Assembly (NCBI GenBank): GCA_000002445.1
Contig: CM000207.1
Coordinates: forward strand, 1,984,001-2,048,000
From: Trypanosoma brucei
Taxonomy: Eukaryota
Direction: 5' to 3'
Length of the DNA: 64,000 nucleotides
Positions 1 through 64,000 of the stretch are shown here, in pieces. The first letter of the stretch is position 1, and the number at the start of each line of letters is the position of its first letter. A model generated the notes under the pieces. The model had not been told where the DNA came from and did no database searches. It saw nothing but the letters and a program-made list of their open reading frames with translations. The position numbers and the translations under genes were made by a program.

Positions 1-1062
1 TTACTTGAGCATAAGTTAATCGTAACGAGTGGCGTGGCAAATGCGAAGGAACGCAGCGCTAAAATAGCGGGTATTATCGCAGCAGTGACCATCGCAGGGA
101 AGAAAAAAATCGGTAACAATGAGAAGATGAACGATGAGGCAATTGTTCTCCCACAATTCGCAGATTCAACGCTGACAAAGAACCGGTGCATGGAGGCTGT
201 TGCTGCCCTGAAGCGTGAGTTCTTTGCGGCACAGGCACCGTTGCTAGAAACTTCGCGGTACTCTTGGTGCACACCCTCCCATATTTCTCGGATGACGACG
301 TCGGATGACTTCCGTAACCTGCCAAAGCCACCAAAGCTGCTGGATCCGGAAATGAGCACCAATGCAAAAGTCTCTCTGCCAAGTCGCAGCTCTGAAGCCG
401 CTAAGTCTCTCTTTGACGCGGTTGTAGTTCCAGCAACAGTAGAAAGTCAACGAACAGTGTTGAACATTGTGGGTCAATATCGTAAATTGGGTGGTGTACA
501 TACCAGCGATGGTTGGGCAGATATTGACAATAGGGCTGCAGCTTGCTATACATTTGAGGAGCTGGCGTGCAAGAACATCAAGCATGAGACTTTTGTTCAA
601 CTTCACGATGACCTTATACGGTGCTTCAAGGCGTGTTGCATGTCAATTCCAGACTTTGAAGCAACCTTTCTTCCTGCCTTCTTGCAGGCGTTAACGTCGC
701 CTGGGGATTTGTATGATGTACGGCGGTTTATCGCATATGTGCACCAGCTACAAAGAGATGACCTCAGGCACACCTACCACGGCCGCCTCGATGCTGGTGA
801 TTCAAAAAGGGACGCGGCACGGAAAGCTAGCTGCTCCCAGCAACAACCACCATTACCGAATCTAACGGCGGCTGATTGGATGCGCTTTCCTAGAATGCCT
901 CAGTCGATGGGGTGTATAGGGACTAGTGGCAATATCGGTGGAGACAAGAGTGATACGTCCACCGATGGTCTACGGCATCAGGCGCCACTAGTAAGTCCAC
1001 CGGCTTATTTATACAATAAATGGTTGAAGGAGAAACAAGCAAGGGCTATGGGTCCCATATGA
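1..1062 (+). CDS. hypothetical protein, probably 5'-truncated by the window edge
   Basis: This frame is open from base 1 to the stop at 1060-1062. The listed start at 34 is GTG and the first in-window ATG is at 127. No domain recognised. Confidence 0.7.
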   Translation, partial: LLEHKLIVTSGVANAKERSAKIAGIIAAVTIAGKKKIGNNEKMNDEAIVLPQFADSTLTKNRCMEAVAALKREFFAAQAPLLETSRYSWCTPSHISRMTTSDDFRNLPKPPKLLDPEMSTNAKVSLPSRSSEAAKSLFDAVVVPATVESQRTVLNIVGQYRKLGGVHTSDGWADIDNRAAACYTFEELACKNIKHETFVQLHDDLIRCFKACCMSIPDFEATFLPAFLQALTSPGDLYDVRRFIAYVHQLQRDDLRHTYHGRLDAGDSKRDAARKASCSQQQPPLPNLTAADWMRFPRMPQSMGCIGTSGNIGGDKSDTSTDGLRHQAPLVSPPAYLYNKWLKEKQARAMGPI

Positions 1063-1603
1063 GACGTTGGACTACAACCTCACAAACCGCAGCTCCCCTT
1101 CCCGTCGATTTTTTCTTACTTTATGTCTCTGAAACTTTACAGAGACGGATTTTCTTTGCTCTGCATACTCGTGACTTTATTCTTCTGACTGCTACGCATG
1201 ACCGTAAGTGAATTTGGGAATAATCGGTGCAGTATTGGATGGACAGTTGAATAGATGGCACATGTTTCTGACGAGGCAGGTGAGTAATGCTTTACTTGTT
1301 TACTGTTATGGCCGTCGTGCGCGACAATTTTTTTCCTGCCTACTGATTGATCATTTTTCGTTTTATTTCTACTGACTTACTAGCAGCTCATCCTTGTAAA
1401 GCATACGGCGCCCAAGATTGTGAAATCGCAGTTCAGAGGTGTGTGCACACAAGTCTATACACACATAGACGAAAGGGAGAGTGCGTGCTCACAGCTTCCA
1501 AAGAAGTGGTGTCTAAGTGCCAAAACAAGTAAAAAGGATAACTTCTATCGTTGATCCCCTTAGATCTGCGCAGTTCCTACTTTATCCGCTAGTTACCGTC
1601 ATC

Positions 1604-2026
1604 ATGACGAAACTGGTGCGCAAACTCAAACAAATGGCCAAGAAAAGGGCCCACCGAAATACCGTGTTGAAGCGTAAGGCAGAGCGGGCTCAAAAAGAAC
1701 TTGAGGAAAATGCCAAACGAGAAAAAGAACGGTTGGAGCGGGAGACAACACTCGAGATGCAGCGGGTTGCCCGAGGTGATGAAGCTTCAGCTACCGGGGA
1801 ATCAACGGGGCTAAGCAATAAGGTAATGCGTGTAGTAGGAGATCTAATGTTAGAACTACCAAAACAAAGGGCGAAGAAGCAAGTGTCACGTAAGCAGGCG
1901 AAGCGCAAGGAGGCCGCTCGAGAACGTGGCGAAGCAATTGCCGCCCAAATGGGAAAGAAATGGGAGGCAAAAAAACGACGTGTGAAGCAGCGGGCGCAGA
2001 TCCGGAATGAGGATCTGCATGATTAA
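1604..2026 (+). CDS. small basic K/R/E-rich coiled-coil protein (nucleolar-type composition), function unknown
   Basis: The track ORF 1517-2026 starts with GTG; the first ATG is at 1604 (MTKLVRKLKQMAKKRAH...). Charged low-complexity helices throughout. Confidence 0.6.
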   Translation: MTKLVRKLKQMAKKRAHRNTVLKRKAERAQKELEENAKREKERLERETTLEMQRVARGDEASATGESTGLSNKVMRVVGDLMLELPKQRAKKQVSRKQAKRKEAARERGEAIAAQMGKKWEAKKRRVKQRAQIRNEDLHD

Positions 2027-2224
2027 ACCAGAACATGAGGTTGCTGATTGCAAGACCATGTTTATCGTGCTTGTGCACTTGCATGATGTTTTTTAAGTCG
2101 CAGCGGATCGCAGTGTCGCAGGAACTTACTTTACTATTGGAGTACTATCACCATCGAGCGGCATGTTTGCACCTGTGTTCATGTCCGCAACTCACCTTAA
2201 CTTGAGTAGAACCTCTCATTAGAA

Positions 2225-2260
2225 TTCCCTTTTTTTTTCTTTGTTCTTTGCTTTTCATCC
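2225..2260 (+). promoter_or_regulatory. polypyrimidine tract, putative trans-splice acceptor signal for the LEO1-like gene
   Basis: A C/T run (ccctttttttttctttgttctttgcttttcatcc) lies about 80 nt upstream of the ATG at 2342, with AG dinucleotides after it. This is the usual kinetoplastid arrangement. Confidence 0.5.
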
Positions 2261-2341
2261 ACACGTAGGTACTTTTTATTTTTCTATTTTGCCTCACCTA
2301 GTCGGCTTTCGTTGACAGTTGAGTTATTTTCCCTGCCGAAA

Positions 2342-4084
2342 ATGTATCGACACGGTCTGGAATCAGAAGAACAACGGCATGAGGATCTTCTATTACTTCC
2401 CACGCAATCGGACACGCAGACGACGGAGGAAAGAACAACGGCGAACCCAACCACTCAGGGTGCCACTGATGAGGGCGGCAGCGGTGCTGCAGATGGGGAA
2501 GGTGCAGCGACTTACCTCACACCGCGTGCAGTGAGTGTGGACTCTGATTTAACCTTGGAAGACCTCTTTGGTCCGTTCTTTTATGTGGACAAGTCACTAG
2601 TAGTAGTGGATCCCGCCCTACTTGGATCTCGAAGTTTACTGCGGCGATTCTTCGGGGACACTATATGCGAGACAGATGTGGACATTACGAGCGACAATGA
2701 AGAAGCGCTAAGAAAAGAGGTGGAATTGGCCAGGAAGGAGGCTTGTGTAAACTATGTCTATGAATTATTTGGTGAGGAAGGTGCAGCAATTATCGGTACT
2801 CAGGAGCCTAAGCCATTCGATTGCTTAGTTTCTTCTGTACCAGATAAACAGAATGTTGGTCTTTATGAGGAAATGTGGCTTACGGATATGCCAAAAATTG
2901 CCCCTAACCGTCAGACACTTCACATGGAACCGCGGCCGTACGTTTCTTCAAACCCTTCGGCTCCATTGAGAAGCACGGAGCGGAGCCTTTATACAACACA
3001 GAACGTCATCCGGTGGTCGATTGGCTGCCGCGACAAGTTATTTGTTAGCAATGCACGCATTGTGCGATGGAGTGACGGTAGCACCACATTGCGGGTTGGC
3101 AGTGACTCTTTCCCGTTACAGCTGTCAAGAGATAACGCAATCACAATGCTGGCTTCTCCATCCGCGATTAGTAAGGGAGACCTCACTTTACCCGCGATGG
3201 TTTCTGTAATCAACCCCAGTAAACACTTCGTTGCAGAATGCAACAGTGCAGCTTCAATTGAAAAAGCTGTTAACGAAGAGAATCAACGGATCAGGTCTGT
3301 GTCGGCCCAGCACAACCTTGCATACAGTGTTCCAACACTTCCAAGTGTTGACTGGAACAATTTAGCTGCATCTGGAACACCTGAAGGGGAGTTCCTCGCG
3401 AGGTCGTACAATCTTCGTAAAAAGATGATGGAACAAAGGAAGAACAGAGGAGAACCCATGACGCTTACTGAGCAGCTGCAAATGGAAAGTGAACTATTTG
3501 AGAAATTGCAGAGTCTCAGTGCCAAGGAACTTCTGGAGCAACAGCAGGAACAGGAGCGACAAGCAGCCCTCCGCTCTCTGACGCGGCAGAATCAGACAGC
3601 TCATCGCCGTCGTTTCGAGAGGACTGTAGAGCTTGAAGGTGGTGAATATCGTGAGGGACATAATAGTATGGGTGGGGGTAATACTGGCTTGAACGGTGGA
3701 GACTTTGATAATAATGATGAGGATGAAGAAATCGAAGATGATTACGAAACAATGCTGGAAAACGTGCGGCGCAAGCGGCAGCGAGAAGACGATGAGGCCG
3801 ATGCGAAACATGCTCGCAATATTCGCTTGTATGAACAAGCAAGGGCGGGGCAGTACGGCAGCCTCATAGATTCCATGCAGGATCTTCTTTCTCAACTCCC
3901 GGACGGTTCCATTGTTCGGGAAAGCGTGGACGAAACGGTTGAGTTCCTTCGTGCTGGGTCTTTTTCCCCTGCGGTCGTCATTAAGGAGGTTCCACTGATG
4001 CTGGAGGGAGTGGCGAGTGAGTGCCCGGATGTTGACATCGGTAAGGTGAGGGAGGAATTGCGCAAGCTACATGAGCGAAAGTGA
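2342..4084 (+). CDS. LEO1: LEO1-like Paf1-complex subunit
   Basis: The track start at 2312 is TTG; the first ATG is at 2342. The core NVIRWSIGCRDKLFVSNARIVRWSDGSTTLRVGSDSF matches the Leo1 signature (ESNARIVKWSDGSMSL..G.E.F). There is an acidic D/E-rich C-terminal region. Confidence 0.85.
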   Translation: MYRHGLESEEQRHEDLLLLPTQSDTQTTEERTTANPTTQGATDEGGSGAADGEGAATYLTPRAVSVDSDLTLEDLFGPFFYVDKSLVVVDPALLGSRSLLRRFFGDTICETDVDITSDNEEALRKEVELARKEACVNYVYELFGEEGAAIIGTQEPKPFDCLVSSVPDKQNVGLYEEMWLTDMPKIAPNRQTLHMEPRPYVSSNPSAPLRSTERSLYTTQNVIRWSIGCRDKLFVSNARIVRWSDGSTTLRVGSDSFPLQLSRDNAITMLASPSAISKGDLTLPAMVSVINPSKHFVAECNSAASIEKAVNEENQRIRSVSAQHNLAYSVPTLPSVDWNNLAASGTPEGEFLARSYNLRKKMMEQRKNRGEPMTLTEQLQMESELFEKLQSLSAKELLEQQQEQERQAALRSLTRQNQTAHRRRFERTVELEGGEYREGHNSMGGGNTGLNGGDFDNNDEDEEIEDDYETMLENVRRKRQREDDEADAKHARNIRLYEQARAGQYGSLIDSMQDLLSQLPDGSIVRESVDETVEFLRAGSFSPAVVIKEVPLMLEGVASECPDVDIGKVREELRKLHERK

Positions 4085-4448
4085 CCGAGATAGGGATATA
4101 CCGGTGTCACGTGCTCTCACCGTTCGGATCACCTGCTCGTGTTGATGCTGTTGTTCATGTTTCCTTTCTTGTTTCTGTGGTGGTGGTTGATTACGTATTG
4201 CATATCCCTAAGAGCCGCATCTGCAGTATTAGGAGGGAAGAAGAAAAAAATCTTGATGGAAAGATCTGGCAGATCTTACCCTGGCAGCGTCTGATTTTTA
4301 CTAACAGCCTCCCCCTCTATCAATCCTCGCACGCACACTCGAAAGCCGACACCGCGGTGGCGTGGGAGTTTCAAAATGATCCACGACAGAATGCGAAGAC
4401 AGGGTCACTTCGATACGGAGAAATGAGGGGGATGTGAGTATGGTAGAA

Positions 4449-4476
4449 ATATATATATATATATATATATATATAT
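4449..4476. repeat. (TA)n microsatellite
   Basis: Uninterrupted alternating AT run about 28 bp long in the 3' flank of the LEO1-like gene. Confidence 0.95.
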
Positions 4477-4621
4477 TACTGAGTTCGTTTACCTCATCTT
4501 TTAAACCGCGACATTTTCTTCCCTGTTGTGGGAAATCCCAGGGGTTCCCCTTATTTCGAAGAGTAAAAATAATTTTGAAGTGCAAGCCCTGGCACCTTGT
4601 GTAATTTGTTGGAGAGTTGCG

Positions 4622-4680
4622 TTTTTTTTGTCCCGCTGCCCACTCTCCTTTTTTCTCATCCCTTTTTTTTTCTTCGCCTC
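4622..4680 (+). promoter_or_regulatory. polypyrimidine tract upstream of the aminotransferase gene
   Basis: Nearly pure C/T for about 60 nt (ttttttttgtcccgctgcccactctccttttttctcatcccttttttttttcttcgcctc), about 120 nt before the ATG at 4804. Confidence 0.5.
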
Positions 4681-4803
4681 AATATAATATACTTTCATGT
4701 GCTCACCAGTCCGCATTTAAAAAATTGTTTTCTCATTCTTTGCAATTACCGAATCATCGTCTCTTGCTTATACGATATTTCTTACTATATTTGTGTTTAG
4801 GGA

Positions 4804-6159
4804 ATGTGTAGCATTGAGGGCCCGCCACTCAAAAAACTGCGACCGCAGCCGCTCACGCCCACAGACCCTATTCCCATTTATTTGGACTACAATGCCACTA
4901 CACCACTCTGCATGGAATCTTGGAGGGCCATGTCGGCTATTGTACCATTTTCGTGGGGGAACCCCAGTTCAGTCCATCCATATGGTTTGGCGGCAAAATT
5001 TGTGCTGGATGAGGCGAGGGGGAAAGTAGCAAACGCCATTCGTGCGGTAACTCCTGCGAATGTTATTTTCACTTCGGGTGGGACGGAGGCTAATAACTTA
5101 GCAATAATCGGCGGGTTCACGGCATTGCGGGAACGGTTTCCAAGTCGACACTATATAATTACGACAAACGTTGAGCACCCCGCCGTTGAGGAAGTGTTAA
5201 AGTTTTTGGAAAGAGAGCATTCGGCAGTGGTGAAGGGAGGAGATAGACGCATGTCAGGTGGAAAAAAGCAACAGCCACCACCCGTAGAGGTGTACCGCTT
5301 CCCTGTCGATCCTAGGACCGGTTGCGTGCGCACCGACGAGTGGCGCAAACTTCTACTCGAACTTCCGGGTGGCCCACAAAACGTTGCACTAGTAACAGTG
5401 ATGCACGCCAACAATGAAATTGGTGGTATTAATCCTATTGATGACCTCGTGAAACTTGTGAAGGAAATATGTGGTGAGGAAACACTGTTTCACACTGATG
5501 CAGCACAATCTATCGGGAAAGTGCCCGTAAATGTCAGCGCCATGCGCGTTGACATGCTGTCCATTTGTTCGCACAAATTCTATGGCCCAAAGGGTGTTGG
5601 TGCGTTATATGTCAGGGATGGTGTGCGTATACGAAATATTCTCTTCGGAGCAAATCATGAAAATGGTGCACGCCCAGGCACAGAGAATGTGCTCTTGGTA
5701 ACAGGTATGGCGGAGGCGCTTCATGTGGCCTGCAAGAACCTAACCGCAAACGCTGCCACAATGCGCAATACTCGCGACGAATTATTTCGGGTGATAAAGC
5801 AAGAAGTTTCCAAGGTGGGTATGGATTGTGTGTTGAATGGTGACATCGACCATGCTCTTCCTAATACATTGAGTGTTGCATTGTTTAAAGTGACAGATAG
5901 TGGTAAGCGAAGATACATTTCCGCCCACGGACTCATTCAGGCGGTCGGTGATAAGGTGTGCATGTCCTCGGGCGCGGCCTGCCATTCTGCAGAGGAGAAC
6001 GTTGTTGTTTCCGCCTCACTGCGCAGCGTTGGTGTGGATTTGGATCGTGCGGTAGGCACACTCCGTCTTTCTACAGGACGAACAACAACGATGGCGGAGG
6101 TGCGGCGAGCGGCTCGCATCATTGTTCGGCGGGCCGTGCAACAGTTCGGTGAGTTTTAG
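4804..6159 (+). CDS. SCL: class-V aminotransferase: selenocysteine lyase / NifS-like cysteine desulfurase
   Basis: IYLDYNATTP, FTSGGTEANN, HANNEIGGINPI, the PLP-lysine motif SHKFYGPKGVGALYV and RPGTENV are all present. The active-site loop MSSGAACHS is of the SCLY type (GAACHS) rather than the NifS SSGSAC type. There is no obvious long mitochondrial presequence. Confidence 0.85.
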   Translation: MCSIEGPPLKKLRPQPLTPTDPIPIYLDYNATTPLCMESWRAMSAIVPFSWGNPSSVHPYGLAAKFVLDEARGKVANAIRAVTPANVIFTSGGTEANNLAIIGGFTALRERFPSRHYIITTNVEHPAVEEVLKFLEREHSAVVKGGDRRMSGGKKQQPPPVEVYRFPVDPRTGCVRTDEWRKLLLELPGGPQNVALVTVMHANNEIGGINPIDDLVKLVKEICGEETLFHTDAAQSIGKVPVNVSAMRVDMLSICSHKFYGPKGVGALYVRDGVRIRNILFGANHENGARPGTENVLLVTGMAEALHVACKNLTANAATMRNTRDELFRVIKQEVSKVGMDCVLNGDIDHALPNTLSVALFKVTDSGKRRYISAHGLIQAVGDKVCMSSGAACHSAEENVVVSASLRSVGVDLDRAVGTLRLSTGRTTTMAEVRRAARIIVRRAVQQFGEF

Positions 6160-6560
6160 AGCGGCAGCGCATCTCTCCCTTACCTACCGTCGCAAATAAA
6201 TGCATCAGCAAGTATCAAGGATGTCAAGAGTCGTTTGAAAAGGAAGGAGTGGTGGGGTGTTACCGTGGAAAAAAGGGTAATATCGCTCTGTGGACCAGAC
6301 GAATGGTGAGCCAAAGTCCTCCTAACCACGCGTCTCTTGCTTACTGTTTACGTGGGATTTATCTCTTCACCTGCACCGTTGTTTGTTTTCCCTCTATTAC
6401 TCGCCTCACACTTTCCTTTCCTCTCTATACAACGTATAGATTATGTTCATCTATTGGTTTCATTTTCTTGTATGATTCTATTTTCACGTCTAGTTAATTA
6501 ATGGTTTCTCGTGGTGAAGGAACTGAAGGGCGTTGGGTGGAAGGATAAAAGGAAGGGGTC

Positions 6561-7778
6561 ATGGAAACGAAAGGTTCTTCTGTTCATGTATGCAGCAACG
6601 CATGGAAGCTGACGCACCATGTCACATGGAAGGATGATGGTTTCCCTTTTGTGCTTCACGTTCCTGAACTTGAGTTACGTATTGATTTCCCTATTGCACA
6701 CTACAAGTGCTGTTGGGCCTGCGCCATGCTACATCCCGTGTGGAAAAGGGTGGCGAAATGCAGTCCAAGACAAGAGTATGCGAGACAAACAAATGCATCG
6801 GTATGCATCCATAAACCCACCTTACGAGAAGCAGGCGACGTATTGTCGGAGCTATCGTCGTTCACTCTCGCACTTGACAAGCGGCAGAAACAACACTATC
6901 CCAGGAGCAGCGTTAGTAGACTAAGGTTCGTTCACAGTCTGCCAACTATAATTCGTTTAGGGAACGGTATAAAGGGAACCATCACTGCCACATTTACGCT
7001 TCAACGATGTGTTGCGGATGGGAATAATTCCTCCACTTTGTTCCCTACATTTATTGCCGTTGAGTCAGTCGGTCTCATAGATTGTTTTGTGGTTGACGCA
7101 ATCCCGAGGTCGAGAAAGGGCCATGAACGCAACGGGGTGACTTTGTTGCCACTCCAGAACATAAGCAGTGGCGGTGAAACAGCAACGTACGACGCGCTCA
7201 ATATCCAGCTGCGTTTCGACTGCCTTCCACCGTCGTTTGACAGTTCGCTTACTTCTCACGAGATACCGTGGGAGCTCCGCGTGTATGCCGTCTTTTACGA
7301 GTCGTTAGATGCACAGGTACGCCTTGACGACGCGTTCAGGCGGCTCGCTGAATGGCATCCAAGTAAAACAATGGAAGAGCGGTTTGCCGTCGTGAGCCCC
7401 GGGGTCGATCCCTCCATATCCATAAATATGGAACTAAGACATAAGGGGTGGCTGCATCGTCACATCAAAGAGGCATTAAACCAGATGGACTGCAGAGTAG
7501 AAGGTGACAATGAGGACGCAGGTCATCCTCCAGCTGAACTTCGACCTATCGCCACTCTTGAAGGAGCCGACAACGTTGTAGTGGAGACGTGTCCACAGGC
7601 AGGCAGTAGTGCTGTTGTAGCTGTGTTACCGAGAGATACGAAGTGGCCGTTAGTAGTCGCTGTTGAAACAGAAAAAGGGATGGGGAAACAGTCCCCTCCG
7701 ATACCGGGTTCCTCGTCTCTCGAGCGGCTCTCCCGTGAATTCATCAAGCTGTGGGAAAGACTTAGTGTTGACGATTAA
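6561..7778 (+). CDS. hypothetical protein
   Basis: 405-codon ATG-initiated ORF in the sense orientation of the array, with non-repetitive composition. No domain recognised. Confidence 0.75.
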   Translation: METKGSSVHVCSNAWKLTHHVTWKDDGFPFVLHVPELELRIDFPIAHYKCCWACAMLHPVWKRVAKCSPRQEYARQTNASVCIHKPTLREAGDVLSELSSFTLALDKRQKQHYPRSSVSRLRFVHSLPTIIRLGNGIKGTITATFTLQRCVADGNNSSTLFPTFIAVESVGLIDCFVVDAIPRSRKGHERNGVTLLPLQNISSGGETATYDALNIQLRFDCLPPSFDSSLTSHEIPWELRVYAVFYESLDAQVRLDDAFRRLAEWHPSKTMEERFAVVSPGVDPSISINMELRHKGWLHRHIKEALNQMDCRVEGDNEDAGHPPAELRPIATLEGADNVVVETCPQAGSSAVVAVLPRDTKWPLVVAVETEKGMGKQSPPIPGSSSLERLSREFIKLWERLSVDD

Positions 7779-8556
7779 GAGTCATTTGACTACATATTTG
7801 ATGTGGTTAAATATGTGTACAAGACCACCTCTCACTTAGTGGAACCTTAGAGTTGGAGGAGTGTTCGCATAGCTTCATCGATTTTGTGGTATATGCATAA
7901 CTTGACCCACCCATGCTCGTGGATCCGCTGACCTAGTTTGGCGCGGGTTATATACTGTGTGTTTCACCGGTAGACAGTGAGGCGGGTACTCCGCTTTTAC
8001 GGTGCCGTAGAGTTTCTAGAGGACAAATTGGGGAGTGGTGTTTCTCCCACTTATTCAAACCTTCCAGTTTCACATCGGACATATGGGTAACTGTTGCATT
8101 GCATGACGTATCTGCACTTATACGTTTGTGTATTTGTGTGCTATAAGCATATACTCACTTCATGTTGTCAAACAATATAGATTGATGTGACTGGTGTCTA
8201 TGTTAATCTTTTCAGCTGTTTTCTTGCTCCGCAACGTTAGACCATCCTTATTTCCCCTGCGCTACTCTTTCTGTGATTTATAAATAATTCTTTATTAGAA
8301 AAATAATAACATAGTCACACCTACATCCCCCTTTTCATCGTGGGCTCATAGAGGGAAAGTATAGCTCTTAACTTAAAAGAACTGTGCAGGGCCTCAGAAC
8401 GTTGTTCCCACTACGAACCGGTGCACGGGCCGAGCGGTTGGTTGGATAGAGGGGTGACAAAGGTTAAAAGAATTTTCCTTTTCCTCTGGAAAAAAGGGTG
8501 TATTGATTAGTGATAACAATTAGTTACAGCAGCCACACTTAACTGCTTTCACAATT

Positions 8557-8604
8557 TGTTTTTTTTTCACTGTTCTAGTTTCCTTTCCCTCTTTTTTTTT
8601 TTAT
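8557..8604 (+). promoter_or_regulatory. polypyrimidine tract upstream of the MFS transporter gene
   Basis: A T/C-rich run (tttgtttttttttcactgttctagtttcctttccctctttttttttt) lies about 80 nt upstream of the ATG at 8680. Confidence 0.45.
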
Positions 8605-8679
8605 CGTCAAAAGACGATATCTTTGTTCACTATTTAATTGCGTACGTTCAGTTGTTCGTTATTAAATTGAGACAAAGAA

Positions 8680-10455
8680 ATGCAACAAAAATCGGACGCC
8701 GTTACACCGCTTCCCCTGAAGCAGATGTTCCCGTTAGCACTCGTTCTGCTAAACGAAAGTCTTTGTTCTTCAATACTTCTGCCCTATGTTGGATACCTCG
8801 TGTCATTCTTCGAAAAGTGTCCCCCAGAGGAGGCCGGTTACATGTCAGGAGTGGTTTTGGGATCCTTCATGCTTGGGCAGTTCACGAGCGGCAAAATGTG
8901 GGGTTGGATGAGTGACTATTACGGTCGTAAACCAACCCTTGCGTTAGGTCTTATTATCGGTGGGTTGATGGTTCTTTGCTTTGGCTTCAGCGGCAACATC
9001 TGGGTTTGCATCATTTTTCGTTTCTTTCATGGCCTCTCGAACGGAAACCTTTTGGTCGCAAAGACAGTACTGGCTGATATTCTCGACAGAACCAATGAAG
9101 CCCAAGGGTTTGCGATGGTTAGTTTCACGTACGGTTTCGGGATTCTAATCGGTCCGGCGATGGGTGGACTGCTGTACGATCCCGCAAACAGCAATATGTT
9201 TCGTTGGGCAGGTTTCAGAAAAGATGGCGTTTTCGCCCGCTACCCGGGACTGATGCCAGCAGTTGCATGCTTCTTCTACGCTATTTTTGCTCTTGTCATA
9301 TGTTTGGTGTTTCTAGCGGAGACCAATCCTCATGCTCGACCTTTACCAGGGTGGATTTTGGCGCTCCTACCATCTTCGCTGCGACTCAGAGCCACACATG
9401 AGGTGGTCCCAAATAATGAAAATATAGAGGCTGTAGTTGTCGAGCCGGAGCCGGATTATTTTTTCAATGGGTTACCTGATGAGTCTGATATCTTAGGTGA
9501 AAATCATGGGACTGCGACATGGGAGAAGTCTCAACAGCTTTCTTTTCGGAAGGACGGAACAAACGAAGAAGCGAAGCAACACAAAGAAGCAGCACCTAAC
9601 GGTACAAATGGTCGGGTGGATTCTCATCTAGAAGTAGATCGCGAGGCGAGTGCCCCGGCTCTGCGCGGTGCAGATGAAATAAGTGTTGCTACTTCTCAAG
9701 AAAAGGAACCGTTTGGGTACAGAGATTCATTTGTAAACCCCAATACGAGGTGTGTATTAGTCACCTACATGCTCATTTGCTGTGGAGATGTGGCGTTCTC
9801 GGAGATTTTTTCGTTGTGGGCGATTGCAGGGACATCTCATGGAGGACTCGGTTATCAGGCCAGTGCGGTTGGGACGCTTCTCTTAACGAACAGTTTCCCG
9901 TGTCTCTTGTCTAACGTCACGTTGCACCTCGCATGTCGCGTGATTACCAACAAATTAGTTTTGTGGCGTATTTCCGTGATGATAATTTCTGTGGTAGTTG
10001 GTTTGATGCCTTTCGTGACGTATGCGGTGGGAGGTGCACAGATCCCCTTACTTCTCATGTGCACATTTGCCAGGCAGTGGTTTAGTTCCTGGGCTTTCGG
10101 ACTCATTACAATATTTACTGCTCGCGTTGCGCCACCCCTTCACACAGGTACAATGTATGGTATTGCCCAATCTTGTGGCTCAATAGTGCGTTGCGTGATT
10201 CCGTTCGCAATTACCCCACTGTTTGCGTGGTCAATATCAGGTCATAAGCCCATTCCATTCAACAGCGTGCTTACCTTTCTCATTTCATCCGTAATGTTTA
10301 TCTCTGCATGTGTTGGTTCGTTAGGTCTCAAGGTTGAAGACGAAAACGAGCTGCAAAACGAACAGCAACTCGAAACAAACTATGTGGTGGTTATGGATTG
10401 CGAATTTGATGACGGGGACGCTAGGGGTGGAATTTTCACAGGTATTAAGGGGTGA
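8680..10455 (+). CDS. major facilitator superfamily transporter
   Basis: Multiple hydrophobic spans. The MFS loop motif GWMSDYYGRKP lies between predicted TM2 and TM3. A roughly 130-aa hydrophilic central loop splits the protein into two 6-TM halves. Confidence 0.85.
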   Translation: MQQKSDAVTPLPLKQMFPLALVLLNESLCSSILLPYVGYLVSFFEKCPPEEAGYMSGVVLGSFMLGQFTSGKMWGWMSDYYGRKPTLALGLIIGGLMVLCFGFSGNIWVCIIFRFFHGLSNGNLLVAKTVLADILDRTNEAQGFAMVSFTYGFGILIGPAMGGLLYDPANSNMFRWAGFRKDGVFARYPGLMPAVACFFYAIFALVICLVFLAETNPHARPLPGWILALLPSSLRLRATHEVVPNNENIEAVVVEPEPDYFFNGLPDESDILGENHGTATWEKSQQLSFRKDGTNEEAKQHKEAAPNGTNGRVDSHLEVDREASAPALRGADEISVATSQEKEPFGYRDSFVNPNTRCVLVTYMLICCGDVAFSEIFSLWAIAGTSHGGLGYQASAVGTLLLTNSFPCLLSNVTLHLACRVITNKLVLWRISVMIISVVVGLMPFVTYAVGGAQIPLLLMCTFARQWFSSWAFGLITIFTARVAPPLHTGTMYGIAQSCGSIVRCVIPFAITPLFAWSISGHKPIPFNSVLTFLISSVMFISACVGSLGLKVEDENELQNEQQLETNYVVVMDCEFDDGDARGGIFTGIKG

Positions 10456-12849
10456 AATAGAGAAAAAAATGGGCAATAGATTTGTTAATGAGAGCATATA
10501 TATACATATGTATATATACGCTACATTTTATATATGTGACGCGAGGAAGAAGAAAAAAAATGATTAATCAAAGAATGTGTAATCGGTTAGTATCCACTTA
10601 CAAGAATTTATGTTTATATTCCTCTGTATGTGCATGTTTGGTGATTCGTAACCAAACCGTCTTTTGCGTGGTCTTACCATCCGATTCCCCTTATCTTGCT
10701 TAAACGTGATTATGTTTGTTGCAGCCCAAAGTGCTTGACGTGCACTTCGCTCCTGTCATCAGTTTGTGCGCGGCCAAAAATTTTTTTATTGTGTTCCTTC
10801 GCCCTCGTAAAGAAAAGGGCTGTGAGCGAGGAAGAGAAAGAGGAAGGTGTCACGAGCACGCTAACATTCTTTACAAAAATCATCCCTTTACATACAGGCT
10901 GCGCGCAATAAGGCAAGCATGTGTGCTTTATGACTGTGTGTTACATAGTACAAAAATTTCAGTTGTCGCGGCGCGAAGTAAGCAAGGAGAAATAATAAGT
11001 GGGTTAGAAGGTATGGGGGAAAAACAAACAAACATACTACAAATATATATCTGTATCTATATATAAATATACATGCTTCTATATTTATAATAACGAGGCA
11101 AAGTTGGTAACGACAACGGCAAAAGGGAGTGCAAATAAAGTGATGTCGCAACGACAAGGGGTAAAAAAGGGAATTCAAGCGGAGGAAGCGTTTCGACTTG
11201 GTATACCTTTTTTAAAAGTGAATGTTTAATAAAGGGGTGATCGATACAAAAACGGCAAAAATGAAACAACGAAACGAAAAGAAGCACATATGTGGCTGCG
11301 TGGGATACCCTAAAGTTAAATTTCTCGCTCACTCTTTTGTCTTTCTTCCTCTTTTTTTTTCGACTTCCTTCATTCTTTCATAAATAAACAGACTGAGACA
11401 GATTGTGAGAAGGTAAAAGGAACTAATCGAGAAAGGATAAAAGGAATATAACAGTAAAGAAAATTAGAGTATGTATCGTGCCCATTTCTTCGCGTCGGTT
11501 CTGCTACTGACGATGTGGATTTGTTCCCTTTGATGATCCTCTTATTTATAATCATCATTGCTTTTGTTGCTTTTATTATTTTAACTTTACTTTTCATCCT
11601 TCCTTCTGTTTTGGCATTTTACTCGCATTTTTTTCTTTATTTCGTTGTTATTTGTGAACCTTCTCAGACATCGAATGCATCTTACTACTGTTATTATAAT
11701 TGGAGAGAAAGATCAGAATCCACAAATCATTCCTCTTGATGTCTGTTTTGTTTTTTTTTTTTGGTTTGGTTCTTATGATTTTATTTGGGCCTTATTGTTT
11801 ATTGACGCTGGCTTCTTTCTCCTTTCTGCTGGACCATTCAGTACCATGGGTGTCCGTTAACTCCCCCTTTCGTAGCGTTATTCAGTCCCTTTCTAATATC
11901 AAAATTTATACTGTCATCACTATTTATATTTGGTATGTGAAACAAAATCCAAATGGCAACGATTAGGTTGGGACGCACACTGAGATGAGGCTGGCGCTGC
12001 GTCGAATAGAAACAATCACTTATTTGTTGATACCTATTCATTTGGTTGCTACTGTACGCTACAATACGGGGTTTATATTAGGATTTACTTATATATATAT
12101 GTGTGTGTATATGTATGTATTCCTCACGAATGAGTGTATGAATATGCAAGAATGCGTATTCATATGTAGCTGAAAGTGTATACCGCATATTGTGTGTTTT
12201 TACCTGTGTGTTTGCATGTGTTACATGTACTGCGTTTGATGTGACAATATATCTTTTCTGATGGCTTTGTTGTGAATTGAGTCTCTGCACCAGTTTCGTG
12301 TGGGTTGTGTTAATTTTCCTCTTCATTATTCTTCCCATCTTTTCCTTAGTATTCTTCGAAGTACACAGCAGTTAGCTTAACCACTGATCCCTTGGTTATT
12401 CACAGCATTTGTATTTGTTGGCGGTGGAACTTATCACCAAAACGGGCTTTCTTTCGTACGATCTCCGGGCAAAACTTTGCATATATTTTAAAATATATTG
12501 GTTGTGTTGTAAGCACGAGGGCCATACGAGCGCGTCTGACTGAGGGGGGGGAAAACAAGACTCGTCAAACCTCACTGAATTACCCTTGTGTGTTATTACT
12601 GTTTTCCGGGAACTTTAAGTGTCGTAGTGTATAAAAAGATTTTCTGCCTCGGAAAAGGAATTTGGGGAACGAGATTCAGTGTTTAGCCGAAAATTACAGA
12701 AAAGAGTAACTTTTTTGGTATATACATATATTATACGGCCGCCAAATTTGTCGTTTTCTGTTAAAGTTAAGAAAAACAAAAGAAGGAGCTGCAAAGCTTC
12801 GGGAAGTGGTAGAGAACGATTAGAAGAAAATAGTGAAATAACAACGTGA

Positions 12850-14118
12850 ATGTCCGTCGTTGAAATGGAGAAGGATTCTCAACCAGAACAACCAATGAGG
12901 TCGAAGAACTTCCTTCACCGCGTTGGCACAACGATTTTATTCGTTGGAACATCCTTTGCTCTTAGCGTGTGCACCCCAAGATTTCTTCCATCAGCGGTGA
13001 AAGATTTCGCTCCAACCATCATGTGGGGGTTCACGTGTTTTTGTGTCCGGAGAGCCTTCAAAATGATGATGACGCTCGTGCTGATTACGCATCTGCTGGC
13101 ATCCGGAGCCTCACTATGGTCTTGTGGGTTCTCCAACCGTGTTGCGAATCGTGCCCTAATATTTCCCTCCTTTGCTTCGCTTGCAGCACTTCTCGCCACT
13201 TGGCGGTTACCGACGATGCCTCTTGAACGTGCGATTGGAGTGAGTCTGGTGCAGACATGGTCCATTTCTTGTGGTCTGATTCTCTTTGCCGTATTTCCTG
13301 CAACTCTCATATCCGGCAGCAACTGGAATCAGGCCAAACGCGATGCGCGCTTTGATCAGGTTATTGAACGTGCAACAGATCAGCGGGTGGAGAGGTTTAC
13401 CGTCCAATCTACGGGTGGTGTTCAGTTGGATGCCGTAGCGGTGATGCCGGAGGACCCAACAGAGCACTGGGTTGCATACTTTGGCGGGAATGCGGAAATA
13501 ATGGAAAACAGCACGGAGGATATGGCTTTTTCTAATCACCTTGTGCATGCTAATTGGTTGTTTCACAACCCGCGCGGCGTAGGAAGAAGCAGTGGATATG
13601 TATGTTGGGCTAACGACTTGGTGGACGATGCCGAGGCTGTTGTGTGGGAAGCGGTTCGACGTTACAATATTAACCCCAAAAATCTTATTTTGTGGGGACA
13701 CAGTATTGGTGGCGGGGTTGCAGCTGCACTAGCAGGGCGCTATAGCGATTTCCCCTTCCCAGTGTTGTTGGATAGGACATTCTCGCGCCTTAGCGATGCT
13801 GCCGTGTCCTTCTCACCGTTTCCTGCCACTGTGACAAGGGGTGCTATTAAGGTAACAACAGGTGACCTTAATGTTGTTAAGAGCTGCCGCAGTTTGAAGG
13901 GTCGTAATGTGTTGGTTATATTCCACCGCTCGGATGAAATAATTCGGTTCAATATTTCCTCAATCGCACGTCCCACTGCGGTAAAGAAGTCGGGTTTAAA
14001 TAAAAGTTCGTTTTTGGAGCTCCAGAGCACGTTCGTCCCCTCTCCTCACAACACTCCACTGGATTATTTTCCTGAGGTGACGCAGATACAAAGGCGTATC
14101 ATTCAACTTTATGAATAA
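12850..14118 (+). CDS. membrane-associated alpha/beta-hydrolase (serine esterase/lipase-like)
   Basis: N-terminal hydrophobic segments. HNPRGVGRSSG lies upstream of the nucleophile elbow GHSIGGG (GxSxG). Confidence 0.8.
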   Translation: MSVVEMEKDSQPEQPMRSKNFLHRVGTTILFVGTSFALSVCTPRFLPSAVKDFAPTIMWGFTCFCVRRAFKMMMTLVLITHLLASGASLWSCGFSNRVANRALIFPSFASLAALLATWRLPTMPLERAIGVSLVQTWSISCGLILFAVFPATLISGSNWNQAKRDARFDQVIERATDQRVERFTVQSTGGVQLDAVAVMPEDPTEHWVAYFGGNAEIMENSTEDMAFSNHLVHANWLFHNPRGVGRSSGYVCWANDLVDDAEAVVWEAVRRYNINPKNLILWGHSIGGGVAAALAGRYSDFPFPVLLDRTFSRLSDAAVSFSPFPATVTRGAIKVTTGDLNVVKSCRSLKGRNVLVIFHRSDEIIRFNISSIARPTAVKKSGLNKSSFLELQSTFVPSPHNTPLDYFPEVTQIQRRIIQLYE

Positions 14119-14910
14119 TCGCGAAATACTTTAACAAAATACAAAAAGGAAAAAATCGACACACACACACACATGCACTTCGTACATCTGGCGTTGTTGT
14201 TGCTTTGTGAGACCTCGTGCGCATCGCACCCTTCCCCCTTTTTTTGTTCTTCACCATCTACTTTTTATTGTGAAGAAATTCGCATGAGCATCCTTCCTTC
14301 TTCTCCCTTCTCGCCTACCCTTGTTTCATCCCAATTCAAGAGACTCGAGGAGTTTTTGACGGCGTGATGTAAAAACATGTGAACTCTGTGATTTTTTTTT
14401 AATATATGCGTTTGTGGTAACCTGTTCTTATCCCAATTCATCACCGGTTGCTATTGTTGTGGTGGGTAGTAATAGTGAAATTGCAATGAAACAGCGCCAC
14501 AGGCACGTTCAAGAGCGTAACAAAGCTGTGTGCACATGGTTTTATACGCACGCATACGTTTTAATTTGATCAACTTTCTACTATATTTGCTACCTACGTC
14601 ATGTTGTTGACCTTTTCTCGCAATAGACTTCTGCCTTGTTAGGCTGCCGATCAGTTTACTTATTTATTTTTTTAACTGCATTCTTTTACCCCAATACTCC
14701 TTTCACCTAGAACACGCGTTTTAACGTGAGTGTTGCTACCCAAAGAGTGAGGGAAAACAATAAGAAAGGGAATAGAACAAAAGGGAGCCGCCATTAACAT
14801 AGCGAGAATAGTGACAGCTACACCTGCATTGGTGAACACGAGACCTGTAAATATCACGAGGAATAAACGGCTGAGTAGCGTTTATTTCATAGGAAGGGGA
14901 GATAGCTGCA

Positions 14911-17900
14911 ATGAAACTCTTCACACCAGAGGAGACCAAACGGGATGAGTCGCGACAGCGAGACCACGCGTCACCCGCGGAGGGTTCCGGGTCTAATGTA
15001 ACTGTCGTTTCTGGTGTTTGCTCCGCTGAAAGAAGTGTCATACGCGATGCGGAACAGGCCTTTAAGGATGTGGTGACAACCTCACTTGAGGAAATATTAC
15101 GATTGCGACCACGTGAACCTATGCGGCTCCTGGTAGACAATTTGCTGAAAAGTAGTTCAACCCATGAAATAGAACGTCACGAGATTTCTGTGGGAGACGG
15201 TACGAACTGTGTTCTCTCAAAGGCATGCACACGGAAGAATGGAGCGGACTCGCTATGTGTCGGTGGCCTTCCACTCCTGCGACTTATAGCACCGAACAGT
15301 TTTGAGGTAGACGCGGCGGTTCGTTGCCTTAGCGAAACAATCGACCCCGATGCGAAATTGATTGTTTTCATCGAACAGCCGAATCCATCTGTCGATTTGT
15401 TTTTTGTGGGAGGTATACCATACTTCGCTAATTTGACGGAGCAATTAATGGCACGGCGTCGTGACGGTAATCCTGACACAGTTCTTGATAGCGCCGTTGG
15501 CACTGATAAAATAATAGCTCATATTGGAGAGGCACTGAGGTTAGGCACTAAAACAATAAAGGAAACTATCGGTTCACTTGCTGCATCAATGCAGCGGTGT
15601 TCATTTATTGAGCTTCCCAGGCTGCAGCGTAACTTCTTCGAGATGTTTCATGTCGTGGACGCTGCTCTACACTCTCGCAAGCACGACCACCTATTTCCTC
15701 ACTCGGTTACATCTGTTCCGGGCGTTCTTCTGGTTTCATATAACCCATCTACGGCTCCCATGACCTTCACAAGGGTTATCGCAACTGTTTTGCCGTTGTA
15801 CGAAGAAGTGCAGCGCCTTAAGGTGGCGGAAACTCTTCTTGCAAATAAAACCCGCATACAAAAGTTAGACTTTCACTACGTCACGGAATATTGGAGGGGA
15901 GTGCTTCAGAGACGTGATTCACGGGACAAAACGCGGGGAGAATCGGTCACAGTAAGCCAGCGTGCTCCAAAGAAAGCATCCGGGCGTAACCCCAAGGGGA
16001 ATCCACCAAAACCGAAAACATTGCCAGTGGAGCAACTTCTAAGGGTGCAGAGGCGTGAGAGCGAGGACGCGGCGTTTCTTCGTGTTGTTCAACACCTTCA
16101 GTCGAATGCTGTGGTGCGTATTCAGGCGCTGTATCGCGGGCACCGATGGAGGAAACGGCTTGGATCGGCATTGAGTGACAAGTTACGGACCCGTGCCCAA
16201 ACATCTAGTGAGGCACAGTGGGTGGAGGATCTTCCCCTGTCAACACCACCTCTCTTGCGACAGTGCGTTGAAAAGGTCAGTGCGGCACACGGTGAGTTGT
16301 TTGGCAATTATGTGATATCATGCCCGCCCATGCCACGCATCGTAAAAATTTTGAAACCTACATCACGTGCGATCAAGGTACGTAAAGAAGACGGCACTGA
16401 AGATGTTGACAGCGAAGAGGAAACGTGGGAGGAGGAGCATATTGTTGTGCCAGTGAATCGTCAAACGAAACCGCCACCTCACTTTAACTTGCTACGTCGC
16501 CTTATGGAGTGCGAATATGCTGGTAGGTGCAACACCGTGAAGTACGCTGCTAATATCCAACAAGATTGCGCCGGTCTTTCAACGCTTCAACGACGTGCAT
16601 ATGATTGTTACAAGTCGCTGGTGCTAAATCTCCTACATATTGCATACTTGGAATTGTATCGCAGGGGGAGGATACCTTTAACCGTAAGGAATTTTGAAGA
16701 ATATGTTAACCGCTGGCACTCGGAAATATTTAGCTGGTTCTCAGCGCCGCACATTTTTTCGCGTATCGCCCTCCGAAAGGCGATGAAACCACCATACCCT
16801 GTTCCGGTAATATGCACGAAGGAGACTTTGGAGAAGGAGCGCGTACTCATTGTACGGGCATACGGTAGGGGTGGGATCTACCATGGTCCTAGTTCGGAGA
16901 AGGGTGCCGTGAAGGAGTGTAAGGAGAGCCTAACCGAGGAAGAAAGAGATGAGGAACAGGAAGAATTCTTGCAAACACTACCACCCCTCCCGCCTTTAGA
17001 TTCCGGTGTGGACAACGAACATTACATTTCCGGAGTATACGCAGCACCGGTCCTTCTCTCTCAAAGATGGTGGGAAGCAACTTTGAAAAGACTAACCTCA
17101 AGCAACCGTGAAGCGAAAGTGGCTTGGTGGACCCTTTATGATAATCCGGCAGTGTATATCAACGGTCAACCAGTCTCTTTGGTCCCTCGTCATGAGTTGC
17201 AGGAAGTTGAAGGTCGTCCATCCTTTGACGAACTAGTGCCGTGCATAGAAGTAGCACGAAAAGCTCCATGTAACTCAACATCATCAAAGGAATGTTCGAA
17301 CTGTGATCCAATATCCCCGGCGCGCTGCCGTCGATTTACCCTAAGTTGTGCGGGTGGCGAAACAGTGTCCCCGGAACCAACTAGCGATCATCGGGTTGAA
17401 GAAGGTAAGACGACACCTGGTGCGAGTGGTGCAGTAGATGCAGCTACCGATACCGATGGTGAAAGCTCTGTCTCTACCTTTGGTGTTTCGCTAGAGAGCG
17501 AGGACTCTCACCTCGTACACGAGTTGCAGCAAAATTTTCTTGACGATCAGACGGAGACATACCCTCAGTATTGTACGGTAGGTCCTCTCTGTCAGTACAG
17601 TATTCCTGCCCCTGTACATGGTCTACAACCACTTATTATCGCACCGCCAATGCCCAGTGTGCATTGCAGCGAACACGGCTACCAGTGTAGAGAAGATCGC
17701 AACACCTCTTCCACAGGTATCGACTCCGCGTGCTACTTTCCGAGTGACCATGCCGTCTCCCATGGAAGTGAGACGGCGTTTAATCATCAGAACTCCGTAA
17801 CACTGGAATGGGACGACTTTTCGGTCGCATCGCAAAGAAAACCTTCGGTTGGGCAACCGTCTCGAACAACCGCCAAAAAGAGTTCCGCTTTTGGGGAAGG

Positions 17901-18756
17901 CGCCAATGTACACAACGTCGCGACCGTTAGTGCCATGGCGACACATGTGGGTCAGCGAATTATGCACGAAGGACGGTTTTTACACGAAAGACCTTGGCTC
18001 ACGCCAGTTTGTATTCGGTCGCGAGGTCCATCCTTCTCTGATTTTATGATCAAGTGTCTTCACCAGATGCGTGACGGTTACAAGATCGTTGTTGCAGTGG
18101 ATGAACCGTATCAGATCATGTTGTTCAACGCCGTATGTCTGTTGAAGATGGCGGCGAAGGAAGAGGAAGATTTAGAGAGAACCCTGGCCCCAGATACGCC
18201 ACTTCAAGAAGAATCAGTGGTCCCTACATTAGCGCCACATGAGCTCCTTTCAAGCGAAACGGCGGAGTGCCTTTCCCTCTTACAACCCTTCTATGATGAA
18301 CTGAGTAAGAGCGTTGACAACACTGTTGTTTCTGTTGAAGGGTGCGCCATTATGGTGCAGAAAGTAATGAAGCGGATGTCTCCAGGAGGACTCTTGTTTC
18401 TTGATCAAATTCCCATGCTTATGGAGCAAGCAGAAAGGGAAAAAAACCAGCGTTTGCTCGGTGAATCCATACTTGCAGTTGTGCAGCGGATAGAGTTGTT
18501 TTGCTGGTTGGTAATCTTCGAAGCGTTTCTCGCATCAGCGATTAGAAGTCAATCAAACGGCATGAAAATTGATGAGATTTTGCCAAAGTTTCACACGTAT
18601 GTTAACGCTTCCAATGTTGTGCATTGGATTGACTACATCGACCCTTGGAAGGATGTGCCTCACCGATCGCCAGATCCGTTTCATTTGCGGTACAGCAATG
18701 GGCTGCGGCGATGGGACAATCCAAGTTTCATTTTTAGAGGCGCGACTGTGTTGTAG
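14911..18756 (+). CDS. large hypothetical protein with an N-terminal Dpy-30/RIIa-like motif and an IQ motif
   Basis: 1281-codon ATG ORF. LEEILRLRPREPMRLLVDNLLKSS resembles the Dpy-30 dimerisation motif (..RP.DPI.FLA.YLLK). VVRIQALYRGHRWRKRL fits IQxxxRGxxxR. Confidence 0.85.
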   Translation: MKLFTPEETKRDESRQRDHASPAEGSGSNVTVVSGVCSAERSVIRDAEQAFKDVVTTSLEEILRLRPREPMRLLVDNLLKSSSTHEIERHEISVGDGTNCVLSKACTRKNGADSLCVGGLPLLRLIAPNSFEVDAAVRCLSETIDPDAKLIVFIEQPNPSVDLFFVGGIPYFANLTEQLMARRRDGNPDTVLDSAVGTDKIIAHIGEALRLGTKTIKETIGSLAASMQRCSFIELPRLQRNFFEMFHVVDAALHSRKHDHLFPHSVTSVPGVLLVSYNPSTAPMTFTRVIATVLPLYEEVQRLKVAETLLANKTRIQKLDFHYVTEYWRGVLQRRDSRDKTRGESVTVSQRAPKKASGRNPKGNPPKPKTLPVEQLLRVQRRESEDAAFLRVVQHLQSNAVVRIQALYRGHRWRKRLGSALSDKLRTRAQTSSEAQWVEDLPLSTPPLLRQCVEKVSAAHGELFGNYVISCPPMPRIVKILKPTSRAIKVRKEDGTEDVDSEEETWEEEHIVVPVNRQTKPPPHFNLLRRLMECEYAGRCNTVKYAANIQQDCAGLSTLQRRAYDCYKSLVLNLLHIAYLELYRRGRIPLTVRNFEEYVNRWHSEIFSWFSAPHIFSRIALRKAMKPPYPVPVICTKETLEKERVLIVRAYGRGGIYHGPSSEKGAVKECKESLTEEERDEEQEEFLQTLPPLPPLDSGVDNEHYISGVYAAPVLLSQRWWEATLKRLTSSNREAKVAWWTLYDNPAVYINGQPVSLVPRHELQEVEGRPSFDELVPCIEVARKAPCNSTSSKECSNCDPISPARCRRFTLSCAGGETVSPEPTSDHRVEEGKTTPGASGAVDAATDTDGESSVSTFGVSLESEDSHLVHELQQNFLDDQTETYPQYCTVGPLCQYSIPAPVHGLQPLIIAPPMPSVHCSEHGYQCREDRNTSSTGIDSACYFPSDHAVSHGSETAFNHQNSVTLEWDDFSVASQRKPSVGQPSRTTAKKSSAFGEGANVHNVATVSAMATHVGQRIMHEGRFLHERPWLTPVCIRSRGPSFSDFMIKCLHQMRDGYKIVVAVDEPYQIMLFNAVCLLKMAAKEEEDLERTLAPDTPLQEESVVPTLAPHELLSSETAECLSLLQPFYDELSKSVDNTVVSVEGCAIMVQKVMKRMSPGGLLFLDQIPMLMEQAEREKNQRLLGESILAVVQRIELFCWLVIFEAFLASAIRSQSNGMKIDEILPKFHTYVNASNVVHWIDYIDPWKDVPHRSPDPFHLRYSNGLRRWDNPSFIFRGATVL

Positions 18757-19413
18757 GTGTTCATAGCCCCTTTATTATCTCAGCCTTCCAATAGGGTGGC
18801 TGTAGAACTGAGGTACGTAGGGAGCGGCACTGAGAGGTAAAGGATAATGTCAAGATGATAAACATTAAGGTGTTTCTTGTTGTGTTCCTGGGACACCTTT
18901 TGTGCTCTGGTGTAGCCTGATGTGTGGTTCATTTGTTGTTCCGCTATCACATCACCTCCACCATCGTCTCGCGTTTGTTTTTCCGCTTTTCGTACTGGAT
19001 GTGTCTACATTAGATTTGATTTTTATGTATGTGTGTGTTATTATTATTGTTATTTTTAATCAAATAAAAAAAACAGTTTGCATGCTGCTGGCCATCAAAG
19101 GAAGAAAATACATTAAATTTGTATACTTGTGGTGGCAGGAGGTGGGCACGATGGCGTTCTGGTGCACATCAAATGTAAGAAGATAGGACATTTCCTCTGT
19201 CGTCTTCTTTCGTTCCATTCAAAGGTCGGCAGTTTGTTGTCTATGTCCTTTGCAAATTCTGTGCTGTTACCATCAAGCGAGTGTGTCGGTACCCCTCCAT
19301 GTTTCTATTAACGGCCCTTCATTTCCCCCCCCCTTTTTTAACACTTCTCTGCGCAAGGCTTCCATCCCCTTTTTGCCGCCCCCACGGGGTGCAAGCTACT
19401 TTGTGTGCTGTTC

Positions 19414-21318
19414 ATGTGGTGGAGTGTTCGCCTTTTCCAACGCGGGACGGCAGCCGGCCCAACCGCAATGACCGCCGCCTCACCGCTCACTGAATCATGC
19501 GCCACGCAGCAGGTAACAACCAAGAATGTTCGTCGTCCAAGCAAGTTACAACGTCAAATGTTTATGGATCGCATGAAGAAGCGGCACCGTGCAAGGGTGA
19601 AAATGATCGCTGCACAAGAGCAATCACATTTGGCTACGGTACGCTCCTCGAATTTGAACGGGCGCGACGTCATTATGGCTCAGCTTGCGGATGAAATATT
19701 TAGCAGGGGACATAAACACGTCTGCTGTGCCACAAACATCTCTTTTGTACCAGATGGTAACCCCGCAATGCCAGAGGTTGCACTCGCAGGACGGGGGCAG
19801 TGTGGAAAAAGTTCACTGTTGAGGTCTCTGTTTCGCTCGTCTAGAGAAGTAGGACGCTCGAACGTGAAGTTGCGTCGTGATGCGATGAACTTTTTTAATG
19901 TGGGTGGAGGTGTCTTCAATATTGTGGATCTTCCGGGATTCGGCGGCACTTCGGTGCCATGGTCCACGCTCCTTCAACATGCTGTTCTACTACGGAACTT
20001 TGTGCGGTGCCGACCGAACCTCAAGATGTTGTATTATTGCATGGATGTGCACTACAGGCACGGAGTTTATATTCAAGACCTCGATCTGCTGCGTTTCCTT
20101 TCCAAGGAAGTACCAAATTTCACGATTGTCGTAACAAAAGGTGACCAGTTAGACACTACAAAGTCGCGAAATGTGTTTAGGTTGGAGGATATACGAAAAG
20201 AGCTGTTATTCCATGACATAACGCATCCAGTACTTGTTACAAGTGCCTATCATATGGGAGGTGTTGATGCACTTCGCTTTGACATGGTGATGAACTGCCT
20301 TCACGCACTTCCCACGGAACGCCTAACAATAACTGAAGCGAAGCGACTGTCGGAGCGGCTCCTAACACAGCGCGAAATTGGGACCGTACGACATTTGCCG
20401 TTGGCACCCACACAACTGCAGGATGAATTAAGGAACTGGAGCGAAGAAGTGGAAAAAGAACGGGCAATAGAGCCAGTTACACCGGGAAGTATGGAGCAGA
20501 AGCATGAGGGTGAATCCGCACATGGTTTAAGCGAGCGTGACACAAACACCAGTGGTTGTTCAAGAGGCAAATGCACTTCAAAGGCAGTAGCGGTTGAGGT
20601 GGGTAGCTCTGTTACTCCCGCTGATATCTCCCTTGCGCTAGATCAGGCAGAAGCGTTTACCTCTCTCAAGAAAAAGGTAACCAACGAAGGGTTGATGAAA
20701 TACGTTAGACAAACAAGTCCGTGGCGCAATCCACTCTTGTGGCCAGAAAATGTTGTGCCAACAAAACATCCGAAGGCCAATATCATGCGATGTCCGGAGG
20801 ACCCACACAACCCTTATCTTACTCAGGCGCATTTTGTGTGCCCACGCGCCGACATGTACTTCCGTCGACCAAACGTTGGTACCCGCAAGGGTGTGGAAAA
20901 GGGTCGCTACGAGGCAGATCGGCCACTGGCCTTCCTCCTTAAACCTTATACCATTCCGTATTTCCCTGATGTTGTCGACGTGAAAATGCATCCACTACCG
21001 TGGACATTTCTCGGAAGTCGTGAGGCATACTATGAATCAACTGGTGGGCGTCAACTCGGGGTGCGCATGGCACAGTACGTTACTAACGGTGAGATACGCG
21101 CACTTAACGACAACCCTGCACCCACACAACCTGATCTTACGAAGGAGCTTCAGAAGTTGGAGCGTAAGAGGTATGGTTCATCCATCGCGATGCTACGACC
21201 ACCGGGAAAGCAGGTGAAGGGTCTAACCACCGGTATGCCGTCAGTGCTTATTCACGGTAGCGAATGTGTTGATCAAGTAACCGCAGCGCCTCCACAACCC
21301 TTAGGCGCAGGAAAGTAA
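19414..21318 (+). CDS. EngB/YihA-like GTP-binding protein with a long C-terminal extension
   Basis: The track start at 19405 is GTG; the first ATG is at 19414. G1 is GRGQCGKSS, G3 is DLPGFG and G4 is TKGD. The N-terminus MWWSVRLFQRG is presequence-like. Confidence 0.8.
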   Translation: MWWSVRLFQRGTAAGPTAMTAASPLTESCATQQVTTKNVRRPSKLQRQMFMDRMKKRHRARVKMIAAQEQSHLATVRSSNLNGRDVIMAQLADEIFSRGHKHVCCATNISFVPDGNPAMPEVALAGRGQCGKSSLLRSLFRSSREVGRSNVKLRRDAMNFFNVGGGVFNIVDLPGFGGTSVPWSTLLQHAVLLRNFVRCRPNLKMLYYCMDVHYRHGVYIQDLDLLRFLSKEVPNFTIVVTKGDQLDTTKSRNVFRLEDIRKELLFHDITHPVLVTSAYHMGGVDALRFDMVMNCLHALPTERLTITEAKRLSERLLTQREIGTVRHLPLAPTQLQDELRNWSEEVEKERAIEPVTPGSMEQKHEGESAHGLSERDTNTSGCSRGKCTSKAVAVEVGSSVTPADISLALDQAEAFTSLKKKVTNEGLMKYVRQTSPWRNPLLWPENVVPTKHPKANIMRCPEDPHNPYLTQAHFVCPRADMYFRRPNVGTRKGVEKGRYEADRPLAFLLKPYTIPYFPDVVDVKMHPLPWTFLGSREAYYESTGGRQLGVRMAQYVTNGEIRALNDNPAPTQPDLTKELQKLERKRYGSSIAMLRPPGKQVKGLTTGMPSVLIHGSECVDQVTAAPPQPLGAGK

Positions 21319-21659
21319 CGACATGTTCACGGAGGCCTGTTTCTTCACAAATATGTTTCTGAATGACGCAGTGGAGGAGATCTACATGAGTGGTATATAC
21401 TTTCTGTCATTAACGTCACCCATGCGAGCGAACGCAAAAAAAGTGTGAGGGTTGCTGCTGAAGTTGCGGCACGTAGGGATGCAAGGTTTAAGTCCCGCTT
21501 CAGTCGAGCCGGGTTTATGAACTGTTACTACTTTAGTTTGGTGTACACGCACCTGTGGGTTGCACAGATGTAACCATTCTCAGATTCTCCATACTTTGAT
21601 CCCTCTCGATTGTCCTTGTGTACATGTACAAAAACTAATGCAGGTAGCTTAGTGTTTAA

Positions 21660-22805
21660 ATGAAGTTGGTCCGTCATATAGAAACCATAGAAAATCGTGG
21701 CTACCTCTTCGAATTTACAATTGATGTGAACTCACCTGATGAACCCGAACTCTCGCGGGCTCGGCGGTACTACGTGGTAGCCACAGATCCGTCGCCGTCA
21801 CGAGCCTTTTGTTACTTATCCATATATTTCCGTGATCCTTCGCTTTATTCCCCAAAGAGCCGCTGGTTTTCGCTGCACAACCGGGTCTTCGGTCCCATAG
21901 GGCACGACCGTTTTGTTGGGGAACTTCTCAAGGTGTCCCAAGCCGAGGCTGAGAGCTATAGTCTGTTCACGGATGAGCCAGCTGCGCGAGCAGCACTCGG
22001 TGTAATCTCCACCAACAGGGTGGACCCAACGGGAGGGAGGGCGGCGCGTGGTGGGGATGCGCATGGATCCCCCTTTGAAACGCCACGGGATGTGAAAACG
22101 GCAGCCGCAGTTCAAATTCTCTCAGAAAATGTAAAGGCACGTTTGGGGAAGGGCGTAGAGACCCTTTTAGGACCACCATACACAGTGTCAAAGGAAGCTA
22201 TGACTTCCACACGTGACGCTGACTTCCAGTCGCAAGGGAATCAGCTACGAGAGGCACGTCAGCTTCTACAACTTGAACGGAACCAACATGAGAAAGACGT
22301 GGAACATTTGATGAGTGAGATTAGCCAACTACACAAGCAATTGAAAAACGTCGGTTATGAAGGAAAGGCAAGGCAACAGGAACAGCAAACAACCGCCCTG
22401 AGAGACTCTCAGGAGCGTGAGCGACTTTTGCAGCTGACAATAGACGAAAATGTTTTGCTTAAACAACGTTACCACCATGCTTGCGTAGAGTTGGAGCACT
22501 GGCGTATGGAATGTCGCCGACTGAAGCACAAATGTGACCAAAAGGCGATGGCTTCAACGCAAGCAACTAAGTGTGTGAGCCAGGAAGAGTATAACGACCT
22601 GGAAAAGCGTCACCGACTCCTACATAAGGAGCTTCATGAGCTTTCAGAGGAAAAGATGGAATTAGAGAGTAGGTTGCGCAAAGCCGATGAGGAGGCGGCC
22701 CGAAGAAGTATGGAATTGAGGCTCGCCTTGCAGGCACTGCACTCACTGGGGAGGGGTCTAGACAACGTACAGCACAAATTGCCTCTCGTGTTGCGGAGTG
22801 AATAA
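21660..22805 (+). CDS. hypothetical coiled-coil protein
   Basis: 381-codon ATG ORF. The C-terminal half has heptad-like Q/E/K/L-rich sequence. Confidence 0.75.
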   Translation: MKLVRHIETIENRGYLFEFTIDVNSPDEPELSRARRYYVVATDPSPSRAFCYLSIYFRDPSLYSPKSRWFSLHNRVFGPIGHDRFVGELLKVSQAEAESYSLFTDEPAARAALGVISTNRVDPTGGRAARGGDAHGSPFETPRDVKTAAAVQILSENVKARLGKGVETLLGPPYTVSKEAMTSTRDADFQSQGNQLREARQLLQLERNQHEKDVEHLMSEISQLHKQLKNVGYEGKARQQEQQTTALRDSQERERLLQLTIDENVLLKQRYHHACVELEHWRMECRRLKHKCDQKAMASTQATKCVSQEEYNDLEKRHRLLHKELHELSEEKMELESRLRKADEEAARRSMELRLALQALHSLGRGLDNVQHKLPLVLRSE

Positions 22806-23903
22806 CGCGTGTTAGGAGAGTTGTCGGAGTGGGCAAAAAGGGATTGTTATGCCGATGGGATTCGAGCTGGGAAGGGTGAGGAAAGACCCTACGGAAGGTG
22901 CAGTTGTGTTATGCAAAGTATTATTATTATATATATGGCTATCGGTGACAATAATTACCTACTTCGTTTTATCCAAATTGTGAGCAATGTATGAAAATGC
23001 GTAATTTTTAATCCACTTAGTGCTTCGTCGTCCAACTTGACTGCCATTTTATGTTCTCCCTCTTCCCTCCCCCTTTGTCCGCACACTTTTCCATGTGCAA
23101 ACATATGGAGCAAAGACAGTAGGCGAGAAAAGAAGTGCAATGGGGATGCTTAACAACTGATATGTGCACCAAACGGGCAGTCTAGCTACTACCACCATAC
23201 TCACACACTTATCCATAGAAATATCGTACTTTCTCAACGGGACCTCACGAACTGATTTCGTGATGTATATACCTTTGCTAAGTAATAATTTTAGCGGAGT
23301 GTATCTCCTTCCATGTTGCTGTGCAGCACTGGGGAATAACAATAAGTGAAGGTGTGAACTATATCCCATGCTGTTTAGGTAGTCAAATGGGGAAGAGCGG
23401 ATGGGGACTTTGCCTTCACTACTTCATATCTCCTGTTCCGTTATGGGAAAGGAGAGGAATTTTTTTTCCTTCCTCCCTCTTCCAAAGCGGACTTGTTGAT
23501 ATTTTTAATTTCGTTGCTGAGACGTCTGTCATTACACCATTTGTTCACTTCTTCCAGTTGTCTTTGTATTCGATGGAAGGATTTCTGTAAGAAGGTGGCC
23601 ATATTTATGCCGCTTGCTCATCATTCTCCAGGGTGCCACTACTGAACTCGGACGAGGAGCCCATTCCTTTTATTCAGGGATGTTATGCATGAAATATCCC
23701 CACGTCACCTGCTCTGTGAAACCATTTAGTGTGGTCTATTATTGTTGATATTGGCAGCCGGTGGGTCGCTGTTTTAAACGTCTCTTTTCTTTATCCACCA
23801 CCGAGCTCCACCTCTGAAACACGTTGTGAACTCCTTGTATTAGCACATATACAGAAAGGGAAGACAAGAATAAGAGAAAGAAAGAAAAGTAGAGCCCTCT
23901 CAA

Positions 23904-24821
23904 ATGGCGACCCGTGACCGTACGACAGAGTTTCTTCAATACCGCAGCGCCAAAACTCGCCAAACTGACTCGCAAGGTCTCTTACAAGAGGACAGAGGTG
24001 CTTCAACCTTTAGCACCTTCGTTGCACCTCTGTGGATGCAGAAGATGGATGAGGTTCGCGAGCTGCAGAGAAAGATTCGGAAGCATATGGAGTCGCTGGA
24101 AAAGCTGTGGCGAAACAATCTAAAGATTGAGTTTAGCTCGTCGCGAGACGAGGGACGTGAGGAAATGGATATTGAGCGTCTGCGAGTTTCTATTGATAAT
24201 CTCTTCAAGCAGAGTGAGAAAGTAGTTAATGAACTCGAAGTGGCCTACATGCGTGAGCTCCCTGACGAGGGAACTGATGCGGAGTTGAGTATACTTCGTA
24301 ATGTGAAGATGTGTCTTGTTAACGAACTCAGCAACATTGGTAAATTATACCGTGAGAGCGAGCGGCGATACGTTATGGATCTAAAAAAGCAGCAATCGGT
24401 CGCGAAGCGATGGGGAAACAGTGAACGACAGCGAGTCATCGAGCAGGAGCTTGAAACCGATGCTGTAATGAACCGTTGCCTCCAAAAGGGCATGTCTCAG
24501 GAGCAGGTAGAGGCGATGCTTCTCAATCAACAATTGGCGGATGAGCGTGTGAAGGAATTTGAACACATATATACATCAATAAAGTCCATGCACGAGATGT
24601 TCTCTGACATGAAAACGCTCGTTATTGAGCAAGGTGCCGTGCTCGACCGTATTGATTACAACATGTCGATCACTCACGAACGCGTGCAGAGTGGTAGAGC
24701 GGAGTTGGAAAAGGCAGCGGAATATCAGGAGGCCGGGTTGTTCAAAACATGTTTCTTGTTTTTAGTGGTAACTATCTTTGTGCTTTTGTTCATTCTTCTG
24801 TTTCAAAAGATGCTGTCTTAA
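23904..24821 (+). CDS. Qa-SNARE, syntaxin-16/Tlg2-like
   Basis: N-terminal MATRDRTTEF. The SNARE core LVIEQGAVLDRIDYNM resembles syntaxin-16 (V.DQGT.LDRIDYN). There is a C-terminal TM anchor (CFLFLVVTIFVLLFILLF). Confidence 0.85.
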   Translation: MATRDRTTEFLQYRSAKTRQTDSQGLLQEDRGASTFSTFVAPLWMQKMDEVRELQRKIRKHMESLEKLWRNNLKIEFSSSRDEGREEMDIERLRVSIDNLFKQSEKVVNELEVAYMRELPDEGTDAELSILRNVKMCLVNELSNIGKLYRESERRYVMDLKKQQSVAKRWGNSERQRVIEQELETDAVMNRCLQKGMSQEQVEAMLLNQQLADERVKEFEHIYTSIKSMHEMFSDMKTLVIEQGAVLDRIDYNMSITHERVQSGRAELEKAAEYQEAGLFKTCFLFLVVTIFVLLFILLFQKMLS

Positions 24822-25501
24822 ACCTGAATCCATTACGCAACAACCCCCGGCGGCATTAACCCTGGGAAATGCAAACGGATCCCTCAAACTGTTGCTGAGA
24901 CATCTATGTCTATTGCTCATGAATAAAGGCGAAAAGCACAGAAAGGAAAGGGAATAATATCTTCACTTTTGTTCCTTGCTTCCTTTTCCCTGCCACATAA
25001 TCTTCTATAGTTTCGTTTTGGGTTCATGATTGTGCCTTGATGGAGTATGAGCAGTGCATCTGGCGGGAGACTTCCAGAATTTAGCACCACAAACACACCT
25101 ACGTATACGTACACCTTATTTATTCACGGCTCTTACTGTTGCATCAGACTGCGCGACCGAAAGCACCGTCAACATCTTGGTGTTATCTTGTTGCTATTCG
25201 TGCCCCTGTGGAGGGAGAGGGGATGGTTATACCTTCTGGTAATGCGATATGAAGAAAAGTTTTCCTAAGTGAATCGGTGGATTTTATTTCCAGAATTGCT
25301 ATCTCTGACCACCTCTTGACCCTATTCTCTTAAAATTAACCTTTATTTTTCCGGTGCTGCTTTCTTACCTTTAATTATTATTATTATTATTTTTGTGGGG
25401 TGACCAACAAGAGATAGTGTATCCTATCAACACAACATAATTTGTGGTATGAAGCGGGAAAGTAAGGAAACCTTGTCGCGAGATTTATTTTTTATTTTCA
25501 T

Positions 25502-26749
25502 ATGAACTTCGTTCCTCTTTATAGATCAATTTTGAAGGGGATTCATACCGCAAAACAACATCCATACCACCTGCAAGATATACGTTTCATCCTTTCGTAC
25601 CCGCTCGTGAAACCGGTGTATTATGCGACCAAACCGAACAGCGAGTTGAAGCAACTGGAGCCCCTGCAGGGAATTGACACCCCGCTCCTTGTCCGAACTT
25701 GTCTTGAGGACCTCCGCAGGGCTTTCATGTCTGTGCCTTCGAAAGACATGTCGGTGGCGCAGCAATTCGTATACATGCGTGAGTTGGGGTGGTTGAAGTG
25801 TAGATTGGAGAATATTGCTAGCGAGTCGACTGATGCAATTCTCAAAGAAGCACGCGTGGTTGCTTCCGAAGTGACGGATGATGACTTCCTAGACGACCAA
25901 ATCATTGTGCGACAGGGCCGCCCCAACAATAAAGAACTTCAGTGTGTACAGACAGGTAATAATGGGAGTGAAATGGGGGATTGTGGGTACGGAGTGGCAT
26001 CTGCGGGTGCAATTGGGCTGCGCTATGAGATGTTCATTCTTCAAAACGTCGCACCGTTACCACTTGTTAAGGAATTTCTTTCTTCCTTCTCCCAGAACAC
26101 AGAAGCCGCTGCTGCTGCTGCAACGTCTAACCAGAAATTGCAGGAATTTGCTAGGCGCTACGTACCGCGTACCGTAGTGTGTCAGAATGAGGACCTCACA
26201 CTGACAATCACCGTGAACGCATTTGATGCGGCATTAACCCGCAAATCAACGGAAGAAAACAACCCCTTCGCACGTGTGCATCGTTACTTCATGATTCGCT
26301 TTGACTTATCTCCAAGTGACCCCTTAGTTTTGGGTGTGGATGTTGTCAACTCGTACTTTCTTAGGTTGGACGCTGGGTCAGCTGAGCTTGTGGAGGACAT
26401 TGGGTACCTTCATGCTGCCGATGTCTGGAAATTGTCCCAGGAGTTGAGGGTGAAAGGCAGCGGGAGCAGCACCGATAGCGACGACACCAAAGACAATGGC
26501 TGCGTCGACGGCAGCGTAAGTAGTAAAGAGCACGCCGCTGAAGGAAATGTAAACTGCATGGACCACAATGAGCACGAACACAACCCTACATCGCATTTTG
26601 AGTTGAGTTTTATAAATCCGTCGGACGGACCTACAATCATGAAAGGGCAATTGTACTACACGCTGCGAACAAAATCTAGCGCCTCCGCCTCCAAAATGAA
26701 CGTGGGTGTCATTTCGTTCGGGCACATTCTTTTGTTTAACGACGAATAG
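25502..26749 (+). CDS. hypothetical protein
   Basis: 415-codon ATG ORF in the sense orientation. No confident domain. Confidence 0.75.
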   Translation: MNFVPLYRSILKGIHTAKQHPYHLQDIRFILSYPLVKPVYYATKPNSELKQLEPLQGIDTPLLVRTCLEDLRRAFMSVPSKDMSVAQQFVYMRELGWLKCRLENIASESTDAILKEARVVASEVTDDDFLDDQIIVRQGRPNNKELQCVQTGNNGSEMGDCGYGVASAGAIGLRYEMFILQNVAPLPLVKEFLSSFSQNTEAAAAAATSNQKLQEFARRYVPRTVVCQNEDLTLTITVNAFDAALTRKSTEENNPFARVHRYFMIRFDLSPSDPLVLGVDVVNSYFLRLDAGSAELVEDIGYLHAADVWKLSQELRVKGSGSSTDSDDTKDNGCVDGSVSSKEHAAEGNVNCMDHNEHEHNPTSHFELSFINPSDGPTIMKGQLYYTLRTKSSASASKMNVGVISFGHILLFNDE

Positions 26750-27572
26750 TTGAAATTTTATTTAAAGGGGGGGCCAAATAACTATGTTGTAACAAAAGCT
26801 AATTTGATATGCCCACAGTAAAGCAGTGGGTGCTGTATTAGTAATTTGGCAACCAGGTGACTTCGACCCTTTTTGTTTCGTTTGAAAGGGGAAATGTTCT
26901 CTCGCTCTCCCGATGTTTCAGGGGAGGGAATAGTGAGGGCAATGAAAATGTACACATTTGTATAACTGCATGCAGTGTTATACAACATGTCTCGCGGGTC
27001 TACTGTTCCCAATAATGCCTTGGTCCCAATCAACACCCCCGTAGGGGGGAGGAGGGAGGATATAAAGGGGAAAGGTTGTACTGTGAAGAGGCTGGTGTGA
27101 GCGAAAGGGAAGTTATAACATGCCCCCCCCCTTCTCGGGTAGTTCCCCCCTCATTGGTAATCTTCGCAATACTGCGGGGTATGCAATTCTCTCCTCCCCT
27201 CCCCACAACAGATTTAGAAGCGGTGGGGCACTGTGACTCGTTTCTGAATATTTAAATATTGGTTTGGGGGGAGAAAGGGGTGAAAATGGGTTGACTTACA
27301 CATTGTGATGCGTTCCTCCCGTGACCATGCGCTAACAAAATTGTGCATTACCACTTAGGTAAGGCACACCGAATAATCTTTGCGGTGGCACCCATTGGGT
27401 GCACATTGCATTGACAATAATGAGCAGAATTGAGCCGCTTCTTTTTCCAACCCTATACGTTGTTTAGCGTTTCCCCCCCCCCCTCTTAGTTATATCCCAT
27501 TTTTCTAGCCTTTGGGCATTTCACTCTAACTTTCTTTTTGTTACTTTATTACGCTTTTTGCAAGCCAAACAC

Positions 27573-30500
27573 ATGAAGGATCCTGTAGTTAGCGGTTCAC
27601 CAGTTGTTGACGCGGCAGTGCTGCCATGCACTCAACTCCGCGCTAACCGTCGCATGCCCCTGTTGTGGCTTCCCATGTCTCTGTGTAAGCAGTTGTATTC
27701 GGAGCATGGAGAGGGCAATGCAACAACCATCGGACGTAATGGTGAGGACAACATGCATGGTAACATGAGCGGGGACAGTGTTGAGCAGGTGCTAGAGTGC
27801 CTCTCTGGTTTGGAGCGTGGTGTTCTCAATGCAGTATTGAGGCAGCCCTTCCTCCCCATCCACACACTTCGTGAGGCGTTCCCAGTTGGGAGGAATTACA
27901 ATTTTGACGACGATTTATTTGAGATCCTTGTGCGGGTGGCCAGCAATGTCGACTCCGTTACCGCCTCTGCCTCCGCGGAAGTGGAAGTTCATATGGGCAC
28001 GGCTGCTGTTGTCGTGGTGCTGAACTGTTACGAACATGAGCCAAACTTGGCCCTCAAGGCGGTGGGATACGTTTTCGAGAAATACTTTAAAAATTGTGCC
28101 TGCCGCTGCGTGGTGCTCGACCCACCAGCAGACATAGAATCAGGTGGTCTACGGGAAGTTCTCATCCCAGTCTCTACAGGAGCATCCATTAATGACGTGG
28201 CTAACCACGTCTTGAGAGAGGTTGCATTTGCCATGGTGCGGCGCGCAGACGCACGACTCGTTGAGCTGTCGTCGATGATCGCGTCAATAGTTGAGGCGAA
28301 ACCTGGACCAAGTGACCTGAGCAGCGTCTTGAGATTTAAGAGTAGTAGCAAGAGTGGGAAGGGAAGTGCCACCGCTGATGCTGCGCCGTCATACGGTTCG
28401 GGGACATCGCTGATGAAAAGAAAAGGGGATTTGCTGCTTATTTTAGGTTCGTTCAACGCTGCCCTCATGTCGTATGACGAAGCTCTAGGAGGAGCAGATG
28501 CGTTGTGGTGCGCGGCAACATTGGAGGCGATTGCCACACTACGATTCATGCAGAATGCACCGCTGCTTGCGTTGAGGGAAAGCGCTGAGTCCACATTTGT
28601 ATCGCTTGCATTTGACGGTTCAGTGTGGTCGAATGACATGAAAAAAACTATGGATGAGATAGATAAAGTGACATCAACCCTCCAAGTCTCCCAGCGGAAG
28701 GCACTTACTGCTTTAAAGCGTAACACTGCACTTTCAGTCTTGGGGAAAAGGTTAACGAAGGAAGTAGAAGACCCCCTTTCATCGCAGTGCGAAAGTCTTA
28801 GGCGTCGGATCAGATCACTTGACGAAACGATGTCCAACGAAAGAGTGGAGAAATACGGGAGGAGGGCTCTAGGGTGCCTGCGGCAGATTATTCACCTTAG
28901 TTTCCATGAACTACATCTTTACCTCAACGAGGCACTACAGCTTCTAAGAACTGTTGTAGGCGCAAGGACTCTTTTGCGGGAAAGGGAGTTGAACATACAC
29001 GTAAAGCGAGCAGAACTTCTGGCAGAGGAGGGCGACAAACAGTCTATGTTAGAGTGCTTCAGTTTAATAAAGGATCTGGCCGCCCAGAGCGGTGATGGGA
29101 CTTTGCAACAGCGAATTCGTACGCAAATACCCCGTATCTGTGCTCGTGCGGGTTGTTGTCGGAAAGCAATACATTATATCGCCGATGCAGCACTCACCCA
29201 GAGGCGGAAGGGGGCGAATGGATCCGCGATTTTGCTACTTTTGATGGCGTGTCGAGTAGCTGGCATTCCATTTCCCGAAAATGGTTTAGGTGACGACATT
29301 ACCGTCTTGACTTGCAGTCGACAGGGGCAAGATATTTTGAGCCCTGCCGTTGCCAACGGTGACGCAAAAAGTAGTAGCACAAAGAAGGAATGTGCGTCGT
29401 TGAGGTTGGGTACACGTCCCTGTGAGGCACAAGCTGTACCATTACTTACAGAACTACTCGACGCCATAACGGAGGAGGGATTTGACTCTGATGCCAAGTG
29501 TTCTGTAGCCTCCATGCTGCTATTTGATTACTACCCGTTTCTCAGTGACGACACGCAGGAGTCGCTGATGACACTCATTGCGAAAAAGAGTGCACATTAC
29601 CAGTCACTTCACTGCTCGACACCTCCTTTTCTGGACGATATGGAGGTACTCCCGTTACCTCCACATTTGGAACCGAAAACAATTTCACTAAGCGGGGCGC
29701 AATTCACCTTTATTGACACCGGACGACTTAAGATGACTGTACTCACTTTAAACGGGAAGATTATTCCTCAGGGACAGGTGGTGTGGTCTGTTGGTACTGT
29801 CGGTGAGGTGACAGTGGTATTGAAAAACCCTCTTCGTACACAAGTTGAACTCTCATCCGTCGCACTTAGCTGTTGCCCTGTCTCGTCGCTCAACGGTGAC
29901 GGTGGCACCACGAACTTGGAAGAGGAACACGGTCTGACCACCGATGCGCCGTCGACTTATGTGGTAACCAATGTCACGCTTCAGCCCATGTCGAAGCTTC
30001 AGTTGTGCCTGCAAGTGCTGCCAACTACACCGGGGTTTCTCTCTGTGAAGGGTGTGGAGATTAGGTTCAGCAACATGCCGTGGTGTGGAACTTTTATGAT
30101 GCCTGTGAGGAAGCCAGAGGTGATACCTGTGCTACAGGAACTACCGATGGTATCGTGCGCCCTTGGGGTGAATGAGGTAGAGATTTTTTGCGGGCAAACA
30201 GTTGAATTTACGTTACACGTGGTCAACACTGGTAGGGTGCCGGTGCACAAATTTCAAATAACGGTTCACGACGAATCCTGTCAATTAGACACGTGCGAAG
30301 GGTGCAAAGAGCGCTTAAGTGCCTCCTCCCTATACGTCACTATCGAACGCGATCCCTCCACTGAGCAACGTTCAGAATCCTCACTTGAAGTTGGTGGCGT
30401 CACAACTAGGCGCGTCACAATCGCTTCACCCCTGGGAAGTGACAATAAGGCGTTTCAGCACATTGTGTTCCGCACGTGTATGGAGTTGCCATATAATCAG

Positions 30501-31307
30501 CCTACCGCTCCCCCCGGCATTCCTAGTGCCGTTCCCGTCTTTGCTGTCATCCCGAGACGCGTTCAGGAAACATACCTTCGTGTCTTTGAGGCTCCAAGTT
30601 TAGCGGTAACATCTGTTTCCCTTTCACGTGACAGGAGGTATGTAGAGCTGTGTGTGCGGAATATGAACACGGTTCACACGATTGAGTTGCTGTGTAGTCA
30701 CTTGAGTTTTGCTAATATACCGGATGCACTGATTGTTGCAGGAGCTGAGTACCTTGTTCCACCCATTGAGATAATCAAGGTGCCACGCGGAACGAAGCAA
30801 ATTCCACTCCCATGGGTGGTTCGAGGACAGCCCAAGTGCGGTGGCACACTTTACGTGGACTTTTCAATTGCCTCAGCAGAAGCTGTATGCATGGAACCAC
30901 TGGAAGATGCCATCGTCACCATCAAAACACTCCCAAACGATCTTGGTGGACTTCGTAATCAACAGTTGGTAAACGTTACCGGAGGTGAGTTGGCTTCAAT
31001 CATATTACCTGTAATGAAACCTGTGCAACTACTTGTTTGTGTGAGCGCACCGTGGAAGCGTGTCGTTCCGCTGCGGGTTCGTCTTGCAATGGAGCAACAA
31101 GCGCTTGATATGAGCGTATTGAGCGGTGCCGTTGACGCGGTGCACACTGTAGGCGGTGGGGAAACCAACGATGCAACTCGGTTGTATCAGGAGGTAGTAG
31201 AGGTTTTTGCCTTTAAAATGGGAGAACACCCACTTTCCGTAACGCTATCCGACGCGGATGGGCGAGAGACAACACACACTGTAAGGTTGCAGTGGAAACA
31301 CATCTGA
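27573..31307 (+). CDS. large hypothetical protein, possibly a TRAPPC9/Trs120-like trafficking-complex subunit
   Basis: The track start at 27558 is TTG; the first ATG is at 27573. The ORF is about 1244 codons. KRKGDLLLILGSFNAALMSYDEALGGADALWCAATLEAIA resembles the GD..LL.G....A...Y..A......D.LW...ALEG region of TRAPPC9. This family assignment comes from memory only. Confidence 0.8.
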   Translation: MKDPVVSGSPVVDAAVLPCTQLRANRRMPLLWLPMSLCKQLYSEHGEGNATTIGRNGEDNMHGNMSGDSVEQVLECLSGLERGVLNAVLRQPFLPIHTLREAFPVGRNYNFDDDLFEILVRVASNVDSVTASASAEVEVHMGTAAVVVVLNCYEHEPNLALKAVGYVFEKYFKNCACRCVVLDPPADIESGGLREVLIPVSTGASINDVANHVLREVAFAMVRRADARLVELSSMIASIVEAKPGPSDLSSVLRFKSSSKSGKGSATADAAPSYGSGTSLMKRKGDLLLILGSFNAALMSYDEALGGADALWCAATLEAIATLRFMQNAPLLALRESAESTFVSLAFDGSVWSNDMKKTMDEIDKVTSTLQVSQRKALTALKRNTALSVLGKRLTKEVEDPLSSQCESLRRRIRSLDETMSNERVEKYGRRALGCLRQIIHLSFHELHLYLNEALQLLRTVVGARTLLRERELNIHVKRAELLAEEGDKQSMLECFSLIKDLAAQSGDGTLQQRIRTQIPRICARAGCCRKAIHYIADAALTQRRKGANGSAILLLLMACRVAGIPFPENGLGDDITVLTCSRQGQDILSPAVANGDAKSSSTKKECASLRLGTRPCEAQAVPLLTELLDAITEEGFDSDAKCSVASMLLFDYYPFLSDDTQESLMTLIAKKSAHYQSLHCSTPPFLDDMEVLPLPPHLEPKTISLSGAQFTFIDTGRLKMTVLTLNGKIIPQGQVVWSVGTVGEVTVVLKNPLRTQVELSSVALSCCPVSSLNGDGGTTNLEEEHGLTTDAPSTYVVTNVTLQPMSKLQLCLQVLPTTPGFLSVKGVEIRFSNMPWCGTFMMPVRKPEVIPVLQELPMVSCALGVNEVEIFCGQTVEFTLHVVNTGRVPVHKFQITVHDESCQLDTCEGCKERLSASSLYVTIERDPSTEQRSESSLEVGGVTTRRVTIASPLGSDNKAFQHIVFRTCMELPYNQPTAPPGIPSAVPVFAVIPRRVQETYLRVFEAPSLAVTSVSLSRDRRYVELCVRNMNTVHTIELLCSHLSFANIPDALIVAGAEYLVPPIEIIKVPRGTKQIPLPWVVRGQPKCGGTLYVDFSIASAEAVCMEPLEDAIVTIKTLPNDLGGLRNQQLVNVTGGELASIILPVMKPVQLLVCVSAPWKRVVPLRVRLAMEQQALDMSVLSGAVDAVHTVGGGETNDATRLYQEVVEVFAFKMGEHPLSVTLSDADGRETTHTVRLQWKHI

Positions 31308-31883
31308 GGGGATGTGAGTCGGTCGACTTCTCTAACGCGTCGGGTATTGTGCTCGGCAGTTTCCTCTTCTGAAGAGGGAGAATAAAGCAGAAGAGAAAGT
31401 AGTGCCACCTCGCACGTATTCACCTCGTCTGCTCATTTCCGTTTGCGTTGGCAATCGTTTTCTCACCTCTTTCAGAACAAGCTGACAATTGTAGCCAATC
31501 ATTCCTGGTATCTGATCGATTTACCCTCTTTATATTGGTGTCGTGCCGCTTGTTTGTTTTATCAAATCGGGTGTATTCATACATATTTATACGCTTGTGT
31601 GTTTTCCTTTTAATTTTACTTTTCGTTCATTTGCAGAATCTTTACATCCACTCATTATGCCCCCTATTTTTTGTCTTTTAGCCATCTCCACGTATATTTT
31701 AGCAGCAGCGGTAGCCAAAAGGGAAAGTAACCACAAAGGCAGTTAACAAAAGCAAAAGGGAAGTAGTGACAATAGTAGGAACGGAAGGAAAGATAAGGAA
31801 ATAAGTAGTGCAAAATTAGTGTTTTTAGGGCCTTAACTTGGTGTTGTACCTGCCAGGGTCCTAAGCTAATATAGGTTAGTTTT

Positions 31884-33437
31884 ATGCCTCCGAGAAGTGC
31901 TGGGGTGCGCGAAAGGCAAAAGCGAACTCGCGAAGACAGCAAAACCTCGGGGCAACTGCACAAACGCCAAAAGGTCCTGCCAGCGACTGCAACTCACCTC
32001 GCCGATGACACTTCTGCAGAGCCGTTCTCACAAGAAGATGTGGACAGAGAAAATCTCACAAATCATGGACCTTTGGCAGCCTACTCGTCGAGTTCCGTAA
32101 TGGAAGCGGCGAGCTTGCGGAACGAGTTAAAGGAGCATGTAAGCAGATGCCAGCTGATCGTACGGAATGTCGGCTCCCTCGTGCAGCAACGGGAGTCGTC
32201 GACTGCGGCAATGGCCACACTGCCTTCCTTATGCAGTATATCCCCCCGAGAGGTAGTTCGCCTCAACGTTGGTGGTGAGATATTCACTGTGCCTCTGCAG
32301 TTATTATTAAAAAAAGATGGAGGTGACACCTACTTCGATATGTTGTTTAGGTACGGCGCAGCTGGTGGTGAGGACAGCCCTTACCCGACTAGCTTCCAAC
32401 CTCCCTTGTTGGATGATACTGGGGCGCTCTTCATTGACAGAGACCCAGGTACATTCCGGTTTATCCTTAACTATCTTCGAGGATCCCGCATGCTTAGCAT
32501 GCTGAGTGAGGATCGGCTCTCCATGTTGAAGACCGACGCACAGTATTTCCAGCTGCACGGTCTCATAAAGGAACTAAGTGATGAGTCAAAGGAAACGGGC
32601 ATTAAGTTCAATCCTGGTCCCGGTGTGAACCTGGAGCGGAACAAGTTTCGCGTTGTATACAGCATCGCAACAATTGGAGAAAATTTCCTCATTACAGGAT
32701 GCCATCGTATAACATTCGAAATACTGAATAGTGAGTATGTAGGAATCGGACTGATATCCGACATGTGTGTTATGTCGGATCAAGAGTTTCACAAAACATT
32801 GCACTGCTGTGTTTACTACATGACGGGTGTGTTCTACTCCAACTTCCCGCATCACCGAAAAGAGGATAGACTCGAGGCGCTGGATAAGGGTGATTTTGTC
32901 TCTCTCATGGTAGATATGAACAAACGCGTCGCCGAGTACACGCTGAAAGGTTCAGTAAAAACGATACCTCTCGGCAACGCGCGTAAGTTGCGCTTCGCTG
33001 TGGTTATGAAAATGAACTCGCGGATTCGTATTGTTCCCGAGGAGGAGGCCAGGAAGTTGCCACTTTTCCGCCGTAGGTTATATTCAAGTGATGTTGACTC
33101 TGTGGATAATGCGCTTTCTTTGGCGGATGAACGAGACGGATTCACGCAACTTTCACAGAACAGTGGTGCAGGGGCTGTAGAACTCCCGACGGCGATGACG
33201 CTTTTCTCACAGCTACAACAACAGCAACATCAACGTCAGTTACCACCCCCGCAAGGGGCAGTGCAAGACTCCGGTGATCCTAATGCAGTTGATCCTTCAC
33301 TACCGTTTCTAGATGACGGCAATGGCGGAACCGTGCGGCCGCTCACACTTGATTTCACAGCGGAAGATATCTTTCCCGTTGACGTTGATGAAACGGAAGC
33401 GTTTCACCACCGCAGCGCACCGCAAGAAGGCGAATGA
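31884..33437 (+). CDS. BTB/POZ (K-channel T1/KCTD-type) domain protein
   Basis: VVRLNVGGEIFTVPLQLL...YFDMLF...LFIDRDPGTFRFILNYLRG is a typical BTB_2/T1 domain. A beta-rich module follows that may be SPRY-like, but I am not sure of that. Confidence 0.85.
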   Translation: MPPRSAGVRERQKRTREDSKTSGQLHKRQKVLPATATHLADDTSAEPFSQEDVDRENLTNHGPLAAYSSSSVMEAASLRNELKEHVSRCQLIVRNVGSLVQQRESSTAAMATLPSLCSISPREVVRLNVGGEIFTVPLQLLLKKDGGDTYFDMLFRYGAAGGEDSPYPTSFQPPLLDDTGALFIDRDPGTFRFILNYLRGSRMLSMLSEDRLSMLKTDAQYFQLHGLIKELSDESKETGIKFNPGPGVNLERNKFRVVYSIATIGENFLITGCHRITFEILNSEYVGIGLISDMCVMSDQEFHKTLHCCVYYMTGVFYSNFPHHRKEDRLEALDKGDFVSLMVDMNKRVAEYTLKGSVKTIPLGNARKLRFAVVMKMNSRIRIVPEEEARKLPLFRRRLYSSDVDSVDNALSLADERDGFTQLSQNSGAGAVELPTAMTLFSQLQQQQHQRQLPPPQGAVQDSGDPNAVDPSLPFLDDGNGGTVRPLTLDFTAEDIFPVDVDETEAFHHRSAPQEGE

Positions 33438-33902
33438 GCGCTTGCGGTCAGCAGGCAAAGGAAAAAAAAGCAATGAAAAAGGGTAAGTTGCGACCAGCGT
33501 CACAATGATTTTATGTTTATTTTTGCTGTTAGTGTCTGTGTATGTGTCAACCTTCAAAACGGGACGGTTGAGTTGCGTATGGTGCTCAATCACTCTGCTG
33601 TTTAGTGTGTTGCTCCTTTTCCAATGTGTTCAAAACCAGTCTCCCGTCAGTCACCACTCAGACAGGTCTGAAAATAATACGGACAGAAGGAAAAGTGAAT
33701 AAAAGTGGGGGAAAACGGCGGCGGCGGAACGAACAAAAAGGGATGAGGGAGAAAGTGAGGATAATTGATCGTATTCAGTTATTTTTCGAAATAGGCTTTG
33801 CAACATTTTCATTTATAGCTCGCGCACAAAGAAAAGCGAGGTATTGAAAAGAAGTTTGAAGCAGTTTTTTTTTAAAAAAAGATCATCTCATCCTTTGCAT
33901 GC

Positions 33903-33905
<3 letters not shown>

Positions 33906-33936
<31 letters not shown>
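33906..33936. repeat. (TA)n microsatellite
   Basis: Uninterrupted TA dinucleotide run about 31 bp long. Confidence 0.95.
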
Positions 33937-33938
<2 letters not shown>

Positions 33939-34315
33939 TTTCTCCTCTCAATATTTATTTATATATGAAAACACATCATTATACTTTTGTGCGTTGTATT
34001 TCATGTTATTATAAAACTTCTGGTGTCAGTATTGGGCAACTTCGTCTTCTTTTCACATTCTCTTGGTTTCGTTTTAATTGTTTTATTTGTGCTTTGGGTG
34101 TAGAAGGGAAAGCTTACACTTCGCAAACAATTTTTCAAAGAGAAAGGAAAAAAAGAAAGCACAGCAAAAAAAAAAAAAAGAAGCATCTGTAGTTTGCAGT
34201 TTCATAAAAGAAAAAAAAAGGTAGCAGAGTTAATATACGAATATATCTTTATATATTCCGTTTCCCATTTTTATACCTTGTGTTTTTTTTTCCTTGCTGT
34301 TGGTATTGAATAGCC

Positions 34316-34564
34316 ATGGACTACGAAGAACCAGGACAGGCCACACGAGAACTCACTACGTTTGTGCAGGGTCTCCTTCAAAACATGCAGACTCGCTTCC
34401 AAGAAATGTCGGATACGATTATCACTCGTATTGACGAAATGGGCACCCGTATCGATGACTTGGAAAAGAACATTGCGGAGCTCATGCAACAGGCGGGTCC
34501 TGATGAGGAAGCGGCTCAAACAGCTTCGGCCCCTAAAGATAAGAAAAAGAGTAAGGGGAAATAA
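34316..34564 (+). CDS. HSBP1: heat shock factor binding protein 1 (HSBP1) homologue
   Basis: 82 aa. [49 protein letters not shown] is collinear with the HSBP1 core (..[25 protein letters not shown]). Confidence 0.9.
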
Positions 34565-35946
34565 AATAATATTATGGCCATATGTTTTAGACACAACGAT
34601 GCTCATTCCTTCTCTTTCTTCTCTTTCCCAGTTTCCATTTTAACATCCACACACTTCATTTTGATGTACGACTTCGCCGTATTTGTTAATTTACTGACTC
34701 TTTGCTCTGTTTTGGATTTTTTTTTTCCCCCCCCCCCCTCCTTCTGTTCATCTCTTCTCGACTTCTGTGTCCACAATTTTGCCTTGTCCAAACGTTTGAA
34801 CGAATTTAATGTCCGAACCTGTGTGGCAAAGCAGTTGCGGCACGCACTGACGGAACAACAACAACAATAGCAGGAGCACACAAGCTACATTTGCACATGT
34901 ATTCACGTACGTGTAGGTGTAGGTGTGTTGAAGAGTGAAAGAGGTGGATGAAGTTAGGGGGAAATTAAATAAAGCGGAAGCAAAAAAAATAAAAATGAAC
35001 AAATGGATGGATGGATGGAAATAACTGGAACTTCCCGTGCAGTAAAGAAATGTCAACGGTAACAGAGAAAAAAAGGGGGGTATTTGAGAGGGGAAAGGGG
35101 AGGAAGAGCACACGCACATAAACGCTAAGATGCATATTTATTAATGTATACTCTTATGTATGTGTTTGTGTGTTTGTGTGTGCGTGTGTCATAAATATTA
35201 TATATAAATATTTGCTGCTTCTGTTTTGTTTTGCTTTTGTTTTCTGTTTCTTTGGGCTGTGGACGGGTCCTCTTTTTCTTTTTTTTTTGTGTGTGTGTGT
35301 TTATTTGCCTGCGTGATTGATTGTATCCTTTTGTTGCTTTCTCCTTCCTCAGATTATGTGCTTGAGGTAAAGTACGGCAATTTGCTATTTAAAAAAAATG
35401 AAACAGAAACAAAGTTGGGAGGATAATTATATTTGTGTGTGTGAGTGTGCGTGTAAGAGGTTGTCTACATTTACTGAAGAGTGAAATATAAATTGAGAGA
35501 CAACTTCTTTTCTTTTCTTCTTTCGAAGTAAAAAGTTGATGGTAAAAGTTGATGAGAGGCAAAGAAAATATGAACACTTAGTAGAAAGCACACGAAAGGA
35601 AAAAGGAGGAAGAAAATATTTAAGGAAAGATAAAGGAAAGGGGGGAAAAGAGAGGAGCACCGTCTGAAGCGTCAAATATTTTTTTTCTTCGAAAGGAGGG
35701 ATAATTTTTCTTTTAATTGCTAAAAGAAAGTATTGCCAAAGGAAAAGGGTGGATGCGAACACGAAACTTTCGCCTGATTCGCCAAATTGAAGTCGTTCAT
35801 TTCTGTGGCTTATGCTGGCCTACTGCAAAACTTCTCCATCTTTATTTCTTTTTTTTTCTTTTCGTTCTCTCGGTACCTGAATAACGTTAGATGCAGGAAG
35901 TTCACTAGCCACTGGATTTCGCCACATATTAATTCTCTTGCATCAT

Positions 35947-36486
35947 ATGACAACAGGTGGAAAGCAAGAAACCATTTACGACGCGTGCCGAAACGGTAAT
36001 GAGGCGCGAGTGGAGGAATATGTGCGGCACGGTGGCTCCGTAGTCGAATACGACAAATTCCGGATGACACTCCTGCACCACGCGGCATACTCGGGTAATA
36101 TTCGAGTTGTTGATTTCATTCTTTCCGCTCAATGTTCTGGACAACAGCAACAACAGCGTATTGACCTGGATGCAGCGGACGCAGATGGGTGGACTCCGTT
36201 ACACTATGCGGCCGATCGAGGGTTTGTGTCCATTACCGCAAGGCTACTGGAAGAAGGAGCAAATGTGAATGCGAAAGATGGAATGAAGCGCACGCCGCTT
36301 CACCTCGCAGCGACCAGCGGTCGCGTGGATGTTGTGAAATTGCTGCTGAGCAGCGGAGCAATGCGGGGAGTGAAAAATGTGGTTGGACTAACAGCGTTGG
36401 AGTGCGCCAAGGCTAATGACCAAGTTGATACAGTGAGTGTCCTTGAGCACTGTTTCACCAAGCGACAGCATGCAGAGGTGTGTTAA
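35947..36486 (+). CDS. ankyrin-repeat protein
   Basis: The track start at 35938 is TTG; the first ATG is at 35947. Repeats include TLLHHAAYSGN, GWTPLHYAADRGF and RTPLHLAATSGRVDVVKLLL. Confidence 0.85.
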   Translation: MTTGGKQETIYDACRNGNEARVEEYVRHGGSVVEYDKFRMTLLHHAAYSGNIRVVDFILSAQCSGQQQQQRIDLDAADADGWTPLHYAADRGFVSITARLLEEGANVNAKDGMKRTPLHLAATSGRVDVVKLLLSSGAMRGVKNVVGLTALECAKANDQVDTVSVLEHCFTKRQHAEVC

Positions 36487-36859
36487 GTGTAAAATAAGTA
36501 AAAAAAAGGAAAGGGAAGGGTAAAATTACAGGGAAGAGAAATGGTGAGCGCCCTTTCGATTTGTTGTTTGTTTGTTTTTATACAGAGCGCACTGCATCCC
36601 CCCCCCTTGTTGTTTGGCTCGTATATGTTTTTTTCGGAATTTGGATTGTGTGCCAGTTAGAGTGCATGGATTGCCTTGTCACCGGTACCTTCACAGTACC
36701 CCCCCCCCTTTCTTCATAATGTCTTGCTCCGGTTCCCTGCTGTTTCACTTGGGCAAAAGGGATAGGGAAATTTTTTCTTCGATAGGGAGGAAACAGTAAA
36801 GCGTTTTGCCTTCTTAAAGACAAGGCTTTCACTTACCTGTAAGTTTTCCCCCGTAAAGC

Positions 36860-38179
36860 ATGGAGAATTCGTGTCCAGGGGAGGCGAGAACGCCACCACG
36901 AAATTCTAACGATGGCGGGGGAGGGGTTGAGGCAATTCTCACCATGCAAACCATGTCACCACTTGACAAAGTTCGTCAGTTCTTCGAGGAGCAGGAGGTT
37001 CAACTGCAAACTACAGCGGGTGATGAGCAAACCAATACTAACCCTCTGTTGGATGATGTGTTAGACACTGAGCCAATACGGGGTGAGTTGTTCCTCTCTG
37101 ATGAAGTGGAGGCAGATGAGGTTACTGCCTCGCACGTTGATCCGCAACAGAAAAAAAGAAAGAGGCAGGGCACTGCCAGTGGAGAGAAGGGGCGAAAAGA
37201 GTCCAGAAAGGCACGGCGGGCAACTGCTTCCGACGACACTGTTCATAAGAGCAGCAAATACCGCGAAAAGGAGGATGCAAAGCCAATGGTTTTGTTCCGT
37301 CAGTCGCAAAAGGCCCTCCGTAAGGAAGCGAGGCATGTGAGTATGAAGGAGGTTCTCTGCCGTTCTTTGCCTGGTCTTAACGATGGGATAAACGAGCGAA
37401 GTAATTTATTTACTCCATCAGGCGTATCACAAGCGTCTTCCACATGGTCGTCAGCAGTGGCGGCAGACATAACCAACCGATTCCTCTCCAACGTCCAGCA
37501 AAAGAAAAAAGAAACCTTTGAGCGGTTGCTGCAACGCGAAATGACAAATTCACAACTGTCATTTTCTAGCGCGGGAGAAGGGGACGCGAGTTTGGGTGGA
37601 GTGATGGGGGAACTTGTGATTGGTGACGAATCAGCCGTCATGACGCCACCGGCTAGTGACTCCAACTTTCTCGCAGGGGAAGGAGCTCTGGTTGAGTTGA
37701 CGACAGAAACCGCACCCTCCCTTTCGTCCACGCAGGATCCATTCATGTCCTGCAATGGCATGTCCCAGGGGTTTGTAGAACTGGACGAAGAAACAGAGCA
37801 GGCGCAATCCGATGCTCTGGTGCGCAAGCACGAACTCTGGCGTTTGCGGCAGAGACACCTGCGGGCACAACGAAGCGGAGAGGAGAGCAATCCCCAGGTG
37901 AAGTTGGAAAAGGATGATCACCAGCACAAATCTCTGTCATCGACTTTCACCGGTACCACGCTGTCGACACTCTCCACGGGAGCATTACAAGGCGTTGCAA
38001 CGCATGACGCTGACGGGGCTATCGATACCGTGCTGACGCACCGTAGTGCTCTGAAGCGGACCATCAGCGCAACACTTGAGCTATCCACTGATCACATCGA
38101 CATGATACGCCGCGCAAACTCTTTCGACAACATATCTTGCCAGCGGATTGTGGTTTTCGAAGCAAAGAAGGGGAAATAA
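36860..38179 (+). CDS. hypothetical protein with basic NLS-like patches
   Basis: 439-codon ATG ORF. KKRKRQG and other basic patches are present. No domain recognised. Confidence 0.75.
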   Translation: MENSCPGEARTPPRNSNDGGGGVEAILTMQTMSPLDKVRQFFEEQEVQLQTTAGDEQTNTNPLLDDVLDTEPIRGELFLSDEVEADEVTASHVDPQQKKRKRQGTASGEKGRKESRKARRATASDDTVHKSSKYREKEDAKPMVLFRQSQKALRKEARHVSMKEVLCRSLPGLNDGINERSNLFTPSGVSQASSTWSSAVAADITNRFLSNVQQKKKETFERLLQREMTNSQLSFSSAGEGDASLGGVMGELVIGDESAVMTPPASDSNFLAGEGALVELTTETAPSLSSTQDPFMSCNGMSQGFVELDEETEQAQSDALVRKHELWRLRQRHLRAQRSGEESNPQVKLEKDDHQHKSLSSTFTGTTLSTLSTGALQGVATHDADGAIDTVLTHRSALKRTISATLELSTDHIDMIRRANSFDNISCQRIVVFEAKKGK

Positions 38180-39064
38180 ACTATCGACCAGCGCCTCTAG
38201 TTTCATATGCAAATGCGCACGCGCGTGGATTGGAGTGTGTTTGCCCGCGTCACTCCACATTGGTGATTCCCCACATATAAAGGAGCACGTGTATGTGTGC
38301 CGTTGCTGTGGAGAATGTATAGAAGTTTCACTCTTTTATTTGCAATCGCTCCCATCGCCATGGTCAATTGCCATTTCACTCGTTTTCGTTTCGTTGGTAC
38401 TTGTGTAATATTCTTCGCGGCCGCACGAGAGATCAAATAGATTACGCTTTCTATAAACCTCATTACAGAGAGGGATGGGAACTAAGAGGGAGGAAATTGC
38501 CTGCACCCGCGCATTGTATGGGAAAGATACTCACTACATTTGTGTTTTCTTTGATTGTTTTTTTTTTCGAAACGTTTTCCGCTTTGGAAAATGTGCTCGG
38601 CAGGTAGATACACCAATTCACATATCATTTTAATTCGACCAAAATATGAGTCAACGGAGTATTAAAAGAATGCGTATATTTGTGGTGGCGCATGTAACCA
38701 TTTTTTTTCCGTTGATAGTGTGCAGTGTTAAAGGAAGGCGAAAATGAGTAAACACTTCGGCATTTCTGATATTTATTGTTTCTTAACAATTGATGTTGCA
38801 GAAGTGATAACGTGCTCTGGGTTTTACCACGGCACGGCACGCTATCTTCCTCATTAGGACACCAACCATGCAGCTCACCCCTTTGTGTACCGTACTTACT
38901 AGTATGAGACAATACTTTTGTCAGTATATATACTGATGAAGTGTTATGTGTGGACTGCCGGGTTTCCCCTAATGATTTCTTGCTTTTGCCTGTCTTTTAT
39001 AAATACGTGTGTATATACATCTCTTATTTATTTGTGTGACTACGCGTATTAGAAGTGAAGGGGA

Positions 39065-39811
39065 ATGACAGACTTGGACGCGACCAAAATTTCGATCATA
39101 TCGGTTAAGAAGGCAAACCCCAAATTGTTAGCGGAAGTTGGGGACGAAGCGAACGAGCTTCCCGTAACCGTGAAGGAAAAGCGAGCGCATGAAAAGCGAT
39201 GTAACTTCTGTTGCATGTCCATCGGATTACTCTTTTCAGCCTTTATGGTTGTCATGGTGGCGAGCATTGGCACTGGTATGGCTGTTTACACAGAGAAGCG
39301 CGCTCGCTACACCGTTAACGGAGTTATGCGTCAGGTCGGTTGGATTTCTCTGCCGGGCCTTCTCGTTGGCACCACCCTTCACTACTTCCTTTCTGAAGCG
39401 ATGTGGAGCGGGCGACGGAATAGTTGGGGTCAGGCGTGGATGAAGGCCTTTGCCACAAACACTGCCATTTGGTCGGTCGCCATTGGCACAGGGACTTTAC
39501 TGTGGCGCAAAGGTTTACTCATAAACGCCGCCGGCCGGCGGTTGTATTATCGTTATCCAATTCCTTCTGACCCACTGGAGTATCGCTTGGTGCGCAGTGA
39601 AGCGCAGTTTTTTACTGGTATGGGATGGTCCTATTGGTTGAGTGGTGTGGTGAGCGGACAAGTTGGACTCGTAAGTTGTGTGGGATTTTGTGTCTGGAAC
39701 GATCGGCCATACTTTATGATGAACCCGCATGGAGGGTACGCTCGGAGGTGCATGCCCAACTGGCGCAGGGAACAACTTGCTCGCCAGGCAAATGTCTCAC
39801 TTTCAGAGTAA
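39065..39811 (+). CDS. hypothetical multi-pass membrane protein
   Basis: 248-codon ATG ORF with about four hydrophobic segments, for example MSIGLLFSAFMVVMVASIGTGMAVY. Confidence 0.7.
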   Translation: MTDLDATKISIISVKKANPKLLAEVGDEANELPVTVKEKRAHEKRCNFCCMSIGLLFSAFMVVMVASIGTGMAVYTEKRARYTVNGVMRQVGWISLPGLLVGTTLHYFLSEAMWSGRRNSWGQAWMKAFATNTAIWSVAIGTGTLLWRKGLLINAAGRRLYYRYPIPSDPLEYRLVRSEAQFFTGMGWSYWLSGVVSGQVGLVSCVGFCVWNDRPYFMMNPHGGYARRCMPNWRREQLARQANVSLSE

Positions 39812-40184
39812 TTAAAGTAATGGAGTACGCATAGTGTCGTCTATCGTGTAGTGAAGGAAAACGTCGCTTAAGCGTGCTATTGTCATTATTATTGTTATAC
39901 CTTTCCTGTCACATCCGGTCCCGTGTATATTCCCTGAATTTACAGTCACTTTGTCACACGCATAAAAAGTGGTTAACTACCTTGTCATTATTCACGATGA
40001 ACCATATATTGTTATTCCCTCTAACACTCTGAGTTTGACCGTGTCATTCCACGCCCTCTTTCAGCGCGTGGTTTATCATTGCACATGTTTCTCTTGTTTT
40101 GCAGGACCTTTTATTACTTAAGGTTTCTGAGGACCAACGATCAATAGTATGAACCAGAAGCGAAAACAATAGTGCTTAGCGATC

Positions 40185-42005
40185 ATGACGAAAGATAAAG
40201 TTAACTTTAGGTACTCAATGAAATACGCACAGGGTGCAGCTGCAGTGGAAGATAACATCGGCATAACTGAGTTACGATCGCCAACTGGCCGTTGCAGTGA
40301 TATGAATGAGGAGCGAAACTCACGCCTTACAGGACTGATGAAGTGGTCCTTGGATGATTACGTTGTTAAGGAAATGTGGCCAAGTGAAGCGTTTGCTTCT
40401 CCAAGCACCAAAGACTTGCAAAATGTGAGAGGTCCGGCCGCCTTCGCACTAAAAATTGTTGCTGAAGGAATACCAGACGAAACAATTGCCAAGCTCATCG
40501 AAAGAAAGTGTCCACCCAGAACATCAGTGAGGTTCACCACCCCCCTGGATTTCTGTAGCTCCCAGGAGCGTATTGCATTGGTATGTAGCCACACACACGC
40601 AAGCAAGCGTAACTTCCAGTGCCAGCAGGTGGCGCACGTTAGTGAGGGTGTTGTTTGCATTGGTGGAGCAGTTGACATTTCCTTGCATTTGCATGACATA
40701 AGTTCCTTGCCTCTGTGCATCCTCCCTGATGTTTCGTATTCAGTTGTATTCAGAGGTTTGAGAGGATCTCTTGCTGACATCCTTCCCCGTCTCGAAGCCC
40801 TCAGAAGCAATGGTTTTATTAATTACACCCACTTAGCACGGCACGGCGTTGGCCTCTTTCGGGCCTTTGAGAGCGGCAGGCAGCTTCTTCATAGGGAATA
40901 CGCGGAGTTTCTTCGTGGGTATGTGCTTAGCCTCACGGAGCGTTCACCAGCAGTTCATAAGGAACTACCACCATTTCTCGAAGCCATAGTGGACCCAAAG
41001 TTGAAGTGCAGCGATTGGGCGGGGGTGCGCAAAGGTTTGGAGTACGCGTTGAAGAGAGATGAGCCGTTGATTAACCTTCCTCAAACTGGGCTTTACTACC
41101 CACATCACACGCTTCTGCGAGACCTCGTCGAACGCGCAGCAGATCTCCTACCAAAGGAGCATGACTCCGCCCAAGTTATCCGCAATGCTGTACCACGGCT
41201 AATCATTCAGGAGAAACTCAGAAGCGTTGCAGACGTTCACTTTAATGCATTGGCTTCACTTCGGTGGAAAATGTACGGCGACAGAGTTGTACCAGGAGAC
41301 TTAGTTTTACGCCGCGGTGACAGCGGACACGCGACAGAGCCACTAGACGTGTTTGATGCCCCCGCGGACCATATAAACGGGGGCATGACGTCAGTAAGTC
41401 ACACGGAGTGGCTTTCTGCTGCCGGAGAGAAACACTTGGATGGCTTGTTAGAGCGGGTTCATTTGGTGAGCAGCGAGAAAGAGGCTCAGTCATTTACAAC
41501 AGATGATATTGTGCTCCCTGTACTGGGACGCTTTGCGGAGCGATTGATCTTACCCAACACAAAAATGAAAGATGCGTTTCAGCATATTGCACAGGAGTTA
41601 CAAGTAGAAGGATTACCACGGTTGCGTGCCGCTCCACCCGCAACCTATCGGTGGTTGATTGAGCGTCCAAAGAAGCTCGCTTACTGCATATTTGACGAAT
41701 CACGAGGTTGGTGTTGGGAAAGTGATAACAATGAACCGATTCGGTCGCAGTTGTATGAAGACCGGGAGGGAGTGCTGCGGCAACCCTCGCCGCTGATGGC
41801 TGTCACGGGGAAGAATATGGTAGCACGACGGGGAATACGCGGCACAGAACAGCGCCACCACTATCTGAAACCGGCGAGACGCGGTGGCATGACGTGCGTG
41901 GTGCGTATGACACTACCTAGGGGGACGGCTATCACCTCCGCCCTGCGGGAAGTGGTTCAGGTAGCTACACTCGATACGGGAGCGATATTCAGGCTTCTGA
42001 AGTAA
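40185..42005 (+). CDS. TruD/Pus7-family pseudouridine synthase-like protein, probably catalytically inactive
   Basis: Motif II is GFINYTHLARHGVG (family consensus GFINYFG.QRFG). Motif III is MTLPRGTAITSALRE (consensus F.LP.G.YAT..LRE). The motif I equivalent is THASKRNFQCQQVA against GTKDKRGVTCQRVS, which places Ser140 (40602-40604) at the catalytic Asp position. Confidence 0.8.
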   Translation: MTKDKVNFRYSMKYAQGAAAVEDNIGITELRSPTGRCSDMNEERNSRLTGLMKWSLDDYVVKEMWPSEAFASPSTKDLQNVRGPAAFALKIVAEGIPDETIAKLIERKCPPRTSVRFTTPLDFCSSQERIALVCSHTHASKRNFQCQQVAHVSEGVVCIGGAVDISLHLHDISSLPLCILPDVSYSVVFRGLRGSLADILPRLEALRSNGFINYTHLARHGVGLFRAFESGRQLLHREYAEFLRGYVLSLTERSPAVHKELPPFLEAIVDPKLKCSDWAGVRKGLEYALKRDEPLINLPQTGLYYPHHTLLRDLVERAADLLPKEHDSAQVIRNAVPRLIIQEKLRSVADVHFNALASLRWKMYGDRVVPGDLVLRRGDSGHATEPLDVFDAPADHINGGMTSVSHTEWLSAAGEKHLDGLLERVHLVSSEKEAQSFTTDDIVLPVLGRFAERLILPNTKMKDAFQHIAQELQVEGLPRLRAAPPATYRWLIERPKKLAYCIFDESRGWCWESDNNEPIRSQLYEDREGVLRQPSPLMAVTGKNMVARRGIRGTEQRHHYLKPARRGGMTCVVRMTLPRGTAITSALREVVQVATLDTGAIFRLLK

Positions 42006-42463
42006 CCTCCCTTCCTCCCCTCCCCCCCTCAATCCCTCTACAGTGGCTGCTGCAACCTTTTCCCGTTTCTAACTGTATCATACAAAATATATCGCACCAC
42101 ACGAAGAGGCACTCCCTCTTCTCACAAAAAGGATGAGTGTCAGTAAAGTTCGTGTTCCTAACACTGAATTTCCTTCGCCAGTGGTCCTGCAACAGGGGAT
42201 TCAGCTGGTGGATTTTTGAATTTCAATTTTTTCTTTCGTTTTAAAACATGTCGGCGATTAAATATGCAATCTGTGTGAATTTGTGTGGGGTTTCTCTTAT
42301 TAATTCGATCACTCCGAACGTACTGACGTTCAAGGAGGTAGGCCTTGTGTGTGTATGCTATAGTGGTTCAGTACCCAGTTTCTTGCAATTCTTCACGTTT
42401 CTGCGTACAATGAACTAGTGTACAGGTGTATATTTAATATAGAGGTATCACCAACACAACCAA

Positions 42464-44437
42464 ATGCACAAACCGGTGACGGCACGCGTGACTGTGAGTC
42501 TCCGTTTCACAGGAGTGCCAGGCATTCAAGGCCAGCGTGTCTTCCGTGACACTTTATCTGTAACGCATCCATACGATAACAGTTACGACAGAATTAGGGA
42601 TGTGGTGAATGAGAAGCTGAAGTTCATGAAGGCTCCCTTGTGTGATTTCACCGTCTTCCACAAAGATAACAAAACAAACGATGTTGTGGTCGTGGACAAT
42701 GCGTACTTTGCTGAGCTTGTGAGAGACCTTGTGGGGAAGGCGCTCGCATTGGGTGGGACACGCCCTGCCAGCATAGCGGAGGGTGTCTATAAATTGGGTG
42801 AAACACGCGACTTCAGAAGGAATGAGGTTTTAGGTGGTAGCTTTGATTATGAGGAGGAGGGGGAGGAAGTTGTTAGTTTAAGTGGCGTACTTTCGTTCGA
42901 TGTGGAGGTGACTAACGAGAAGACGGTGGTCGCCAAACCGAGTCTTAACAGCGGCACGGTGGTGCCACTGACAACGGAGGCGTTGCGAGCGCATGTGTCG
43001 GACGGTGTTCATGTAGCAATTGGTTCCCTCGTGTGTCCACCCAAACATCCAAATGTCTTCATTCGTGCTGCGGTGATTGGCATTCACTTTAAACAGCTGA
43101 ACTCAGGGCAATCACTGTGCCGATTAGATCTCTGTGAGCCGGAGGATGTGCGGCAGCAGATTACGGCTGTTACTTTTGACGCTTCCGTACAAAAGGCGAT
43201 TAGAGATAATCTTAAGGGAGGTGGGAGAGAGGTTGTAGAGCTGCGCAACGCTTATATCCGTAAGAAAAACGAAACAGACATACGATATCAGGTCAACATG
43301 CATCCTCTTATAATCGGGATGAACTCCTGCTCACGGATTGAAGTTGTGCGGCTGCTTCCAGCCCCAGTTGCTCTGAACCCCGAGAACGTTGTGACCATGC
43401 GGGAGAATTTACGCCCCACCGGAATCATTAACTTTGGTGGCCCAGCTGTCTCGAGTGAGAAACCTGTTAATTCAAGTCTTTCCCAACCGATGCGGCAAAA
43501 CGCGTCTGCTACAGGTTCCTCTTCGTCGTCATCGGTACAAAGTGGACCGAGGAAGACGATGTTATCACTAAACAGCGCGGCATCCAACACCATAACTCCG
43601 ATTTCCGGCGTAGTTCCTTCACATCTTGGCGAAGAAATGAGGCGACAACAGGCCAACTTTCTCTCCAAGCGGACGCGTGAAGAACCTCTACCAAAGGAAC
43701 CAGACACAATCCACGTGTCCGTGAAGGACGTGAGAATGAGAGATATGATTGTGGCGCAGTACGCCGTTAGAGAGGAGGAAACCAAAAATCGAATTCGACG
43801 GCGGAAGGAAGTAAACCAAACGTGTATCATCTGCGGGGTAAATTGCGAAGACGAGAGCACTTTAACTTTGGTGGCAGATCTGTTGAAGAACAATAGCGAA
43901 AACAGAGGAAGGCGCATCCCATCAATGGCGGAGCTGCGTTGGGCACTATGCGACCGGCGGCAAACAAAGAGCGGACAGGTTGGGAACCGTTTAGTGTGCG
44001 CACAATACTTTGTGGATACCCGAACCAACTCCCTTCACGTGGTGCACTGCCGCTGCGCTCATCTTTGTACGGGTTATCAAAGAGGACGAGATTTGGAGGA
44101 TATTGTAGCGTTAGAGCTACCCATGCAAACCTGTACTCTCTGCGGTATGCCGGGGGCGAGTGTCTTCTGCTACCATCCGGATTGTCGCGAGATGTATCAC
44201 ACAATTTGTGCGTTGTTTTGTTTTGGTTATGTGAACTTTGGCAAAAAGGATCCGCACCTGCCGTGTCCTGCGTGTCCAAAACATACACAAGTCAAACACT
44301 TACTGCCCGACGAGGCCGGTCCCGTCACGTATGCGCAAAGCAACTCCGCGTGGTGGGAGGAAGACAAAGTAGTGTTTGATTCCTCAATAGTTGAAACTAC
44401 GGATCTACGAGACCCGGATGAGAATGAGGGAGCATAG
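42464..44437 (+). CDS. hypothetical protein with a C-terminal extended-PHD-like zinc finger
   Basis: 657-codon ATG ORF. CIICGVNCEDE is followed by CTLCGMPGASVFCYHPDCREMYHTICALFCFGYV...CPACPKH, a Cys/His spacing of ePHD type. Confidence 0.8.
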   Translation: MHKPVTARVTVSLRFTGVPGIQGQRVFRDTLSVTHPYDNSYDRIRDVVNEKLKFMKAPLCDFTVFHKDNKTNDVVVVDNAYFAELVRDLVGKALALGGTRPASIAEGVYKLGETRDFRRNEVLGGSFDYEEEGEEVVSLSGVLSFDVEVTNEKTVVAKPSLNSGTVVPLTTEALRAHVSDGVHVAIGSLVCPPKHPNVFIRAAVIGIHFKQLNSGQSLCRLDLCEPEDVRQQITAVTFDASVQKAIRDNLKGGGREVVELRNAYIRKKNETDIRYQVNMHPLIIGMNSCSRIEVVRLLPAPVALNPENVVTMRENLRPTGIINFGGPAVSSEKPVNSSLSQPMRQNASATGSSSSSSVQSGPRKTMLSLNSAASNTITPISGVVPSHLGEEMRRQQANFLSKRTREEPLPKEPDTIHVSVKDVRMRDMIVAQYAVREEETKNRIRRRKEVNQTCIICGVNCEDESTLTLVADLLKNNSENRGRRIPSMAELRWALCDRRQTKSGQVGNRLVCAQYFVDTRTNSLHVVHCRCAHLCTGYQRGRDLEDIVALELPMQTCTLCGMPGASVFCYHPDCREMYHTICALFCFGYVNFGKKDPHLPCPACPKHTQVKHLLPDEAGPVTYAQSNSAWWEEDKVVFDSSIVETTDLRDPDENEGA

Positions 44438-44957
44438 AGGCACTTTTCATTTTTTTTTCTGCACCATACTAACCTAGTCGTTTTTTTTTCATTATTTGCC
44501 TGTGTGTTTTAATTAGATCCTTGCCCTTCCCCCTTTTACTCGATTTTTTCTTAATGGTTTGTGATCCTTCGGTTTGCTTCGTCTCACGAAACCTTAACCT
44601 AAATAAACTCGGTGCAACGTGTCGCCTAATTTGATCTTGAAAAACAAAAATAAGGCGATGTCATCTCTCGTAAAACCAAATTGGGCGTCAACAAAAGTAT
44701 ACAAAAATTTTTTACTTTTCTTTTTCCTCTTTCCTGAACTCTGCAGCTGGTTGATTCACTTAATAAACATATTGAGAGAGGACCCACTCTTGACACCGGC
44801 ACCGCAGCGCATCTGTGAGGGCAACCCTCCACCAGAGAAAGAGAGAGACCGGGAGGGTTTTCCTTCCTCTCTCGTCGTCGGCAGCAAATATTAATAACAA
44901 TAAAGGAACATTTTTTTTAAAAAAAGATTTAAAACATAGCCATTAAAAAAGCACTCG

Positions 44958-45809
44958 ATGGGATACAGGTTGTTGCGTGACAATGTCTTCAAGGCGAGTT
45001 GTGCCAAAGACTCCGACGAGCTTCGAGCGCGGCGAGAGCCGACGATGTTATACAAAGAGGATCAACTAGTTGCCCCAGCGTCAGGCACTGAGCGACGCTA
45101 TACATTGGTACTTGATTTAGACGAAACTGTAATATATGCTCGCGAGGGTCCCCTTTATGCTCGCGCATATTTGAAGGAGTTACTTTCTTTCATAAGGAAA
45201 AACTTTGAAGTTATTGTATGGACAGCCGGTGAGCGGGAGTATGCCGAATGCATCTTGGAAGAGATAAATATACGCAATACAGTTCGACACCTCATACACC
45301 GCCACAAAACTTGGTTCAGTTTTGATGATTATACGAAGGATTTGACAAAGCTCGGACGAAACTTGGACTACGTTATCATTATCGAAAATTCCCCGGACTG
45401 CGTTCGCACGAACCCACAGAACGGTATTATTGTCGATGACTTCAGAGTGAGCCAAACCCCACCCATGGAAGAAGCGGAAGCAGCATGGGAGGGAGACGGA
45501 AATAATAGAGAAAGGAAGGCTGGAAGCAGGAGCGACAGCAAAACACGACGTCAGGTGACAGATCGAACTCTCCTTCTCCTAAGGGAAGTATTAAAGGCGA
45601 TGGTAGAGAGTGGTGAAACGGTCCCTGATTTTCTTGCAAAGTGCCCGTTATTAACTCAACGGCGCGTCATAGGTTCTGACGGTAGCCAAATTCAAACATA
45701 TCATCTCGGGACCCGCCGCAAACGAGGGATACCTCAACTGTGCGCCTCATCACCTAAACGAAGGCGGGTAACGAAGGAATCGGCTCCCGGTGCCACCTGC
45801 ACGTCATAA
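44958..45809 (+). CDS. FCP1/SCP (NIF-like) HAD-family phosphatase
   Basis: DxDxT motif in LVLDLDETVIYA. VIVWTAGEREYA and IIIENSP match the CTD-small-phosphatase fold. This is the last + strand ORF of the array. Confidence 0.85.
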   Translation: MGYRLLRDNVFKASCAKDSDELRARREPTMLYKEDQLVAPASGTERRYTLVLDLDETVIYAREGPLYARAYLKELLSFIRKNFEVIVWTAGEREYAECILEEINIRNTVRHLIHRHKTWFSFDDYTKDLTKLGRNLDYVIIIENSPDCVRTNPQNGIIVDDFRVSQTPPMEEAEAAWEGDGNNRERKAGSRSDSKTRRQVTDRTLLLLREVLKAMVESGETVPDFLAKCPLLTQRRVIGSDGSQIQTYHLGTRRKRGIPQLCASSPKRRRVTKESAPGATCTS

Positions 45810-45954
45810 ATGTTGGTCGCTGAGCGGATGGCCCACCTGAAAGAAAGAGAGAGAAGGTGGGAAGGATAAATCAGAGAGGGAGTTTTCCTCGCTGCGCCTT
45901 TACCCTTCTAATATTGTTATTCTTGATCTATATCTATTTATAAAGATATATTGC

Positions 45955-45972
45955 ATATATATATATATATAT
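45955..45972. repeat. (AT)n microsatellite
   Basis: Alternating AT run about 18 bp long. Confidence 0.9.
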
Positions 45973-47728
45973 TATTGGGGGAAAGTGACACAATTTAACA
46001 CAAAGATTAGGTGTTATGTGTCGTTGTCTCATGGAAAAGTTGCTTCGCCTCACAGTTCATTAAAAAAAAGGATGGGATTGAAGTATCTTTCCACCAACAA
46101 GTATTTAATAATAAAAGAAAGAAAAGAGGGTGTAGATTACAAAACCCGGGTGTTGAGACGAACGTGGGTACGCCTGCCTGCGCATGAGTAAACTTGATTA
46201 TACCTTCGTACACTGAGAGTTTTTGCACATGACGCTTTGTAACTAATATTGTGTTGTCTCCTCTAGCTCTCCTTCCACTTGTTCTTTAGCATATTTCGTA
46301 TGTCGCTGGATCCGGTTTGTTCGATTTTACTTTGCGAGAGTTCGATGGGGGGCTGACGTCCGCTGGCAGGGAACGTAATTGTTGAACCTGAGGAATTTGC
46401 ATTCGGTGAAACTGTTGTTGGGCGGTCTTCGCTTTCAACTGCTGTATCTTTTGGTCTGGGCCCTTGAGTTGTTTTCGTTGTTGTAAGTTGTATGGGTCCG
46501 CCCTTCGTGGGGATTTTGCCCGCTGGGAGGTTCCACTACTCGGGTTGGAGGGCTGTGACTGATCTGTGGTCGATGTGATTCCTGTTTTGGTAGTGTGTTA
46601 AGCTGGAATCCCAGGTGAGCTAAATAGGCGTTTTTCCAGTTGGTCAATCCGGTTATAAAGTTGCTGGACTTGCTTTCGTATCGCCGCCGCTTTTTTCACG
46701 TTCCTGTTCCGCGTTACGGTGGCACTGTTCCACTCGTTGGGTTTCGCTGCTTCTGTGGATAAGGTATGCTGTTATGGCTACTGCCTATGTTACGCAAAAA
46801 AAAAAAATAGCACAAAAGGTGACACAGCGGGACCGGCTACAGCGACTGCCGTTTTGCGAACTATCTGTTACCTGTGATACGGCTATATAGATCCTGTGCC
46901 TTTAAGGGTAGTGGCCCGATTGGAGATTGAAAGCGTATCTTGCGAAGTGTTTTGGGGCCTCCAACAGTTATCCTCATCGAGGTGTTAATGCCCGAAAAAT
47001 GGCGGTCACGCGCTCACACCGCGCCCACTAAAAATTCGCCGCTAGACACTAAGCGGGAAGATGCGGACCGAGCTTAAAGGAGTGTTGTGTTGTTCGAGCT
47101 AAAACAACCCTAGCGCTCTGTGTGTATCCAGTTCTTATTACTTTCTTGTTTGTGTCTTCTGCACCAATCCATCAAGTTATATAGAAGGCCATATATGCGT
47201 GGTTCATGGTTATTATCATAGGCAATCCATTCACGGTGCTCACGATATGGGTGTCTTCATCTCAAATCTCTCTGACAAACTGTCACGTTGGTAAGAAGTA
47301 TAGTCTATTCTACACCTATCAAAGAGCAGGGCGCCCGACGGTATTGTCATCACTTCGCTGGTCCAAAGATTTTGTAGTAGATAAGCTTGAGATACTGTGA
47401 GCACATAATGTATAGTGTGGTGCGGACACTCACCTCCTTTAAAGAAACTTGGCGGTATACAAGCTGTAGTCTGTGTAATATGTTTGCATTCACGGCTATC
47501 TTGTTCAGAAATATGTGCAATCTGACCAGTGATACTTTCTTTCTGCGAGATGGCTCATTGGCAGGATTGAGTGCTGAGGGAGCGGAGTAAAAGTGCCACA
47601 TTATTTTTTTTTTAATTACGTAAGTCGTTGGTGGTGATTGCTACTATAGCGTTCAGTTCTTCATTTTGTTTTTTTTCTCTTTTACCATGGCGTATCGTAG
47701 GACTCTGTTGTCAATTGCAAAAGCAATT

Positions 47729-47730
<2 letters not shown>

Positions 47731-47778
<48 letters not shown>
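47731..47778. repeat. (GTT)16 trinucleotide microsatellite
   Basis: 16 perfect GTT units. This produces the poly-Leu pseudo-ORF at 47666-47848. Confidence 0.95.
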
Positions 47779-47779
<1 letters not shown>

Positions 47780-48301
47780 TGGGGGCCACTGAATGGAGTG
47801 AAACGGCGAGTGTGCGTTTTGTGGCTTCCGCTTCTGCACTGGTTATAAGCATGGTATCATTATAGATGCTGTCAGGGTCCCATTATTCACCATAAGCATG
47901 GAAGTCTTTCGGAGATTGGGCGTCACTCACTGTAGCAAACCATCTTTATGTACTTTTATCACTAATGATAGCCATATCAGGTGATTGTTGTGTGATCGGT
48001 TCCGGGTGGAGCGACTTTCGAGGATTGTTTGTCTTAACGATCTTCCATAAATCTTTAAGGGTCCGTCGCATCGAGTTGTTGAGGATATCATCTTAGTCAA
48101 TTTTGCGGTTTTGTCACCAGTGAGTCAAGCGTCTTCGTAGCGACTTGACTGTATATACGTAACGAAGCCAATTAACACCGAGTGTAGATGCCACTGAGCG
48201 GAATTTTGACCAGAGTTTTTCGAGTTCGATTACTTTTAGCGTCCTGGGGATAGATTCGTCCCCTGTTAGATGAGCTCGTGTTCTTGTTAAAGTTCTATCC
48301 C

Positions 48302-48999
48302 CTATGTGTACGGTATGTTTGTTTCTGTCCCATTTGATGCCGATATAGCCGTATTGTCATCTATACTCCGTTTCGCCATAGGTAACACGGGTTTCTCGGG
48401 CTCTCTTGTTTGTACATTTGTATACACATCCGCGGACTTTGTGGTAGGGGGCGTAATTCGTATGTCGTGGATCCACACGTCGATGATTTTTTGGACGTGG
48501 GGGAGTAGTTGCTCGTCCGTTCGTACGATACGCGGGTCCTCGGCTAGGACTAATAACAATAACTGCATAATTTCCAGTGATCCTACATAGCCGGTAGACA
48601 GCCTCGTGAATTCGTACGCTACTCCATCTTCATCAAAAAACCCAAAGTTTATCTGGGCGCGTGTTGATAATTCATCTTGGAAGGCCGCCGCCTCAAGGCC
48701 CATTGTAAGTGCTGGTGGTGCCCATACCCTAGATAGCAACTCCTGTTTAAAATATAGGCATAAGCTCGGACAATAACCATCTGCATATACTTCATCGTTA
48801 ATTGCTTGTGGCCATAATATCATTCGCCGTTGCCATTTTTTCGCTTCAACTCCATAACGGTATTTGGCCACGCATAGGCTATAATATAGTGTGGATCAAC
48901 CCTACCAATAATATGTGCGTCTTCCAGTTGCCGTGCATCCTCTCACCGAGGCTTGAATGCCGTCTCACATTCGATAATTATGGCATTGTCCTTGGGCAT
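48302..48999 (-). pseudogene. decayed ORF of unknown family (in-frame stop plus frameshift)
   Basis: A - strand ATG at 48999 is preceded by a polypyrimidine tract (complement of 49026-49046) and AG. The reading MPKDNAIIIECETAFKPR hits TGA at 48943-48945 and continues in the same frame as EDARQLEDAHIIGRVDPHYIIAYAWPNTV. The frame then changes at the A6/T6 run (48836-48841) into the 189-aa track ORF, whose own listed start is GTG. Confidence 0.55.
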
Positions 49000-49210
49000 C
49001 CTTTACAGTGCGCTCCATCTTTTTTAAAAAAAAACAAGAGAAATATACACATCCGTTGTCGAAACCGAGGACACGTCCATACAATCAATTGGAAGACGTC
49101 TGCCCCTCTCCTTTTCTCTTGATTCGTCATGCTTCCGGGAGGGGGACCTATGGCTGGGCAAACCAGTTAGGAGACGGCAATCGGACGACAATATGTCATG
49201 ACATGTAATA

Positions 49211-49628
49211 TCACGCAGATGCCAGGTCCGAGTAAATCCAGTCTATGCCGTTTCCAGTGCATGGGACGCCGTTTTGCACTTCCATCATTGTCTCGTCGAT
49301 TTGGTCCAGTCGTTCGGTGATGCGAGTTCGCCCGTTTCTAAGAGACATAAGCGGTTCTTTGAGGTTGGCGAGGCGGTTTTTGACACCCTGCAATTCCTCG
49401 CAGGATATCTTAATGCCTTTAATTTGGTTAATCGTATTGGCATCCAGACGGTTGATGGATTTAACTAACTCGTCCCAGTGTCCGTGTACGACCGTATTTA
49501 GAATCTCTGGACCGACCGAGTGAGTAAGAGAGTGAACCAGTTGAGAGGTCTCGCCGACTGTGATCGACGGTCGCTTTATTTGGGTACGGCGACTCTCACG
49601 AAAGCAATAAGAAAAGTGCAAAACGCAT
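49211..49628 (-). pseudogene. ATG-less coiled-coil-like ORF, possible gene remnant
   Basis: The track ORF starts with TTG, and its first in-frame ATG is at codon 92. An out-of-frame ATG at 49628 (MRFALFLLLS then stop) could be joined to it by a 1-nt indel in the T runs. The sequence is helical and heptad-like (LVKSINRLDANTINQIKGIKISCEELQGVKNRLANLKE). Confidence 0.35.
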
Positions 49629-51523
49629 ATTCACATTCAACGGCTCGCGTTGGCCGGAAAATTCTGGAGGGAACGCAGTTTGTCAGCACGTAGTTAACGT
49701 GCGGGGGGCGGTGCTGTGCGAACTGTGCTTATGATGCTTTATAAAATGATATAAACCAGGCGAGATCTGCATTCATGAAGACCGTCTGTTTCCGGATCGT
49801 GGGGTAGCCGGCGTGTGTGGTGGATGGAACCCTGACCCGCGCGTGGGAAGGCGGTGCAACGCGACCAGATCAAGCAGCTTGCGGGCGTTGCTGACTAATA
49901 GTTGTTAAGAGGCAAACCTGTTGGTTTGGAGGACTTTGGGGCGCACCCGGGTGGAGATGTTTCAGATGCGGAAGGGTTGGAAGAGTTGGAAGGGAGATGC
50001 GAATCCATCATCTTACGCGAAGTGGGAGGCACGAAAAGGAAGCACGGCAACTGTAGCAAAAGCAACGTGAATGCCAGTGGTGTGTTTGCGTTGTTTCCGC
50101 GGCGCTGGAAAGAGTGCAAAGACCGGAAAAATAGAGTTGCGGTTCATGTAAAACCGTATGCGTGCAATGCCCGGTAGTGAAGCAGGATTTAAGAAAAAAA
50201 AAGAGAGATAAACATGCGGGGAGGAAGTTTACGAGTTCAACATGTGAAAGGTGTTTCGTAGCAGGGGCTCTGATAATGCACATCAACCTCGTGAATATGC
50301 ACGGCCCCGTGGCACCGCTAAAGGGACTACGAGCAGTGGAGGGAAAGTGGAGTTAGCCGTAGCCGCGCCGGTGTTGAAACCAAAATAAAAAAAAAGGATG
50401 ACATGGAGGTAACAGTTAAGGAAGGAGAGGATAGAGAGAACAGGGTGGGGTTGGAATAAAATGTTCCTAGTAAACTTTTGATGTTCACGGGGCACGTGGG
50501 ACTCCAAAGAGTAAGGAGAGGTGCGCACTTAAGGCACACACAAGAAAAATGCATACTGAATCCGATTGCGCGCTCCGAGGGGTTTCCTGACGCTTTTATA
50601 AGGAAGTGGAAAGTGTGAAGTGAAACCCACCAGTGCCCCATACTGCGGCTAAACGTAAGCGAGGCGAGTTGGTCTAAAAGGTTTAGTAGGAAGTACACAC
50701 GGCGATGGAAAGAAGGACGTTTACAACAAATTGAAGTTGGGCATCCAAGGATTGCTGAGCCACTTGCCCGAATGCACTGCCGTGGAGAAGCTGAAGATGA
50801 AGCATGAACTAATAGGCTTGACGAAGAAAGTGTCTGATGGGTTCTCTGCCTGTGCTCCCCAGCAGAGAAGGCCCAGACGAATAGAGAAAAAAAAACTCAG
50901 CGAAAAAGAAATTCAATCTAAAAAGAGAAGGGGGTTATCTTCTCACAGGGGGAATACCGACCATCGGAATTGCCACCTTTGGAGTTTTTTTTTGTTAAAA
51001 AAGGGATATAAATATTCTCTTATCTTTGAATGCAGCATTGCCTTTGAGAACTTGAAGAAAAAAAAAGTAGCGAAAGAGGTATTTCAGTTCTTTGCGAAAA
51101 CACAAGTATGTAAGAAAACTCAAGTGCGAAGAGGCCAGTGGTGACAAACACACATATGAAGACCATAAAATTAAGGCTCCTTGTCATCGTGTTCAAGTAC
51201 GGCAAAACAGTTGCTTGCTGATACGTTTACTATTTAAAAATAAAAACATTTTCTTTTTTGCAAAAATAACACAACTACTGCTAAGAAGGTAAACAAGCTG
51301 TTTTACGGGCGTGTCGTCCCTCTGCCGGCATTCCAAACCCTCAAACGAATATTTTGGTTAGAAGGAGCGAATACGCGGCGATGGGATGTATGTCTTTTGA
51401 AAATAAATAAAAAAAAATAAAGAAGTTAAGTGCACACTAGTGCTTTGGAAAAAAAAAAAAATAATAACAATAATAGTAAAAGGATCAGAAAATAGTCCTC
51501 ATTTACATATCCAACACGCACCG

Positions 51524-52093
51524 TTATGACATCATTAACATCGCGGAAACTAAGAGCAGCAATGGAACAACGTTTGTGCTTAACGATGCCGCCAACACCT
51601 CTGTGCCACCTCCATTGGACTCACACTCTCCACCGTCTACGCACGTGTCGGTCTTCGTTACTTCCGTTACATCTTCGGGATCTTCGATGTCATCCTTCTG
51701 CAGGCCATCATCATCACTTTTGACAGCAGGGCTTTTTGTGTCAACATTTGTTCCCTCAACTGCTCCTTTGGTGCCTGAGTTCCCCCCATTCCCCTCTTGA
51801 AGGTTGTTGTCATCACTTTTGTTGGTCGGACCTTTGGGTTTGGCACCTGCTTCTTCATCACTTTTGCTGCCATCGGGATATTCCATATCTTTCTCATACG
51901 GGATGCTGGCCTCCTCCTCTTCTTCTTCTTCTACGTCAGGCGGATCCTCAATGTCTCCTCTACTAACGCCAGGATTGTTGAGGAATTTATTCACCAGCCC
52001 TGCTGCTGCCCCCTTTGCTTCCACTTCTCCATTTAAAAGAGAGCCATTCATGAGCATCGCAACCAAGTATGCCAAAAGAGCCGTTAGCCTCAT
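51524..52093 (-). CDS. small acidic secreted protein, putatively GPI-anchored
   Basis: True ATG start. N-terminal signal-like MRLTALLAYLVAMLMNGSLL. D/E-rich body containing E7 and two DIEDPxDV motifs. The C-terminus ...GGGTEVLAASLSTNVVPLLLLVSAMLMMS has small residues followed by a hydrophobic tail, as in GPI signals. Confidence 0.7.
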   Translation of the reverse strand: MRLTALLAYLVAMLMNGSLLNGEVEAKGAAAGLVNKFLNNPGVSRGDIEDPPDVEEEEEEEASIPYEKDMEYPDGSKSDEEAGAKPKGPTNKSDDNNLQEGNGGNSGTKGAVEGTNVDTKSPAVKSDDDGLQKDDIEDPEDVTEVTKTDTCVDGGECESNGGGTEVLAASLSTNVVPLLLLVSAMLMMS

Positions 52094-52842
52094 CTATTCT
52101 TTTTTCTCTTTTTTTTCGCGTCCCAATGTTGCCTTATCTTGATTTAATTATTTATTTTGAAATAAATACGGGGAGAGCACACCAGGCATTTATATCGAAG
52201 GAATGCTCCCAGAAAAAGTTGGTAACTATCAATGTGAGGCTGTATCAAAAGCAATGTTTGTCCAACCCAAAGGTTTGGTACGATTTGGACAAACTTCCGC
52301 CCCTCCGCTATGCTGAGTTTGTCTCCCACATTCCGTGGGGAATGGACCAGGCCGTGATGAAACTACGGCGGTTCCAGAACCCCCCCCCAAAGGGAAAATG
52401 TTACGGATGCAGCCTCTTTTTGTGTAAAATGTGAAAAAAGTTTTTCGAAAACATGCTTTGAAAGACGATATATGGTTGCGAATTCTCTCCCCCTCCCCCC
52501 CCCCAAAAGACCACATTAACCCTTCGCAGCTGGTCAAATACTCAGGGGTAACTCGTCGTCTTCCCCAGTGCATGCGTTTGCGCGTGTCGGCAGCTGTGGC
52601 GGAGCGTCGATGTCCCTAGTGGGTGCTCGCGTGGCTCAATGCGGAGGTGGGGATAAGACCGCATGATGCGGGAATGTAAGACTCTGACTGGGGACATCAT
52701 TATAAACAACCCTCCCCTCCATGCCTTCAAAAAACGCAAACAGGGTTACACCTCCAACGCCCATGTCGCAAACGAAGGAGCGAAGCCTTGCTGATTTCGG
52801 TTCCAGGAACGATACCATACAAATTTTTAGTGTTGACGCGCG

Positions 52843-52913
52843 GCGCAGTTGGTCTAGTGGTAGAATTCTCGCCTGCCACGCGGGAGGCCCGGGTTCGATT
52901 CCCGGACTGCGCA
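52843..52913 (+). tRNA. tRNA-Gly(GCC): tRNA-Gly (anticodon GCC)
   Basis: 71-nt cloverleaf. The acceptor is GCGCAGT/ACTGCGC plus discriminator A. The anticodon arm is CTCGC-CTGCCAC-GCGGG. The T arm is CCGGG-TTCGATT-CCCGG. The body AGTGGTAGAATTCTCGCCTGCCACGCGGGAGGCCCGGGTTCGATTCCCGG matches canonical eukaryotic tRNA-Gly(GCC). Confidence 0.97.
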
Positions 52914-52916
52914 TCG

Positions 52917-52921
52917 TTTTT
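52917..52921 (+). terminator. Pol III T-run terminator of tRNA-Gly
   Basis: TTTTT begins 4 nt after the discriminator base. Confidence 0.8.
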
Positions 52922-53657
52922 CTGCCGCATGCAGAACCCACCATTTTTTTTTACTTATTTTGGAACGAACTTGCTATTTTTTTTTGTTTGGTTGCTGTTG
53001 TTTGTTTGCCATCATTTCGCTACGGTGACGATAATTCCCCGCCACGCTTTGTCTCCACATTTGCAAAACTTACGCTAACGGAGGGTGCTGTAGAAATATG
53101 AGCGTCCCCCGGAGGCACCGCAAGTCCGCTTGGTACATCAAACCTCAGAGACGAGAAGGGACGAAACTCGTTTAGACCCGATGTTGGTCGGAACGGGCCA
53201 TTCACACAGGTTTCACCGTCGCCGACCCAGCTCACCATACAAAACTACCCCTCCCGCTTAACATCCACGGACACCGAGACGCTCATATGATAATAACTAC
53301 GATTTCGCAGTTGCTGTTTCACAGCGTGTATGAACTGTTTCAAACCACACACGCCAAATGACGCGACACAACAAACTAATAAACACACAGTAAAAAAAAT
53401 GAATGAGCATCCAACTGCGCAAATTCATTGATAGAGAACGCCTGTAAACAAAACCACAAACAATGCAGCCATGTCCACACTAGAAGCGTATAGCACTGTT
53501 ACCTCTCACTAAAGTGTTAAACGGGAACTGCAGCTGCTGCGCTACAGAGTCGATAGTCACAGCGTCCCTCGGTGTTTGCATCCGGAGAGATGATGACGGG
53601 AGGGAACCATTTCCAGCTTCTTTTTCCCACTTCTTTTTTTTTCAGGAGCTTGTAACG

Positions 53658-54011
53658 CTATGCACTCTCTCCGGAGCGTCGCGAGACCTCCAATTCCTCC
53701 TCAACGGTGTCCACATCGAACCCAAGACCCCTCATTTCCTCAAGGTACCGTTGCGTTGGATCACCACTGGCGTCCATTGCTTCTTTTCGTGAGCGCTGCC
53801 TCCGCATGGCATACCCGAAGGCGGCCACACCACCGCCAAACACAAAAAATGCACGCAAGCCGCGCCACGCCAATCCCCGGAGAATCTGTGTGTTTTGCTC
53901 AAAGCACTCCGAACCAATCTTCTCCGCGATTCGCATATTCTGCCGCGTCCGCTCATCAAGCCCCAACGGCGGTTTTTCACCACCACCACCACCATCCCCG
54001 CTCATTGCCAT
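53658..54011 (-). CDS. small single-pass membrane protein, function unknown
   Basis: The track start at 54050 is GTG; the first ATG is at 54011 (MAMSGDGGGGGEK...). There is one hydrophobic Gly-rich segment (AFFVFGGGVAAFGYAM) and an acidic C-terminus. The overlapping + strand ORF at 53660-54250 is low-complexity His/Pro/Arg-rich and is rejected. Confidence 0.6.
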   Translation of the reverse strand: MAMSGDGGGGGEKPPLGLDERTRQNMRIAEKIGSECFEQNTQILRGLAWRGLRAFFVFGGGVAAFGYAMRRQRSRKEAMDASGDPTQRYLEEMRGLGFDVDTVEEELEVSRRSGESA

Positions 54012-55538
54012 ACGCCAAGCTGAATGCGTTTCGGCTAAATAATTCCACACACTATGTCCCCCTTAACTGTATGAGTGTTTCCCCGATCGCTTCCTTTATC
54101 CGCTTGCTTGTTTGGAGAAGGTACTTCGTTCGCCCTATTGCCCGTGTATGCAGCAAGGTAAACAACAAAAAAACACATGAAAGAAGTGGAGTGGGCCACT
54201 GGAGATGCAAATGTCTTCGCCATCGAGTACACACTCATGTTGTTGGTTAAAGGCATCCGTCTGCTTTGAGTACGGCCTGTTCTGCGTTAAGTGGGGTGGA
54301 AACATAATAATTTTAAACATGGCGCCATCTCAAGGAGTGGTGAAACTTCTGCCCACGCCGGCAAGATGTGTACAGTACGGTGCGACAGTTGATAACGCGC
54401 AACACAACGCGGAAAGGGAAGGGAAGGGAAAGTAAAGTAAAGGGGGCGGGAGGGGGAAAGAAAAAGGCTAAAACAAATTTGAGGTGGAAGCAGCGGGTAT
54501 AAAAAGTAAAATGATTGGGGAGCGATTGTCTCCTCACAATGCCACTTTCCTCCCTCGAAAAAAAAAAAAACTCGCGCGCAGCTCACAAAAAATGTTTCCT
54601 TCAAATGCGTTTCCCCTTCCCTCACAACTCTACAACTTGTTCCCAACGCGCCACCGGCAGGAAAATATCTCGGAGAGGGGGAAAAAGAAAAGAGGCCGAT
54701 GCGCAAAAAACGACGGCGCGGAGCATCACGTGGTTATCGGCAACCGCTGTGGTGGTCGAGCCGATGTTTGGAGGTCGTAAAAACCAGCGATGATCCGCAG
54801 ACACGAACGTGTGAAGTTTTCGCCCTCTCGTAGGCGAAAGTGGCGATAAACCACAAACTTTTTTTTTGTGTATTGAGAGAGCGGAATTCCGGTTTTACCC
54901 CTTTGAGTTGTTCTTTGGTCGTGAGGGATTGAAGAGGGGGACAAAACAAGATAGCGGAGAGCACCTCATTTCCTCCCTTCATCATGCCGCTAGCCATTCC
55001 TCCTCATCGTCATATACGCCCAACGCGTGGCACTCCCCTTCAATTGTTATGAACAAAAATTCAATAAAAGCAGGCAAGGATACCGAACAAAAACAGAAAA
55101 GAAAAAAAGACAACCAAACGGGAAACTGCCGCCGAGGACTCTAGCCACGTTGACCTGCAAATGCTGCCTCACTTCAGCCGGATGCCATTTCACCCCTCCG
55201 TACCTCAAGGGAAAGAAGATTTGGCCGCTTTTACTTCTTTTTTAAAAAAAAAGAAAAATATCTCTGCCTTCTTCCTCTTTGGCGCCACAAAGGTGAAGGG
55301 ACGTAGCAAGTGATCAAATACAGTTAGATAGATATGGCGGATAGAAACACCGCAGTAGAGTTATACGTATATGCGAGCGTGTATTATAGATGTCACAAAG
55401 GCAATTCCACGTGCCTAGGTCCATACAGCCAATAGTTTGTGGTTTCCCCACGCACGCACCACCTTTTACCACGAAAAAATTAAAAAAAACCCGTACACCG
55501 AGAGTGAAGCAACAGCCACATCATCGTGCCTATCGGGT

Positions 55539-56036
55539 TTAACTTCGAAGCCTTGGTCGCCGAATGTGCAGCTGACGCGCGGGACTGGTGTTTCGGCTAC
55601 CCGCGCTGCTGACACTAGGGGCACATACGCTCGAGGCGCTCGTCGGGAGGTTGATTAGCGATGGTTGAGTCTGCAGACGACCTCCAAACGGCCTGCGTGC
55701 GGAAGGACTCGACATTCTCGTTGTGCGGCTGTCCCGTCCCGGTGTTGCTTCCCTTTGAGTGTCTCCCCCCGTTCCCCTCATTTGAAGGTTAGATGTTGGG
55801 GAGGGGCGTCGCAACGGCGTGGTGGGACACTTTTGGTGTAGAGTATCCACTTTCTTCCCCAGGATAGTCACGACTGCCTGGAGGTTGCGGCAATCTGCCT
55901 CTCTATCTGCTAACTCCTGCGTGACTCTCGCAAGTTTTTCTTCAAATGTGTCCCTCTGGCGGCGCAGCTCGGCTTCAAATATAACCTTCTGCCGAAGAAG
56001 CTCCGCACGGAAAGCATCTAACTCATCAGAACTCAT
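55539..56036 (-). CDS. hypothetical protein with an N-terminal coiled coil and an S/R/P/T-rich tail
   Basis: ATG-initiated 165-codon ORF. It begins MSSDELDAFRAELLRQKVIFEAELRRQRDTFEEKLARV. Confidence 0.65.
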   Translation of the reverse strand: MSSDELDAFRAELLRQKVIFEAELRRQRDTFEEKLARVTQELADREADCRNLQAVVTILGKKVDTLHQKCPTTPLRRPSPTSNLQMRGTGGDTQREATPGRDSRTTRMSSPSARRPFGGRLQTQPSLINLPTSASSVCAPSVSSAGSRNTSPARQLHIRRPRLRS

Positions 56037-56444
56037 ACTGACACAACAGGCAGCGGGGTGCCAAATGTTTAATGAACCTCCAAGGTGATTCCCTTCTATA
56101 AATGTTGCTTTTTTCCCTTTAAATTCTTCTCCCTATCCTCAACGGCTTCCTTAACCTACCCAACTGCATTCAAAGAGGAGGAGATGATGCCAATAAGCAA
56201 TGATAAGAGGTACCAACGATGTGCTGACGTGAAAGGTTGTCTAGTCTTCCACAACTCTTGTTTGGAAACCAATGAACATATATATTAATTACGCGCCTCC
56301 AACAGCCTTAGCTGCACGTGTTGGAAACAAAAACGAAGGTAATCATCCGACGCAGGTAAAAGAGGAAGTAGGGAATATCTTGTGACTCGCCATCGGAAAC
56401 TCGCATTGCCTGCACACGCAAGCGACAACCAACATGTACCACCA

Positions 56445-58517
56445 TCAGTACACGTCCTTCAAGTATCTACCTTCCCGCTCCATCCTCGCCAGGAACTCAA
56501 CTGCTGCCTCTTCGGCGAATCCACCATACTCCAGCAACTTTAATATTGCCTTGTCCACGCTACGCGATACCCGTGATGCATCACCCGAAATGTAAATAAG
56601 ACAACCACCGCCCACGCGACTGGTCAAGAGTTTCAGGAGGTAATCTTGGTGTTTCTCCAAAAGGTGTGTGACATAGTACTTCTCAGGTTGATCCCGGCTG
56701 AATGCAGCATCAACTAGTGTCAACACGGAGTCACAGCGTACACCGGCAGAAGGAAGTTTCCCCTCACCGTGTGGACACCATTGGCGCACCTCACGCTCCA
56801 CAAAATATTCCGATGAGCGGTTTCGATTACCAAAGAAGAGAACCATGGGCCCATGTTCGACCGCAGCTTGCTTCTTCAGCATCGCCTCCCGTCTGTAGCA
56901 GAAACCGATCATTGAAGCAACGCCGGTTCCAGGACCGATCATCACCACCGGGCGCCCGCTACACTTTTGGGGGAGGTGAAACGTTGACTTGCGAACAAAT
57001 GCGGTTACTTTGGCTCCAACGGAAAGGTGGTGAAGAAATAAGGAGTTTACGCCATCCGGAATGATGCGGATGAATGCCTCCACTGTCGTGGGGTGCGTTA
57101 ACATATCCGATGCAATAGAATAGAACCTGGGTTGCATTCGTGGCATCGCTTCCACAAAGTGCCCGACAGGAAGCCTTCCACGCCAACTACAAAACATTTT
57201 CAGGCAATCCAGAACGGTATAATGGCCTCTGCGGTAGGATGGTGTCGATGTTCCAAACTCTGCTACAGCATTGAGAGAATGTCCTCCACGAAGAAAATCA
57301 ATCATTGCTGTTTTTTCCTCAATTTCCGAGCAGTACCTTGCCAGGAGGCGCAACATGGACTTCCGAGGTTTGCCACACAAATCCAGGTACCGCTCGAACA
57401 CCGTTCTCAGTGTTACACGCGCAGGAAGAGTATTTCGCAACGAAGCTCTAGCGCGTGCATTAACGGGCGAGCACAACTCCACTGGCTTTGTCCAGTCCGT
57501 CAAGGGGATGTTCAAAACCTGCCTATAAGCTTCAACTACATCAGGTGGATTAGCGGGGTAAATTCCCAAATGGTCACCCGCCTGATACTTTACAGTGTGA
57601 CCGCCAAAGCCCAATACGAGATGCAGCACATAGGAGCCATCTTCTCGCTCGCTCGTTCGCCTCGTTTTGGCTTCCAACACAAACTGCCCCGGATATTGTC
57701 CAGACGGTTCCAGCAACGACGGTGGTGGAGCAAAAGGCAGTGTATCCGCTGGTTTATCCGGTATGAAGCGGAACAGTAACTGTGGTTGTGGTGGTTTGTC
57801 CGACAACGCCTCCAGTTTCATTCCGCATGTTTCTTCAAGTTTCTTCGTGAGAGTCTCCTCCCACGCGTCGAAAAGATCATCCCTCAGAGGGTCACGTGCG
57901 TCGCCGATACCAATAGGAACCAGTTCCGTTCCTCCACCCTTTTGCAGTAGCCCATCGACATCAACCCCCGCCCGGCAGAAATACTTGTACGAACTCTCCC
58001 CCAAAGCGAACACGGCGTAGAAGACGTCCTTAAACGGCTCAGCACCTTCTTCCAAACCCCTGCGCACCACCGCCTTCATTTGTATGAAGAGGGAGAAAAA
58101 GTTGTCAGGCACCTCCCCTTCACCTGTGGTTGACACAACAAACACCACTACGGGCATCTGGGTGCCTTTACTTGCTGGAAAAAGTGGTTGTTGAGGAGTA
58201 TGTTGAGCAAGATAAGGCCACGCGGAAGGGTCAATGAGTGCGATGTCAGCACCCCGTTCTCGCAGATTGGTCACGAGGGTCTTGGCATACATTTCAGCAT
58301 TTCCAGAAACACTTCCGTAGATCACTAATATCGCTTCGTCCTGATAAGTTTGGCACCCCTTGCTCGCTTGCCCGTTCTGCAGCATATTCGCGTATTTGGC
58401 CGAGAGTGACCGTTCATTGGGCAGACAACCCCTCCGCGTAACCCATACGCGCACCGCAAAGGCCACTAGGCACGTCCCCGCGAGGATACCAGATGCGGTG
58501 CAGAACCGACGAAACAT
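56445..58517 (-). CDS. CPR: NADPH-cytochrome P450 reductase (diflavin reductase)
   Basis: N-terminal TM anchor. The flavodoxin module has IYGSVSGNAEMYAKTL and VSTTGEGEVPDN. The FAD motif is RFYSIAS. The NADPH motif is GPGTGVASMIGF. The C-terminus is GRYLKDVY. Confidence 0.92.
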   Translation of the reverse strand: MFRRFCTASGILAGTCLVAFAVRVWVTRRGCLPNERSLSAKYANMLQNGQASKGCQTYQDEAILVIYGSVSGNAEMYAKTLVTNLRERGADIALIDPSAWPYLAQHTPQQPLFPASKGTQMPVVVFVVSTTGEGEVPDNFFSLFIQMKAVVRRGLEEGAEPFKDVFYAVFALGESSYKYFCRAGVDVDGLLQKGGGTELVPIGIGDARDPLRDDLFDAWEETLTKKLEETCGMKLEALSDKPPQPQLLFRFIPDKPADTLPFAPPPSLLEPSGQYPGQFVLEAKTRRTSEREDGSYVLHLVLGFGGHTVKYQAGDHLGIYPANPPDVVEAYRQVLNIPLTDWTKPVELCSPVNARARASLRNTLPARVTLRTVFERYLDLCGKPRKSMLRLLARYCSEIEEKTAMIDFLRGGHSLNAVAEFGTSTPSYRRGHYTVLDCLKMFCSWRGRLPVGHFVEAMPRMQPRFYSIASDMLTHPTTVEAFIRIIPDGVNSLFLHHLSVGAKVTAFVRKSTFHLPQKCSGRPVVMIGPGTGVASMIGFCYRREAMLKKQAAVEHGPMVLFFGNRNRSSEYFVEREVRQWCPHGEGKLPSAGVRCDSVLTLVDAAFSRDQPEKYYVTHLLEKHQDYLLKLLTSRVGGGCLIYISGDASRVSRSVDKAILKLLEYGGFAEEAAVEFLARMEREGRYLKDVY

Positions 58518-58976
58518 CCTTCATAGAACCTGGAGTCCCTTTTTAGTTATTGTTGTTGTTTTTACAAAAAAAAAAATGGACGTCAAAAGGGTGGATAACA
58601 AATAAAGGGAGCCATTGCTAACACACGGGGCCTCCGAGCGGTAGAACATACGACAGGATAGGGGTGGAAACACAACACACTGATACATGTTTATACGCTA
58701 GGTTTAACCGTTGGAAATTACTTTCTCATTAAGCGCAGACTTGTGTGTGCGTGGAACATGCACACCACCTGCGCTGGTGCCGCGGCTGTTCCTCTCCGCC
58801 ATCAGACCCTCATTCCACCGCAGGAACTCCTTGTTTATGATCTCCCCTCGCTTTGATCCAACCGCCCAATAAAACAACACTTCACAACGTGCACACCGCT
58901 GTTTGCTGTAGGAACGAGTGAAACGGCAGAGGAAATACTAATAAAAACAGAGTTTGAATGGGTGTGTTAGCGACAT

Positions 58977-60266
58977 CTAGTGTCCCTTCTCCGGGTTCCG
59001 CATCTTCCGCTTCACGGGGGCCCGGGGCGCTGGCGACGAGAAACTCTTCTTTCCTTCCACTAATGGCCGCAAATCCTTCGGTATTTTCCTTCGAGGGTTT
59101 GTCACAACTCCCATCCACGGAGGTTGATCATCTACAGGCCCCTGCACCTTTGTCTTTCCTTCTGTACGCATTCGCTTTCCGTTTCCCTCCGCCCCTTGTG
59201 AACGACTATCGGCCACTTCACCCCGAGTCCCAAGCTTGCGCTTCTCTCGTCGAGTTGCCTTTGATGCCGTAACAGCCTTAGATTTCTGTACGTGGACAAT
59301 GCGAATCTCACGATCCATGAACAGCGTACCGCGGAGAGCAATGGCAGCTGCAACGGAACCCTTGCTTTGAAATTCTACATAACCGAAACCTTTACACATG
59401 CCGGACTCTCGATCACGTACAAGGCGAACGCGTTTCACATCTCGTATCCCCTTTTCCACGAAGAAGTTCCAGAGTGCTTCCTCGTTGCTGTCGTAAGCAA
59501 CGTTCCCAACAAACACTGATGTCTCGGGCGCGTACTCGCGGCCTTCGGGGTCCAGTGTTGTCACGACAATGTGGCGACCCTCAACAACAACACCATTTTT
59601 ATCAAGTGCCTCTTTAATGGATGATTTATCCTTGAATAACACGTATGCCACAGCACTGTACTGCTCCCCCTTCTTAACGTCACCACGGAGTACACGAATA
59701 GCGCGACCCACACCCCTCGGCTGAACTGTCGCCTCGCCGCCGTTAAGATCCTTCTCTCCTTCCAGAGCTTGCGCCCGGATACGTACCGACTCGATGGGAC
59801 CACAGGTTTTGAATACTTTCTCCAAAACACGGCGTTTGACATCATTCACAAGATTTCCCACGAAAACGGTGCGGCTGTCTTCCTCCTCATTTTGGTGGAG
59901 GGCGTGACGAAGTTGTTTTTTGCGTCCGTCTGGCTTGCTCTCCCCAACTTCATCGCCACCGGTTGTATTGTCTACAATCACCGTCCGAAATATTTCATCC
60001 TCCGTCGCCGACTCTCCTTTTCCCTTCCATGTGCCATTCTTCCTTGATACACCCTCCTCAATCCGAAGTCGCTGCTTTTCCCTACGTGTTGCTTTTCTCA
60101 CCTCCGGGGCAACAGCAAATATGTCAAATGCCGCTTTTTTCGTCGGTTCAAACACGGTGGAGGTCGCCACAACACTGTTTTTGCTAGTCCCTTTTTTTTT
60201 CAGCTTTTCACTCGGAGAGGTCGATGACGGAGTTGCGGCCCCAAACAGCTCAGCGGTGAGCGACAT
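58977..60266 (-). CDS. nucleolar-type RNA-binding protein with two RRMs (Nop12/RBM34-like)
   Basis: The track start at 60500 is TTG; I chose the ATG at 60266 (MSLTAELFGAA...). RRM1 is RTVFVGNL...; RRM2 is SVFVGNVAYDSNEEALWNFF...KGFGYVEF. The flanks are basic. Confidence 0.85.
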   Translation of the reverse strand: MSLTAELFGAATPSSTSPSEKLKKKGTSKNSVVATSTVFEPTKKAAFDIFAVAPEVRKATRREKQRLRIEEGVSRKNGTWKGKGESATEDEIFRTVIVDNTTGGDEVGESKPDGRKKQLRHALHQNEEEDSRTVFVGNLVNDVKRRVLEKVFKTCGPIESVRIRAQALEGEKDLNGGEATVQPRGVGRAIRVLRGDVKKGEQYSAVAYVLFKDKSSIKEALDKNGVVVEGRHIVVTTLDPEGREYAPETSVFVGNVAYDSNEEALWNFFVEKGIRDVKRVRLVRDRESGMCKGFGYVEFQSKGSVAAAIALRGTLFMDREIRIVHVQKSKAVTASKATRREKRKLGTRGEVADSRSQGAEGNGKRMRTEGKTKVQGPVDDQPPWMGVVTNPRRKIPKDLRPLVEGKKSFSSPAPRAPVKRKMRNPEKGH

Positions 60267-60509
60267 GCGTATGTTTGTAAGCCCTTTGCTTTTTTTTCTT
60301 TGCGCAGTAAGTAAACGAAAGGACAAAGGGGGGAAAAGTAGGGACCGGACCCAACTACTAAGCAAATTAACTGGTGGAACAGGGAGTGGTGGCACACGCT
60401 TAGAAAACAGCGGAGAGTTGTTGGTGTGCACGTAGTACTCACGCGCACAAAAAAAACAATGATAAGGGTAAATAATAACGGGAGGAAAACCTACTTGCAA
60501 GAAACGAAC

Positions 60510-61526
60510 TCACGTACTTCCCCCACGCACTTCACCATCACCGCCGTTATCGTCCTCCACGTCAGAATCAAATCCCTCATCAATAACACACCGCTTCTCA
60601 CGTTGCTCAATCATGCGACGCTTGAACTCCTCATGCGCCTTTTCCCACGACTGGCGGAATGCCTCCGCCCTGGTGGCGTCAGCACCATTACGCTCCGATA
60701 TTTTGGTCGTATCAATTATTGTCTGGTCTGTTATAAAACACCTATCCCACCACAATGTCATTCCAAGTGCCATGGATTCCTTCACCAACTGGACAACCAG
60801 CAGCCGAAGTGGGTACGCGGGTAGAGAGTGCAAAGACCAGCATCCTTCCACGGTGTCCTCGTCAACCTTTACAGGATAACGCAAGACATATCGTCGCCTC
60901 CCTCCATCCCCCTTTACGCTAAAGGAGATAACGCACGAGGAAGTATGATTTGGCTGCTCCTCTTCCTCAAGGGAGAAGTTTTGAATGTCCTTCGCCTTCG
61001 TGTTCATATTGGGTAGTATAAAGCTGACAGAGACGGTGTCTCGCGTTTGCGACCATATGTGTGACTCTCCTTCACGTCCACCATTCCGTATGAGGTTGTT
61101 GTACATCATATGATCTTCGCTTTCTCCATCGCTGTCATCATTGCACCGTGGTGTGTGCTTGTCCCCACACGGTACGCCACCACTTCTCGCAGGAGAATCA
61201 CAATTGTGTGCGGAAGCAGAACTGGCACCAATAATTCCTCCGCCATCAACTGCATTACTGCTACTCGATGTCCAAGCTGGCAACGGTGCCCCGCGGCTGT
61301 CGTTATTATTATTTTTATTATTACTTCCGCTAAGTGGCTCTCTAAAGGGTGACACTGTAGCTTGCGGCGGGGTATTAACCATATGCACACCACTTGAGCT
61401 AATTGTAACGCGGGAGGGATACTCTAACTGCGTCACCCTCGGCTTTCCGGGAGTCGCTGAATCACCGCTACCAGAATCATCGCTATCACATATTTTGTCC
61501 CATTTTGAGTAATCAATCCCGGGCAT
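60510..61526 (-). CDS. CS (p23/HSP20-like) domain protein with a Cdc37-type N-terminal motif
   Basis: The track start at 61580 is TTG; the first ATG is at 61526 (MPGIDYSKWDKICDSDDSGSGD, compare Cdc37 DYSVWDHIEVSDDED). The CS signature is HIWSQTRDTVSVSFILP. Confidence 0.8.
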   Translation of the reverse strand: MPGIDYSKWDKICDSDDSGSGDSATPGKPRVTQLEYPSRVTISSSGVHMVNTPPQATVSPFREPLSGSNNKNNNNDSRGAPLPAWTSSSSNAVDGGGIIGASSASAHNCDSPARSGGVPCGDKHTPRCNDDSDGESEDHMMYNNLIRNGGREGESHIWSQTRDTVSVSFILPNMNTKAKDIQNFSLEEEEQPNHTSSCVISFSVKGDGGRRRYVLRYPVKVDEDTVEGCWSLHSLPAYPLRLLVVQLVKESMALGMTLWWDRCFITDQTIIDTTKISERNGADATRAEAFRQSWEKAHEEFKRRMIEQREKRCVIDEGFDSDVEDDNGGDGEVRGGST

Positions 61527-61950
61527 CCCCCACTTAAACACACTCGTTGTTCCATTCGAAAGATACACGAGAAATGACAATTAAGCGAAACAAAAGATAA
61601 GTAAGGGAGAAGAAACAAATTGTTCAAAATTAATAAGAGTAGAGCACAAAAACACAATGGTTTAAACACGACGCGAGAGTGATCCCTACAGACATGCACT
61701 TTAATAACAGACAAGCATATGTACAGATGGATCCCCATACCGTGACACGGGGCACACGCACGTGGCCCGGTGGATGTTAAGGGGAGGACGAACGAATTAA
61801 AAGGAGACGAGAATTGTGAAAATGAGCTGGTATTGTCCGACTCCTTCACTGAACATCATGTAAAAATGAAGAGATGAGAATCGAGTGCAAAACATTTCAA
61901 CTAATAAGACACACAGCCGCTACCCTTTTTCCTCGACGGGGGGGGCAACT

Positions 61951-63531
61951 TTAGTAGTCAACCTTCACATAAGCCGATCGGCATACCGGACATGTGGGTA
62001 GAAGCGTGTCGCTGTCGCCAGATACGGCTGTCATTTCTGTATAGCGCTCAAAGGTACTGAGACAAGTGTCGTGAAAGCAATGCCCACAACTCAGTAGGAC
62101 ACCATATCGTTGCTGGCCTGTCGGATCTGCGGTCACGCAAGAAGTATTATTAACAGCACTAGGCTCGGTCGTGTGAGCCGTTGGTGACTTTTTGTCTGCT
62201 TTTTGTTTACCTTTGGGTGGTTCCGAGGCAGTCACGCGCCGTGAAGGTTGTTGAGCCCGACAACGTTTTGGTTCGCTCTTCCTCGCAGGTGGCTTCTGCG
62301 GCGGACCACCCTCTTCTCCTCCCCCTCCAAAAACTAAGCGGATGTTCGGATAGCCTTTTGGCAGCTCCATTGAAGCCTTTTCTTTAGCCCTGCGCGCTTC
62401 ATACTCCTTTCGGAAGGATGCTACAATATCCTCTGCAGTTGGCGCAGGCTCGTCTAGGACACGGTTAGGATTCGGGGGAACTCTACCTAGGCAAATGGGG
62501 CAATCAACGCCATCGGGTGACGACTTCTCCGTCCGCTCGCGAAGTGCATCCCACTGGGCTCGAGTCATGCCCTCCAGCTGAAGACGCTGTAGACGCGCTC
62601 CAATGTTGTCTAACAGCCGGGTCTGGCATTTTTCTCGGAGTGTTGCATACATGGCACACACCTCAGACACACGCGCCAGCCTCTTAGTGGCATATTCTCC
62701 GCAGAATTTACTATCGCTTTCCACGCGCATCTTCAGATAAATCTTCCTTGCCAACACGCGGCGGAAGAACGCCTGTATTTTCACTATTGCTGCCCGTTGT
62801 TCCATGGCCTTACCAGCATAAAAAACACGTTTGTGATAATGCGGGTTCCGGCACATAGGACAGCTAAGGGGTGTGGCATCGTACTTTCCACGAAGTTGCC
62901 GTGTAAAGCGCTCGAATTGCCGCAAACAGTTCTCATGGTAGACGTGGTGACAGTTCAACAGCACCTGCCCCTGCTCCATTGTGGCATAGAAGGGCTCTTG
63001 ACAAATGCAGCAAACATTTGAGCCGAGCGGCAACGTTCGCATACGGCGCAAAACCGTACCTTCTATTCGCGACCACTCATCCTCTGAGGGCGGCTGAGGC
63101 GGCAAGGGAACGAGTCCCATCTTCTGTGCGAGGGTTAGGCGTCCTCCTGGAAGCTGCGGTGGCGCCTCCTCTAATGTTGGAAGCGGACAATTAACTTTCG
63201 CACCGCGGGCAAAGTGCTCCTGCAGCGCAACAGCGCTCCACAGATGCACCTGCTCTCTGCGCTTCCCAGTGCGCCTATCACCCCACAATGCACCCATCTT
63301 CGGTCCAATGGAAGGGAGGTCTCCACCTGCCGGCGGCATCGCTACCCGGATGTTGTCGCGAATGGGTTTCTTCCTCTGACTATATCGGCTAACTATACCA
63401 ATGTCGAAACGATATACGCTGGATGAGGAAAGTAAAGATAATTGCGTCCCTACTCCGTTCTGGGAAATACAGGCAACAGACGTGACACGGACAAGAAAGT
63501 GGTAACTTTGACAACAACAATCGGATTGCAT
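61951..63531 (-). CDS. double RING-H2 zinc-finger protein with an IQ motif (putative E3 ligase)
   Basis: RING 1 is CCICQEPF...LNCHHVYHENCL...CPMCR. The IQ motif is AAIVKIQAFFRRVLARKIY. RING 2 is CPICLG...LSCGHCFHDTCL...CPVCR. The frame stays open upstream to 63672 but holds no ATG before 63531, and the track start at 63642 is GTG. Confidence 0.85.
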   Translation of the reverse strand: MQSDCCCQSYHFLVRVTSVACISQNGVGTQLSLLSSSSVYRFDIGIVSRYSQRKKPIRDNIRVAMPPAGGDLPSIGPKMGALWGDRRTGKRREQVHLWSAVALQEHFARGAKVNCPLPTLEEAPPQLPGGRLTLAQKMGLVPLPPQPPSEDEWSRIEGTVLRRMRTLPLGSNVCCICQEPFYATMEQGQVLLNCHHVYHENCLRQFERFTRQLRGKYDATPLSCPMCRNPHYHKRVFYAGKAMEQRAAIVKIQAFFRRVLARKIYLKMRVESDSKFCGEYATKRLARVSEVCAMYATLREKCQTRLLDNIGARLQRLQLEGMTRAQWDALRERTEKSSPDGVDCPICLGRVPPNPNRVLDEPAPTAEDIVASFRKEYEARRAKEKASMELPKGYPNIRLVFGGGGEEGGPPQKPPARKSEPKRCRAQQPSRRVTASEPPKGKQKADKKSPTAHTTEPSAVNNTSCVTADPTGQQRYGVLLSCGHCFHDTCLSTFERYTEMTAVSGDSDTLLPTCPVCRSAYVKVDY

Positions 63532-63869
63532 CTTCTCTAGCTCTGCGATAGTCGGGGGAACATTTTTGATTTCCTCTGGAACATAGAGAGGTTTAGACAG
63601 CAGTGCTTTTTCTCTGTAGGAAAATCGTGAGAGAACGGACACAAACTCCTTCCGCGGTAAACACTTAAGTTACTTCCCAGAGAAATACTTCGTGAAAGTA
63701 GGTGCCGCATAACATGCGCTGGTCTTTGCATACGGTGACTATCCCCGCCTCTCTGCGCGTTGAAAGCGTGCCAGTAGGAGCGGAGGAACCCTACTGAACA
63801 GGAAACCTTGTTGATTATACCGACGCATTGTCGCTTCCCCGCTCTTCTCGCTTGCCTTGCACCTTCTTT

Positions 63870-64000
63870 TTATCCAAACAAAAGTGTGAACACAATCACC
63901 GCTGTGTTAATGAATATCAGTGGCCATCGCATAAGCGTGCGCACGCTGCTCAGTAATGCGGCAATGCTTTCTCTGAAGGGTCGCTGCCGAGGCACTCCCG
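63870..64000 (-). CDS. 3' end of a gene entering from the right edge (C-terminal tail-anchor-like segment)
   Basis: The - strand frame is open from the window edge to TAA (complement of 63870-63872). It reads ...RESIAALLSSVRTLMRWPLIFINTAVIVFTLLFG then stop. Only 42 codons are visible. Confidence 0.4.
   Translation of the reverse strand, partial: GVPRQRPFRESIAALLSSVRTLMRWPLIFINTAVIVFTLLFG

What the first reader, a model, noticed from the sequence alone, without database searches (positions are those of the whole stretch)
40185..42005. Pus7/TruD-family protein with the catalytic aspartate position occupied by serine
Family membership is clear from motif II (GFINYTHLARHGVG) and motif III (MTLPRGTAITSALRE). 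The segment collinear with the catalytic motif GTKDKRGVTCQRVS reads THASKRNFQCQQVA, so the essential Asp aligns with Ser140 (40602-40604). The motif II Gln-Arg-Phe is also altered to Ala-Arg-His. This suggests a pseudo-enzyme that may have kept RNA binding without isomerase activity, or a highly divergent active site.
Basis: partly seen in the sequence, partly recalled or inferred. Interest (0 to 1): 0.6.

Follow-up and report, generated by a model that had tools for sequence, protein, structure and literature searches.

The report
Divergent trypanosome TruD/Pus7 paralog, aspartate retained
This Trypanosoma brucei gene encodes an uncharacterised, very divergent relative of the Pus7/TruD pseudouridine synthases, and the reported loss of the catalytic aspartate to a serine is an alignment artefact, because an invariant aspartate (D122) sits in the loop where the catalytic one belongs.

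Summary

The central claim fails. THASKRNFQCQQVA resembles motif I no better than chance: 65% of shuffled sequences reach its score. The segment is not conserved in orthologs. It lies one strand downstream of the catalytic loop in two AlphaFold models.

The loop between strands 114-117 and 126-135 carries D122, invariant in 24 of 24 orthologs, in an F-x-x-P-x-D motif with canonical [FY]AGxKD spacing. Invariant R129 sits at the Gln87 position. Low-confidence profile alignments and anchored alignments to E. coli TruD place D122 on the catalytic column.

K53, Y59, E63 and Y185 are kept. The Lys79 and Asn129 equivalents are lost, and motif II is rebuilt as NY[ST]HxARHG.

Cleft positions are more conserved than in mt-LAF4, the known inactive paralog (Asp to Gly). 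A canonical PUS7 (Tb927.10.9050) exists elsewhere in the genome.

Activity is unresolved. Interest is moderate to low.

The parts
40185..42005 (+). Complete intronless ORF, 606 aa plus stop. Identical to T. brucei TREU927 XP_827542.1 / UniProt Q38DA8 and T. equiperdum TEOVI_000008900.
40341..40373 (+). N-terminal cleft motif K53-W-S-L-D-D-Y59-V-V-K-E63. It corresponds to E. coli TruD K21/F27/E31 (yeast K61/F67/E71). K/R, an aromatic residue and Glu are conserved in orthologs.
   Evidence: hhalign aligns KWSfDDyiVEE to KqRySDFiVxEi; conservation; residue roles from PMC8794802 and PMC12084886
40437..40535 (+). Predicted strand 85-94, helix 98-107 and strand 114-117. These correspond to the canonical FxLxKENxDT strand-helix and xYAG strand that precede the catalytic loop.
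   Evidence: AF2 secondary structure; hhalign MAC alignment
40533..40571 (+). Remodelled catalytic loop F117-T-T-P-L-D122-F-C-S-S-Q-E128-R129. D122 (GAT, 40548-40550) and R129 (CGT, 40569-40571) are invariant in 24/24 orthologs. The F-to-D spacing (+5) and D-to-R spacing (+7) match canonical F75/D80/Q87.
40593..40634 (+). It is a variable, indel-rich segment (a short helix in the models) downstream of strand 126-135, and a chance look-alike of motif I.
40731..40754 (+). Equivalent of the NxF...LR motif: V183-S-Y185-S-V-V-F-R190. The Asn is lost (T/L/V/R/I in orthologs), the stacking Phe becomes a near-invariant Tyr, and the Arg is invariant.
   Evidence: mutational data for yeast N305/F307
40812..40853 (+). 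Motif II, GFINYTHLARHGVG (residues 210-223). Canonical NYFGxQRFG is rebuilt as NY[ST]HxARHG. N213, H220 and G221 are invariant; R219, H216 and A218 are near-invariant.
40854..41654 (+). TRUD-type insertion domain, approximately residues 224-490 (boundaries approximate). Includes the conserved DVHFNALASLR, vGDLV, VLPxxG and YR motifs plus family-specific helices.
41907..41951 (+). Motif III, MTLPRGTAITSALRE (residues 575-589). R588 and E589 are invariant.

Best explanation
The gene encodes a kinetoplastid-conserved, highly divergent paralog of the TruD/Pus7 pseudouridine synthases. It has the full V-shaped fold: a catalytic domain plus a TRUD insertion domain. The catalytic loop is rebuilt but still carries an invariant aspartate, D122. 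Ser140 is not the catalytic position.

Proposed mechanism (inferred, not shown). RNA binds in the cleft between the two domains. A uridine is flipped in and stacks on Y185, the Phe131/F307 equivalent. D122 acts as the nucleophile, and E63 (the Glu31 equivalent) and K53 help position and complete the reaction, as in TruD/Pus7. The second shell is remodelled: the Lys79 equivalent is hydrophobic (L121), the Gln87 position is an invariant Arg (R129), the Asn129 equivalent is lost, and Q-R-F of motif II is A-R-H. This would give a different pocket, and probably a different, lineage-specific substrate or slower chemistry.

Sub-probabilities:
- S140 is not the catalytic position: about 0.95.
- D122 is the structural equivalent of the catalytic Asp: about 0.75.
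- The protein still makes pseudouridine: about 0.45.
For: Fold and homology.
- hhalign probability 99.9% over residues 177-596.
- Foldseek top hits are mt-LAF4, human PUS7, yeast Pus7 and TruD.

Catalytic loop.
- Two independent AF2 models (T. brucei and Leishmania, 41% identical) show strand, helix, strand, loop with the Asp, then strand.
- D122 and R129 are invariant in 24/24 orthologs. They are two of only four invariant residues between positions 65 and 176.
- The F117/D122/R129 spacing equals the F75/D80/Q87 spacing of E. coli TruD.
- hhalign without the eukaryotic insertion puts D122 on the catalytic Asp. The transitive alignment through mt-LAF4 lands within one residue.
- Anchored global alignments to E. 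coli TruD give D80 to D122 in 12-15 of 24 orthologs, Q87 to R129 in 10-14, and F75 to F117 in 12-15.
- In sliding-block tests the D122 register ranks 2nd to 6th of about 100 offsets.

Selection on the cleft.
- Mean entropy percentile at cleft positions is 0.17, against 0.35 in the inactive paralog mt-LAF4.
- The mt-LAF4 catalytic column is G/S/A and its motif II drifts.
- The replacement residues here (R129, H220) are themselves invariant, which looks like remodelling rather than decay.
- K53, Y59, E63 and Y185 are retained. Their roles are described in PMC8794802 and PMC12084886.
Against: - Motif I is unrecognisable to Pfam (no hit at E<=10), NCBIfam (14.9 bits against a 172.2 cut-off), hmmsearch and hmmalign.
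- The D122 placement therefore rests on low-posterior alignments, on topology and on conservation.
- Sequence scores for the D122 register are only z = 1.3-3.3 and never the single best.
- One phmmer alignment to yeast Pus7 puts E128 on D256.
- The Asn of the NxF motif is lost. N305A costs about 2,500-fold in yeast Pus7 and F307Y about 400-fold.
- The Lys79 equivalent is lost, and motif II has four substitutions.
- The most distant relatives (P0032, P0036, P0039, P0041) lack the Asp.
- There is kinetoplastid precedent for PUS-fold proteins that work without catalysis. mt-LAF4 is described as inactive. mt-LAF3 D211A complements fully.
- No experimental data exist for this gene.
Confidence: 0.5

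Rival explanations
1. It is a catalytically dead pseudo-synthase. The fold and cleft are kept to bind RNA or to act as a placeholder or assembly factor in a ribonucleoprotein, as with mt-LAF4 and mt-LAF3 in mitoribosome assembly. The conserved Asp would serve binding or structure, not chemistry.
For: - The Asn129 and Lys79 equivalents are lost and motif II is rebuilt. N305A costs about 2,500-fold in yeast Pus7.
- Curated TruD models fail to recognise the protein.
- The nearest solved relatives are mt-LAF4 chains, which are described as inactive placeholders.
- mt-LAF3 keeps its Asp, yet D211A complements fully.
- A further mitochondrial TruD-superfamily protein co-purifies with the Diplonema mitoribosomal large subunit.
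- Distant relatives lack the Asp.
- A canonical PUS7 (Tb927.10.9050) already exists in the genome.
Against: - D122, R129, E63, Y185, H220 and the RE pair are invariant or nearly so across kinetoplastids. The cleft is clearly more constrained than in mt-LAF4, where the Asp column and motif II drift.
- The protein is absent from all solved T. brucei mitoribosome assembly intermediates. No PDB chain is near-identical; the best match is only 46.7 bits.
- The N-terminus is highly conserved from Met1 and runs straight into the canonical E..GI start of the domain. This is not typical of a cleaved mitochondrial presequence (my inference).
Confidence: 0.4
2. The catalytic column is occupied by E128, giving Asp to Glu in most Trypanosoma and S/A/V/T elsewhere. 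The nucleophile would be truly lost in most of the family, and D122 would be an unrelated conserved loop residue.
For: - phmmer aligns FCSSQERIALVC with yeast YAGTKDRRAVTC, placing E128 opposite D256.
- The short strand-3 block test ranks this register 3rd of 127.
- A few anchored alignments place residue 128 on D80, 1-4 of 24.
Against: - Position 128 is not conserved: E, T, S, A, V, K, R.
- The longer block tests and the conservation-profile test give z about 0 or negative.
- The profile alignments and the majority of anchored alignments prefer D122.
- This register needs 4-residue insertions on both sides of the loop.
Confidence: 0.08
3. One reading: motif I is THASKRNFQCQQVA and the catalytic Asp has been replaced by Ser140.
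For: It is the best motif-I-like 14-mer in the T. brucei protein, with 5 of 14 identities to GTKDKRGVTCQRVS and rank 1 of 593.
Against: - The score is reached by 65% of shuffled sequences.
- The segment is not conserved and is indel-rich in orthologs.
- This register is the worst of all in the conservation-profile correlation, r = -0.45 and -0.59, and random in profile scoring.
- It is never chosen in the anchored alignments.
- It lies after the strand that follows the catalytic loop in two models.
- It would need a 16-residue insertion before the motif and an 8-residue deletion after it, relative to canonical spacing (my count from the sequences).
Confidence: 0.03

Closest known systems
TruD/Pus7 pseudouridine synthases (E. 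coli TruD 1SI7/1SZW, yeast Pus7 7MZV, human PUS7 5KKP; T. brucei PUS7 = Tb927.10.9050)
   Different: Motif I GxKDxxAxTxQ is replaced by FxxPxD(x6)R: the Lys before the Asp is lost and the Gln becomes Arg. The Asn of NxF is lost. Motif II is NY[ST]HxARHG. The large eukaryotic insertion domain I of Pus7 is absent. There are extra family-specific helices and a conserved ADHxNG loop. The Pfam and NCBIfam TruD models do not recognise it. Activity is untested.
mt-LAF4 (T. brucei Q385G9; PDB 6YXX/6YXY/7AOI; Leishmania 7AM2_CA), an inactive TruD-like mitoribosomal large-subunit assembly factor
   Same: A kinetoplastid TruD-family paralog of similar length (616 aa). It is the best PDB sequence hit and the best Foldseek hit. 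Both have degenerate motifs I and II and lack the Asn of NxF.
   Different: It is a separate clade, about 25% identical. mt-LAF4 has Gly/Ser/Ala at the catalytic column but keeps the TxQ Gln, whereas this protein keeps the Asp and has Arg at the Gln position. The mt-LAF4 cleft residues drift among orthologs; here they are fixed. This protein is not present in any solved mitoribosome intermediate.
PUS-fold proteins whose function does not need catalysis (T. brucei mt-LAF3/PUS5, human RPUSD3)
   Same: They set a precedent that a PUS fold with a degenerate catalytic motif can act as an RNA scaffold. mt-LAF3 keeps its Asp, yet D211A complements. RPUSD3 lacks the Asp.
   Different: They belong to a different PUS family (RluA, not TruD). 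There is no evidence that this protein is mitochondrial or ribosome-associated.

Membership tests
TruD/Pus7 pseudouridine synthase family | Two-domain TruD fold (catalytic PUS core plus TRUD insertion domain) | tested here: met
TruD/Pus7 pseudouridine synthase family | Recognition by curated family profiles (Pfam PF01142 TruD; NCBIfam TIGR00094) above their cut-offs | tested here: not met
   Pfam gives no family even at E<=10. TIGR00094 gives 14.9 bits against a cut-off of 172.2, covering residues 186-258 only. Homology is nevertheless clear from profile methods: hhalign 99.9%, and the ortholog profile against PUS7 chains gives E 9e-15.
TruD/Pus7 pseudouridine synthase family | Motif I GxKDxxAxTxQ with the catalytic Asp (E. 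coli D80, yeast D256) | tested here: inconclusive
   No window matches the motif better than chance, and HMMER cannot align the region. An invariant Asp (D122) lies in the topologically equivalent loop with canonical F(-5) and (+7) spacing. Low-confidence profile alignments and anchored alignments place it on the catalytic column. A residue-level 3D superposition could not be done.
TruD/Pus7 pseudouridine synthase family | N-terminal active-site residues K21, F27, E31 (yeast K61, F67, E71) | tested here: met
   K53 (K20/R4), Y59 (Y12/F10/L1/T1) and E63 (E22/H1/D1) are aligned by hhalign to KqRySDFiVxE.
TruD/Pus7 pseudouridine synthase family | NxF motif (E. coli N129/F131, yeast N305/F307) | tested here: not met
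   The Asn column is T8/L8/V3/R3/I1. The Phe column is Y22/C1/H1, so an aromatic residue is kept.
TruD/Pus7 pseudouridine synthase family | Motif II NYFGxQRFG | tested here: not met
   It reads NY[ST]HxARHG. N, Y, R and G are kept. F becomes S/T, G becomes H, Q becomes A and F becomes H, and the replacements are themselves conserved.
TruD/Pus7 pseudouridine synthase family | C-terminal motif III (LPxGxYATxxLRE) | tested here: met
   It reads LPRGTAITSALRE. R588 and E589 are invariant.
TruD/Pus7 pseudouridine synthase family | Uridine-to-pseudouridine isomerase activity | not testable with these tools
   No experimental data were found for this gene.
mt-LAF4 (mitoribosomal large-subunit assembly factor) | Orthology to T. 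brucei mt-LAF4 (Q385G9) | tested here: not met
   About 25% identity by BLASTP. mt-LAF4 orthologs form a separate clade at 35-46% identity to each other. They are separate genes in the same genome.
mt-LAF4 (mitoribosomal large-subunit assembly factor) | Presence in solved mitoribosome assembly intermediates | tested here: not met
   No PDB chain is near-identical to this protein. The best hit is the Leishmania mt-LAF4 ortholog at 46.7 bits.
mt-LAF4 (mitoribosomal large-subunit assembly factor) | Catalytic Asp lost | tested here: not met
   The mt-LAF4 column is G5/S3/A1/D1. The candidate column in this family is D24/24.

The most novel reading that the evidence does not exclude
The protein is an active pseudouridine synthase that uses a previously undescribed TruD-family active-site arrangement. 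The features are an F-x-x-P-x-D catalytic loop, an Arg at the Gln87 position in place of the Lys next to the Asp, no NxF asparagine, and a His-rich motif II. It would modify a kinetoplastid-specific RNA target that the canonical PUS7 does not cover.
Probability: 0.35. Interest if true: 0.55.

Novelty: new variant of a known kind. Interest (0 to 1): 0.33.

Why it matters
Trypanosomes control gene expression almost entirely after transcription and make heavy use of pseudouridine. They have already turned two PUS-fold proteins, mt-LAF3 and mt-LAF4, into ribosome-assembly scaffolds. This third TruD-family member is conserved across kinetoplastids and has not been studied.

If it is active, it would show that the TruD active site tolerates far more remodelling than mutagenesis of Pus7 suggests, and it would point to an unassigned set of pseudouridine sites. 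If it is inactive, it is another pseudo-synthase, but one whose cleft is under strong constraint, which implies a specific RNA ligand.

There is also a practical lesson. A single-sequence motif match led to a wrong call of 'catalytic residue lost'. Ortholog conservation and topology corrected it.

Tried and rejected
- Pfam and NCBIfam scans gave no usable motif I alignment.
- hmmsearch and hmmalign of orthologs to a canonical core HMM, and the ortholog profile against PDB chains, never align residues before about 177.
- Full-length hhalign MAC and global alignments are misled by the Pus7 insertion domain and leave the catalytic motif in a gap. I rejected them as unreliable and repeated the alignment with the insertion removed.
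- Model coordinates are not exposed. I therefore could not measure the distance from D122 to the other cleft residues or superpose residue by residue.
- I tried to confirm a trypanosomatid canonical Pus7 among the profile hits by name. The 'AKTSQ' clade turned out to be arthropod Pus7. The existence of TbPUS7 therefore rests on the literature.
- Naming the taxa of the deep orthologs failed because they are unnamed SRA or metagenome assemblies.
- Literature searches for Q38DA8, for Tb927.9 with TruD, and in the supplements of the PUS survey found nothing on this gene. The other 'TruD' hits were author names.
- Gene neighbourhood gives no functional clue: the neighbours are unrelated, as expected in trypanosome polycistrons.
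Full report
**What is there**

The window is Trypanosoma brucei-group DNA. ORF 40185-42005 (+) encodes a 606-aa protein. It is 100% identical to T. equiperdum TEOVI_000008900 and to T. brucei brucei TREU927 XP_827542.1 / EAN77212.1 / UniProt Q38DA8. NCBI calls it 'hypothetical protein, conserved' and UniProt calls it 'TRUD domain-containing protein'.

Full-length orthologs exist in all trypanosomatids sampled: T. congolense 66% identical, T. cruzi 59%, Leishmania about 41%. The L. panamensis ortholog is annotated 'pseudouridine synthase, putative'. An exhaustive profile search finds 27 proteins with E<=1e-30, which I take to be orthologs, before canonical Pus7 sequences begin.

The gene sits in a plus-strand polycistron among unrelated genes: BTB, NIF phosphatase, SNARE, TRAPPC9-like.

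**Checking the observation**

S140 is AGC at 40602-40604, GFINYTHLARHGVG is residues 210-223, and MTLPRGTAITSALRE is residues 575-589.

Family membership is right, though it is not trivial to show.
- Pfam's TruD model gives nothing even at E<=10.
- NCBIfam TIGR00094 gives 14.9 bits against a cut-off of 172.
- Profile-profile alignment to canonical Pus7 has probability 99.9% over residues 177-596.
- An AlphaFold model (pLDDT 77, pTM 0.82) matches mt-LAF4, human PUS7, yeast Pus7 and TruD by Foldseek.

Motif II is altered as stated: NYFGxQRFG becomes NYTHLARHG.

**The Ser140 assignment does not hold**

- THASKRNFQCQQVA is the best motif-I-like 14-mer in the T. brucei protein (rank 1 of 593). Its log-odds score against a canonical motif I matrix is -20.9 bits, and 65% of shuffled versions of the protein contain a window at least as good.
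- In the other 23 orthologs the homologous window ranks roughly 46th to 636th, with one exception at rank 2. The segment varies in sequence and length.
- Sliding canonical profile blocks along the ortholog profile gives the S140 register z = -0.7 to +1.0.
- Correlating the conservation profiles of the two families makes it the worst register of all, with r = -0.45 and -0.59, rank 90/91 and 113/113.
- In the T. brucei model, and in an independent model of the Leishmania ortholog, the segment is a short helix after the strand that follows the catalytic loop.

**Where the catalytic loop is**

Yeast Pus7's catalytic Asp lies on a loop between two strands (PMC8794802). The models give strand 85-94, helix 98-107, strand 114-117, loop 118-125, then strand 126-135. 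This matches the canonical FxLxKENxDT strand-helix, the xYAG strand, the catalytic loop, and the AxTxQ strand.

- That loop contains D122, invariant in 24 of 24 orthologs. R129 is also invariant. Together with G155 and P176 they are the only invariant residues between positions 65 and 176.
- F117 (23/24), D122 and R129 have exactly the spacing of E. coli F75, D80 and Q87.
- With the eukaryote-specific insertion removed, hhalign's extended alignment is collinear with one gap and puts F117-T-T-P-L-D122 on Y-A-G-T-K-D, at low posterior confidence.
- As a control, the same procedure aligns the mt-LAF4 family's motif I cleanly and shows Asp replaced by Gly, matching the published 'inactive' call.
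- A transitive alignment from this family to mt-LAF4 to canonical Pus7 lands on L121/D122.
- Global alignments of each ortholog to E. coli TruD, anchored at the K21 motif and at the NxF-LR motif, place D80 on D122 in 12-15 of 24 cases under three gap settings. They place Q87 on R129 in 10-14, F75 on F117 in 12-15, and never choose S140.
- Block-sliding ranks the D122 register 2nd to 6th of about 100 offsets.
- One phmmer alignment to yeast Pus7 instead puts E128 on D256. Position 128 is not conserved and that register scores near zero in the other tests.

I could not superpose residues in 3D because model coordinates are not exposed. I therefore rate D122 as the catalytic-Asp equivalent at about 0.75, not as proven.

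**State of the rest of the active site**

The TruD signature from the literature is K21, F27, E31, K79, D80, Q87, N129, F131 (PMC12084886 and PMC8794802).

| E. coli residue | Equivalent here | State in orthologs |
|---|---|---|
| K21 | K53 | K or R, kept |
| F27 | Y59 | Y or F mostly, kept |
| E31 | E63 | 22/24, kept |
| K79 | L121 | V/L/I, lost |
| D80 | D122 | 24/24, kept |
| Q87 | R129 | 24/24, replaced by Arg |
| N129 | V183 | T/L/V/R, lost |
| F131 | Y185 | 22/24, conservative change |

Motif II keeps N, Y, R and G, but has an invariant His (H220) for Phe, and a near-invariant His (H216) and Ala (A218) for Gly and Gln. The WN Asn, the YR Arg and the RE pair are invariant.

In yeast Pus7, N305A costs about 2,500-fold and F307Y about 400-fold, but neither abolishes activity. 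Only D256A does.

Cleft positions are much more conserved here than in mt-LAF4 (mean entropy percentile 0.17 against 0.35). In mt-LAF4 the Asp column and motif II drift.

**Interpretation**

The most likely reading is a TruD/Pus7-fold protein with a remodelled but selectively maintained cleft that still contains the nucleophile. It would work like TruD/Pus7 in binding RNA and a flipped uridine. Whether it completes isomerisation is open; I put that at about 0.45. Moving the basic residue from the position next to the Asp to the Gln87 position is my inference, not a shown mechanism.

The main rival, at about 0.4, is a non-catalytic RNA-binding or assembly factor. It has strong local precedent:
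- mt-LAF4 is an inactive placeholder for the central protuberance in mitoribosomal large-subunit assembly.
- mt-LAF3 keeps its Asp, but D211A complements fully.
- A TruD-superfamily protein co-purifies with the Diplonema mitoribosomal large subunit.
- The most distant relatives of this family lack the Asp.

Against that rival, this protein is absent from every solved T. brucei mitoribosome intermediate, and its cleft is unusually constrained.

The genome also has a canonical PUS7, Tb927.10.9050, whose silencing affects tRNA pseudouridines. This gene is therefore an extra paralog, not the organism's Pus7.

**Novelty and verdict**

Membership of the TruD superfamily is already recorded by automated annotation. 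No paper in the searchable library treats this gene.

What is new is modest: a kinetoplastid-wide subfamily with its own signature, FxxPxD(x6)R and NY[ST]HxARHG, which curated TruD models miss. I classify it as a new variant of a known kind.

The broader idea of a divergent active site stands. Interest is moderate to low (0.33). It would rise if D122-dependent activity, or a defined RNP role, were shown.

Noticed in passing
window 46000-56400; tRNA at 52843-52913 (+): There is a convergent strand-switch region. All long ORFs up to about 45.8 kb are on the + strand and all from about 56.4 kb are on the - strand. GC skew flips sign near 52 kb. A lone tRNA-Gly(GCC) sits in the roughly 10-kb ORF-poor gap. 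This is typical of a trypanosome polycistron termination zone.
   Followed up: partly
window 42464-44437 (+): The downstream neighbour (657 aa) has a Cys/His-rich C-terminal third (e.g. CIICGVNC..., CTLCGMPGASVFCYHPDCREMYHTICALF..., CPACPKH) that looks like a PHD or zinc-finger-like module. It has no Pfam hit at E<=0.001.
   Followed up: no
window 40185-42005, residues 216, 220, 307-308, 327, 352, 388, 395-398: The family has its own set of invariant or near-invariant His/Asp residues that canonical Pus7 lacks: H216 and H220 in motif II, PHH at 306-308, HDSAQ, DVHFN, D388, and an ADHxNG motif in a low-pLDDT loop (392-401). Whether they cluster in 3D, for example as a metal or ligand site, could not be checked without coordinates.
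   Followed up: no
proteins P0032, P0036, P0039, P0041 (profile-search hits, unnamed assemblies): More distant relatives of this subfamily (E 1e-38 to 1e-76 to the profile) lack the D122-equivalent Asp and the E63-equivalent Glu in my alignment. Closer ones (P0033, P0034, P0035, P0040, P0043) keep the PxD motif. Their taxa are unknown, and the alignment in this region is uncertain.
   Followed up: partly
mt-LAF4 family alignment (P0165 and 9 orthologs): mt-LAF4 orthologs keep K21, E31 and the TxQ Gln equivalents invariant although the catalytic Asp column is G/S/A. One of the ten members has Asp at that column.
   Followed up: no
window 10001-12000 and 34001-36000: Two GC-poor stretches (GC 0.39 and 0.38, against about 0.48 elsewhere) coincide with long intergenic gaps between + strand ORFs.
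   Followed up: no
window 56445-58517 (-) and 58977-60500 (-): The opposite polycistron starts with an NADPH-cytochrome-P450-reductase-like protein (flavodoxin, FAD-binding and NAD-binding domains) followed by an RRM protein with two RRM_1 matches.
   Followed up: no

What the first reader, a model, noticed from the sequence alone, without database searches (positions are those of the whole stretch)
51524..52093. Isolated acidic protein with signal-peptide and GPI-anchor-like ends, between decayed genes and a tRNA
The 189-aa product has a hydrophobic N-terminal leader and an extremely acidic body containing E7. It has two copies of DIEDPxDV, repeated KSDD/KSDE units and an RGD tripeptide. The C-terminus has small residues followed by a hydrophobic tail, typical of GPI-addition signals. 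It is flanked by about 1.9 kb of ORF-free sequence downstream and the tRNA upstream, so it is set apart from the housekeeping array. Small acidic GPI proteins in trypanosomes are typically stage-specific surface coat components. This one matches no family I can name.
Basis: partly seen in the sequence, partly recalled or inferred. Interest (0 to 1): 0.55.

Follow-up and report, generated by a model that had tools for sequence, protein, structure and literature searches.

The report
Orphan acidic procyclic-stage secretory protein gene
This is a real, already annotated but uncharacterised Trypanosoma brucei-only gene (Tb927.9.13200) whose mRNA is switched on in the tsetse-midgut stage. It encodes a small, very acidic, disordered protein whose two hydrophobic ends look like a signal peptide and a GPI-anchor signal, so it is probably a minor insect-stage surface protein, but nobody has shown that.

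Summary
The ORF and every listed motif are present as described. The window is T. brucei chromosome 9, and the ORF is Tb09.211.4070 = Tb927.9.13200, annotated as "hypothetical" or "T. brucei spp.-specific" protein.

- **Homology:** two searches (a word-indexed one of 5.8 billion proteins and an exhaustive one of 1.84 billion cluster representatives) found only the Trypanozoon copies. Pfam found nothing.
- **Expression:** published RNA-seq shows an RBP10-bound mRNA with two UA(U)6 motifs in its 3'UTR. It is about 16-fold higher in procyclic than bloodstream forms, peaks in tsetse midgut forms, and rises in glucose-free medium.
- **Protein ends:** it is the only one of 89 ATG-ORFs in the window with both a hydrophobic N-terminus and an uncharged hydrophobic C-terminus. 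Plausible omega sites exist. The body is predicted to be coil.
- **Origin:** in T. vivax, T. cruzi, T. grayi, T. theileri and three unnamed trypanosomatids, a DHHC palmitoyltransferase gene occupies this position. T. brucei instead has about 7.85 kb of lineage-specific sequence carrying the tRNA-Gly and this gene.

GPI anchoring and surface location are plausible but untested, and "coat component" and "decayed genes" are not supported. Interest is moderate.

The parts
51524..52093 (-). Coding sequence of Tb927.9.13200 (= Tb09.211.4070; UniProt Q38DA1), 189 aa plus TAA stop.
   Evidence: The ORF is listed. It is 100% identical to XP_827549.1 / TEOVI_000341300. The ID was mapped through the published 3'UTR sequence and the 570-nt CDS length. 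Codon score is 0.316 bits/codon in frame. The ORF is intact and 98% identical in T. b. gambiense and T. equiperdum.
52028..52093 (-). Signal-peptide-like N-terminus, aa 1-22: MR / LTALLAYLVAMLM / NGSLLNG, then EVEAK.
   Evidence: Kyte-Doolittle 11-residue mean reaches 2.48 over aa 3-15. A crude -3/-1 rule gives candidate cleavage after G22, A26 or G28. No dedicated predictor was run.
51614..52027 (-). Acidic, low-complexity, probably disordered body, aa 23-160. Contains RGD (aa 45), DIEDPPDV (51932..51955), E7 (51911..51931), DIEDPEDV (51668..51691), KSDE/KSDD units, one NKS sequon (aa 91) and Cys151/Cys157.
   Evidence: Single-sequence AlphaFold2 gives coil for residues 39-164 with mean pLDDT 54.7. 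pI is 4.05.
51694..51821 (-). Internal duplication: 29-nt copies at 51694-51722 and 51793-51821, 99 nt (33 codons) apart, encoding KSDDDGLQKD and KSDDNNLQEG.
   Evidence: the repeat finder family D1, 72% identity. Smith-Waterman comparison of the two halves of the body gives z = 3.6, with 3 of 500 shuffles reaching the score.
51527..51613 (-). GPI-attachment-signal-like C-terminus, aa 161-189: small-residue cluster S159-N-G-G-G163, spacer TEVLAASLSTN, and hydrophobic tail VVPLLLLVSAMLMMS that ends the protein.
   Evidence: Omega candidates are S159, N160, G161, G162, A168 and S170, leaving 19-30 residues to be removed. The tail has mean hydropathy 2.39 and no charged residue, which is unique among 89 ORFs. 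AlphaFold2 predicts a helix at 165-187.
51173..51523 (-). Annotated 3'UTR (352 nt when counted from the last stop-codon base) with two UA(U)6 RBP10-binding motifs, at 51456..51463 and 51412..51419.
   Evidence: The sequence is identical to the Tb927.9.13200 3'UTR printed in supplementary file 1 of PMC5568443. Table 1 of that paper lists 2 UA(U)6 motifs, RBP10 binding, a 4-fold rise after rbp10 RNAi and 0.46-fold on RBP10 expression.
52843..52913 (+). tRNA-Gly(GCC) gene on the opposite strand, 750 nt upstream of the ORF's ATG. A T5 run follows at 52917-52921.
   Evidence: ARAGORN. Rfam RF00005 at 59.2 bits. Described as locus chr09-I and overlapped by the 'unlikely' ORF Tb09.211.4080 in PMC2695483. 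Absent from the syntenic loci of all other species examined.
45810..53657 (.). About 7.85 kb of T. brucei-lineage-specific sequence between the NIF phosphatase gene (end of the plus-strand unit) and the conserved 117-aa gene. It holds the tRNA-Gly, the acidic gene, the 'unlikely' ORF 4060 and the T. brucei-specific ORF 4030. Other trypanosomatids have a DHHC palmitoyltransferase gene here.
   Evidence: Syntenic loci are. No DHHC remnant was found by tblastn. The interval has no protein or DNA similarity to those loci.

Best explanation
Tb927.9.13200 is a genuine, taxonomically restricted (Trypanozoon-only) protein-coding gene.

**Product.** The primary product has a cleavable N-terminal signal peptide (about aa 1-22), a polyanionic and intrinsically disordered body of about 140 residues (pI about 4), and a C-terminal hydrophobic peptide that ends the protein. 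The most likely reading is that it enters the ER, that its C-terminal 19-30 residues are exchanged for a GPI anchor, and that it is displayed on the plasma membrane of procyclic (tsetse-midgut) forms. There it would be a minor acidic component alongside the procyclins, analogous to them in architecture but not homologous.

**Stage control.** Control is post-transcriptional. In bloodstream forms RBP10 binds the two UA(U)6 motifs in the 352-nt 3'UTR and suppresses the mRNA. Loss of RBP10 on differentiation lets the mRNA accumulate. It rises further when glucose is absent.

**Origin.** The gene lies in a roughly 7.85-kb lineage-specific insertion that replaced a DHHC palmitoyltransferase gene at the distal end of a polycistronic unit, next to a convergent strand-switch region and a newly acquired tRNA-Gly gene.

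**Shown:** ORF, motifs, orphan status, synteny break, mRNA regulation. **Inferred:** signal-peptide cleavage, GPI anchoring, surface location, function.
For: **Identity and orphan status**
- Identity with Tb09.211.4070 / Tb927.9.13200.
- Only the Trypanozoon cluster was found in 5.8 billion proteins and 1.84 billion representatives. Pfam found nothing.
- Nothing similar occurs in the syntenic loci of other species.

**Coding evidence**
- Codon score is 0.316 bits/codon in frame, against negative values off frame.
- The ORF is intact at the same length in three further Trypanozoon genomes, with 3-4 substitutions.
- The mRNA is on polysomes (PMC5568443).

**Secretory and GPI-like architecture**
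- It is the only one of 89 ORFs with both hydrophobic ends and an uncharged hydrophobic C-terminus.
- Omega candidates with small residues at omega and omega+2 lie 19-30 residues from the end, and there is no cytoplasmic tail.
- AlphaFold2 gives helices only at 2-38 and 165-187, with coil between.

**Regulation**
- The mRNA is RBP10-bound, 4-fold up after rbp10 RNAi, 0.46-fold with ectopic RBP10, 15.8-fold procyclic/bloodstream, with 2 UA(U)6 motifs (PMC5568443 Table 1). I located the motifs at 51456-51463 and 51412-51419.
- Stumpy 31.7 RPM rises to midgut day-3 365.6 RPM (padj 1e-11). Midgut day-28 is 558.9, proventriculus 224.1 and salivary gland 81.7 RPM (PMC8483307 S3-S5). The column order for the last two comparisons is inferred from the shared value 224.07.
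- The mRNA increases in proline-grown procyclics (PMC4285177).

**Origin**
- DHHC follows the 117-aa gene in T. vivax, T. cruzi, T. grayi, T. theileri and three unnamed trypanosomatids.
- DHHC is absent from the window.
- No tRNA occurs in any of those loci.
Against: - No dedicated signal-peptide or GPI predictor could be run, and the omega site is ambiguous (six candidates).
- No peptide, tagging or surface-labelling evidence was found in any accessible source. The held supplements are truncated, so absence there says little.
- The '# TM domains' column in PMC8483307 gives 0. That fits cleaved signals, but equally shows that TMHMM did not call either end.
- AlphaFold2 was run on a single sequence, so the 'disorder' call is weak.
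- Young orphan ORFs can be transcribed, and even loaded on ribosomes, without producing a functional protein.
- T. congolense, the closest outgroup, could not be examined at the DNA level.
Confidence: 0.55

Rival explanations
1. The protein enters the secretory pathway but is not GPI-anchored. Either the C-terminal hydrophobic stretch acts as a transmembrane anchor with no cytoplasmic tail, or the protein is retained or degraded in the ER, endosomes or flagellar pocket, or it is released as a soluble acidic protein.
For: The N-terminal leader and the C-terminal helix at 165-187 are equally compatible with a membrane span. The omega site is ambiguous. There is no experimental evidence for an anchor.
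Against: The protein ends immediately after the hydrophobic stretch, with no basic stop-transfer residues. A cluster of small residues (SNGGG, AAS) sits at the canonical distance upstream. From general knowledge of GPI signals, this is the classical GPI-signal layout rather than a type I anchor.
Confidence: 0.2
2. The locus is a young, lineage-specific transcript whose ORF yields no functional protein. It would be a proto-gene, or an mRNA-like RNA caught in the RBP10/U-rich-element regulon by the chance composition of its 3' region. On this reading the signal-like ends are fortuitous.
For: There is no homologue anywhere. The gene sits in a lineage-specific insertion among ORFs annotated 'unlikely' or species-specific. 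Stop-free stretches of 189-197 codons also occur nearby in the interval: 50330..50896 does not look coding, while 48305..48895 belongs to the annotated ORF Tb09.211.4030 and has a coding-like score. No protein evidence was found.
Against: The codon score is at or above the range of the window's bona fide genes and is strongly frame-specific. The combination of both hydrophobic ends is unique among 89 ORFs. The ORF is intact in four Trypanozoon genomes. The mRNA is polysome-associated and abundant, at about 370-560 RPM in midgut forms.
Confidence: 0.15
3. It is a highly diverged member of the procyclin (EP/GPEET) family or of the BARP/GARP/CESP (Fam50) family.
For: It shares their overall plan (signal peptide, acidic body, GPI-like end), their procyclic-stage expression, and membership of the same RBP10 regulon as EP2.
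Against: There is no Pfam hit to any family, and neither procyclins nor Fam50 proteins were retrieved by phmmer. There are no EP or GPEET repeats. The locus is on chromosome 9 inside a Pol II unit rather than at the procyclin loci (the location of those loci is from my own knowledge).
Confidence: 0.03

Closest known systems
Procyclins (EP and GPEET; procyclic acidic repetitive proteins) of T. brucei
   Same: Both are small proteins with an N-terminal signal peptide, a strongly acidic and unstructured body, and a C-terminal hydrophobic peptide of GPI-signal type. Both have procyclic-stage mRNA. Both are repressed in bloodstream forms through U-rich 3'UTR elements bound by RBP10; EP2 is in the same Table 1 of PMC5568443.
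   Different: There is no sequence homology and no EP or GPEET repeats. This gene is single-copy in a Pol II polycistronic unit on chromosome 9. Its transcript level is in the range of minor surface proteins, not coat proteins. GPI anchoring is not demonstrated.
Species-specific predicted cell-surface singletons of the African-trypanosome cell-surface phylome (Jackson et al. 2013, PMC3605285)
   Same: It is a T. brucei-only, single-copy gene with predicted surface-type signals. The phylome paper counts 101 such T. brucei singletons outside its 79 families.
   Different: I could not verify that this gene is on that list, because the singleton tables are on a web page that is not held. By construction it cannot belong to any phylome family, since those need at least 4 homologues.
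[quoted passage not shown]
   Same: It is acidic and procyclic-enriched, with comparable transcript abundance in midgut forms.
   Different: CRAM is a large repeat-containing type I membrane protein with a cytoplasmic tail (from my own knowledge). This protein is 189 aa with no tail and has no similarity to CRAM.

Membership tests
Procyclins (EP/GPEET) | Sequence homology to the procyclin N-terminal domain, or a Pfam procyclin model hit. | tested here: not met
   No Pfam family at E <= 0.01. phmmer over 1.84 billion representatives returned only the query's own cluster.
Procyclins (EP/GPEET) | Tandem Glu-Pro or GPEET repeats. | tested here: not met
   None are present. The acidic elements are E7, DIEDPxDV x2 and KSDD/E x3.
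GPI-anchored proteins (general) | N-terminal ER signal peptide. | tested here: inconclusive
   The n-region (MR), h-region (aa 3-15, hydropathy up to 2.48) and polar c-region with small -1 residues are present. No trained predictor was available.
GPI-anchored proteins (general) | C-terminal signal: small omega and omega+2 residues, a short polar spacer, and a hydrophobic tail of 10-20 residues that ends the protein. | tested here: inconclusive
   The layout is present, with six omega candidates 19-30 residues from the end and a 15-residue uncharged tail. No PredGPI, NetGPI or big-PI run was possible.
GPI-anchored proteins (general) | Biochemical evidence of the anchor (PI-PLC release, ethanolamine or fatty-acid labelling). 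| not testable with these tools
   None was found in accessible literature.
RBP10 regulon (bloodstream-form-repressed mRNAs) | UA(U)6 motif(s) in the 3'UTR. | tested here: met
   Two motifs, at 51456..51463 and 51412..51419 on the minus strand. This matches the count of 2 in PMC5568443 Table 1.
RBP10 regulon (bloodstream-form-repressed mRNAs) | mRNA bound by RBP10 and responsive to RBP10 dosage. | tested here: met
Taxonomically restricted (orphan) gene | No detectable homologue outside the lineage. | tested here: met
   Searches returned only Trypanozoon sequences. T. congolense proteins are in the searched database (a T. congolense NIF orthologue was returned), yet gave no hit to this protein.
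Taxonomically restricted (orphan) gene | Absent from the syntenic position in outgroups. | tested here: met
   T. vivax, T. cruzi, T. grayi, T. theileri and three unnamed trypanosomatids carry DHHC there, with no similar ORF or DNA. T. congolense was not testable.

The most novel reading that the evidence does not exclude
The gene arose within the T. brucei lineage, after its split from T. vivax. It would have arisen de novo, or from sequence now unrecognisable, inside an insertion that displaced a DHHC palmitoyltransferase gene at a transcription-unit end beside a newly acquired tRNA gene. It would then have acquired secretory and GPI signals and U-rich RBP10 sites, becoming a functional polyanionic surface protein specific to the tsetse-midgut stage. 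That would make it a traceable example of surface-protein gene birth at a trypanosome transcription-termination region. T. theileri has independently inserted GP63 surface-protease genes at the same unit end.
Probability: 0.25. Interest if true: 0.6.

Novelty: new member of a known kind. Interest (0 to 1): 0.4.

Why it matters
If the protein really is GPI-anchored on procyclic forms, it adds a non-procyclin acidic component to the insect-stage surface of T. brucei. That surface is usually described as essentially procyclin only, and procyclin-null parasites are known to survive with other material exposed.

Because the gene is restricted to T. brucei and its immediate relatives, it could bear on species-specific interactions with the tsetse midgut. 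It is also a clean case for studying how new surface genes are born and wired into the RBP10 developmental switch.

The practical value is modest. It is a single uncharacterised gene that is already in the databases, and all functional claims remain predictions.

Tried and rejected
- **Family searches:** Pfam on the protein and on neighbouring ORFs gave nothing for the protein. PDB sequence searches on the two 'decayed' ORFs gave only chance-level hits, E >= 0.2.
- **Literature by identifier:** the old gene ID, UniProt and RefSeq accessions gave no paper.
- **Protein or localisation evidence:**
  - The Shimogawa 2015 surface proteome is not held.
  - No supplements are held for Tinti 2019 or the GPI review.
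  - The truncated supplements of TrypTag, spatial proteomics, the phylome paper and Dejung 2016 had no occurrence. This is uninformative rather than negative.
- **T. congolense synteny:** the orthologous NIF protein exists in UniRef, but no contig is on record.
- **Procyclin homology:** rejected.
- **DHHC remnant or overprinting in the T. brucei interval:** none found by tblastn.
- **Comparison with T. equiperdum DNA:** differences are dominated by assembly gaps, and there is one synonymous change in the ORF. That is too little to test selection.
- **Bacterial promoter/terminator scan:** irrelevant for a trypanosome and at shuffle level.
- **Rfam on 45-56.5 kb:** only the tRNA.
- **SPARC paper's Tb927.9.13xxx IDs:** these are SET27, which is unrelated.

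Full report
**1. The observation**

The window carries a 189-codon ATG-to-TAA ORF at 51524..52093 on the minus strand.
- E7 at residues 55-61.
- DIEDPPDV at 47 and DIEDPEDV at 135.
- KSDE at 77, and KSDD at 92 and 125.
- RGD at 45.
- 40 acidic against 14 basic residues, pI 4.05.
- Hydrophobic stretches at residues 3-15 and 175-189, the second running to the last residue.

The KSDDxxLQ units are also a DNA-level repeat of 29 nt, 72% identical, spaced exactly 33 codons. A comparison of the two halves of the body scores z = 3.6 against shuffles.

The pattern is not what random ORFs give:
- Among 89 ATG-ORFs of at least 80 aa in all six frames of the window, 11 have a hydrophobic N-terminus. Only this one has an uncharged hydrophobic C-terminal 15-mer, and only this one has both.
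- Its codon usage, scored against 21 large genes of the window, is 0.316 bits/codon in frame and -0.30/-0.67 off frame. The real genes span 0.09-0.30.
- The RGD tripeptide alone carries no weight.

**2. What the locus is**

The protein is 100% identical to T. brucei brucei TREU927 Tb09.211.4070 (XP_827549.1, UniProt Q38DA1) and to T. equiperdum TEOVI_000341300. The T. b. gambiense copy is annotated 'T. brucei spp.-specific protein'.

I tied the old identifier to the current one, Tb927.9.13200, in two ways. The 352-nt 3'UTR printed for that gene in a supplement of PMC5568443 is identical to the reverse complement of window 51173..51524. The same supplement lists a CDS length of 570.

Three further Trypanozoon genomes keep the ORF at the same length with 3-4 substitutions.

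Two searches returned only this one cluster: the word-indexed search of 5.8 billion proteins and an exhaustive phmmer of 1.84 billion cluster representatives. Pfam returned nothing. T. congolense proteins are in that database, so the absence of a T. congolense hit is meaningful at the protein level.

**3. Genomic setting**

Large ORFs are on the plus strand up to 45.8 kb and on the minus strand from 51.5 kb to the end. The gene therefore lies at the distal end of a minus-strand polycistronic unit that converges on a plus-strand unit. A tRNA-Gly(GCC) gene sits 750 nt upstream on the opposite strand. It has been described as locus chr09-I, overlapped by an 'unlikely' ORF (PMC2695483).

I fetched syntenic loci using orthologues of the flanking conserved genes: the 117-aa gene at 53661..54011 and the NIF phosphatase at 44958..45809.
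- In T. cruzi, T. grayi, T. theileri, T. vivax and three unnamed trypanosomatid assemblies, the 117-aa gene is followed directly by a DHHC palmitoyltransferase gene.
- In T. cruzi, T. vivax and one unnamed species, the converging NIF gene follows within about 0.7-3.2 kb.
- None of these loci has a tRNA.
- The T. brucei window has no DHHC remnant, and its 7.85-kb interval (45810..53657) matches nothing in those loci at the protein or DNA level.

The interval also holds Tb09.211.4030, a T. brucei-specific hypothetical ORF with coding-like codon usage, and Tb09.211.4060, labelled 'unlikely'. T. congolense could not be examined.

**4. Expression and regulation (from papers)**
- In PMC5568443 Table 1 the mRNA is an RBP10 target. 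[quoted passage not shown] It is 15.8-fold higher on procyclic than on bloodstream polysomes and has two UA(U)6 motifs. I located these at 51456..51463 and 51412..51419.
- In tsetse-derived parasites (PMC8483307) it goes from 31.7 RPM in stumpy forms to 365.6 RPM in day-3 midgut forms (padj 1e-11). Values are then 558.9 RPM (midgut day 28), 224.1 RPM (proventriculus) and 81.7 RPM (salivary glands). The column order for these last comparisons is inferred from the shared value.
- It is among four unknown-function mRNAs specifically raised in proline-grown procyclics (PMC4285177).
- It is uniquely down in AMPK-alpha2-deficient cells in the RBP6 differentiation system (PMC7952579).
- Abundance is of the order of CRAM or trans-sialidase in the same table, not that of a coat protein.

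**5. Mechanism**

The layout is the classical signature of a GPI-anchored protein:
- an n-h-c leader;
- an acidic coil body (AlphaFold2 on a single sequence gives helices only at 2-38 and 165-187, mean pLDDT 54.7);
- a cluster of small residues (S159-N-G-G-G, A168-A-S) followed by a short spacer;
- a 15-residue uncharged hydrophobic tail that terminates the protein.

Six omega candidates would remove 19-30 residues.

I therefore consider a GPI-anchored, polyanionic, minor procyclic-surface protein the most likely product (about 0.55). Stage control by RBP10 through the 3'UTR motifs is well supported.

The rivals are:
- secretory but not GPI-anchored (0.2);
- a transcribed proto-gene without a functional product (0.15);
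- a diverged procyclin or Fam50 member (0.03), rejected.

No trained predictor and no protein-level data were accessible, so anchoring and localisation remain inference.

**6. Comparison with known families, and novelty**

It works like a procyclin in architecture, stage and regulon, but it fails every membership test for that family. It fits the class of species-specific predicted surface singletons counted, but not analysed, by the cell-surface phylome. That study required at least 4 homologues per family and counted 101 T. brucei singletons (PMC3605285).

The gene is already annotated and appears in expression tables. What is new here is the combined reading, together with the synteny result that it sits in a lineage-specific insertion which replaced a DHHC gene beside a newly acquired tRNA. 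I rate it a new member of a known kind, with interest 0.4.

Noticed in passing
window 45810..53657; compare L003 10360..12846 (T. cruzi) and L008 10816..12936 (T. vivax): The DHHC palmitoyltransferase gene that follows the conserved 117-aa gene in every other trypanosomatid examined is missing from T. brucei at this locus, and no remnant is detectable. About 7.85 kb of T. brucei-specific sequence takes its place. I did not check whether the DHHC gene moved elsewhere in the T. brucei genome or was lost.
   Followed up: partly
L002 11863..19428 (T. theileri): T. theileri has three GP63 (Peptidase_M8) genes plus a 116-aa N-terminal fragment inserted after the DHHC gene at the same transcription-unit end. 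The distal end of this unit therefore seems to have accepted lineage-specific surface-protein genes more than once.
   Followed up: no
window 52380..52388 and 52489..52504 (minus strand): Two long G-tracts (G9, and G10 preceded by AGGGGG) lie on the coding strand of the acidic gene, between the tRNA and its ATG. All other runs of at least 9 in the window are poly-C on the coding strand of the plus-strand unit (15 overlapping matches in 8 distinct runs, against 0.36 expected). From memory, coding-strand G-tracts are a feature reported at T. brucei Pol II start regions, which would fit re-initiation downstream of the tRNA. This was not tested.
   Followed up: partly
window 48305..48823 (-), 49214..49630 (-): Tb09.211.4030 (173 aa, 'T. 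brucei spp.-specific protein') and an upstream 139-codon open frame have coding-like codon scores (0.17 and 0.13 bits/codon) but no Pfam or PDB relatives. They may be further orphan genes or proto-genes in the same insertion.
   Followed up: partly
window 47729..47778: A perfect (TTG)16.7 microsatellite lies in the convergent strand-switch region.
   Followed up: no
window 52636..53101: Two ORFs of 102 and 126 aa overlap the tRNA-Gly gene. The literature calls the annotated one (Tb09.211.4080) 'hypothetical, unlikely'. Neither exact sequence is in the protein collection, and their codon scores are low.
   Followed up: yes
window 51400..51421: The proximal UA(U)6 motif is part of a 2.2-copy tandem (AAAAAAAATA on the plus strand, which reads UAUUUUUUUU on the mRNA). 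The RBP10 sites may therefore have arisen by slippage in a U-rich tract.
   Followed up: no

What the first reader, a model, noticed from the sequence alone, without database searches (positions are those of the whole stretch)
52843..52921. tRNA-Gly(GCC) embedded antisense within the - strand array: likely internal transcription boundary
This is a canonical Pol III gene with its own T5 terminator, sitting on the opposite strand between two - strand protein genes (53658-54011 and 51524-52093). In T. brucei, tRNA genes inside Pol II units have been reported to coincide with termination and re-initiation chromatin marks. If that holds here, the 48.3-52.1 kb genes (acidic protein plus two decayed ORFs) would form a separate mini-unit that may be regulated differently.
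Basis: partly seen in the sequence, partly recalled or inferred. Interest (0 to 1): 0.5.

Follow-up and report, generated by a model that had tools for sequence, protein, structure and literature searches.

The report
Known tRNA-Gly gene in termination zone
This is a genuine, already catalogued glycine tRNA gene of Trypanosoma brucei chromosome 9 that sits where two opposing gene arrays meet, a published termination region, so it is an ordinary example of a known arrangement.

Summary
A canonical tRNA-Gly(GCC) lies at 52843-52913 (+) with a T5 run at 52917-52921, between two real minus-strand genes.

The window is T. brucei TREU927 chromosome 9. This tRNA is already published as locus chr09-I. 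In Lister 427 it is listed as overlapping the convergent Pol II termination region cTTR_25 and as bound by Pol III/termination-associated factors.

The wider context changes the reading:
- Plus-strand genes end at 45809 and conserved minus-strand genes end at 53658, so this is a convergent strand switch.
- T. vivax, T. cruzi and Leishmania have a 0.75-1.3 kb gap here, with a DHHC gene and no tRNA.
- T. brucei has 7.8 kb of lineage-specific DNA instead: the tRNA, an orphan acidic gene, and a decayed VIPER-like reverse-transcriptase relic.

The tRNA is not where minus-strand transcription ends. The next gene, Tb927.9.13200, gives a normal, RBP10-regulated, procyclic-enriched mRNA. The relic, Tb927.9.13160, is silent and rises about 50-fold when Pol II termination is disabled. 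The final stop therefore lies 1.7-4 kb beyond the tRNA.

A boundary role is partly supported. Re-initiation at the tRNA is untested. A single co-regulated mini-unit is contradicted.

The parts
52843..52913 (+). tRNA-Gly(GCC) gene (T. brucei locus chr09-I; ortholog of Tb427v9_001488600). Box A 52850-52860, anticodon 52875-52877, box B 52892-52902.
   Evidence: ARAGORN. Rfam 59.2 bits. Boxes read. Cloverleaf-like fold, -33.3 kcal/mol. Catalogued by Padilla-Mejia 2009 and in Staneva 2021 Table S8.
52917..52921 (+). T5 run, the Pol III terminator, 4 nt after the tRNA 3' end.
   Evidence: Sequence. The average T-run in T. brucei tRNA genes is 5 +/- 1 (Padilla-Mejia 2009). Invariant in four genomes.
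52944..52952 (+). T9 run, a possible back-up Pol III terminator.
   Evidence: Sequence. Conserved in four genomes.
53658..54011 (-). Last conserved gene of the - strand unit (117 aa, predicted membrane protein). Its stop codon is 745 bp from the tRNA.
   Evidence: tblastn with T. vivax, T. theileri and Leishmania orthologs, E 1e-26 to 1e-43. pN/pS 0.2-0.3.
51524..52093 (-). Tb927.9.13200 (= Tb09.211.4070). A Trypanozoon-specific acidic 189-aa ORF with an N-terminal signal-like segment and a C-terminal hydrophobic, GPI-signal-like segment. It is head-to-head with the tRNA, 750 bp away.
   Evidence: Exact protein match to EAN77219. CDS of 570 nt with RBP10 binding about 25-fold and procyclic/bloodstream ratio about 16-18. 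No Pfam family. pN/pS about 0.5.
51173..51523 (-). 3'UTR of Tb927.9.13200 with two UA(U)6 RBP10 motifs.
   Evidence: The 352-nt sequence published for this 3'UTR (Mugo & Clayton 2017, S1 text) matches window 51173-51524 exactly on the - strand; base 51524 is the last base of the stop codon.
47793..48939 (-). Degenerate VIPER-like retroelement reverse-transcriptase (and RNase H) relic with frameshifts. It contains the annotated 173-aa ORF 48302-48823, which is Tb09.211.4030 / Tb427tmp.211.4030 and by numbering Tb927.9.13160.
   Evidence: phmmer finds 92 homologs. The hits carry RVT_1, RT_RNaseH and RVT_3 domains. tblastn HSPs fall in shifted frames. The nearest hits are from T. congolense, Angomonas deanei and Leptomonas pyrrhocoris. 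The ORF rises by log2FC 5.64, padj 3.3e-12, on PP1-1 knockdown.
49211..49621 (-). 136-aa ORF of unknown origin (the second 'decayed ORF'). It has an internal stop codon in the gambiense and equiperdum IVM-t1 orthologs.
   Evidence: Only a sub-threshold coiled-coil Pfam hit. No similarity to the RT relic.
45810..53657 (.). 7.85 kb of lineage-specific filler in the convergent strand-switch region, between the last conserved + strand gene and the last conserved - strand gene.
   Evidence: ORF map. The cumulative GC-skew maximum is at about 52 kb. The corresponding gap is 0.75 kb in T. vivax, 1.3 kb in T. cruzi and 1.15 kb in Leishmania, in each case flanked by a DHHC gene that is absent here.
44958..45809 (+). 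Last gene of the + strand unit, an NIF/FCP1-type phosphatase.
   Evidence: Pfam NIF, E 3.5e-30. Orthologs end the opposing unit in T. vivax, T. cruzi and Leishmania.

Best explanation
The feature is a functional, single-copy, Pol III-transcribed tRNA-Gly(GCC) gene with internal A and B boxes and a T5 terminator. It is one of three such genes in T. brucei. It lies in 7.8 kb of Trypanozoon-specific DNA that fills an ancestral convergent strand-switch region on chromosome 9.

For Pol II, it marks the near edge of the - strand unit's termination zone rather than its end. Pol II leaving the last conserved - strand gene meets the Pol III complex head-on. At least part of it passes through and transcribes Tb927.9.13200. 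It is then finally stopped by the base J / H3.V / PNUTS-PP1 pathway between about 51.2 and 48.9 kb, before the retroelement relic Tb927.9.13160.

Shown: the identity of the tRNA; the convergent layout; the lineage-specific origin of the filler; the published overlap with cTTR_25 and the published factor binding; expression of Tb927.9.13200; and termination-dependent silencing of Tb927.9.13160.

Inferred: that Pol II reads through the tRNA rather than stopping and restarting, and that the tRNA complex is only a partial barrier.
For: tRNA identity.

Convergent layout: + strand genes run to 45809 and - strand genes start from 53658. The cumulative GC skew peaks near 52 kb.

Synteny: T. vivax has DHHC facing NIF across 0.75 kb; T. 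cruzi has NIF facing DHHC across 1.3 kb; Leishmania is the same. None of these loci holds a tRNA, by ARAGORN or by Rfam. No DHHC remnant is detectable in the window.

Published status: locus chr09-I; overlap with cTTR_25 and binding by TBP and the other Pol III/TTR factors. These sources also state that tRNA loci are nucleosome-free and that most tRNA genes lie at convergent strand-switch regions.

Downstream gene transcribed: the Tb927.9.13200 3'UTR matches the window exactly. The mRNA is at about 41 RPM in bloodstream forms, bound by RBP10, and 16-18-fold higher in procyclic forms. It also rises in proline-grown cells.

Final stop further on: Tb427tmp.211.4030 rises by log2FC 5.64, padj 3.3e-12, in stranded mRNA-seq after PP1-1 RNAi. 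The authors state that such genes lie downstream of base J and H3.V at the ends of transcription units. The same locus is also up after PNUTS RNAi, at log2FC 2.2-2.6 but with weak q values. Tb427tmp.211.4070 is absent from the PP1-1 list.
Against: No nascent-RNA or ChIP profile of this locus could be read, so read-through across the tRNA is inferred, not seen.

The cTTR_25 label, taken literally, places the end of the - strand unit at or before the tRNA. Expression of Tb927.9.13200 then needs either leakage or a start site that the annotation lacks. How Muller et al. 2018 drew the termination-region boundaries could not be established.

The tRNA and Tb927.9.13200 are divergently oriented about 750 bp apart, with a nucleosome-free, TBP-bound region between them. 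This geometry would also suit re-initiation.

Tb427tmp.211.4030 was not found in the supplements held for the H3.V-knockout study.
Confidence: 0.5

Rival explanations
1. The Pol III complex on the tRNA stops - strand Pol II completely. Pol II then re-initiates in the open chromatin upstream of the tRNA (52.1-52.8 kb), so that Tb927.9.13200, with or without the relic, forms a separate short unit.
For: tRNA genes between head-to-tail units are reported to coincide with termination followed by a start region (Staneva 2021, citing Siegel 2009 and Marchetti 1998). In L. major, acetylated-histone peaks lie immediately downstream of tRNA clusters located within polycistronic gene clusters (Padilla-Mejia 2009). 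The tRNA and Tb927.9.13200 are head-to-head about 750 bp apart, tRNA loci are nucleosome-free, and this one binds TBP. Tb927.9.13200 is expressed. Two runs of 9-10 G on the - strand lie at 52380-52388 and 52495-52504.
Against: The published label is a convergent termination region, not a single (head-to-tail) one, so no start region is annotated behind the tRNA. The same C-runs occur six times in ordinary + strand intergenic regions of this window, so they are not diagnostic. Tb927.9.13200 and Tb927.9.13160 respond differently to termination defects, so the three ORFs are not one co-expressed unit.
Confidence: 0.3
2. The tRNA gene has no effect on Pol II. It is a passenger in lineage-specific DNA, and the association with the termination region reflects only that insertions are tolerated at convergent strand-switch regions. 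Termination is set entirely by base J / H3.V further on.
For: The tRNA is absent from the syntenic region of T. vivax, T. cruzi, T. theileri and Leishmania, which terminate there without it. 133 of 154 annotated termination regions have no Pol III gene. tRNA loci show weak synteny in trypanosomatids. The gene behind the tRNA is expressed at ordinary levels. The tRNA-Sec genes on the same chromosome sit inside a Pol II unit without termination-region overlap or factor binding.
Against: This tRNA does bind the factor set that marks Pol III-associated termination regions. Head-on Pol II/Pol III conflict at an occupied tRNA gene is expected to impede Pol II to some degree; this rests on established knowledge from yeast and was not tested here.
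Confidence: 0.2
3. The tRNA mainly bounds the + strand unit. Pol II leaving the NIF gene runs about 7 kb co-directionally through the filler, antisense to the relic and to Tb927.9.13200, and stops at the tRNA. This would create a zone of dual-strand transcription.
For: The + strand-type composition (positive GC skew) continues to about 52 kb. Polypyrimidine tracts and C-runs of the type seen in + strand intergenic regions lie at 52097-52117, 52380-52388 and 52483-52504. The label 'convergent' implies both units end in this region. Convergent regions in T. brucei can be siRNA loci with dual-strand transcription (title and abstract of Reynolds 2016).
Against: No strand-resolved data for the + strand at this locus were accessible. 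Tb927.9.13200 mRNA accumulates normally, which argues against strong antisense or siRNA pressure on it.
Confidence: 0.2

Closest known systems
T. brucei Pol II termination regions that coincide with Pol III genes (Siegel 2009; Staneva 2021: 20 of 154 termination regions)
   Same: This very gene is in the published list, as overlapping cTTR_25 and factor-bound. It is a single tRNA at the end of a polycistronic unit.
   Different: Here the next same-strand gene is still expressed, and the termination-dependent silent gene lies 4 kb further on. The tRNA is therefore not the final stop.
L. major chromosome 3 convergent strand-switch region, where a single tRNA gene separates two units and Pol II termination maps to the tRNA region (Martinez-Calvillo 2004, as cited by Padilla-Mejia 2009)
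   Same: One tRNA gene lies between two convergent units.
   Different: In L. major the tRNA is the only feature between the units. Here it shares 7.8 kb with an expressed orphan gene and a retroelement relic. It also arose in the T. brucei lineage and is not syntenic.
Base J / H3.V / PNUTS-PP1-dependent termination before the end of a unit, which silences the last genes (Reynolds 2016; Kieft 2020, 2024)
   Same: Tb427tmp.211.4030 (Tb927.9.13160) is in the published derepressed lists.
   Different: That mechanism acts about 1.7-4 kb from the tRNA and does not require it.
T. brucei tRNA-Sec genes on chromosome 9, embedded in a Pol II unit and transcribed by Pol II (Aeby 2010, abstract)
   Same: A tRNA gene lies among Pol II genes on the same chromosome.
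   Different: The tRNA-Sec genes show no termination-region overlap and no Pol III/TTR factor binding. The tRNA-Gly has canonical A and B boxes, a T5 run and factor binding.
tRNA genes as chromatin barriers or insulators and Pol II roadblocks in yeast and human (established knowledge; referred to)
   Same: A stable TFIIIB/TBP-type complex, nucleosome-free DNA and cohesin enrichment at tRNA genes.
   Different: Barrier activity has not been shown for this locus.

Membership tests
Eukaryotic nuclear tRNA gene (Pol III type 2 promoter) | Sequence and cloverleaf structure match the tRNA covariance model | tested here: met
   RF00005 at 59.2 bits against a gathering score of 29, full length 1-71. 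ARAGORN calls Gly-GCC.
Eukaryotic nuclear tRNA gene (Pol III type 2 promoter) | Internal box A and box B | tested here: met
   TGGTCTAGTGG at +8 to +18 and GGTTCGATTCC at +50 to +60. Box B matches the general consensus GGTTCGANTCC exactly; the consensus is from established knowledge.
Eukaryotic nuclear tRNA gene (Pol III type 2 promoter) | Oligo-T terminator just downstream | tested here: met
   T5 at 52917-52921 and T9 at 52944-52952. The T. brucei average is 5 +/- 1 T.
Eukaryotic nuclear tRNA gene (Pol III type 2 promoter) | Occupancy by Pol III machinery in vivo | not testable with these tools
   Literature only. The Lister 427 ortholog is bound by TBP and the other Pol III/TTR factors except BDF7 and DOT1A (Staneva 2021 Table S8).
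Pol III gene-associated Pol II termination region in T. brucei | Position at the end of a polycistronic unit or between units | tested here: met
   745 bp after the last conserved - strand gene. The strand switch is shown by the ORF map, GC skew and synteny.
Pol III gene-associated Pol II termination region in T. brucei | Overlap with an annotated termination region | not testable with these tools
   Literature: cTTR_25. The boundary criteria of that annotation were not found.
Pol III gene-associated Pol II termination region in T. brucei | Pol II transcription ends at the Pol III gene | tested here: inconclusive
   Only indirect evidence is available. The next - strand gene gives an mRNA at about 41 RPM in bloodstream forms, so either Pol II passes the tRNA or it restarts behind it.
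Pol III gene-associated Pol II termination region in T. brucei | H3.V / H4.V / base J enrichment | not testable with these tools
   No ChIP tracks were accessible.
Head-to-tail termination and re-initiation site (sTTR plus non-divergent start region) | H2A.Z / H4K10ac start region directly downstream on the same strand | not testable with these tools
   The published label is cTTR, not sTTR, which argues against an annotated start region. The tracks themselves were not seen.
Head-to-tail termination and re-initiation site (sTTR plus non-divergent start region) | Expressed same-strand genes behind the boundary | tested here: met
   Tb927.9.13200 is identified in the window by exact 3'UTR match and has published expression.
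Head-to-tail termination and re-initiation site (sTTR plus non-divergent start region) | Promoter-like sequence (G-runs or GT-rich) | tested here: inconclusive
   Two G9-10 runs lie on the - strand at 52380-52388 and 52495-52504. Identical C-runs occur six times in + strand intergenic regions, and there is no GT enrichment on the - strand.
Genes silenced by J/H3.V/PNUTS-PP1 termination at the end of a unit | Silent in wild type and derepressed at least 3-fold when PNUTS or PP1-1 is depleted | not testable with these tools
   Literature. Met for Tb427tmp.211.4030 (log2FC 5.64, padj 3.3e-12) and weakly for Tb427v9_001488200/300. Not met for Tb427tmp.211.4070, which is absent from the list.
VIPER (tyrosine-recombinase retroelement) relic, for ORF 48302-48823 | Reverse transcriptase / RNase H homology to kinetoplastid VIPER-type pol | tested here: met
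   92 homologs. RVT_1, RT_RNaseH and RVT_3 domains in the hits. Frame-shifted HSPs at 47793-48939. The nearest hits come from A. deanei and Lep. pyrrhocoris, species reported to carry coding VIPER copies.
VIPER (tyrosine-recombinase retroelement) relic, for ORF 48302-48823 | Direct similarity to a reference VIPER element, tyrosine recombinase, SIRE ends | not tested
   No reference VIPER sequence was available. No recombinase remnant was found.

The most novel reading that the evidence does not exclude
The nucleosome-free, TBP-bound region upstream of this lineage-specific tRNA gene might act as a Pol II re-initiation site. It would drive a one-gene unit for Tb927.9.13200, a Trypanozoon-only, acidic, probably GPI-anchored, procyclic-stage protein. 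That unit would be closed 1.7-4 kb further on by a J/H3.V/PP1-dependent stop in front of a retroelement relic. This would be a concrete case of a new expressed gene arising in a termination zone with a tRNA gene as its de facto promoter and insulator.
Probability: 0.25. Interest if true: 0.45.

Novelty: already known. Interest (0 to 1): 0.2.

Why it matters
The general rule that Pol III genes mark some Pol II termination regions in trypanosomes is established, and this particular tRNA is already in the published tables. The finding therefore adds little.

The modest added value is local:
- The convergent region was rebuilt in the T. brucei lineage, with loss of a DHHC gene and gain of a tRNA, an orphan stage-regulated gene and a VIPER-like relic.
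- Published data, once mapped onto the sequence, place the effective minus-strand stop beyond the tRNA.
- That makes this a clean single-tRNA locus for testing whether a head-on tRNA gene is a leaky barrier, a stop-and-restart site, or neutral for Pol II.

Tried and rejected
- Polypyrimidine-tract strand asymmetry was used to infer transcription direction across 44-57 kb. It was not discriminating.
- G-runs and GT-richness were examined as start-site marks. The same runs occur in ordinary intergenic regions.
- The bacterial sigma-70 and intrinsic-terminator scan is irrelevant for this organism and gave counts at chance level.
- A weak sR17 C/D snoRNA hit (21 bits against a threshold of 36) lies inside the acidic CDS and was treated as chance. 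No companion snRNA or 7SL gene lies next to the tRNA.
- A DHHC remnant in the filler was sought by tblastn; none was found.
- The two 'decayed ORFs' are not paralogs of each other. There are no long repeats in the filler.
- Siegel 2009 is not held in the library, and the sequence-specific promoter paper was not found.
- The locus IDs were not found in the supplements held for the H3.V-knockout study or the H4.V study.
- How Muller et al. 2018 defined termination-region boundaries was not found.
- The first exact-sequence lookup of the P450 reductase failed, although a 100% identical protein exists.

Full report
**Observation**

ARAGORN reports a single tRNA in the 64 kb window: tRNA-Gly(GCC) at 52843-52913 on the + strand. 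Rfam's tRNA model scores it 59.2 bits (gathering score 29, E = 2.9e-10) over the full model, and nothing else in the window reaches a gathering score. The gene has the following features:
- Box A is TGGTCTAGTGG at +8 to +18, and box B is GGTTCGATTCC at +50 to +60.
- It gives a cloverleaf-like minimum-energy fold.
- A T5 run lies at 52917-52921, 4 nt after the 3' end, followed by a T9 run at 52944-52952.

The stated end of 52921 includes the terminator.

**Organism and locus**

The acidic ORF at 51524-52093 (-) is identical to Tb09.211.4070 of T. brucei TREU927 and to the T. equiperdum ortholog. The 173-aa ORF at 48302-48823 (-) is identical to Tb09.211.4030. The published 352-nt 3'UTR of Tb927.9.13200 (TREU927, chromosome 9, reverse strand) matches window 51173-51524 exactly. 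The window is therefore T. brucei chromosome 9, and the acidic ORF is Tb927.9.13200.

The tRNA is already in the literature:
- Padilla-Mejia et al. 2009 list it as the single-gene locus chr09-I, overlapping the 'unlikely' ORF Tb09.211.4080.
- Staneva et al. 2021, Table S8, list the only chromosome 9 tRNA-Gly(GCC) of Lister 427 (Tb427v9_001488600, 71 nt). They record it as overlapping cTTR_25 and as bound by all Pol III/TTR-associated factors except BDF7 and DOT1A.
- That this is the same locus follows from two facts. It is the only Gly tRNA on that chromosome. And the Tb927.9.13160 orthologs, Tb427v9_001488200 and _001488300, sit three to four gene slots away from it.

**Context**

Long ORFs run on the + strand from 1 to 45809 and on the - strand from 53658 to 63642. 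The cumulative GC skew peaks near 52 kb. The window therefore holds a convergent strand switch, and the tRNA lies 745 bp beyond the last conserved - strand gene (117 aa, 53658-54011).

Synteny makes this clear. The ancestral order is P450 reductase, a coiled-coil protein, a small membrane protein and a DHHC palmitoyltransferase, facing an NIF-type phosphatase.
- In T. vivax the gap is 0.75 kb.
- In T. cruzi the gap is 1.3 kb.
- In Leishmania the order is the same.
- None of these loci, nor T. theileri, contains a tRNA, by ARAGORN or by Rfam.

In T. brucei the DHHC gene is gone, with no tblastn trace. The gap is 7.85 kb of lineage-specific DNA. The tRNA, T5 and T9 are identical in TREU927, T. 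b. gambiense, T. b. equiperdum IVM-t1 and T. equiperdum OVI.

**What lies behind the tRNA on the - strand**

(a) Tb927.9.13200
- The protein has 189 aa, is acidic, and has a signal-like N-terminus and a hydrophobic C-terminus. It matches no Pfam family.
- It is annotated 'T. brucei spp.-specific'.
- It evolves with pN/pS of about 0.5. Five conserved neighbours together show 1 nonsynonymous against 28 synonymous changes.
- It is nevertheless a real mRNA. It is bound about 25-fold by RBP10 and carries two UA(U)6 motifs. Its level is about 41 RPM in bloodstream forms and 16-18-fold higher in procyclic forms. It also rises in proline-grown procyclic forms.

(b) The 173-aa ORF (Tb09.211.4030 / Tb427tmp.211.4030, by numbering Tb927.9.13160)
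- It is not a cellular gene. phmmer finds 92 homologs.
- The matching region of those homologs is a reverse-transcriptase domain followed by RNase H.
- tblastn extends the homology over 47793-48939 in shifted reading frames.
- The nearest relatives are multicopy T. congolense proteins and proteins of Angomonas deanei and Leptomonas pyrrhocoris. Both of those species are reported to carry coding VIPER elements, while T. brucei VIPER is described as extinct.
- This relic rises by log2FC 5.64 (padj 3.3e-12) in stranded mRNA-seq after PP1-1 RNAi. The authors attribute this class of genes to read-through past base J / H3.V sites at the ends of units.
- The same locus is up after PNUTS RNAi, at log2FC 2.24 and 2.65, but with q values of only 0.06 and 0.23.
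- Tb427tmp.211.4070 (Tb927.9.13200) is not in the PP1-1 list.

**Interpretation**

Three facts have to be reconciled:
- The tRNA lies in an annotated convergent termination region and carries the factor set typical of Pol III-associated termination regions.
- The very next - strand gene is transcribed at an ordinary level.
- The gene after that is silent unless the termination machinery is disabled.

The simplest reading is a graded termination zone. The occupied tRNA gene, met head-on, is at most a partial obstacle. Pol II goes on through Tb927.9.13200 and is stopped for good between about 51.2 and 48.9 kb. I give this reading about 0.5.

The tRNA and Tb927.9.13200 are head-to-head about 750 bp apart, across what should be open, TBP-bound chromatin. 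Against it, the published label is 'convergent' rather than 'single', and I found no sequence mark that separates this interval from ordinary intergenic DNA. A pure passenger role for the tRNA, and a main role in bounding the + strand unit, cannot be excluded either.

The idea that the acidic gene and the decayed ORFs form one co-regulated unit is contradicted by their opposite behaviour. The acidic gene's distinct regulation is post-transcriptional, through RBP10.

**Comparison with what is known, and verdict**

This is an instance of a known arrangement. Pol III genes coincide with a subset of Pol II termination regions: 20 of 154 in Lister 427, and 34.6% of T. brucei tRNA loci lie at convergent switches. 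The gene itself is already tabulated.

The tRNA-Sec genes on the same chromosome provide the contrast. They are embedded in a Pol II unit, are not factor-bound, and have no termination-region overlap.

Nothing here is new in kind. The interest is low, apart from the locus being a tidy test case and the small annotation corrections listed under things noticed in passing.

Noticed in passing
window 47793-48939 (-), including annotated ORF 48302-48823: The gene annotated as 'T. brucei spp.-specific protein' / hypothetical (Tb09.211.4030, by numbering Tb927.9.13160) is a frame-shifted relic of a VIPER-like retroelement reverse transcriptase / RNase H, not an orphan cellular gene.
   Followed up: yes
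window 45810-53657, compared with L002 14986-16002, L012 12372-13343, L005 18891-19730 and L004 14552-15517: The DHHC palmitoyltransferase that ends this transcription unit in T. vivax, T. cruzi, T. theileri and Leishmania is absent from the T. brucei locus, with no detectable remnant. Whether it moved elsewhere in the genome was not checked.
   Followed up: partly
window 51524-52093 (-): Tb927.9.13200 is a lineage-specific acidic protein with signal-peptide-like and GPI-signal-like ends. It is strongly procyclic-enriched and RBP10-bound, and has relaxed constraint (pN/pS about 0.5). It looks like a young surface-protein gene sitting in a termination zone.
   Followed up: partly
window 53658-54011 (-) versus 53660-54250 (+): The conserved 117-aa gene has orthologs across trypanosomatids. 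It appears only in the T. equiperdum and T. b. equiperdum protein sets. The gambiense annotation instead carries an antisense 197-aa ORF at the same place. This looks like a likely mis-annotation in older records.
   Followed up: partly
window 52599-52692 versus L006 17585-17640: A segment of about 95 nt, 150-245 bp upstream of the tRNA, is replaced by an unrelated C-rich segment of about 57 nt in T. b. gambiense and T. b. equiperdum IVM-t1. TREU927 and T. equiperdum OVI share the long form.
   Followed up: no
window 45810-55900 versus L006 and L007: The filler DNA is about 2.3% diverged between TREU927 and gambiense/IVM-t1, against about 0.4-0.6% in the neighbouring conserved coding sequences.
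   Followed up: no
window 34000-36000 and 10000-12000: Two unusually AT-rich intervals (GC 0.38 and 0.39). The first has very dense polypyrimidine and polypurine tracts on both strands and no long ORF on the + strand.
   Followed up: no
window 51695-51751 (-): A sub-threshold match to the archaeal C/D snoRNA family sR17 (21 bits against a threshold of 36, E 0.2) lies inside the acidic CDS. It is most likely chance.
   Followed up: no
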